Assembly: GCF_964355755.1 (NCBI RefSeq)
Contig: NC_092670.1
Location: forward strand, 50,001-114,000
Direction: 5' to 3'
DNA: 64,000 nucleotides
DNA from: Antedon mediterranea
Taxonomy: Eukaryota > Animalia > Echinodermata
A program made the translations under genes and the position numbers. Positions 1 through 64,000 of the stretch are shown piece by piece. Numbering within the stretch: the first letter of the stretch is position 1; each line of letters opens with the position of its first letter. The notes under the pieces are model-generated. The model was given only the letters and a program-made list of their open reading frames with translations. It did no database searches and was not told where the DNA came from.

Positions 1-1656
1 TGAGTTTCACTAGCCCACTGGATGTTTCACTAGTCCGCTTATTGACTAAATCTTACTGGGTATATACTGCACACCTGAATCAAAACTAACTAAACTACTG
101 TAAGTTCTAGTTAGTTTATACAGTAGGCCTATGCTGTAGTTTAAAGGTCAATAACCATACTATCGGCTATTCTTGTACAAAATGTGCCATTAGACTGGAT
201 AGAAACACACATGTTTTAAACAATTTAAAACGAAAAAAAAATTCATAAGACCACAATTTTCAAAGTTATATTATTATTATATTAATATATTTGACTAATA
301 GTTCAAAGGTCAATAGTTGTAGAATCGGTCATTTTTTGTAAAAACATTTCATTATAATAAATATGAATGTATAGTTTCTGAACAATTTGAGCCCTATTTC
401 GTTTCTCTCCGAATATTGGTTACTGAGATACGATAAATCAAGGTCAAAGGTCAAAATGCCAGAAATAAGACTTGCATCCATTTTTTGAGAAAATGTGTCA
501 TTAAAGTGAATATAAAAACATATATTTAAAACATTTTGACACCAAAATTAATTATCTGTGACAAGTGGTTCTCGAGATATAGGGTAATTATAAAAAATGG
601 CCGCCATTTTTAATTATGCAAATTAAAGGCTTAGATGGCCGAATTTCGCTTGGGATCCGCCATATTCGTAATCAGCAAGGTCGAAATATCCTACATCAAG
701 TGGATCCCAGCTTCTACCCAAAAATGCTTCTTGATTCGTTTTCTAGGCTGTTTTTTCAGAAATCTACAACTTACAAGGCCTAGGCCTAGCTAGCTAGGCC
801 TATAATAAATAATATAGGCTAGGGCTAGGCCTAGAACTAGGCCTAGAAATTAAAAACAAAAATTAAGTACCTGTATTTCACAAAGTAATACAAAAAAAAT
901 ATTAATGACAAGTTACTAAGTATCATTTGAATATTACATCTTAAAAATGTAATTAAGGAAAGGGTATTTGGCTGTGTTTACATACGGCGGTCACACACGC
1001 GATGCTTGCTATACCCTAGACCAGCTGCTGGGATGGTGAGACTAGAGCACATGTTTTGTCACTAAATTTGGGTAACCAAATTGGTTGATTTTTTTCGGAG
1101 AAAAAAATTAATTAAAATTCCAAAGACAGAAGTGAAGAATCTTCCTCTAATTAATAAAAATAGGCCTACTTCTATTAAATTTTTTTTTTATTAACTATAT
1201 TTTATACATTAAAATTGATTTGTTCAATAAAAGCAACCATTTGGTTGGTACTTGTTCTGGCTTAAAAGACTAGTTGAGGCATTTATCTGACACCGCACTG
1301 GATACACTGTGAGGTGTAATGGAAGTAAATTGGCACTTGAAAGCAGACAGGGGAATCCCCTTATTGATTGGTGATCGACTTCACACGCTGATTTAAGGAG
1401 CCTGATTAGTTGCTCTCCTTCGTTAACTTTAACGAGGAACGTGATTGCGAAGGCGCTCTATAAAAATGATGGACTACAAATTATTAGGCCAGTGGCTAGA
1501 GTATTTTAATAATGCATTTTAAAAGTCTAGGCCTAAATATTCTCTAGCCTAATTATTTACACACTAGACACCCGGGCTTGTTGGGTGGAAGATTGACTAA
1601 CCCAGAGCAGTTTTAACTAGACATTGTACGCCGGACTAGTGAAATATCGAGCCCTG
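1..1656. mobile_element. Probable non-autonomous TIR DNA transposon (hAT-like), left end cut by the window
   Basis: TTTCACTAGTCCG near 25-37 is the reverse complement of CGGACTAGTGAAA near 1632-1644. The right end reads ...ATATCGAGCCCTG (CAGGGCTCG- terminus on the minus strand). TSD cannot be checked. Confidence 0.5.
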
Positions 1657-4600
1657 CAATATACTTTGCTTCGTCTACACTGTTAGAGAATAATTGAGGG
1701 ACAGTAAAAGTAGTCAATATACTTTGATTAGTCTACACTGTTAGAGAATGATTGAGGGACAGTAAAAGTAGTCAATATACTTTGCTTAGTCTACACTGTT
1801 AGAGAATAATTGAGGGACAGTAAAAGTAGTCAATATACTTTGATTAGTCTACACTGTTAGAGAATGATTGAGGGACAGTAAAAGTAGTCAATATACTTTG
1901 ATTAGTCTACACTGTTAGAGAATGATTGAGGGACAGTAAAAGTAGTCAATATACTTTGATTAGTCTACACTGTTAGAGAATAATTGAGGGACAGTAAAAG
2001 TAATCAATATACTTTGATTAGTCTACACTGTTAGAGAATAATTGAGGGACAGTAAAAGTAGTCAATATACTTTGCTTAGTCTACACTGTTAGAGAATAAT
2101 TGAGGGACAGTAAAAGTAGTCAATATACTTTGATTAGTCTACACTGTTAGAGAATAATTGAGGGACAGTAAAAGTAGTCAATATACTTTGATTAGTCTAC
2201 ACTGTTAGAGAATGATTGAGGGACAGTAAAAGTAGTCAATATACTTTGATTAGTCTACACTGTTAGAGAATAATTGAGGGACAGTAAAAGTAGTCAATAT
2301 ACTTTGATTAGTCTACACTGTTAGAGAATGATTGAGGGACAGTAAAAGTAGTCAATATACTTTGCTTAGTCTACACTGTTAGAGAATAATTGAGGGACAG
2401 TAAAAGTAGTCAATATACTTTGATTAGTCTACACTGTTAGAGAATAATTGAGGGACAGTAAAAGTAGTCAATATACTTTGATTAGTCTACACTGTTAGAG
2501 AATAATTGAGGGACAGTAAAAGTAGTCAATATACTTTGCTTAGTCTACACTGTTAGAGAATAATTGAGGGACAGTAAAAGTAGTCAATATACTTTGATTA
2601 GTCTACACTGTTAGAGAATAATTGAGGGACAGTAAAAGTAGTCAATATACTTTGCTTAGTCTACACTGTTAGAGAATAATTGAGGGACAGTAAAAGTAGT
2701 CAATATACTTTGATTAGTCTACACTGTTAGAGAATGATTGAGGGACAGTAAAAGTAGTCAATATACTTTGATTAGTCTACACTGTTAAAGAATGATTGAG
2801 GGACAGTAAAAGTAGTCCATATACTTTGCTTCGTCTACACTGTTAGAGAATAATTGAGGGACAGTAAAAGTAGTCAATATACTTTGATTAGTCTACACTG
2901 TTAAAGAATGATTGAGGGACAGTAAAAGTAGTCAATATACTTTGATTAGTCTACACTGTTAGAGAATAATTGAGGGACAGTAAAAGTAGTCAATATACTT
3001 TGCTTAGTCTACACTGTTAGAGAATAATTGAGGGACAGTAAAAGTAGTCAATATACTTTGATTAGTCTACACTGTTAGAGAATAATTGAGGGACAGTAAA
3101 AGTAGTCAATATACTTTGATTAGTCTACACTGTTAGAGAATAATTGAGGGACAGTAAAAGTAGTCAATATACTTTGATTAGTCTACACTGTTAGAGAATG
3201 ATTGAGGGACAGTAAAAGTAGTCCATATACTTTGATTAGTCTACACTGTTAGAGAATAATTGAGGGACAGTAAAAGTAGTCCATATACTTTGATTAGTCT
3301 ACACTGTTAGAGAATGATTGAGGGACAGTAAAAGTAGTCCATATACTTTGATTAGTCTACACTGTTAGAGAATGATTGAGGGACAGTAAAAGTAGTCAAT
3401 ATACTTTGATTAGTCTACACTGTTAGAGAATAATTGAGGGACAGTAAAAGTAGTCAATATACTTTGATTAGTCTACACTGTTAGAGAATAATTGAGGGAC
3501 AGTAAAAGTAGTCAATATACTTTGCTTAGTCTACACTGTTAGAGAATGATTGAGGGACAGTAAAAGTAGTCAATATACTTTGATTAGTCTACACTGTTAG
3601 AGAATGATTGAGGGACAGTAAAAGTAGTCAATATACTTTGATTAGTCTACACTGTTAGAGAATAATTGAGGGACAGTAAAAGTAGTCAATATACTTTGAT
3701 TAGTCTACACTGTTAGAGAATAATTGAGGGACAGTAAAAGTAGTCAATATACTTTGATTAGTCTACACTGTTAGAGAATGATTGAGGGACAGTAAAAGTA
3801 GTCCATATACTTTGATTAGTCTACACTGTTAGAGAATGATTGAGGGACAGTAAAAGTAGTCAATATACTTTGCTTAGTCTACACTGTTAGAGAATAATTG
3901 AGGGACAGTAAAAGTAGTCAATATACTTTGATTAGTCTACACTGTTAGAGAATAATTGAGGGACAGTAAAAGTAGTCTAATATACTTTGATTAGTCTACA
4001 CTGTTAGAGAATAATTGAGGGACAGTAAAAGTAGTCAATATACTTTGATTAGTCTACACTGTTAGAGAATAATTGAGGGACAGTAAAAGTAGTCAATATA
4101 CTTTGATTAGTCTACACTGTTAAAGAATGATTGAGGGACAGTAAAAGTAGTCAATATACTTTGATTAGTCTACACTGTTAGAGAATGATTGAGGGACAGT
4201 AAAAGTAGTCAATATACTTTGATTAGTCTACACTGTTAGAGAATAATTGAGGGACAGTAAAAGTAGTCAATATACTTTGATTAGTCTACACTGTTAGAGA
4301 ATAATTGAGGGACAGTAAAAGTAGTCAATATACTTTGATTAGTCTACACTGTTAGAGAATAATTGAGGGACAGTAAAAGTAGTCAATATACTTTGATTAG
4401 TCTACACTGTTAGAGAATAATTGAGGGACAGTAAAAGTAGTCAATATACTTTGCTTAGTCTACACTGTTAGAGAATAATTGAGGGACAGTAAAAGTAGTC
4501 AATATACTTTGATTAGTCTACACTGTTAGAGAATAATTGAGGGACAGTAAAAGTAGTCAATATACTTTGATTAGTCTACACTGTTAAAGAATGATTGAGG

Positions 4601-6118
4601 GACAGTAAAAGTAGTCAATATACTTTGCTTAGTCTACACTGTTAGAGAATAATTGAGGGACAGTAAAAGTAGTCAATATACTTTGATTAGTCTACACTGT
4701 TAGAGAATGATTGAGGGACAGTAAAAGTAGTCAATATACTTTGATTAGTCTACACTGTTAGAGAATAATTGAGGGACAGTAAAAGTAGTCAATATACTTT
4801 GATTAGTCTACACTGTTAGAGAATAATTGAGGGACAGTAAAAGTAGTCAATATACTTTGATTAGTCTACACTGTTAGAGAATGATTGAGGGACAGTAAAA
4901 GTAGTCAATATACTTTGATTAGTCTACACTGTTAGAGAATGATTGAGGGACAGTAAAAGTAGTCAATATACTTTGCTTAGTCTACACTGTTAGAGAATAA
5001 TTGAGGGACAGTAAAAGTAGTCAATATACTTTGATTAGTCTACACTGTTAGAGAATAATTGAGGGACAGTAAAAGTAGTCAATATACTTTGCTTAGTCTA
5101 CACTGTTAGAGAATAATTGAGGGACAGTAAAAGTAGTCAATATACTTTGATTAGTCTACACTGTTAGAGAATAATTGAGGGACAGTAAAAGTAGTCAATA
5201 TACTTTGATTAGTCTACACTGTTAAAGAATGATTGAGGGACAGTAAAAGTAGTCAATATACTTTGCTTAGTCTACACTGTTAGAGAATAATTGAGGGACA
5301 GTAAAAGTAGTCAATATACTTTGATTAGTCTACACTGTTAGAGAATGATTGAGGGACAGTAAAAGTAGTCAATATACTTTGATTAGTCTACACTGTTAGA
5401 GAATAATTGAGGGACAGTAAAAGTAGTCAATATACTTTGCTTAGTCTACACTGTTAGAGAATAATTGAGGGACAGTAAAAGTAGTCCATATACTTTGATT
5501 AGTCTACACTGTTAGAGAATGATTGAGGGACAGTAAAAGTAGTCAATATACTTTGATTAGTCTACACTGTTAGAGAATAATTGAGGGACAGTAAAAGTAG
5601 TCCATATACTTTGCTTCGTCTACACTGTTAGAGAATGATTGAGGGACAGTAAAAGTAGTCAATATACTTTGATTAGTCTACACTGTTAGAGAATAATTGA
5701 GGGACAGTAAAAGTAGTCCATATACTTTGCTTCGTCTACACTGTTAGAGAATGATTGAGGGACAGTAAAAGTAGTCAATATACTTTGATTAGTCTACACT
5801 GTTAGAGAATAATTGAGGGACAGTAAAAGTAGTCCATATACTTTGCTTCGTCTACACTGTTAGAGAATGATTGAGGGACAGTAAAAGTAGTCCATATACT
5901 TTGATTAGTCTACACTGTTAGAGAATAATTGAGGGACAGTAAAAGTAGTCCATATACTTTGATTAGTCTACACTGTTAAAGAATAATTGAGGGACAGTAA
6001 AAGTAGTCAATATACTTTGATTAGTCTACACTGTTAGAGAATGATTGAGGGACAGTAAAAGTAGTCCATATACTTTGATTAGTCTACACTGTTAGAGAAT
6101 AATTGAGGGACAGTAAAA
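1657..6118. repeat. 58-bp tandem array, ~77 copies
   Basis: Unit AATATACTTTGATTAGTCTACACTGTTAGAGAATAATTGAGGGACAGTAAAAGTAGTC repeats head-to-tail with few SNP variants. Confidence 0.97.
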
Positions 6119-6528
6119 TAGTGCTTATGTATTGACCATGGTTATGCTTTTTCAGAGGGACAATATTTATATCTTTAAAAGATCAAGTTATAAAGCAGTA
6201 CACCCTTTATTACTTACTAAAGGATAATACTTGTTGAACATCAGATATCCTTCAAAGGTCAAAGTAAATATGTCTACTTGAGAAAGGTTTCTATTTACAA
6301 CAGCTTCACTAGAATAGTAGAAGAAAAACACATTTTTTATTGCAAATATAAATTGATATTTCGTGCCGTTCTAAATGCCTTTAATTTATATTTTATTTAT
6401 AATTTATTAATTGGCAGTATTTTGTATACAAAAAGTGTTACATTTTTTGTTTTAATCTGAATCATTTTTATGTGTAAAAGTGGGTGCCATGAAAGGGAAT
6501 AAAAATAAAATTTTTCTTTCTATTTTAG

Positions 6529-6643
6529 AGTCTGCCCAAGGAAGGTTTTAGCAATGAGCAAGCCGATCCAGTTATTGCACCGGCTACAACAAATCGATAA
6601 TGATGTGACACTGACAGTAAATAATACAAATAGTAACAAGTAG
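6529..6643 (+). CDS. Possible terminal coding exon of an unidentified upstream gene
   Basis: Strong polypyrimidine acceptor TTTTTCTTTCTATTTTAG| followed by a GC-richer open stretch (VCPRKVLAMSKPIQLLHRLQQIDNDV... or SLPKEGFSNEQADPVIAPATTNR*). Frame and identity not recognised. Confidence 0.3.
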
Positions 6644-7487
6644 TGCACTCGGTTTATTGCATGTCTATTGATAGACAAAGGGTACACGTTGTATAACCAG
6701 TAATTTCTCTTGCCTTGTATAACAAATTAATGTTACTCTAAACACTGTTAAAACACTTTTTTTTATAGCATAGCAAATTAACAGAAATAAGACTTCAAAG
6801 TTATATTCAATAGAACCAACGAATACACTTACTGTGTTTATACATGATAATACAATATTACACATATTTTGTAGTATAATATTCAGGGTACACCCATTGA
6901 AAATTAAAATGTACTAATTTATTCAGATTTCATAGACGGACAGAAGGTAGCAAATGCTGATTGTATAAAACTATACAAGATAGACCAAACTAGGCTACAA
7001 ATAATTATTATTGTTCATGAATTCTGTGACAGGCTACTCAGTATAAGAATAATATTCTGTAGTACAAAATGGTGGTTATACATTAAAGTTTTGTTCATTG
7101 AAATGAATATACAGTCACAGAATTTCCTACCACCAAAGCGAGGTATTTGGGATTACAAATCGAATGTATTATCCACCAAAAACATAAACAATTAAGATTA
7201 ATAAAATCAGACTTTGCATAGGCCATTTTGCAGTTTTAATCAAGTTATTCACTGATACATGTATAAAAAGATGAAATAAAGTTTAGTTTTTGTCACCCTT
7301 CATTAACCGTGTACATTGTGGCATAACGGGTAGTGTTTTAGTAACTATCATTTGAATTCTCTAAAAGCTGGGGTTTGAATCTCTACGATTTTTTTTTTAA
7401 TGTATAAAAAAATGTTTTTCTTAGTCTATTTTATCTGATGAAATACCAACTGACACGCGTTACCCTTATCAATATCAGAAATCAGAT

Positions 7488-7735
7488 ATTTTGCTAAGAA
7501 CTGGTAAAATTGAGATACTGTAGGACGGTATTTCATTGGACCCCTTTTTCAAGACTGGTTGAACTCGAGCACACTTTAACAGATTTAGAAATAGACAGTT
7601 ATTAAATGATAAATTTAAATATATAACACAAGGGATTTAAAATATGTAATGATGCAATTGAAATTAATTTTGCTGGTAGACCATCTGATCCAGTTGCTTT
7701 ATTTTGGTCGATTTTACAAATTAAATTAAATAAGT
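7488..7735 (-). pseudogene. Degraded LINE (CR1/L2-like) reverse transcriptase fragment
   Basis: Minus-strand translation KIDQNKATGSDGLPAKLI...ILNPLCYIF, then after disruptions ARVQPVLKKG...ISILPVLSKI. These match the N-terminal motifs of non-LTR RTs. Confidence 0.8.
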
Positions 7736-8104
7736 ACCGCATTAACAGTGATAGATTCAAGAAAAAAAGAATTTGGAAAGGGATTGGCCAGATACCGAGA
7801 AAAACATTTTTGTGAGGGGGGAATTTCGTTTGCAAGTATATAATTCTGCTGCGGACTGCGACTATAATCGCAACCCACCTATCATCTAGTTTACACTGGA
7901 TCTCCCGTTTGTAATGGAAAATAGAAAAAAATAAAATAACAGAAACTAAAGAGTTGAACGTAATATAAACGAGCCTATGTAATGGTATTAAAGAGCCACA
8001 GATGTTTTGGGAGAGGCGAATTGTAAAAGGACGAAAGGTAAAACAGCGGAAGAAGGCAGCAACGGCGTTCCATAGATCTCTACCAACGACGACACCGCCA
8101 GCTC

Positions 8105-9830
8105 GAGCTATATTTCCTATACCATCCTGGCTAGTTGAGAATTCTCAACTATTTTATGTTTTTTTCTACCTTTCTGGAAAATGATATAATCCAAATTGTA
8201 TTAATACTACCAGTAGTAAACATTTAGAAACACTTGCATATCTTCACTAATTTTAGTTGTTTGTAGTTTAAGACAATCTTAGTGATATTTAAATGAAAAC
8301 AATACGATAAAAACTATTGTGTCTGTATTTTACAAGACTATGACTTCCGTATAACGTGCATTGTGGGTACTTCAATTTTTATAGAAAAGCTAGGGAATCC
8401 TAATTTAGTAGGCAGCATATGGGGGCGGGGCAACCAAACTTGCTCATCAAATCAAAGCACAGTAAAGCAAAGGATAAAATTAATGTACAATCCAGTTTAC
8501 CACTGTTCTCAACTATAGTCATTTTGGTATACTTGAGCACAGTGATAATACAACAGAAATTTAGCACAGTGTTTTACTATATAACCAGATAAATAATAGG
8601 AAACATTTAATAATTTGATAAATGACATTTAAATAGCAATTTAGGTAAATGTCTTTTGAAATGAAATTAAATAAATTATAACCAATTTGGTTAGAGTAAA
8701 ACACAATGATAAAGAATAGGAAACATTTAATAATATGATAAATTACATTTACATAGCAATTTAGCACTGTGTTTTACTATAACCAATTTGGTTAGAGTAA
8801 AACACAATGATAAAGAATAAGAAACATTTAATAATATGATAAATGACATTTACATAGCAATTTATCACTGTGTTTTACTATAACCAATTTGGTTAGAGTA
8901 AAGCACAATGATAAAGAATAGGAAACATTTAATAATATGATAAATGACATTCACATAGAAATTTATCACTGTGTTTTACTATAACCAATTTGGTTAGAGT
9001 AAAGCACAATGATAATAGGAAACATTTAATAATATGATAAATTACATTTACATAGCAATTTATCACTGTGTTTTACTATAACCAATTTGGTTAGAGTAAA
9101 ACACAATGATAAAGAATAGGAAACATTTAATATGATAAATGACATTTACATAGTAATTTATCACTGTGTTTTGATAGTGTTTTTGTAGTTTTTGATAGCA
9201 CACATTGGTTAAATAATTTCTTTCTCAGTGACATTGGTATACTTTTGTCAGTCAAGTTATTAAAATCACTGATGTGGCTTGAAACTATTTTTTCTTTTGG
9301 TTTGCGGATGGAGTAATCGATATTGAACATATATACCAAGTTTGAAATATTTTTAAATTCCAGAAGTATTTTTTCTCGATGTTTTTGTATGTGACTATTT
9401 CCCTGTGCTCCCATTGGTGCCAAATTGGGTCCACAGTGTATAGTATTAACATACGAAAAGATATTAAAATTTAGTGACTTATTTCTATTTTATATCACTG
9501 TGCTCCCCTGGCTCCAAATCGGGTCCACTTGAGCACAGTGTATTACCATACGAAAAGATATTAAAATTCAGTGACTTAATTCTATTTTATATCACTGTGC
9601 TTCACTGGCTCCAAATTGGGCCCACTTCTTGAGCACAGTGTATTAACATACGAAAAGATATTAAAATTCAGTGACTTATTTTCTATTTTATATCACTGTG
9701 CTCCACTGGCTCCAAATTGGTTCCACTTGAGCACAGTGTATTAACATACGAAAATATATTAAAATGCAGTGACTTATTTCTATTTTATATCACTGTGCTC
9801 CACTAGTGCTAAATTTGGTCCACTGGAGCA
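8105..9830 (+). mobile_element. Truncated or variant copy of the left end of the 19014-29987 foldback element, with diverged internal tandem repeats
   Basis: 8105-~8548 is nearly identical to 19014-~19450 (GAGCTATATTTCCTATACCATCCTGGCTAGTTGAGAATTCTCAACTA...). It is followed by ~100-bp arrays at 8560-9170 and 9415-9830. No right TIR was found. Confidence 0.8.
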
Positions 9831-10047
9831 GCTACCGTAGTACTATTTCTGTTTCGGAAGTAAATAAAGGCATAAATGGCGCTCCGTAGAAGTAGAGAAT
9901 GCTCGATCGTCGAAATGACGCTCTGAATATACCTCCCATCCCACCACCACACACACACAGCATGCAGCACAAACTAGCACACGTCGTCACACGACACGCA
10001 CGGGACGCGACGCGACGCCTAGGCCTCTAAGATACTCTGCTGGTAAA

Positions 10048-13000
10048 ATGGAAGAAGACCTAACTTTGGAGGATTCGACGGTTCCCAGTAAATCTACTTA
10101 TACTATTGAAAGTAACTCATCCATTATATATATAGTTTTATTTGATGATATAAGCCTTAAATTGTTTTGTATATATTATATTGAGAGAATTAATATAGGG
10201 CTAGGCCTAGGCCTACTAGGGAAACTTGTGTGCTCAACCATATGTTCATTAAATCATCGAGGAGGAGTCTAGGCCTTAGCTCCTCGTCTAGTAGGCTAGG
10301 CCACATGTCTAGACCTTGGCCTAGAGTAGTAGAACTAAGCGATTATTTTTGTCGCGATTTTTTTGGTAGCACATTTTGGACTGTGATAATGTAAATGTTA
10401 ATCGCAATTTGAAATTGTGCAAAGATTTATTTTCCTTTGTCCAATTTTAACCAAAAATACTTTTGCGCATAAAATTAATTCGGATTGATGCAAATAAATC
10501 ACGGTCAGTCTAATTACCAAAAATAACCGAAAACAACCATAAACAACCGAAAACAACCATAAACAACCGAAAACAAACCGAAAACAACATAAAATAATCT
10601 AAATACTGAAAACAAATTTGTATAATATTTTTTAAATGTCGCCCTCTATTGATGGGTGTTTCTAAATCTAAGACCATAACAGAGACAAAAAACCGCGCGC
10701 GCAAAAGCCAAGGAAGACCCTACGATGGTAGTGTGCACAAAATACAACTAAAAACCGTACAATCAATCAATTGATAACATCGCATTTACTTGCAGAATTT
10801 ATAAAAATATTTTAATTTTAGTCTTTCGATTTTTGATCCAGAAACCAGCGCATTACTCCTTTACAATAATTATGAATATGTTAATCCATAGTATAGAAAG
10901 TAAATTGACTATGGTTAATCATGATCAATTTAATTATAGATTTTCAAATATAATTATACAAAGATACTAGGGACTATAAAGTATACTTAAAAGAAGCTCA
11001 CTATAAAGGATTCACAATAAAATCTATTCAGTAAAATTACTGTAGTCGAGTAAATAACGTTTTTATCCTTAATCGCTTCAGTATTCACTTAAGTGACAAA
11101 ACCGGGGACGAAAACGCAAAGTTAGGTAAAAATCATGCTTTGTTTTTTAAAAGACTAAAAACGAAATGTGTTTATAGATTTTGTAAGTAAATGTAGTCTA
11201 CGGTGTATTTCATTGAATTTGTACGATTTTGAGTTGTATTTTAATTTTGTGCACACTACCATTTCGTAGGGTCTTCCATGATTTTTGCGCCTCTGTGTAT
11301 GGTCTTAGCTTTAGAAACACCCATCAATAGAGGGCGACATTAAAAAAAATATTATACAAAATTTGTTTTTGGTATTTAGATTTTTAAAATTTTGTTTTCG
11401 GTTTGTTTTCGGTTTGTTTACGGTTGTTTTCGGTTGTTTGTGGTTATTTTCGGTTGTTTTCGGTAATTAGACTGACCCAATAAATCATGCATAACATAAT
11501 TATAATATTCGCCGTGCGGCGTGGTTAGGATTCCGGCACCGGAACTCAACTGCCCACCGTTAGGGAATCCGACACGCTATTGCGCATGCTCAGAGCGAAG
11601 TAATTACAGCTTGCACTTCTAGTGCAGTGCTGCCACAGACCGCGCACCACACACGCCACCGAGAGTCGGAGTGTTAACTAGGGATTTACTGTAGCCTAGT
11701 TAGTCGTTGCACGGGGGAGAGAGCGATGGATGAAACTTGGCCTTGGCCATAAATGAATTAATAATTAAAATACGACTACGCCACGCGTTTAAATAATTAT
11801 TTTGATATTGATAATAAGAATCAGTATCTATCTAGGAATCGTAATGCTGTAATTTTATTAGACAGAGGAAGTATGAAGTTCGAAACGGGAGAAAAACACA
11901 GGCCTGCCCTAGTGTCATAACGCTTGCGTATTTCAAGAAATGTACGAAAGTGAATAGCGTACTGTAGCGCTGCGACTAAGACTTCCCGAACAGTTCTGTT
12001 TTATCACATCGCCGCGCGGCGGCTGCTGTCAACAATTAAATCAACTTGTATACGATTGCATGTTATGTACAGTATAATGTATTATATGAAATCTTTTATT
12101 TTGTACTTGAAAAATCATAAAACTAGTCCTGTCAGATCGAGATATGCCTTTGTTGCAAATGCTATTCATATAATTAATTCACGTCACCATCGATAAAATT
12201 TTATGTAATACAAGACTACAGTATGTGTAAACAATGAAACTTTATAAAATGTTTTTATATATTTTTAATATTTTTAAACGTTTTTAGCATTTTTAGCCTA
12301 TTTGAAATTTTAGCAATTTATAAATTGTAAGGTTTTAGGAACATTCTAATGGTTTGAATCCTTTTAAAGCTGTTTTAAACTATTTTAATCTCCTGAATCC
12401 TATTCAATTTTAATACCTTGTCATTTTTACACCGTGTTTCATAACTTATATTTTTTTTTTTTTGCAATTATGTGTGTGTACATAATATATTATATTGTAT
12501 ATATCTATTTATTATTTTACTAATAATTGTCAATCTTCAAGAAGAATTTCTGTTGTTATTTTATGATGATGGACAAATAAAGCTATTCAGTATGTAATTA
12601 TAATTAATATTCATAATTATATGTAGTTTATATATGAATGAATTAAGCAACCACTTTTTAATTAATATTCATAATTATATGTAGTTTATATATGAATGAA
12701 TTAAGCAACCACTTTTTAATTACGAAATAAATAGGCCCACTGGTCACATCTAGCTGGTAGGCCTACTACTAGTACTAGTATTAGTTAGTAGGCATCTAGG
12801 CTAGTTCGCCGCGTGGCGCAACCAACTATTAAATGATCCATCGCTGTTACAGTAGTCTTCTGTGCAGAGTATAGAGAGCCGCCGATTACCTCGCTCTGAG
12901 CATGCGCAATAGCGTGTTGAATTCCCTATCGGTGAGCAGTTGAGTTCCGGTGCCGGAATCCTAACCACGGCGTATAATATTTCATATTCTCCACTAGGCC

Positions 13001-16000
13001 TATATACAGTACATATTATAATATTATACCACTTTTTAATCAACTAATCAAAACTGGATTTATGTGCATCAATATTAAAGTAGAGGGCAATTCCCCCTTT
13101 TCCCCACAGGACGTGCTGACCGTTCGTGGGCAACCCACATTGTTTTTTTTGTACAACATAATTTTTTTATAATGTTGTCTGGCATTATCATCGTACATTT
13201 TAAATGGTTACCAAACTGACAAGCACTCGCTTCTTTTGGTATACTATTAAATATTGTAATGTACAATTTGTGAATAAATGTGTACATGAATTTATTTAAG
13301 CTGCTGATCATATCATTGAACAGGTGAAGTTTAAATTGTTTAGTTTGTTTGTTGCATTGTAGTTTTACAGATTCTTAAGGAAACCCAACAACAGCACGGG
13401 TTGCGTCATGGTGATTACCAACGATACAGGTATGTAGTGTGTACACTTTTTGTATGTTCACATTTTACTGTAGATGTAAGTGTGTATTTACTGTACTAAC
13501 CAACTTTTCATACTTTTTTTTATAGAGGGTACTGTTCAAGACGATTGCGTAGAATGCGAAAATCTCTTAAATTTCTTCAAGGAAAGAGAAATAAGTTCAT
13601 CAAACGTGAAATTACTGAAGAAATAGTTACAGATGTTCGGTAATTTCTTTTTTTTTTCAATATTTGACTCCCAGTAATGAGATTTAAAATAAATCAACAT
13701 AATAATTTTCAATGTTTATGCAGCTGCTACTGTAGAAGCTACGATTTTTGTCCTAAAACAGTAACCAAATGCTACAGAAGACCTAATAACTTTTCTCTAA
13801 ACACATAATATTGATTGTATAAAACAACAGTTAAAACATATATATTTTTGTATGTGTGCCTTAGGTTTCTCTATTTACCACTTATTCATTCGGAACGAGC
13901 ATGGGGACATGCAATGCAACTGAAACAGGAAGCCAACACTGAACCAAGGAAACGATTTCATCTGACTGCTAGGCTATGTAAAGCTGTTAAGTATGCTGAG
14001 GAGCTAGAACTACTGTCACGTAGTGCAAAATGTGATGCCAGATCAAAGCTAGAAGCTCAAGTAAGTAAACAAATTAAACTATTGTTTATAGTGTTATTCT
14101 AAAGTCTACATATCCAAACCTGTATATTAACAACCATAGCAAATGCGTCCCACTATGCAGTACCATTTGTAAATTTATTCTGAATAACACGTAGGTTCTT
14201 GTTTTTTACTGTATGTTTTATTATTTTAAATGCTTGTTTGTAGGCATACCATGCCTGGATGCGAGGGACATTACTTTTTGAAAGAGAAAAATGGCAGGAA
14301 TCAATAGAGGCTTTTACTACAGCTAAGTAAGTTTATTTATATCCTGATCACTTACAGTTACACATCTTCCAGTTTATCTCAAATTTATTGTTAGTATTGT
14401 TTTCAATAGTTGTGAAAGGAAGGTCACCAGTTATGATTAGCCAATTGAGTCATCAAGCCCTAAAATAACAATTCTATCAAGATTGTTACTTTTGTGCATA
14501 CTGCAGTATGTTATAGATAAATTCTAAAAATAAAAGTTTTTACTTAATATTCAGTGTTCTCCCCAGGCCTTTTTAGCATCACTTTACCGTATCGTGATGC
14601 TTGAGCTCAATCCTGAGGAGAACACTGAATATTCATAATTTATTTCTGCAAATTTTTAGGACTATATATGAGAAACTAGCAGAAGCATTAAATGAAGAAC
14701 AACGGGCAATTTATTTGCAACGAGTGGAAGAAATAGCACCAAACATCCGATACTGTGCATACAACATTGGAGATGAGACTGCTATTAATGACCTTATGCA
14801 AATGAGGGTCAAATCTGGAGGTGAAATGTCTTCTAATCTTGATGTAAGTACAGGTCAGGTAGATAGAAATAATCAAAATCAAATGACATTACTTTGAAGG
14901 CAGCAAGATAGTTCACTCACAATGTGAAAAATCTTGTACCAGTGTCAAATATTAAGACCAATTTTATGCTTCATTGAAATGATTTCTTTTGTAGATCCTA
15001 CTTGCTCAAACAAGAGAAAAGCAGGCTGCAACTTTAAGTGAGGTTACTTGGCGAGGCAGGACTGTTCCTGTAAAATCTGAGCAGATTCGAGGATTTTTCT
15101 TAAGCGTACAAGAAACTGACAAAGAAGTTACTGCCGCCCCTGATGTAGAGAGCAAGATCTCTGTGTATGAGAGTCTACTCATGGGATGTAAAGATGCTCT
15201 TCAAATACTTAGGGATGAACTAAAAGCAGATGGAGTAAGTCAATATTATCAATATAGGATGTAAAGTTGGTCTTCAAATACTTAGGGATGAACTAAAAGT
15301 AGATGGAATAAGTCAATATTATCAATATAGGATGTAAAGATGGTCTTCAAATACTTAGGGATGAACTAAAAGTAGATAGAGTAAGTCAATATTATCAATA
15401 TAGGATGTAAAGTTGGTCTTCAAATACTTGGGGATGAACTCAAAGTAGATGGAATAAGTCAATATTATCAATATAGGATGTAAAGTTGGTCTTCAAATAC
15501 TTAGGGATGAACTAAAAGCAGATGGAATAAGTCAATATTATCAATATAGGATGTAAAGATGGTCTTCAAATACTTAGGGATGAACTAAAAGTAGATGGAA
15601 TAAGTCAATATTATCAATATAGGATGTAAAGATGGTCTTCAAATACTTAGGAATGAACTAAAGGTAGATGGAATAAGTCAATATTATCAATATAGGATGT
15701 AAAGATAGTCTTCAAATACTTAGGAATGAACTAAAGGTAGATAGAGTAAATCAATATTATCAATATAGTATGTAAGGATGAACTTCAGTATGTATTTACC
15801 TTGTAACCATTTGTTTTCTATTAGAATGCTAAGCAGCGAACTCAAAGAGCAGAGAGCCAGGTATCAGGAGTACAATACCTCTACACATATGTCACATATA
15901 TACGACTCACAAAAACCATTGAGCGCAACATGCTATTAGCAGAGTCTCTTAAAGAAAACTTGGTTGGCAGTCAAACATTTACAGAGAATCGTAAAGTCAC

Positions 16001-17449
16001 TAAGCCTCAAGACTTGATAAGGATCTATGACATCATCTTGCAGGTAATGTTTATGAACTATCGGTTAGTGTCAGGCTTTCAAAAGTATAACATATTCCTC
16101 ATTCAATCAATGCAAAACATTATGAAACAGTAATTTTTTATTCAATTAATCTGCTTCTTGAATCAAGGGCAGTCAAACAGTTGCCGCTCTTATTTTATAG
16201 ATAGGTTAGTTTTCACGTTAAACCAACCAAAGTATACGTGTAGGTGTGTTGTTATGTATTCTATTATGAACTGTGTTCATTTACAGTTTATAAATTAAGA
16301 TATATAAATATTTTCTTTGTACATTCATTTGTTAGAGTCTTGGTGAGTTACCATTGTTACCAGGTCTAGAAAACGATGAAGATATTCAACGAGAAGTAGA
16401 GGCTAAGACTTTAAAGTCTAAAGCATTTAGGTAAGTGAGTTAGGATAAAACAATTGTCATCACCACCCTTGAAGAAATGAGAAATTTCACTGCCATTTCA
16501 AATTAATACTAGTATCCATTGCAATTAGTCTCATACTTAGCTTACTTAGTGGTCAAGGAGGCCTTTAAGCTGGTTTTTGATAAAAGCATGCACCTAGAAA
16601 CACCTGCTTGAGATTTTAGGCATCCTAATATGAAAAATGGTAACGTGTAATTTATTTCCAGATGTTTCTATCTTGCACGATCATACGCTTCTATAAAGAA
16701 ATGGCGCGAGACATCTGCTCTTTATGAACAAGTGCTGACTTATATAAGTGGTGCTCTAGAGTTGTTTAAGAAAATTAGAACCAAGCCAACAAAGGTGAGA
16801 CAACGTTGTATGGTTTATAATCTGGACTTATTTATCATTCTCAGTTTTCATAGTTGATTTTGAGCATAGATTTGTTTCAATACATTTATTTCAATTTAAT
16901 ATATCTCTTTTAGACTGATTTAAAGGAACTGCAAGAACTACTGAATACTGTTAATGGACTCAAGTATTCTGCACATGCTTCTTCAATTTTAGGTAATTTC
17001 ATAAAATCATATGTTCATTTGTTTTGCCTTCTAATTACACAAATAGTTAGTCAGTAGCCACACAACAAAAGGTATTAAAGAGGTTCAATAGTCATTCCAA
17101 TATCATATTTTATTGGTTCATTTTTTGTTCAATCAATCATTCATTTTTGTGTCTATTTCTAGATACTGAGGCACCAATAGCTGGTATAACAAACCTAGAA
17201 ATCTCAGACAATCGCCCATTGATAGAGCGATTAGAAAAGTACCAAGAAGTTGAAAGTGTATCCTCAAAAAAGCCAAACCTGGTCACATTTCCACCGGATT
17301 TTAAACCCACTCCGCAAAAGCCTGTCTTCTTTGACATTGCTCTTAACCATGTTGATTTCCCATCTCTGGAAGAAATGCAAGAACAAAAGAAGGCAGGCGC
17401 TAGCATTGGAGGATTTTTAAGAGGATGGTGGGGAGGTGGAAAGAAATAG
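10048..17449 (+). CDS. SRP68: Signal recognition particle subunit SRP68 (spliced, 12 coding exons)
   Basis: Exons: 10048-10111, 13363-13429, 13526-13639, 13865-14060, 14244-14326, 14660-14843, 14995-15234, 15825-16043, 16336-16430, 16662-16794, 16914-16992, 17163-17449, all GT-AG. Motifs [67 protein letters not shown]..GWWG. Confidence 0.96.
10502..11478. mobile_element. Non-autonomous Mutator-like element in SRP68 intron 1
   Basis: Long (~240 bp) TIRs GGTCAGTCTAATTACC.../...GGTAATTAGACTGACC with internal AAACAACCG repeats. 9-bp TSD AATAAATCA (10493-10501, 11479-11487). Confidence 0.88.
11510..12972. mobile_element. Non-autonomous Mutator-like element in SRP68 intron 1
   Basis: TIRs CGCCGTG..GTGGTTAGGATTCCGGCACCGGAACTCAACTG / CAGTTGAGTTCCGGTGCCGGAATCCTAACCACGGCG. 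9-bp TSD TATAATATT (11501-11509, 12973-12981). Confidence 0.88.
14552..14627. mobile_element. Tiny TIR element or MITE remnant in an SRP68 intron
   Basis: CAGTGTTCTCC...GGAGAACACTG inverted ends, flanked on both sides by AATATT. Confidence 0.5.
15184..15785 (+). repeat. 73-bp tandem array (~8 copies) made of the SRP68 exon-7 3' end plus its splice donor
   Basis: First unit GGATGTAAAGATGCTCTTCAAATACTTAGGGATGAACTAAAAGCAGATGGA|GTAAGTCAATATTATCAATATA overlaps the coding exon. Later units are intronic. Confidence 0.93.
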
Positions 17450-19359
17450 ATTTAAAACTGGACGAATGAGCTAGCATTGGAGGATTTAATAGGGAATGTA
17501 GAACCATTTTAACACGTTTTAACATTCAAGTATCCTCCAATCATCAGTTTATTATTTTTTTTGCATGCATTTCTCTGCCCTGTTGATGTGTAACGTCGAC
17601 GAGTTTAAATTTTGTGAAATTTTTTTTTCATGTCAACAAAAGATTACTTTTCATCATGAATTTTTAAAATGTTAAGTTGACCAAATTAATGAAAACTTGT
17701 TTGATGTAAGAAATAGGCCATGCCCCCTAGGAAATAGACCACACCTCCTTCTTGACAAACTTCTAGTTTTCTGAGGCTTATTAATTACTCTGCAAATCAA
17801 TTCACAGTTTTTGTAGGGAAGTCATGTAATCATTGAGTCGCGGCAAACTCGAAAGGTTTGGTAGAGTTAGCAGTATATCAAATTATTACATTTTACTGTT
17901 GGATTTCCTGTTTGTGCATTGATAATGTATTGTTATATACATCAAAGAAATTATACAAACAAATGATGAAGAAAAATTAAAAGAAGGCAAGACAAAGATG
18001 ACCTTTCTCTCTTGTATGTTTAGCGCCCTCAATTTAAAAAAAACAGTGTTTTATAAAAGGAAATTAGGACAAAATATAGAACATTAATTGTAAAGATGTT
18101 GATGCCTAGCCTGTTGTATTAGTCCAATCAAAGATTGTATAGTATGCTGCCTTTGGTCCAACTATGAAGTTGGACTAATCCGCCGCTGCCAGGCTAGGGG
18201 TGGAGTTGTAGAGACAAATGCACATCTCGATAGTTTAAAGCTCAGGTGCAGGCATGAATTTTAAATACAATATCTGGTTAATTGTACATAAATCAAATAT
18301 TAGTAACAGAAATCAAGACAAAAAAACATGAATTTCCCTTAATATGGTCAAATACAAAATTCTGCCATAAAAACCAGGAAGACTTTTTTTCAGTAGTTAG
18401 GTGGTTTAACCTAATGTAATAGCATGTCTGGTGACTCCCTAGAAGGTGAAAAAAGATGGTGGATATACGGTGGATAATTTTTGCTATAGCATGAAAATAA
18501 AAATCTGAAGTTGATTAAAAATACCAGAAATGTAAAATTCAAGTTAGATTACCTATATTTAGTCATCTGATAACATTTTTTACCATGCCGTTTATTTTTC
18601 ATAGCTTTTCAAAATGCCTCTCTATTTACAAAATTTGTGTACAAAAGAATAGAGATTTTACTGTGTAATTTGAACTATCCCCCCACTGATAAGTGCTTAT
18701 TTTCAACAAGTTCGTGTAACATAAATAAAATCACAAAAATTATGAAACATAGGGGAAACTATAGATCGATAATTATTGGAATGTATGATCAATACAAATT
18801 TTTTGCCCGCACCTGGCCTTTAAATTTTAACATAGGTGATTCATTATTGTAATTGTTTTATGATGTGTACACATATTAAAATCAGTAATTAATATGCTTT
18901 TTTTGTGTGGCCGCTGTTTGTATTTATAATTTGCTACTGTTTGATGTAATGTCATGGGTCGCATGGCATGCATTATGCCTCGCTGATTCGCACTTTGCCA
19001 ACACGCCATCCGGGAGCTATATTTCCTATACCATCCTGGCTAGTTGAGAATTCTCAACTATTTTATGTTTTTTTCTACCTTTCTGGAAAATGATATAATC
19101 CAAATTGTATTAATACTACCAGTAGTAAACATTTAGAAACACTTGCATACCTTCACTCATTTTAGTTGCTTGTAGTTTAAGACAATCTTAGTGATATTTA
19201 AATGAAAACAATACGATAAAAACTATTGTGTCTGTATTTTACAAGACTATGACTTCCGTATAACGTGCATTGTGGGTACTTCAATTTTTATAGAAAAGCT
19301 AGGGAATCCTAATTTAGTAGGCAGCATATGGGGGCGGGGCAACCAAACTTGCTTATCAA

Positions 19360-22300
19360 AGCACAGTAAAGCAAAGGATAAAATTAATGTACGATCCAGT
19401 TTAGCACTGTTCTCAACTATAGTCATTTTGGTATACTTGAGCACAGTGATAAGAATAGGATAAACTTAACAATATACAACAAATAACATTAATGTACGAT
19501 CCAGTTTACCACTGTTCTCGACTATAGTCATTTTGGTATACTTGAGCACAGTGATAAAGAATATGATAAACTTAACAATATACAACAAATAACATTCATG
19601 TACGATCCAGTTTACCACTGTTCTCAACTATAGTCATTTTAGTATACTTGAGCACAGTGATAAAGAATAGGATAAACTTAACAATATACAACAAATAGCA
19701 TTAATGTACGTACGATCCAGTTTAACACTGTTCTCAACTATAGACATGTTAGTATACTTGAGCACAGTGATAAAGAATAGGATAAACTTAACAATATACA
19801 ACAAAAAACATTAATGTACGATCCAGTTTAACACTGTTCTCAACTATAGTCATTTTGGTATACTTGAGAACAGTGATAAAGAATAGGATAAACTTAACAA
19901 TATACAACAAATAACATTAATGTATGATCCCGTTTAACACTGTTCTCGACTATAGTCATTTTGGTATACTTGAGCACAGTGATAAAGAATAGGATAAACT
20001 TAACAATATACAACAAATAACATTAATGTATGCTCCCGTTTAACACTGTTCTCGACTATAGTCATTTTGGTATACTTGAGCACAGTGATAAAGAATAGGA
20101 TAAACTTAATAATATACAACAAATAACATTAATGTACGATCCCGTTTAACACTGTTCTCAACTATAGTCATTTTGGTATACTTGAGCACAGTGATAAAGA
20201 ATAGGATGAACTTAACAATATACAACAAAAAACATTAATGTATGATCCCGTTTAACACTGCTCTCGACTATAGTCATTTTGGTATACTTGAGAACAGTGA
20301 TAAAGAATAGGATAAACTTAACAATATACAACAAATAACATTAATATATGATCCCGTTTAACACTGTTCTCGACTATAGTCATTTTGGTATACTTGAGCA
20401 CAGTGATAAAGAATAGGATAAACTTAATAATATACAACAAATAACATTAATGTACGATCCAGTTTAACACTGTTCTCGACTAAAGTCATTTTGGTATACT
20501 TGAGCACAGTGATAAAAAATAGGATAAACTTAACAATATAAAACAAATAGCATTAATGTATGATCCCGTTTAACACTGTTCTCAACTATAGTCATTTTGG
20601 TATACTTGAGCACAGTGATAAAGAATAGGATAAACTTAATAATATACAACAAATAACATTAATGTACGATCCAGTTTAACACTGTTCTCGACTATAGTCA
20701 TTTTGGTATACTTGAGCACAGTGATAAAGAATAGGATAAACTTAACAATATACAACAAATAACATTCATGTACGATCCAGTTTACCACTGTTCTCAACTA
20801 TAGTCATTTTAGTATACTTGAGCACAGTGATAAAGAATAGGATAAACTTAACAATATACAACAAATAGCATTAATGTACGATCCAGTTTAACACTGTTCT
20901 CAACTATAGACATGTTAGTATACTTGAGCACAGTGATAAAGAATAGGATAAACTTAACAATATACAACAAAAAACATTAATGTACGATCCAGTTTAACAC
21001 TGTTCTCAACTATAGACATGTTAGTATACTTGAGCACAGTGATAAAGAATAGGATAAACTTAACAATATACAACAAAAAACATTAATGTACGATCCAGTT
21101 TAACACTGTTCTCAACTATAGTCATTTTGGTATACTTGAGAACAGTGATAAAGAATAGGATAAACTTAACAATATACAACAAATAACATTAATGTATGAT
21201 CCCGTTTAACACTGTTCTCGACTATAGTCATTTTGGTATACTTGAGCACAGTGATAAAGAATAGGATAAACTTAACAATATACAACAAATAACATTAATG
21301 TATGCTCCCGTTTAACACTGTTCTCGACTATAGTCATTTTGGTATACTTGAGCACAGTGATAAAGAATAGGATAAACTTAATAATATACAACAAATAACA
21401 TTAATGTACGATCCCGTTTAACACTGTTCTCAACTATAGTCATTTTGGTATACTTGAGCACAGTGATAAAGAATAGGATAAACTTAACAATATACAACAA
21501 ATAGAATTAATGTACGATCCCGTTTAACACTGTTCTCAACTATAGTCATTTTGGTATACTTGAGCACAGTGATAAAGAATAGGATAAACTTAACAATATA
21601 CAACAAATAACATTAATGTATGATCCCGTTTAACACTGCTCTCGACTATAGTCATTTTGGTATACTTGAGCACAGTGATAAAGAATAGGATAAACTTAAC
21701 AATATACAACAAATAACATTAATATATGATCCCGTTTAACACTGTTCTCGACTATAGTCATTTTGGTATACTTGAGCACAGTGATAAAGAATAGGATAAA
21801 CTTAATATTATACAACAAATAACATTAATGTACGATCCAGTTTAACACTGTTCTCGACTAAAGTCATTTTGGTATACTTGAGCACAGTGATAAAGAATAG
21901 GATAAACTTAACAATATAAAACAAATAGCATTAATGTACGATCCCGTTTAACACTGTTCTCAACTATAGTCATTTTGGTATACTTGAGCACAGTGATAAA
22001 GAATAGGATAAACTTAATAATATACAACAAATAACATTAATGTACGATCCAGTTTAACACTGTTCTCGACTATAGTCATTTTGGTATACTTGAGCACAGT
22101 GATAAAGAATAGGATAAACTTAACAATATACAACAAATAACATTCATGTACGATCCCGTTTAACACTGTTCTCGACTATAGTCATTTTGGTATACTTGAG
22201 CACAGTGATAAAGAATAGGATAAACTTAACAATATACAACAAATAGCATTAATGTACGATCCAGTTTAACACTGTTCTCAACTATAGACATGTTAGTATA

Positions 22301-23270
22301 CTTGAGCACAGTGATAAAGAATAGGATAAACTTAACAATATACAACAAAAAACATTAATGTACGATCCAGTTTAACACTGTTCTCAACTATAGTCATTTT
22401 GGTATACTTGAGAACAGTGATAAAGAATAGGATAAACTTAACAATATACAACAAATAACGTTAATGTATGATCCCGTTTAACACTGTTCTCGACTATAGT
22501 CATTTTGGTATACTTGAGCACAGTGATAAAGAATAGGATAAACTTAACAATATACAACAAATAACATTAATGTATGCTCCCGTTTAACACTGTTCTCGAC
22601 TATAGTCATTTTGGTATACTTCAGCACAGTGATAAAGAATAGGATAAACTTAATAATATACAACAAATAACATTAATGTACGATCCCGTTTAACACTGTT
22701 CTCAACTATAGTCATTTTGGTATACTTGAGCACAGTGATAAAGAATAGGATAAACTTAACAATATACAACAAATAGCATTAATGTACGATCCCGTTTAAC
22801 ACTGTTCTCAACTATAGTCATTTTGGTATACTTGAGCACAGTGATAAAGAATAGGATAAACTTAACAATATACAACAAATAACATTAATGTATGATCCCG
22901 TTTAACACTGCTCTCGACTATAGTCATTTTGGTATACTTGAGCACAGTGATAAAGAATAGGATAAACTTAACAATATACAACAAATAACATTAATATATG
23001 ATCCCGTTTAACACTGTTCTCGACTATAGTCATTTTGGTATACTTGAGCACAGTGATAAAGAATAGGATAAACTTAATAATATACAACAAAGAACATTAA
23101 TGTATGATCCAGTTTAACCCTGTTCTAAACTATAGTCATTTTGGTAAAGAATAGGATATACTTCGAATAAACAGCAAATAACATTAATGTACGATGCCGT
23201 TTAATACTGTTTTAAACTATAGTCATTTGAGTATAATTAATCACAGATAAAGAATAAGATCAACTTTAAT
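19360..23270 (+). repeat. 106-bp tandem array, left arm (~37 copies)
   Basis: Unit GAGCACAGTGATAAAGAATAGGATAAACTTAACAATATACAACAAATAACATTAATGTACGATCCAGTTTAACACTGTTCTCAACTATAGTCATTTTGGTATACTT. Confidence 0.97.
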
Positions 23271-23377
23271 ACTATTTATTAAATAAAAAAAACTAATTCT
23301 ATATTAACACATATTATTTACATATACTTTCACTGCTGATTTCTAGTATAAACAGGCCATAGGCCTATACATGGCTG

Positions 23378-23465
23378 CAGTCGCGTGCTCAAATTTGAGT
23401 TGGTGTTTACCGACCGACCGACCGACATAGTGAGCTGTAGAGTCGCGTTTGCACGCTACTAAAAA
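23378..23465 (-). mobile_element. Terminal remnant of a DINE-1/HINE (Helentron-derived)-like element
   Basis: (ACCG)n microsatellite followed by CATAGTGAGCTGTAGAGTCGCGTTTGCACGCTACTAAAAA (imperfect hairpin plus A/T run), the layout typical of such termini. Confidence 0.5.
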
Positions 23466-24223
23466 GTTCACAAAAACCGTAGGACGGTCACAGGGGAGTT
23501 TGTTCGAAACTCCAACCCCTCCCCTGGCTATGCGTTTAGATTTTTCATGCCTCCTTTACAAACCAAGATTATTAGAATACTATTAGGAGGATCAAACACA
23601 ATTCTTGTTGCCAGATTTCATTGACATTACAGGTATGAAGTCTATCAATATACAGTACCGCTTAATACAATACTTGTTGAGGCCATATCCATCTATACAT
23701 TTTAGTGTTATTCCACTTTAAAAAAGTCGATTTATACCAATACTCATCAACATACGATATAACGATAGAATTTATTGCAACTTGTCCATATCGTATTCAT
23801 CTACAAATAAAGTGTCTATTACCGTACTTTTAAAAATCTATTTATATCAATACCTATCAACGTATGTACGTATGCATATTATATATACAAAAATATATAC
23901 ATCAACATAAATGTCATATAATCTACAGTCATTAGTGTTATTTCACTTTTAATATTAGTAAATCCAAAGGCAAAATACTGAAATAATAACAATGCTGTGG
24001 TCTCAATGGAGATACAAAAAAAGAAGCGAAAAGCTAAATCAAAACGATAAAGTAAAACAGCCAGAAAAGTTAGCAGAGTTTTCGGGCAACACTAGCCCTT
24101 CATCAGTGCAAGTGAGTGTACTTGTACAAGATATTGTTATTTAACGTTTAGTCGATTTATATCAATACACTCATCAACATATGTACGTGCAATTCACGTC
24201 ATATTCATATATCATCAATAGTG

Positions 24224-26118
24224 CGTATCCGGATATTCACCCCCTGGACATTTACCCCCCGGAAAACTACCCCCCGAACAACCACCACCTGGACCACTAC
24301 CCCCTTAGGACAACTACCCCTTTAGGACAACTACCCCCCGGACAAATACCCCCCGGACAACTACCCCCTTAGGACAACTACCCCCTTAGGACAACTACCC
24401 CCTGGACAACTACCCCCCGGACAATTACCCCCTAGGAACAATTACCCCCCGGACATTTACCCCCCGGACATTTACCCCCCGGACAATTACCCCCCCCCCC
24501 CCCGGTAATTACCCCGCGGACAACTACCTCTGACACAATACTCCAATACTCCCCGTAGGACAACTACCTCCTGGACCTGGACAATACTCCGAGGGAAAAT
24601 AATCTTTTAGGACAACTACCTCCGTAGGACAACTAACCCCTGGACAACTACCACCCAGAAAACTATCCCTTTAGAACAACTACACCCCGGACGGACAACT
24701 ACCACCCAGACCATTCAACAACCTGACGCTGCAACAGCGTATATAGGAATTAATAACTATATTTTAATTCGTTACTTTGACGAATTACTATTCATTATTG
24801 TAAACAAAAGTAAAAGATTGAACATAAATATAGCCTGGTATAAACTGAGGATTGTCACACATGATCATAGGATAGTCGAACGTATTATATAGTACTCCCT
24901 GTATTTACTGTAAAGACTGGGTTCGCTAATAATAATAATAATTTTTGCGTCAGGACAATGCTTCGATAACCACTGGTCTTAAAAGAATTAATTTTTGTCT
25001 CAAATTTGTCATTTGTATTTTTGTACACTTGAAGAATAATATCACTTTTGATATTTGACCTCAATGTTCACTCACCGAATAAACGGCGATCTTTAAATAA
25101 ATTCCCTCAAATAAACGGTGACCATGTCACTCCCATGACACATCATATGGAATAATCGGCGTCTATTTCCATTAGATTATACCCCCTCCCATTGAATAAA
25201 CAACTTTCTTCCAATAAATGTCCACCTAAAAACCACCTACAATAAACAGCCCAGGCCGTTTTTTCAATAAATACTGTACTTTAAATCTAGCACATCTAGG
25301 GTCTAGCGTGCTGTTAAACAGAATAATCGGTTAAAAACGGGTGTTTCGAAACTAGAGACCCGAGACCAGAGACCAGAGACCCGAGACCCAATACAAAAAG
25401 GGAGACCTAAATATACGAAAAGGGAGACCTAAATATACGAAAAGGGAGACCCACGTACGAAAAGGGAGACCCCACTATACGAAAAGGGAGACCCCACTAT
25501 ACGAAAAGGGAGACCCTAATATACGAAAAGGGAGACCTAAATATACGAAAAGGGAGACCAAATATACGAAAAGGGAGACCCAAATATACGAAATGGGAGA
25601 CCCAAATATACGAAAAGGGAGACCCACTATAAGAAAAGGGAGACCTCACTATACGAAAAGAGAGACCACACTATACGAAAAGGGAGACCCTAATATACGA
25701 AAAGGGAGACCCAAATATAGGTCTCCCTTTTCGTATTGGGTCTCGTGTCAGGTCTCTGGTCTCGGGTCTCTAGTTTCGAAACACCCGTTAAAAACAGATG
25801 ATTTCATTTTTACAGAAACCGGTCCTATATATTTGTCTACTTTTAGATTGGGGGTTGGGGGGGGGGCTAGTTGACCGGGGGGTAGTTGACCGGGGGGTAG
25901 TTGACCGGGGGGTAGTTGTCCTAAGGGGGTAGTTGTCCTAAGGGGGTGGTTGTCCGGGGGGTAGTTGTCCGGGGGGTTGTTATCCTAAGGGGGTAGTTGT
26001 CCTAAAGGGGTAGTTGTCCGGGGGGTAGTTGTCCGGGGGGTAGTTGTCCTAAGGGGGTAGTTGTCCGGGTGGTAAACATCCGGGGGGTAACTGTCTAGGG
26101 GGTAGGTGTCCTAGAACC
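24224..26118. mobile_element. Non-autonomous TIR element with C-rich and G-rich subterminal repeats
   Basis: Left arm (GGACAACTACCCCCC)n, right arm (GGGGGGTAGTTGTCC)n. CAATAGTG is directly repeated at 24216-24223 and 26119-26126. Confidence 0.85.
25339..25786. mobile_element. Mutator-like MITE nested in the 24224-26118 element
   Basis: TIR GGGTGTTTCGAAACTAGAGACCCGAGACCAGAGACC and its reverse complement. Internal TACGAAAAGGGAGACC repeats. 9-bp TSD GTTAAAAAC (25330-25338, 25787-25795). Confidence 0.9.
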
Positions 26119-26606
26119 CAATAGTGTACACTAATAGTGTTATTTCACTTTTAAAAGTCGATTTATATCAATATACTCATCAATAAATGTACTTGTCCAC
26201 GTCATATTCATCTACAATCAATAGTGTTATTTCACTTTTAAAAGTCGATTTATATCAATATACTCATCAACATTATGTACCGTACGTGTCCACGTCATAT
26301 TCATCTACAAATATTAGTGTTATTTCACTTTTAAAAGTCGATTTATATCAATATACTCATCAACATGTAAATCGTGTCCAAGTCATATTCATCTACAAAT
26401 ATTAGTGTTAATTTGACTTTTAAAAGTCGATTTATTTCAATATACTAATCAATATATGTAAATCGTGTCCAAGTCATATTCATCTACAAATATTAGTGTT
26501 AATTTGACTTTTAAAAGTCGATTTATATCAATATACTAATCAATATATGTACGTGTCCACGTCATATTCATCTACAAATATTTTAGTGTTATTATGTTTT
26601 TCATAT

Positions 26607-29600
26607 TATCACTGTGCTCAAGTATATGAAAATGACTATAGTTGAGAACAGTGTTAAACAGAATCGTGTACATTAATGTTATTTGTTGTATATTGTGCTC
26701 AAGTATACCAAAATGACTATAGTTGAGAACAGTGGTAAACGGGATCGTACATTAATGTTTTTTGTGGTATTGTTAAGTTTATCCTATTCTTTATCACTGT
26801 GCTCAAGTATACCAAAATGACTATATTTGAGAACAGTGGTAAACTGGATCGTACATTAATGTTATTTGTTGTATATTATTAAGTTTATCCTATTCTTTAT
26901 TACTGTGCTCAAGTATACCAAAATGACTACAGTTGAGAACAGTGTTAAACTGGATCGTACATTAATGTTTTTTGTTGTATATTGTTAAGTTTATCCTATT
27001 CTTTATAACTGTTCTCAAGTATACCAAAATGACTATAGTTGAGAACAGTGTTAAACTGGATCGTACATTAATGTTTTTTGTTGTATATTGTTAAGTTTAT
27101 CCTATTCTTTATCACTGTGTTCAAGTATACCAAATTGACTATAGTTGAGAACAGTGTTAAACTGGATCGTACATTAATGCTTTTTGTTGTATATTGTTAA
27201 GTTTATCCTATTCTTTATCACTGTGCTCAAGTATACCAAAATGACTATAGTTGAGAACAGTGTTAAACTGGATCGTACATTAATGCTATTTGTTGTATAT
27301 TGTTAAGTTTATCCTATTCTTTACAGTATCACTGTGCTCAAGTATACCAAAATGACTTATAGTTGAGAACAGTGGTAAACTGGATCGTACATTAATGTTA
27401 TAATATTTGTTGTATATTATTAAGTTTATCCTATTCTTTATCACTGTGCTCAATACCAAAATGACTATAGTTGAGAACAGTGTTAAACGGGATCGTACAT
27501 TAATGTTTTTTGTTGTATATTGTTAAGTTTATCCTATTCTTTATAACTGTTCTCAAGTATACCAAAATGACTATAGTTGAGAACAGTGTTAAACTGGATC
27601 GTACATTAATGTTATTTGTTGTATATTGTTAAGTTTATCCTATTCTTTATCACTGTGCTCAAGTATACCAAAATGACTATAGTCGAGAACAGTGTTAAAC
27701 TGGATCGTACATTAATGTTATTTGTTGTATATTATTAAGTTTATCCTATTCTTTATCACTGTGCTCCAGTATACCAAAATGACTATAGTCGAGAACAGTG
27801 TTAAACTGGATCGTACATTAATGTTTTTTGTTGTATATTGTTAAGTTTATCCTATTCTTTATAACGATTCTCAAGTATACCAAAATGACTATAGTTGAGA
27901 ACAGTGTTAAACTGGATCGTACATTAATGTTTTTTGTTGTATATTGTTAAGTTTATCCTATTCTTTATCACTGTGCTCAAGTATACCAAAATGACTATAG
28001 TTGAGAACAGTGTTAAACTGGATCGTACATTACTGTTTTTTGTTGTATATTGTTAAGTTTATCCTATTCTTTATCACTGTGCTCAAGTATACCAAAATGA
28101 CTATAGTTGAGAACAGTGCTAAACTGGATCGTACATTAATGCTATTTGTTGTATATTGTTAAGTTTATCCTATTCTTTATCACTGTGCTCAAGTATACCA
28201 AAATGACTATAGTTGAGAACAGTGTTAAACTGGATCGTACATTACTGTTTTTTGTTGTATATTGTTAAGTTTATCCTATTCTTTATCACTGTGCTCAAGT
28301 ATACCAAAATGACTATAGTCGAGAACAGTGTTAAACTGGATCGTACATTAATGTTATTTGTTGTATATTATTAAGTTTATCCTATTCTTTATCACTGTGC
28401 TCAAGTATACCAAAATGACTATAGTTGAGAACAGTGTTAAACGGGATCATACATTAATGTTCTTTGTTGTATATTATTAAGTTTATCCTATTCTTTATCA
28501 CTGTGCTCAAGTATACCAAAATGACTATAGTCGAGAACAGTGTTAAACTGGATCGTACATTAATGTTATTTGTTGTATATTATTAAGTTTGTCCTATTCT
28601 TTATCACTGTGCTCAAGTATACCAAAATGACTATAGTTGAGAACAGTGTTAAACGGGATCGTACATTAATACTATTTGTTTTATTGTTAAGTTTATCCTA
28701 TTCTTTATCACTGTGCTCAAGTATACCAAAATGACTATAGTCGAGAACAGTGTTAAACGGGATCGTACATTAATGTTATTTGTTGTATATTGTTAAGTTT
28801 ATCCTATTCTTTATCACTGTGCTCAAGTATACCAAAATGACTATAGTTGAGAACAGTGTTAAACGGGATCATACATTAATGTTATTTGTTGTATATTATT
28901 AAGTTTATCCTATTCTTTATCACTGTGCTCAAGTATACCAAAATGACTATAGTCGAGAACAGTGTTAAACGGGATCATACATTAATGTTATTTGTTGTAT
29001 ATTGTTAAGTTTATCATATTCTTTATCAATGTGCTCAAGTATACCAAAATGACTAAGTCAAGAACAGTGTTAAACGGGATCATACATTAATGTTATTTGT
29101 TGTATATTGTTTGTTAAGTTTATCCTATTCTTTATCACTGTGCTCAAGTATACCAAAATGACTATAGTTGAGAACAGTGTTAAACGGGATCGTACATTAA
29201 TGCTATTTGTTGTATATTGTTAAGTTTATCCTATTCTTTATCACTGTGCTCAAGTATACCAAAATGACTATAGTTGAGAACAGTGTTAAACGGGATCATA
29301 CATTAATGTTATTTGTTGTATATTATTAAGTTTATCCTATTCTTGATCACTGTGCTCAAGTATACCAAAATGACTATAGTCGAGAACAGTGTTAAACGGG
29401 ATCATACATTAATGTTATTTGTTGTATATTGTTAAGTTTATCCTATTCTTTATCACTGTGCTCAAGTACACCAAAATGGCTATAGTTGAGAACAGTGTTA
29501 AACGGGATCGTACATTAATGTTATTTGTTGTATATTGTTAAGTTTATCCTATTCTTTATCAATGTGCTCAAGTATACCAAAATGACTATAGTTGAGAACA

Positions 29601-29640
29601 GTGTTAAACTACATCGTACATTAATGTTATTTGTTGTATA
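26607..29640 (-). repeat. 106-bp tandem array, right arm, inverted relative to 19360-23270 (~28 copies)
   Basis: Unit is the reverse complement of the left-arm unit (TATCACTGTGCTCAAGTATACCAAAATGACTATAGTTGAGAACAGTG...). Confidence 0.97.
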
Positions 29641-30122
29641 GGCCTATTGTTAAGTGTATTCTTTATTCTTATTAATTGTACTAAATTATTAAAAGAAACA
29701 GTAGTAAGCATAACATTTCCCCACTCCTACATTAGCATGGTAAGACATTGTAATGGTCGCAGGTGGCTCAACTTTATTACTGCAATGGGATGGACATGGT
29801 CCTTACCATCCAATAGGATTCCAGTAAATTTCCTTTACTACCAATCATAATTCAGTAATTAAATGACTCCTTAAGTTAACAAGGAAATCAGCCTATTTCA
29901 TTATACCGGTAGGCTTCGTAGTACAGGCGCACTGCGGTAATAGTTGAGAATTCTCAACTAGCCAATTTGGTATATTTTATATACCTGCATCCGGGGACTT
30001 CACATCGCCGGCCATTTTCTTTCCTAGGTAGTACCAAAGCAATCTTTGGTAGTACGTAGGTAGCTGCTGTTGTTCTCCTCTCTCACCACCGCACCGGCAA
30101 ATTTGTTTCTTTTCGAAACAAG

Positions 30123-33100
30123 ATGATGTTGTCACGGTCCTGTTTAGTGTATAGGCCTAGGCCTATATCAAGAAACATACCGGTAAATTCTAGGTAGCCT
30201 CCTAGCCAGGCTAATAGGCCTATCTCCTAGCTAGCCTAGGCCTAGGCCTATACTAAATAGCCTTAGTTAGAGGGTAGGCCTAGCGGATGCTAGTCAAGTC
30301 GCCCCATCGCAAAGTCGCCCCATACAAAGTCGCCCCTTACACAGTCGCCCCATCGCAAAGTCGCCCCAAAACAAAGTCGCCCCGACACAGTCGCCCCATC
30401 GCAAAGTCGCCCCATCGCAAAGTCGCCCCATCGCAAAGTCGCCCCATCACAAAGTCGCCCAAAACGTTAAAAAATAGTTTACAAGTGCGTAAAATGTCGC
30501 AATGATACACAAAATAACACGGAACGTGTAGGCATAAAAGGGGAAGCCCCGCCATGTAGTCTCAGGTCACACGATCGGCACGCACCCCCATCATCAGAGT
30601 GGAAACCCCGACTAATCACTCAGCGGTCGCACTAACGTGCTATAGCTTACCAGCAGAGGGAAACCCCGTAATTACTCCGCCGTTGTCGCACTACAACGCA
30701 CCATTCTGAAGATGGGGAAACCCCGCCGGAGTTTTACAATGATATCAGTCGCGTTCGAAATCGGTCGCGTTTAATTTTGGTCGCGATAAAATGATGTTAT
30801 ACGATCTAGATTATTTTTACTTTGGTCGATGAATATTTATTGTTATTATTAGGCCTATATTAATAATTGATTTTTGTTTTTATTTTACAGGTCAGTATGA
30901 TGGGAAAGATGTGTGCCTTAAAAAAATGACAATTTGTAAACATAGTTTAAGATTATAGTATTATCCAGCATAATGTCATTTGACAGTACATAATTATTTA
31001 AATGTGAAATATTTTATAGGAAACGTAGACTGCGTCTGTGTCTTTTATTTTATATGCAACAAATTACGTAAAACAATTTATTTATAAACATTCAGTTTAC
31101 TATTATTATACATAGTATTACATACAATGGACATTGATTGTAAGCCTGGAAAGGCAATCCCATCATTATATCAATTATAAAATTGCATCATATCACCACT
31201 ATATGTCGTAAATGACGTGCGTGTGTGTATTCGTCGTACGTATTATTCCGTGCCTCTTCACTGTCTTGTTTAATTTAAAATTAAATATACACCCGATATG
31301 AGGATATTTATTAGGCATGTTAATTAGAATGTTCTAAAACCAAAAGGGTTGAAAAGAATTTCTTCAGTAAAATGATCATTGTGCTGTTAATAAAAGGCGA
31401 CTCGCTATCTGAAACATTCTCTGAAACCAATCGGAGCTGCGCCTTCTGGTATCTGTTTCCTCACAGCTGCTACGTCTTTCTGCTGACCGTCGGGGATTCC
31501 CCTTTTTAAAAAACACGCACACGATACTGTACGATGGTTTTTCCATGGTCAAAATGTAGCGTTTTAAATTTTACTAAAATACCTGCATGTAAAACAATCA
31601 TATCGGCGATGAAATCCTTTTTTTCCCCTTCATTTTGAAAAGTCATTATAAAAGTAAGACACATAACTTGTCAATAAATGCAAAATGATCAATAAGTAGC
31701 CTATAACACTCATTGTCTTACAACACTGTTTTACAACTCATTGTCTTACAAATCTATACGAAGGCCTACACGTTTATACATTTATTATATTATCCTAAAA
31801 AATGAGCTGGTATCCAGGCGTAGGTTGAAGAAAGATTCGTAATTGTGGCTCTGGTAACTAATTTAACATTTTCGAAACTATAAATCAGGGATAATCTTTT
31901 TAGAACTTTCAAACAAGGGACTATTTTTTTAATGATTTTTAAAAAGCACATCACTCCATTAAAACCTGTAAAATAAAAATTTTATGTATATAATAGGATA
32001 AACATTGTAATGTAGGCCTATACGACATTTAGCGCGACCAAAGTAACAAACGCAATCGATATCAAACGCAACCGATATGAAACAGCGTACTACTACGGCG
32101 GCGCTTCATTATCATACCGAAATAAAACCGTGGTCGACTTTGCGATTGGGCGACTTTGCGATGGGGCGACTTTGTAATTGGGCGACTTTGCGATGGGGCG
32201 ACTGTGCCTGGGCGACTTTGTTTTGGGGCGACTTTGCGATGGGGCGACTTTGTATTGGGCGACTTTGTATGGGGCGACTTTGCGATGGGGCGACTTGACT
32301 GGATCCCGGCCTAGCTAGTACTAGCCTAGGCCTAGTACTAGGCTAGTAGTAGGCCCCACTTGGCCCAAGAAGGGCCTACTACTAGGGCCTAGCCTAGGCT
32401 ATATTTGAATTAATTAACTAGCCTATGCCCCTAGCCTAATTAGTTACTCTAGTAGGCTAGCCCTGTCCTGAGGCCAGCCTCCCGCCTCTACCAGGCCCGG
32501 GCTAAGAGGGCCTAGGCCTACTCCTAGCCTAGCTAGGCCTAGGCCTATTCTATACGAAGTGGTTAGGATTCCGGCAGAATGAACGCAATTTATTGTTCAA
32601 TTGAAAATCGATCATTCATGCACATTTTTATAACATCATGTACACAGTTCAACACCAATTTTTCCGACTGGTTGGATGGCTTTAGTGGTGTGGTACTGCG
32701 GCTAGAGGTTTTGCTGGTCATTGTAGGCCTAGGTTCAATTCTCGATCAATTTTTTAATTTTTTTTTTTAATTCAAAAAATTGTATTTTATTGACCATCGT
32801 CTTTATTCATCATCATCTTTACCCACCATTGCCTAGAGGGATGTTTTTTTTTAGTTTTAGGTTTTAGTTCTCAGTGGAAAGTTTCTGTCGGAATCTGTTA
32901 CAACAATGGGCAGTTGAGTTCCGGTGCCGGAATCCTAACCACGGCGTATTCTATATCATATATCATGCATACTAGGCCCTAGCCTACAGTATATACTTAT
33001 CTAGGCTAGGGCCTAGACTACTACTAGGCCTATCCTAGAGTAGTAGTATGCCTAGCTAGGCTAAGGCTACTATTACTACAAAATACAGCTAGCTAGACCT

Positions 33101-36100
33101 AGACTAGGGCTAGATATAATTAATAGCTGGCCTAGGGCTAGGCTAGGCTAACTCTTTTTTTTTACACAACACTGGCTGCATGATGCAGTCGATTATGCTG
33201 CAAAACAAGGTATCAACAATGCACTGTCCAAAAAGTCGGCCTAGGCTAGTATCCTAGGCCTAGCGTAGAGGGCCTAATAATAGGCTACGGTACCATACCA
33301 AGCACATGCACTGACCATATCGATGATCGTGATACGATAGCTTTATTCTTTTTTTTGTATAACAGAAACGTTTTCAATCGGCTCAAGCTGCAACAGCTCA
33401 AACAGACCGGATCCCTCTACCAGCCCAAGATGCCCAAGTATCAAAACTAACCAGTGGACTTACCATTGCCTCACTTGAAAACTATTCACCAATTAGCAGA
33501 GTTGCAGTCATAGTCAATGCTGGCTCCAGATATGAAAGCACTAAAAATCTAGGTTCTTCTCACTGTTTAAGAGCATTTGCTAATCTGGTAGGTATACCAT
33601 AAAAAAAGCTAGGTATACATTACAAATTCATTCTGCTTATTCTGCAATTTCTTTTTACGTATAATTTGCTTAGTTTTATTTTATTTAGTGTTTCTTCTTC
33701 TCTCAGACATGTACAGGTGCAAGTACATTCAGTATCACAAGAGGCCTCGAGGCTATTGGAGCAACGCTTGAAGCAACAACAACTCGTGATCATCTACTAT
33801 ACTCTATCAAATGCTTACGTGACAATGTGTACGTTGGTTTTTCTCATTTCTAGTATTGTATGTCCGTAACTAATGCTTGTTCTAAGTTGAGCCAGACAAA
33901 AAGTTTTCTATGAAATTTGTGACTTTTCTTTGCATTAATTTAAGGACATTAATACTAATAGAGTAGGAGCTCCCTAAATTCTATTCAGAAACATACTAAA
34001 ATTGATATTTTCCTTCCTGCTGTTTTTTATTAATGATGTTATTGATATGTATAGAGATGTAGCTGTAAACTATTTAACAAGCATTGCTGGAGGTCAAGAG
34101 TTCAGAAGGTGGGAGGTCAACGACAGTAAATACAGAGTAGACCTTGATTTGGCCCTAGCTGAAGTAAACCCTCAAATTGGTATGAAAGAATGTATTTATT
34201 ATATTGTTATGCAGCTCAATTGACAAAACTAGCCCTTATATAGAATGTGGTTCATTATTCATATTGTTCTTTGAGCCGTTACTATTTCATTGTTGTTTAC
34301 AAATGACAATGAACTTAATCTTAATTATTTGTAGAAGAATGAAAGTCAAATTGTCAAATTAGGTATTGATTGTTATGTGTTAAAAGAACTTATTCCTTCT
34401 TCTAGTTTTGATGTATAATGTGTTATAGTAAATTTCACAAATTATTACTTTTGCTAATTATTTGATCATAAAAGCAGAATATATACTGGATTACAAATTT
34501 ACATTGGCATAGTTGACAGCACTAAAGCAGACCTTTGTGAAAGAACTCTGCCTGCCCTAGCCAGAAACTTAATATTTATTTTTTAACTTTTTCTTAGATG
34601 TGATGGAGAAACTTCATGGCACAGCTTTTAGAGGCAATCTTGGAAATTCTTTGTTCTGCCCAAAATACATGCTAAATGAATTCACACCAGATCTACTCAA
34701 AGAATTTGTGGACACTCAATTTACTGCTGAGAATATGGCTCTTGTAGGACTTGGTAAAGTTACTCCTTTCATCTTATTTATTTATTTCAAATCAGACCAA
34801 CAACAAGTCATTACCACTAACAGGCTTGGCTGGTAAGAACCACAAAGATAAATATAATTGTTCCTACAATACAAGTAAATGTAAAGAATGGAAGTAAGTA
34901 ACCAATATCAACATTGAGAATTGTAAGAAAAAGTGAACAACAAAAGAAAATGCAACATAAAATGTTGGACATACATATTAATTGAATTAATACATTTTAC
35001 ATACAACATTATGTTAATGTGTAAGAACATCTTTGGCATGGAGAATTGATTGACATGGACAATTCAAAAAATTGTAATGCTATACTCCTATAATTGTCAA
35101 GACATTCATCTTAACATTTGATAATGCTTACATTATATGTACATTGATAAGTAATTGATTTATTTTTTAGGGGTTGATCATGATACACTTAAGGCTATGG
35201 GTGAAAAGTTGTCTGTCAACCAAGGATGTAAAGTTAATACTGTATCAAAATACTATGGTGGTGAGTTGATTTCATTATTTTTATTATTATAACTTTTTAC
35301 AAATGTTTCAAGGGGAAACAACATAGACAAATATAAGTGACATAAACAATTTTGTTGACAGGTACTGAGAGCAGAGTACAGAATAACAACAGCTTAGTGC
35401 ATGCTGCTTTGGCTGTACAAGGAGCTGGAATCCACAGTGAGGATGTACTTACACTCTCAGTCATGCAGTATTTATTAGGACCTCAACCTTCTATTAAATG
35501 GGGATCACACATGGCCACATCCAAGCTAAATCAAGCTGCGGCTAAAGTTACACAATCTCCATTTCATGTAAGTGTAAGGTGACATTCTAAATGTTTTCAA
35601 AGGTGGTAGTAATGACATTTCCAAGCACAAGTGTTTTCAAAGGTAATAGCAAAGAGACGTTTAATATGAATATTTAGTAACAATTTTGATGATGGTTACT
35701 CAATGGTAGATATTTAGTGTGTGGATTACCATACAATTCATGCTGTATAGTATTATACATTAAAATGTGTATTTGTTTTTTCAGGCCAGCTGTGTGAACA
35801 TGAGCTATGCTGACACTGGTTTATTTGGATTCTATGTACTTGGGCATGCCAGTGAAATGGAATCTGTAAGCATGTTTCATTTCAATTGTTATTGTATATT
35901 ATACAAATGACTAATGTTTTATATGTTGATTGAATTAGGAGAATATCTTGAAAGATTTTGACAAGGTAGAGGACAAACTTTTGATGAATGAATGGTTAGT
36001 CAAAACATTCATTACAACACACCTACAGATTCAAAAATAAACTTTTATTAATCAGCTCCCATCGATGTCAAGACTAGACTAACGCCCGTATTCTTAAACC

Positions 36101-39100
36101 GGACTTTAGTCGTAGTTCGAAGTTCGACTTGAAAAAGTCGTAGTTCGAGCTATTCAAATTCGATTCAAAATCGAAGTAGTCGAAGTTTGCAGTTCGACTT
36201 AATGAAGTCGAGCTTTTAGTCGAGTTGCACACGTCTGGGTGACAAAGGCTATACATTGGCCAATGACAAGAGAGTATTTGAGAAGCAGACCAAATTTTGT
36301 GCATTGATATCACTTTCCATTTTCTTACAACACTTTTTACGCATCAGGACTATATACATGAAAAATAATTTTAATCGTTAATTATTAGAACAAGATCAGT
36401 ATCAATTTAACAGTGAAGTACTTTTGATTAACAACAAACAAAATATTCAAAATATATTCAGGAACCATGGCGGTACGGTAACTTTTATATTTTCTAGGCC
36501 CCCAACAAAGTATGATCGCGACGAACCACGCACTTCATAGCGTGACAAGAAAGCGCTAGGCCCCCTAAACATTTCATCGCGTGGTGAATTTCCGCATCTG
36601 CCATTGTCACTATGGCGTCATGTAGTTCAAGTCGGACTTGCGCGAAGAAAATAATGTAATTTGTATACGGTTGTCAAATAAAGATGATTTTCATTATTAT
36701 AACTTATACCAATGTATATTTAATTAAGCTAGTATAAAAATAGATATTTCATTCTTCAATATCTGGCCAATATAACAACTCAATGACTGTTACGTTTTTC
36801 ATAAACATGGTTTAAAAACCATTTAGTCGACCATTTAGCCTGCCCCCTCCAGGACTAAAAAAATCGATCAAAATTCGTCTCGATTTAGTCGAGGTTGGCC
36901 TGAATTAGTCGGCGATTTAGTTGAAGTTCGGTTTATGAATTAAAATGACGTCATTTTTAAAGTTTTAGCTCGAACTACGACTAAAGTCCGGTTTAAGAAT
37001 ACGGGCGTAAAAGAAAGACAGTGCTCATATTTCTGCTATAGACATTCATGTTGGTTTAGCAGCCTCAAGTTAAACAAAAATCTAAAAATGCTAAAGTGCA
37101 ATAGAACAATTACAGTATATCCTCAGGTATAATCCCACCCTCTACTGTATGTCTGATTTAATATTCCAAAGTAGTCCCAGTATTGACTTTTGGTTTGGCT
37201 GTATAGGTATAGGTCTCTGTGAGTATAGTCCAACACCACAAGGCTATTTGTGTTCTAGGGGACCAAAGGAAATACGGTAATTAGAACTTTACCCTACATA
37301 AGATACAAAATGAACTAATCAGATAGTAAGAATACACTTCATAATTCTTGACAGGTGTTGAAAGCAACAATGGGACAGTTTGGTGGGTTAACAAAAGGCA
37401 ATATTGATGAGAACGACTTCAAGAGAGCAAAGTAAGTTGAAAACAGTTACAAAATGGTTCTATCAATCAATCAATCAATCAATCAATTGACTTATAAACA
37501 GTTATGATGAGGAAACCCATTTGAAGGAGAATGTGGTACATTAAAGATTTTTGATTGTTGTATTATGTTATGTTTTATTTATTTATACTACGTGTATGTT
37601 ATATTAATTTGTTATGGTAGTATGTGTATGTTATATTAATTTGTTATGGTAGTATGTGTATGTTATATTAATTTGTTATGGTAGTATGTGTATGTTATAT
37701 TAATTTGTTATGGTAGTATGTGTATGTTATATTAATTTGTTATGGTAGTATGTGTATGTTATATTAATTTGTTATGGTAGTATGTGTATGTTATATTAAT
37801 TTGTTATGGTAGTATGTGTATGTTATATTAATTTGTTATGGTAGTATGTGTATGTTATATTAATTTGTTATGGTAGTATGTGTATGTTATATTAATTTGT
37901 TATGGTAGTATGTGTATGTTATATTAATTTGTTATGGTAGTATGTATATGTTATATTAATTTGTTATGGTAGTATGTGTATGTTATATTAATTTGTTATG
38001 GTAGTATGTGTATGTTTTCCTCCTGGAGTAATATTTGTTAAAAACTGCTGTCACTACTTTATCATGACAATACCAGTTATGTATTCTGCTTATTTTATTC
38101 TACTTAATGTTTTCCTTAAATTTCTTTAGAAATCAGTTAAAATCTTCTTTGTTAATGAAGTGTGAGGATCAGGAGAGTTTATTGGAGTCTGTAGCAGTAC
38201 AAAGCTTAAGTACTGGAGCATACCAACCAATTGAAAGTGTACTTGCTAAGATAGATAACTTAAAACCACAGGATGCAGTTAATGTAAGTTGTATTCACGT
38301 TTTGTGAGATCTACATGTTTGAAGCTATTAGACTCTCATCTATATTACATGGTATAGGATTTATTATAAAACTGGGTTAAGGAGGGCAACATAATTGGTA
38401 TGTGTATGAAACAAGTAATATGCTAGTGATAGCAACAGCAGTGGCTATTAGACACACTCATCTATATTACATGGTATAGGATTTATTATTAAACTGGGTT
38501 AGGGAGGGCAACATAATTGGTATGTGTATTAAACAAGTAATATGCTAGTGATAGCAACAGCAGTGGCTATTAGACTCTCATCTATATTACATGGTATAGG
38601 ATTTATTATAAAACTGGGGTTAAGGAGGGCAGCATAATTGGTATGTGTATTAAACAATTAATATGCTAGTGATAGCAACAGCAGTGGCTATTAGACTCTC
38701 ATCTATATTACATGGTATAGGATTTATTATTAAACTGGTTTAAGGAGGGCAACATAATTGGTATGTGTATGAAACAAGTAATATGCTAGTGATAGCAACA
38801 GCAGTGGCTATTAGACACACTCATCTATATTACATGGTATAGGATTTATTATTAAACTGGGGTTAAGGAGGGCAACATAATTGGTATGTGTATTAAACAA
38901 GTAATATGCTAGTGATAGCAACAGCAGTGGCTATTAGACACTCATCTATATTACATGGTATAGGATTTATTATTAAACTGGTTTAAGGAGGGCAGCATAA
39001 TTGGTATGTGTATTAAACAATTAATATGCTAGTGATAGCAACAGCAGTGGCTATTAGACTCTCATCTATATTACATGGTATAGGATTTATTATTAAACTG

Positions 39101-39306
39101 GGTTAAGGAGGGCAACATAATTGGTATGTGTATGAAACAAGTAATGTGCTAGTGATAGCAACAGCAGTGGCTTTATTTTTTTAATAGTAATTATTAAAAA
39201 CTATGTTTTTTTTTAACAGGTAGCAAAGAAAGTTTTCAACAGTAAACCTGTGATGGCTGTTAATGGTGATTTAGGAAATACACCATATTTGGATGAACTA
39301 TTATAG
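30123..39306 (+). CDS. UQCRC2: Cytochrome b-c1 complex core protein 2, mitochondrial (spliced, 11 coding exons)
   Basis: Exons: 30123-30182, 33366-33587, 33707-33828, 34055-34179, 34598-34753, 35171-35260, 35362-35567, 35785-35865, 37355-37431, 38130-38283, 39220-39306. Arg/Ser-rich presequence, GLTIASLENYSPISR..AGSRYE, QEFRRWEV, SYADTGLFG, C-terminal GDLGNTPYLDELL*. Confidence 0.94.
30285..32306. mobile_element. Non-autonomous TIR element (Mutator-like) in UQCRC2 intron 1
   Basis: Ends GGATGCTAGTCAAGTCGCCCC / GGGGCGACTTGACTGGATCC. Subterminal AAAGTCGCCCCATCGC repeats are inverted at the two ends. GGCCTAGC is duplicated on both flanks. Confidence 0.85.
32555..32946. mobile_element. Short Mutator-like MITE, same TIR family as 11510-12972
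   Basis: CGAAGTGGTTAGGATTCCGGCA ... TGCCGGAATCCTAACCACGGCG. 9-bp TSD TATTCTATA. Confidence 0.88.
36083..37007. mobile_element. PIF/Harbinger-like non-autonomous element in UQCRC2 intron 8
   Basis: ~38-bp perfect TIR CGCCCGTATTCTTAAACCGGACTTTAGTCGTAGTTCGA. TAA on both flanks. Confidence 0.88.
37590..38016. repeat. 32-bp minisatellite (~13 copies) in UQCRC2 intron 9
   Basis: Unit ATGTGTATGTTATATTAATTTGTTATGGTAGT. Confidence 0.95.
38323..39172. repeat. ~120-bp tandem array (~7 copies) filling UQCRC2 intron 10
   Basis: Unit GCTATTAGACTCTCATCTATATTACATGGTATAGG...GATAGCAACAGCAGTG. Confidence 0.95.
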
Positions 39307-39466
39307 ACCACAATAACACACCATATTTGGATGAACTATTATAGACCACAATAACACACCATATTTGGATGAACTATTATAGACCACAATAACACACCAT
39401 ATTTGGATGAACTATTATAGACCGCAATAACACACCATATTTGGATGAACTATTATAGACCACAAT
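39280..39466 (+). repeat. 38-bp tandem (~5 copies) of the UQCRC2 last codons, stop and start of 3' UTR
   Basis: ACACCATATTTGGATGAACTATTATAGACCACAATAAC repeated. The first copy encodes TPYLDELL*. Confidence 0.93.
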
Positions 39467-40102
39467 CACTATACAATTTATAACAACACAGATCATATAT
39501 ATATTTACCCCTGTTATTGCTTGTAACTCAGGATTGTGTTGAAACTACTATTTTGACCCCTACAGCTTACCATAGTGTGATGTCTTTTTTGTGTTCCTTT
39601 AAACATCGTACATATTAATTCAGAAATAACATGTGAGATTTTATCTAACAAGTTTCTTTTGTTCTTGTTGGTAACAATCATAAAAGTATATAATGCAGTC
39701 ATTTAATTAGTAGAGTTGCTGTTTGGTTCTTGTTGGTAATAAAAGAATAAAAGGATAAAATTTATGAATAGAATTTGTTATTTTTACATTTAGTTTTCTA
39801 TCTTACAATAAATGCATGTAAATGTCAGCTGATTTGTGCCATATGCTGTATTTTTAATGTTATGCTTTGAGCAACAGTCTATAAAAATGTAACACAGCCA
39901 GTCATTTCCTATGTTGATTTTATTATTCATTGGTTATTTATCAAGTGTGTGTATGTCACAAAGAAAAACGCAATGTTATTTGGCCCTCATTGAAGAATAG
40001 GAAACAATTTAAAGAAATCATTTAATAATACCAAATTATGTGGGTACATTTGCATGGCGTTTCACTTAATATTCACTATTAATATAATGAGAATGTCTGT
40101 TG

Positions 40103-41860
40103 TTACAATTCGTCGTGTTTTGGTCCACTGAATTCCTCCCATGATACCTCTCCATTACCGTCCCTGTCATCTCTTTCTAAAGCTTCTTTCGTCATCTTCT
40201 GGTTTAATTCCTCATCAGTAAATATACCCTCGGACATGATGAAAGCGGACATCTATTGAAAGGACGTGAATATAGCTACTATTAAGGCTCGATTTCATTT
40301 ATAAGCTGCCGTTGTATCTTTAGATCATATTGTACATTTTAAAGAAATTCTTAAATTTAACTAGATGGGTTGTATGCAACTACTTACTTCTTTAAATGAT
40401 ATAACCTTGTCGTTGTTTGCATCGATCATTCTGAATGTATTTGGCATCCCATGTCGCCAGTTAGGTTTGAACTCAATCATCTCCACATCAAATATTACGG
40501 TTGCTCCCGGTGCTACCTTGCCGTCTTAAAAGAAATATTTAAAATCGGTGGTTACAATACAATATTTATTATAATTCGTACGGTGTGTTATGCACATAGA
40601 CGCAATTGTAGCAGATTGGGCTAACGTGGATAGTTCAAGTTTTTCAAGTTTATTGTTTCACACAATACAAAATACAATATAATAATACAGAACATAAATT
40701 AATAAATACAATTGTGTGAGGAGGACGCATTAAGCCAAGGCTTTAAGTTTGGTCCTCCAATAGTTGTAGCCTACTAATTAAGGTTTATTTTTTCGCTTTC
40801 TTTTTAATTGATGCGACAGTCTCGTGGGTTGTTATCCATCAATCTATTTGAAATAACATTATCTGTTTACGTTTATTTATCTAGTCACTTAAACCTGCCA
40901 GACGTAGCTTTGTTGTGAAATCCCACGATAAAGCGTCATGCACCGAATTGCAACCAGGTTTAGGAGGCTATGCAAAGATAACACCTCCTTCTTAGCACCA
41001 ACAAGGGTGAACGGGCACGAGATACATAATAATGTGTATATAGGCCTACTGTCGATGAGATGAGAAGAATGTGCAAATCCCATCTTATCGGACGTAAATT
41101 GCAGGAATAGGCCTATATATTATAGGACTGCTTTGTGTTTTTGCATGATGTCGGCGGATCTAATATAGAACGCACCTTTTCCTTGTTCACCATAAGCAAG
41201 ACTCGATGGTACTGTTAATCTTCGTTTTTCACCAGTACACATGTCTACCATCCCGTAATCCCAACCTTTCACTACTTCTTGCAAACCAAGCGGAAACTCG
41301 ATTGGTTCAGAGTCTTCATTTACCCGACTAGAGGATAGAATACATTCAAATTTAATCAGAAATACATCGTATATCTTATAAGTTGTGCTGTTAATGTCAA
41401 AAACAAAGAATATTTACTAATTTGATCAAATCTAAGTGTTACCTGTTTGTTGTATTGTTTTATGTTTCAAACCTGTAACGGTAGAATAGCGGTAATTATC
41501 GTTGTTGGTGGTTTTGAATGAATGATAATAAAATAAAATAAAATCGAAAGAAAAAGAAGAACCGAGGCATTGTAGGCCATATACCATATTCATTACACTT
41601 AGAATTTATGTCCCGAATAAAATAATATTGTGTGTGGATTATACTTACCTGGTTTCAAATACTGTCCCGTCCTCTAACCGTCCTGTGTAATGAATAAGCA
41701 CCATGTCCCCATGACTCGCTGTTTTCTTACAATCATCTGGTTTGAACGTCACCTCGATCTTTAATTCGTCGGGGATTTTAATCGACCCTGTTGTTTGTGA
41801 AGAGTAACATGAGTAAAAAGTAAACAGAAGGAAAAGGAACACACTTTTTTTAAAAACCAT
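40103..41860 (-). CDS. FKBP14: ER-resident FKBP-type peptidyl-prolyl isomerase with EF-hands (FKBP7/FKBP14-like), 4 exons
   Basis: Exons (minus): 41860-41649, 41327-41176, 40524-40388, 40252-40103. Signal peptide, HYTGRLEDGTVFETS, VKGWDYGMVDMCTGEKRRLTVPSSLAYG, EF-hands DANNDKVISFKE and DRDGNGEVSWEE, C-terminal HDEL*. FKBP7 vs FKBP14 not resolvable by eye. Confidence 0.9.
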
Positions 41861-42260
41861 GATAATCACTCGGCTCAGCGGTTTTATGACGGAGGCACGT
41901 TGTAGTACTAGTAGGCCTACAGAGATGAGAGATTGAAGCTTTTATTCGGAGGCAGCGGGTTCTTATCTCGTTCAAGCAGGTGGCCAGAATCACATCTGAT
42001 AATGTGCACAATGTATACGTGTACATGACCAGGGCCGGCCCACATATGCTCACATCTGAGTCAGCGCCGTTTAATTGATTAATGAGAAGCCACACATGTA
42101 CAAACTACCATCCGGAGACTCATTTGCATAAATATAGAAAGAAAAAAACATATTAGCTATTTTATCAATTAGTCTAATATAATTTCCGCCTCATATTTTG
42201 TTAAATTGTCTACATATCGCGCTTGGTCCGCTCGCTAATTGAGTTGCGCATACGTGGCAT

Positions 42261-43649
42261 GTGCGCCACCAGTGGCTTTGTAAATTCCCAAATACGTGGA
42301 AAATAGCAAAGGTCACGCCAATTTTTAAGAATGGTGAAAAAACTAACCCTAATAATTATCGTCCCATTTCCGTCCTACCTATACTTTCAAAAATAATTGA
42401 ACGAGTCGTTTTTAATCAACTTTATGCTTTTTTGAATAATAATAATCTGTTATGTATAAATCAATCAGGTTTTCGACCATCATACTCAACATCTACTGCA
42501 CTTACAAAAGTGACGGAAGACTGGTATAGTGCAATAGACGAGGGTAAGCTGGTCGGAATCTGTTTACTAGATTTTAAAAAGGCCTTTGATACGGTAAACC
42601 ATAACATACTATTAAGCAAATTGAGACTTTATGGTTTAAGTAAATATGTTTTAAAATGGTTCGAGAGCTATCTGTCTGAGCGAAAGCAATTCACAAATGT
42701 AAATAATACATTGTCTGACTATACACACATCCAATGTGGAGTGCCTCAGGGGTCAATCGTGGGCCCACTTGCTTTCCTCTTATATATAAATGACCTATCG
42801 AAAGTTGTAAACAAATGTAAAATAAGTATGTATGCTGACGATACTATAATTTATTGTTCTTCAAAAAATGAAAATGAAATATACCAAAGTATAAATGAAG
42901 AACTTATACAAATCGACGATTGGCTAAAAAATAATAAATTGAGTCTAAATGTCTCTAAATCCGAGTTCATGTTGATCGGATCGACAAACCGATTGGCAAC
43001 CACCAAAGAAAAAAATAGATCAGTTAATATAGATAACGATGTTGTACCACGCGTTCGATATTGCAAACACCTCGGTATCATAATAGACGAACATTTATCA
43101 TGGAAAAATCAGATTGAATACATTCGAGGTAAAGCTCTAAATGGATTGGGTATGCTTAGACGATGTAGCTATTATTTTCCACAAAACATATTAAAACATA
43201 TTGCAAACTCTATTGTAATACCTTACTTGAGCTATTGTAACATAATTTGGGGAAATAGTAGTCAAACTCTAATGAAAAGAGTTCAAACTATACAAAACAG
43301 AACAGCTCGAATCGTGTGTGGTCTAACATGGGACACACCTAGTAGTGAGGCACTAAGGCAAATTAATTGGTCACCTTTATTTTATCAAGATAGATATGAA
43401 TGTTGTATGGTTATATATAAGGTTTTGACAGATAATGCCCCACCTTACCTAAATAATGTATTTACATTCAATGATATAAATTATAGTCTAAGGCACAGTG
43501 ATACACATCTATTCATCCCAAAGCCAAAAACCGATTTTAAAAAACGAAGTCTGTCTTATCGTGGAGCAATTATATGGAATAGTCTCAATGTTGATACCCT
43601 TCCAAATTCAGTTAAGTTGTTTAAAACGTATCTGAAAAATGCATTGTAA
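42261..43649 (+). CDS. Non-LTR retrotransposon ORF2 reverse transcriptase (5'-truncated)
   Basis: 462-aa open frame with NYRPISVLPILSKIIE, QSGFR, LDFKKAFDTV, GVPQGS, YADD and HLGI motifs. No endonuclease domain. Confidence 0.95.
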   Translation: MRHQWLCKFPNTWKIAKVTPIFKNGEKTNPNNYRPISVLPILSKIIERVVFNQLYAFLNNNNLLCINQSGFRPSYSTSTALTKVTEDWYSAIDEGKLVGICLLDFKKAFDTVNHNILLSKLRLYGLSKYVLKWFESYLSERKQFTNVNNTLSDYTHIQCGVPQGSIVGPLAFLLYINDLSKVVNKCKISMYADDTIIYCSSKNENEIYQSINEELIQIDDWLKNNKLSLNVSKSEFMLIGSTNRLATTKEKNRSVNIDNDVVPRVRYCKHLGIIIDEHLSWKNQIEYIRGKALNGLGMLRRCSYYFPQNILKHIANSIVIPYLSYCNIIWGNSSQTLMKRVQTIQNRTARIVCGLTWDTPSSEALRQINWSPLFYQDRYECCMVIYKVLTDNAPPYLNNVFTFNDINYSLRHSDTHLFIPKPKTDFKKRSLSYRGAIIWNSLNVDTLPNSVKLFKTYLKNAL

Positions 43650-44057
43650 AACATAATGGTATGGTAATCTACGATCTACATCCAACTTTTAAAATGGCTA
43701 AATACTATGTAAAATGTGTGTTTTATCACTATTATTTTAAGGTAAATGAAATCCAAAAGACTTATTATGTATTACAGTTGAATCCCCATGAATTCTACAC
43801 TTCGATAAGGGTTTCCGTTTACACAGGAAGTACCGGTATGGTGTACCCTAAATAGAGGTGTCAGATGAAGGGGATTCTGCTGTAATTTTGTTTCTTTTCA
43901 ATTTCAATTTTTTTCGTTTCTGTTGTATTTATATGGTGTTGATTTTTTTTGTTTTGTAATACAGTATCACGAACTTGTGTAAAAACAATCAATATTGATT
44001 GAACGAGTTGTACTGCACATCAGTCTCGTGTCTAAATAAAGTTTATATATATATATA
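42279..44057 (+). mobile_element. 5'-truncated CR1/L2-group LINE insertion
   Basis: RT ORF, then ~400 bp 3' UTR ending AATAAAGTT(TA)n. The 5' boundary is approximate and no TSD was seen. Confidence 0.8.
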
Positions 44058-44058
44058 A

Positions 44059-44237
44059 AGCGTGGTTCCCACTAGCGACGCAACGCAAGGACGTAACGCA
44101 ACGCAAGTGAATTGACCAATCACAAGCGATGGCTTATTCGCTTGTGATTGCTAACTGTCTATAACATCTCTTGTCATTGGTTAAAACGCTTGCGTTGCGT
44201 TTACGTCCTTGCGTTACGTTCTACTGGGAACCAAGCT
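44059..44237. mobile_element. PIF/Harbinger-like MITE
   Basis: AGCGTGGTTCCCACTAG...CTACTGGGAACCAAGCT near-palindromic element with TAA on both flanks. Confidence 0.8.
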
Positions 44238-44681
44238 TAAGTGGGCAAAAATTGTCATGGGTTGCGATGGTGTTTAATTTTCATTTTATTTCATTATTTA
44301 TGAATTTCTCCATTTTTTTCTGTATTTACATAACAAAAACAAAAAAACTGAAATTTGGTCAACCTAAGTGAATTAATCAATTGCTGATTTTATACACGGA
44401 GCTGCCCTTTAATCATTATTTGTCAGCAGCATTCATCACACACACACACACACACGTACCTAACCATGGATTATAAAGAGAGATAAAGATCTTTCGGTTT
44501 TCCCGCCTCAACGTTGGTGGCGCACCTCCGGGTTGTAAAAACTCAAATTTGATTGACGATCGATCGTCGTGTGTGTGTGAGAGAGGAGAGAGAACAACCC
44601 AGAGAGAGCCTATAGCTAGGCGCAGCTGAGAGCCCGAGAAAAGTAGGCTTTTATCAACTCAAAACCACATTTTTTTACGAT

Positions 44682-64000
<19,319 letters not shown>

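Follow-up and report, generated by a model that had tools for sequence, protein, structure and literature searches.

A probable gene-less transposon with two inverted arrays of a 106-bp satellite beside the UQCRC2 start in the crinoid Antedon mediterranea

In the 64,000-nucleotide stretch of Antedon mediterranea DNA analysed here (the window; contig NC_092670.1, positions 50,001 to 114,000), about 11 kb of largely satellite DNA ends shortly before the ATG of UQCRC2. This raises the question of what the block is, how it came to carry the same 106-bp repeat in two opposite orientations and what its arrival meant for the neighbouring gene. The block is very probably a DNA transposon that holds no genes, has short inverted ends and two inverted 106-bp arrays, and is flanked by a target-site duplication (TSD) of 7 bp; a transposase encoded elsewhere likely moved it. 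Its parts are as follows:

19014-29987: whole element, about 11 kb, gene-less, flanked by TSDs
19007-19013, forward strand: left TSD, 7 bp, CATCCGG; limit set by a second left end at 8105
19014-19062, forward strand: left terminal inverted repeat (TIR), starting GAG, with a 20-bp palindrome at 19041-19060; terminus also found at 8105 and in loose ends of public runs X1 and X5
19063-19377, forward strand: left subterminal block, 315 bp, unlike the right block
19378-23260, forward strand: left arm, 35.5 x 106-bp units plus a ragged inner edge; a 12-unit higher-order repeat occurs about 3 times
23261-26600, no strand assigned: non-coding spacer; degenerate 91-bp repeats flank a nested insertion on both sides
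26601-29689, reverse strand: right arm, 27.7 x 106-bp units, reversed, plus ragged edges; 12-unit period absent
29690-29938, forward strand: right subterminal block, 249 bp, deeply covered in public runs
29939-29987, reverse strand: right TIR, reading CAG from the end, palindrome at 29941-29960; at least three X5 contigs diverge past 29987
29988-29994, forward strand: right TSD, 7 bp, CATCCGG; the match of X1 record 7 starts exactly at 29988

The public-run evidence is drawn from a listing of 12 runs of 6 studies, none listed as RNA, with X6 having no cover at 29980-30133; it comprises 19 of 58 loose ends and 25 of 137 contig pieces, so that counts taken from it are lower bounds. On the left, similarity to the copy at 8105 opens exactly at 19014, and loose ends reading the reverse complement of 19014-19026 occur in at least three X1 contigs and at least one X5 contig, one of the latter stopping there. 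On the right, at least three X5 contigs part from the window sequence past 29987. As both termini are fixed independently of the TSD, the TSD is exactly 7 bp long. The initial annotation had allowed 7 or 8 bp; the shorter length stands and the longer one falls, the extra G being the element's own first base according to the second left end. A 9-bp TSD with one mismatch was likewise discarded, since 29987 is where other copies end. For any one 7-mer, the probability of standing at a set position by chance is 1.4e-5 at window composition and 8e-5 at 55% GC.

The two ends match at 39 of their 48 outermost bases and show no relation past base 49, giving a TIR of 48-49 bp, and the outermost base differs between them in all copies seen (G left, C right). 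The palindrome occurs three times in the 64 kb (19041, 29941 and 8132), in agreement with the earlier description of imperfect TIRs containing a perfect palindrome. The subterminal blocks are unrelated (score 22 vs 23 +/- 3 in shuffles; 127/200 shuffles equal or higher). The designation as a foldback thus holds for the inverted arms, whose best inverted alignment spans 3140 bp at 93.2%, but not in the sense of one continuous long inverted repeat.

Array limits given by TRF are 19378-23146 (35.5 x 106 bp) and 26694-29640 (27.7 x 106 bp), while anchor counts, ragged edges included, yield 36 left and 29 right units. The spacer measures about 3.3 kb between the ragged edges and 3547 bp between the TRF limits, and the roughly 37 forward and 28 reverse units around 3.3 kb that were first noted are borne out. 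Among 35 left and 27 right full-length units, divergence is 4.7% within the left arm, 4.6% within the right and 4.8% between the arms, and 11 of 22 recurrent variants are common to both; the arms draw on one variant pool. In the left arm, the distance between units at lag 12 is 2.8 vs about 5 (0/5000 permutations). Mirror homogenisation between the arms was not found (best offset 4.25 vs a mean of 5.02, p = 0.22, 2000 permutations), and the roughly 3-kb stem that the initial annotation allowed for would be a hypothetical structure. Expansion took place in each arm on its own, and no trace of copying between them was seen. Furthermore, the unit matches the right TIR in 24 of 29 columns and the outer left TIR in 20 of 26, scores reached by 0/1000 shuffles in either case. 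As the TIR motif recurs inside the unit, the terminus of the element itself is the likely source of the satellite, which parallels Tetris and Galileo.

The 91-bp repeat of the spacer is unrelated to the 106-bp unit, with 408/500 and 194/500 shuffles scoring as high. Two insertions are nested within the spacer:

24224-26118, no strand assigned: nested element with TIRs, not related to the outer one, containing inverted mini-arrays of 15/16 bp and flanked by an 8-bp TSD, CAATAGTG
25339-25786, no strand assigned: second-level nested MITE with 22-bp repeats and a 9-bp TSD, GTTAAAAAC

Neither a Pfam transposase match nor a THAP-domain transposase was found in the 17 spacer frames scanned out of 39 of at least 40 aa; the other 22, mostly lying inside mini-arrays or overlapping scanned frames, were left out of the Pfam scan. 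By inspection, the 64-kb window holds no transposase-like frame of at least 150 aa. The termini in other copies, the exact TSD, the right end found joined to the array edge in three runs and the lack of a detected coding region support the original proposal of a non-autonomous transposon that carries and amplifies satellite DNA. A Sas10_Utp3 match in the spacer was dismissed as weak and below cutoff (E 0.018). Tandem arrays make up 49% of the window, which also carries at least five other TIR elements, four of them with internal mini-arrays.

One further family member lies in the window:

8105-9830, forward strand: second, one-ended family member; the left end (8105-8548) is the shared one and is followed by related arrays of 101-bp and 97-bp repeats

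Its left end is 97.5% identical to 19014-19452, and it ends about 215 bp before the SRP68 ATG (10048). No right end or TSD was found for it in 8549-19013 (best match 26/48 bases), and the 7-mer of its 5' flank is present once in the window. The 97-bp array scores 40 forward and 35 reverse against the 106-bp unit. Copies lacking paired TIRs and TSDs had been named at the outset as evidence that would count against a single transposon, and the copy at 8105, the only other one readable at length, is indeed unpaired. This weakens the reading little, as one-ended copies are common in such families, going by the passages available on Galileo (PMC4168063).

In X1, summed contig depth reaches 13,287-13,561 over 29738-29803 and 64,357-69,247 over the TIR, compared to 148-241 over the flank, depth not being equal to copy number; the element ends are multi-copy. 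The right end is also found in X6, from a related species (organism B), and the right subterminal block is joined to the array edge in X1 record 1, X5 record 10 and X6 record 18, i.e. in three runs and two organisms. The flanks displayed for three other copies are AT-rich (X1 behind 29991, X5 behind 29987, X6 behind 29974). X10 (organism C) contributes at least one contig of low depth and about 94% identity. That X5 is RNA is a guess, and its depth over the element was therefore not used as evidence of transcription. Exact scans of metagenome contigs with a TIR 24-mer and a unit 25-mer returned 0 matches, which has no bearing on the host genome. No description of the family was found in the literature searched, a search that most subscription journals and Repbase Reports fall outside.

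The insertion site is made up of three further features:

18954-19006, forward strand: stretch rich in CpG and GC; likely the upstream portion of the UQCRC2 promoter, moved away by the insertion, its promoter role being putative
29995-30122, forward strand: remaining UQCRC2 proximal promoter and 5' UTR; a spliced contig extends to 30094
30123-30182, forward strand: UQCRC2 coding exon 1, ATG at 30123

The spliced contig connects 30182 to exon 2, for which the 23 best of 48 PDB matches are complex III chains (E 7.5e-17 to 3.6e-13); these read core protein 2 wherever the subunit is named, core 1 appearing later, at 1.9e-6. Judged by this similarity, the gene downstream of the element is UQCRC2. 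Between the element's right end and its ATG lie 135 bases, just as initially counted. The heptamer at 30000 is taken by us to be initiator-like and the octamer at 30011, which occurs 8 times in the window, to be YY1-like, while the CATCCGG TSD presumably duplicates an ETS-like site. On the far side of the element, the 60 bp ending at 19013 have a GC content of 0.57 and 5 CpG, either value being reached in about 3% of 60-bp bins. X1 record 7, a 374-bp contig of depth 240.8, aligns with 29988-30139, and its 209 letters further left do not fit the element's end; its depth is that of a single copy and the break falls exactly at the first TSD base. This contig is a probable empty allele, and some chromosomes likely carry the insertion while others do not. 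The element likely splits the UQCRC2 promoter, and the initial annotation's displacement of the UQCRC2 upstream DNA by 11 kb gains support from the CpG-rich 60 bp on the left together with the probable empty allele.

Could the two halves instead be independent, one-armed elements, for example of the Helentron/DINE type, placed back to back with a 7-bp match arising by chance? The unrelated subterminal blocks, the left end at 8105 without a right end and the absence of a mirror register between the arms (p = 0.22) would all fit, as would a short stretch at about 23410-23465 that we take to resemble a Helentron-type 3' end. This is nonetheless very unlikely, as the exact 7-bp repeat directly borders termini that were each fixed independently (probability by chance about 1e-5 to 1e-4), the 48-bp TIR is common to both ends and the contig taken as a probable empty allele departs precisely where the TSD begins. 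Moreover, Helentron/DINE-1 carriers are not known to produce a TSD and insert at T-rich sites, a rule that the GC-rich 7-bp TSD does not follow. An assembly artefact, in which a misjoin in satellite-rich DNA created both the inversion and a false insertion, has the high share of tandem array (49% of the window) in its favour, and none of the X1 contigs listed covers the window's right junction, bins 30002-30067 being represented by record 7 only. However, contigs collapse haplotypes and a gap in their cover proves nothing, the units show ordered single-base variants and a regular 12-unit period, and a misjoin would not make a TSD at the family termini, all of which renders an artefact extremely unlikely.

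It is highly unlikely that the right end has been co-opted and now provides UQCRC2 promoter elements: it does lie about 106 bp from the 5' end (30094) of the longest spliced contig, and the TSD duplicates what we presume to be an ETS-like site, but the insertion appears polymorphic and young, with near-identical ends and a probable empty allele. Somewhat less remote, though still doubtful, is a family whose transposase prefers CpG-rich, open housekeeping promoters, much as the Drosophila P element prefers gene 5' ends. Both left ends in the window follow GC/CpG-rich 60-mers (GC 0.57 and 0.58; CpG 5 and 6; about 3% of bins) upstream of UQCRC2 and SRP68. For P elements, a preference for the 5' ends of genes and for GC-rich targets and a tendency to hop locally are documented (PMC2577343); in the window, 11 kb separates the two copies, which share one orientation. 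Of the two, however, only one counts as independent, a local hop would link them, and the three displayed flanks of other copies are AT-rich, so that promoter targeting is unproven. In addition, intron 1 of both UQCRC2 and SRP68 holds a cluster of unrelated MITEs; open chromatin may therefore attract all elements.

A single gene-less transposon thus being the preferred reading, the element can be set beside known systems. It shares with the foldback class the tandem-repeat inverted arms around a middle, the TSD around the whole structure and dispersed copies that differ in structure (the arrays at 8105; deep ends with several flanks). The FB and TU elements are Mutator-related with 8-9-bp TSDs. 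Two traits of Mutator-type foldbacks are missing here, the TSD being 7 bp instead of 8-10 and the flanking domain not being repeated at both ends; the likeness to FB and TU, consisting of modular inverted tandem-repeat arms and a variable middle, is one of description only. Drosophila FB and sea-urchin TU are both named in the passages available of PMC4079207, which describe Tetris and the TIR-220 satellite of Drosophila virilis, a non-coding foldback with inverted arms containing variable tandem repeats. According to these passages, the Tetris repeat also shares a stretch with the outer end (37 bp at about 80%, compared to 24/29 columns here) and its arrays also expand within the element (PMC4079207). 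Tetris differs in its 8-10-bp TSD and assignment to Mutator (here 7 bp), in a flanking domain of up to 866 bp inside the TIR (here a TIR of 48-49 bp and unrelated flanking blocks) and in complete copies with few repeats, against about 63 in one TSD-flanked copy here (PMC4079207).

By TSD length, the element agrees both with the P superfamily (7-8 bp) and with the 7-bp hAT subgroup. P superfamily elements generally terminate in CA...TG; the right end (...TG) fits, whereas the left begins GA in both window copies and in the X1 and X5 contigs. hAT elements generally have (C/T)AG at both ends, to which the right CAG conforms but the left GAG does not, and no hAT transposase is linked. Typical of hAT elements are short TIRs, subterminal regions that differ between left and right, and a right end reading CAG, whereas kilobase inverted satellite arms are not known as a hAT trait. 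With G and C as first bases on the left and right, the element fits neither rule cleanly. A P/Galileo-type transposase would have about an even chance, a 7-bp hAT being less probable and any other type less probable again. Galileo of Drosophila, a P superfamily element with a TSD of 7 or 8 bp, resembles the present element, as far as the excerpted accounts go, in the 7-bp TSD, foldback-like arms lengthened by tandem repeats, a 9-kb transposase-less copy made of TIRs, one-ended copies and nested insertions (PMC4168063, PMC3688188). Its internal repeats are described there as bearing extra THAP-binding sites, a model that may by analogy apply to the 106-bp units (PMC4168063, PMC3688188). In contrast, Galileo is reported in these excerpts to have continuous long TIR arms, an AT-rich target (GTATTAC) and a known transposase (PMC4168063, PMC3688188), whereas the present element sits in a GC-rich target, has ends that differ from the first base onwards and lacks a linked transposase. 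Families of hAT with a 7-bp TSD, the length seen here, do exist according to the available part of PMC4455052; the corresponding parts of PMC12905397 and PMC8721813 give no terminal rule for them.

The following course of events is proposed. A DDE transposase with a 7-base target stagger would bind the TIRs and probably also the repeated motif in each unit. The ancestor may have held one or a few units inside each end, oppositely oriented because each set faces its own terminus, and the arrays likely grew from such duplicated transposase-binding sites. Each arm would have grown alone by unequal exchange or slippage, yielding the 12-unit block about 3 times in the left arm only, and two nested insertions would have enlarged the spacer. 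A recent insertion into the CpG-rich UQCRC2 promoter may then have pushed its upstream part 11 kb off, with about 130 bp of core promoter and leader staying in place. The site is probably still polymorphic, transcription of UQCRC2 probably continues from the downstream part of the promoter that is left, and the element is most likely without host function.

The element type has already been described, and the insertion at UQCRC2 adds one more example; with at least five other TIR elements in the same window, the surprise is limited. That a young crinoid family seeks CpG-rich housekeeping core promoters while carrying kilobases of its own amplified putative binding site is an unlikely reading of the sequence. 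If it is true, an 11-kb satellite block is segregating about 100 bp or less from where an essential gene of the respiratory chain starts, and would provide a natural test, in heterozygotes, of the minimum of upstream DNA on which such a promoter can work and of satellite silencing of a neighbour gene. Among deuterostomes, the locus offers a clear instance of satellite DNA with a likely origin in the transposon end that carries it, some 63 units remaining between intact termini and a TSD. Provided that the insertion is heterozygous, comparing expression from the two UQCRC2 alleles would give the direct cost of 11 kb of satellite beside a core promoter.

The element at 19014-29987, with inverted arms of 106-bp units around a spacer, is a real, young foldback-type transposon and probably polymorphic. 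All features first named for it are found in the window, namely arrays of 35.5 and 27.7 units in opposite orientation (inverted alignment of the two arms 3140 bp, 93.2%), CATCCGG adjoining both ends, and 135 bases from the right end to the UQCRC2 ATG.

Features of the element and its setting (window positions)
10048-17446: SRP68
24224-26118: nested terminal-inverted-repeat (TIR) element in the spacer, 1.9 kb, 8-bp target-site duplication (TSD)
25339-25786: MITE inside the nested TIR element, 448 bp, 9-bp TSD
30000: heptamer downstream of the element, which we take to be initiator-like
30011: octamer downstream of the element, presumably YY1-like; it occurs 8 times in the window
30123: start of UQCRC2, whose exon 2 has complex III core protein 2 as best matches

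Both termini are placed by a second left end and by contigs from public sequencing runs. The second left end (8105-8548) is 97.5% identical, and its homology begins exactly at 19014. Among 19 of the 58 loose ends, the contig parts that diverge from the window, those behind 29974 carry 19014-19026 in reverse-complement form in three contigs of run X1 and one of run X5, and a variant of that sequence in run X6 from organism B, a related species; at least three X5 contigs diverge behind 29987. The element therefore spans 19014-29987 and its TSD is 7 bp, which decides between the 7 or 8 bp of the initial annotation. In the copies seen, the first base is G at the left end and C at the right, so this difference is a family trait. 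Because the TIRs are short (48-49 bp; 39/48 matching between left and right) and the blocks inside them (315 bp left, 249 bp right) are unrelated to each other, the architecture runs from short TIR through private block to satellite arm.

Within the spacer, the nested TIR element interrupts a degenerate 91-bp repeat. No transposase match to Pfam was obtained for 17 of the 39 spacer frames of at least 40 aa, and the element is non-autonomous, as had been proposed. A (CCGA)n run at 23410-23465, with a short imperfect hairpin and an A-run behind it, looks like the 3' terminus of a Helentron/DINE-type element.

The satellite resembles the element's own ends. In their outer parts, the right TIR matches the 106-bp unit in 24/29 columns and the left TIR in 20/26 (0/1000 shuffles as high in either case), while 13/1000 shuffles reach the value for the whole 48 bp of the left TIR. 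The 20-bp palindrome consists of a 10-mer placed twice, head-to-head, and the same 10-mer recurs in many units. The 106-bp unit would, judged from sequence, be a duplicated putative transposase-binding segment. Tetris repeats likewise have 37 bp in common with the outer domain (PMC4079207) and Galileo internal repeats bear extra THAP-binding sites (PMC3688188).

Unit divergence is 4.7% within the left arm, 4.6% within the right and 4.8% between arms (35 and 27 full-length units), and 11/22 recurrent variants are common to both. A 12-unit period is present in the left arm (0/5000 permutations) and absent from the right, and no mirror register between the arms stands out (p = 0.22). The equal divergence, shared variants, left-only period and lack of mirror register argue for one source pool followed by separate growth of the arms. 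The ~3-kb stem envisaged earlier is possible on paper, but has left no trace in the sequence.

In X1, summed contig depth, which is no copy number, reaches ~13,300-13,600 over the right subterminal block and 64,000-69,000 over the TIR, against 148-241 in the flank; near-identical right ends, present in tens, are indicated. In contigs of X1, X5 and X6 (among 25 of 137 contig pieces) the right subterminal block runs on into the edge of the array; satellite and element end thus move together. The copy at 8105-9830, upstream of SRP68, has the family left end and a single unit, beyond which it turns to arrays of 101-bp and 97-bp repeats, both distant homologues of the 106-bp unit (0/500 shuffles each); this switch suggests that related subfamilies swap arms at the shared motif. 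Neither a right end nor a TSD was found for this copy, which looks chimeric or truncated. No description of the family was found in the accessible parts of the literature searched.

A probable allele without the insertion, as expected from such a chromosome, is represented by an X1 contig (record 7; 374 bp, depth 240.8). The match of the contig's first 165 letters covers 29988-30139 and opens with the first TSD base; 209 further letters run leftward that do not fit the element's end. Alternatively, this contig may hold some other insertion at this position. No X1 contig crosses the window's own junction, which is weak evidence since contigs collapse haplotypes. Three indels at 30038-30070 likewise distinguish record 7 from the window, and X5 carries an in-frame 6-base length variant at 30152, in the UQCRC2 N-terminal leader.

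Tandem arrays make up 49% of the window. Three of them start at exon ends: a 73-bp array (15184-15787) repeats the terminal part of an SRP68 exon, a 38-bp array (39280-39466) apparently copies the UQCRC2 stop-codon region, and a 135-bp array (46406-50492) apparently begins at a splice donor. The window is animal DNA; one SRP68 exon shows 100% identity to an Antedon mediterranea-labelled protein and 93% to Anneissia japonica, which makes the host a feather star (crinoid). Exons at 40100-41800 (minus) resemble an FKBP-type isomerase gene and those from 44684 onward (plus) a SUZ12-like gene, and an open frame of 468 aa with a YADD motif (42243-43646) is likely a LINE reverse-transcriptase fragment. 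SRP68 and UQCRC2 carry in their first introns three further TIR elements, at 10502-11478, 11510-12972 and 30285-32307, with exact 8-9-bp TSDs; inverted mini-arrays (10-bp and 16-bp units) occur in two of them, and a fragment of the 11510-12972 family recurs at 32907-32946. A UQCRC2 intron contains an inverted-repeat element at 36082-37008 (55-bp arms, 89%).

Immediately left of the insertion, a 60-bp stretch has a GC of 0.57 and 5 CpG, values reached by ~3% of bins, and the DNA to the right is likewise GC- and CpG-rich, which fits a UQCRC2 promoter split by the insertion. The TSD itself is, we assume, ETS-site-like. Position 30182 is spliced to UQCRC2 exon 2 in one X5 contig, and the longest spliced contig extends to 30094; such contigs cannot map the start site. 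Promoter targeting as a rule of the family is unlikely. The 8105 copy is preceded by a CpG-rich 60-mer and its arrays stop ~215 bp before the SRP68 ATG, but the two window copies supply only one independent observation, and three flanks listed for other copies are AT-rich. For P elements, a preference for gene 5' ends and local hops are described (PMC2577343).

The element works like both Tetris and Galileo, whose TIRs, however, are continuous and long. It lacks two Tetris/Mutator features, the TSD length and the shared flanking domain; its 7-bp TSD fits Galileo (PMC4168063) and 7-bp hAT families as well (PMC4455052). What makes the element of interest is its position at the promoter of an essential gene, together with how clearly its satellite is tied to the end motif.
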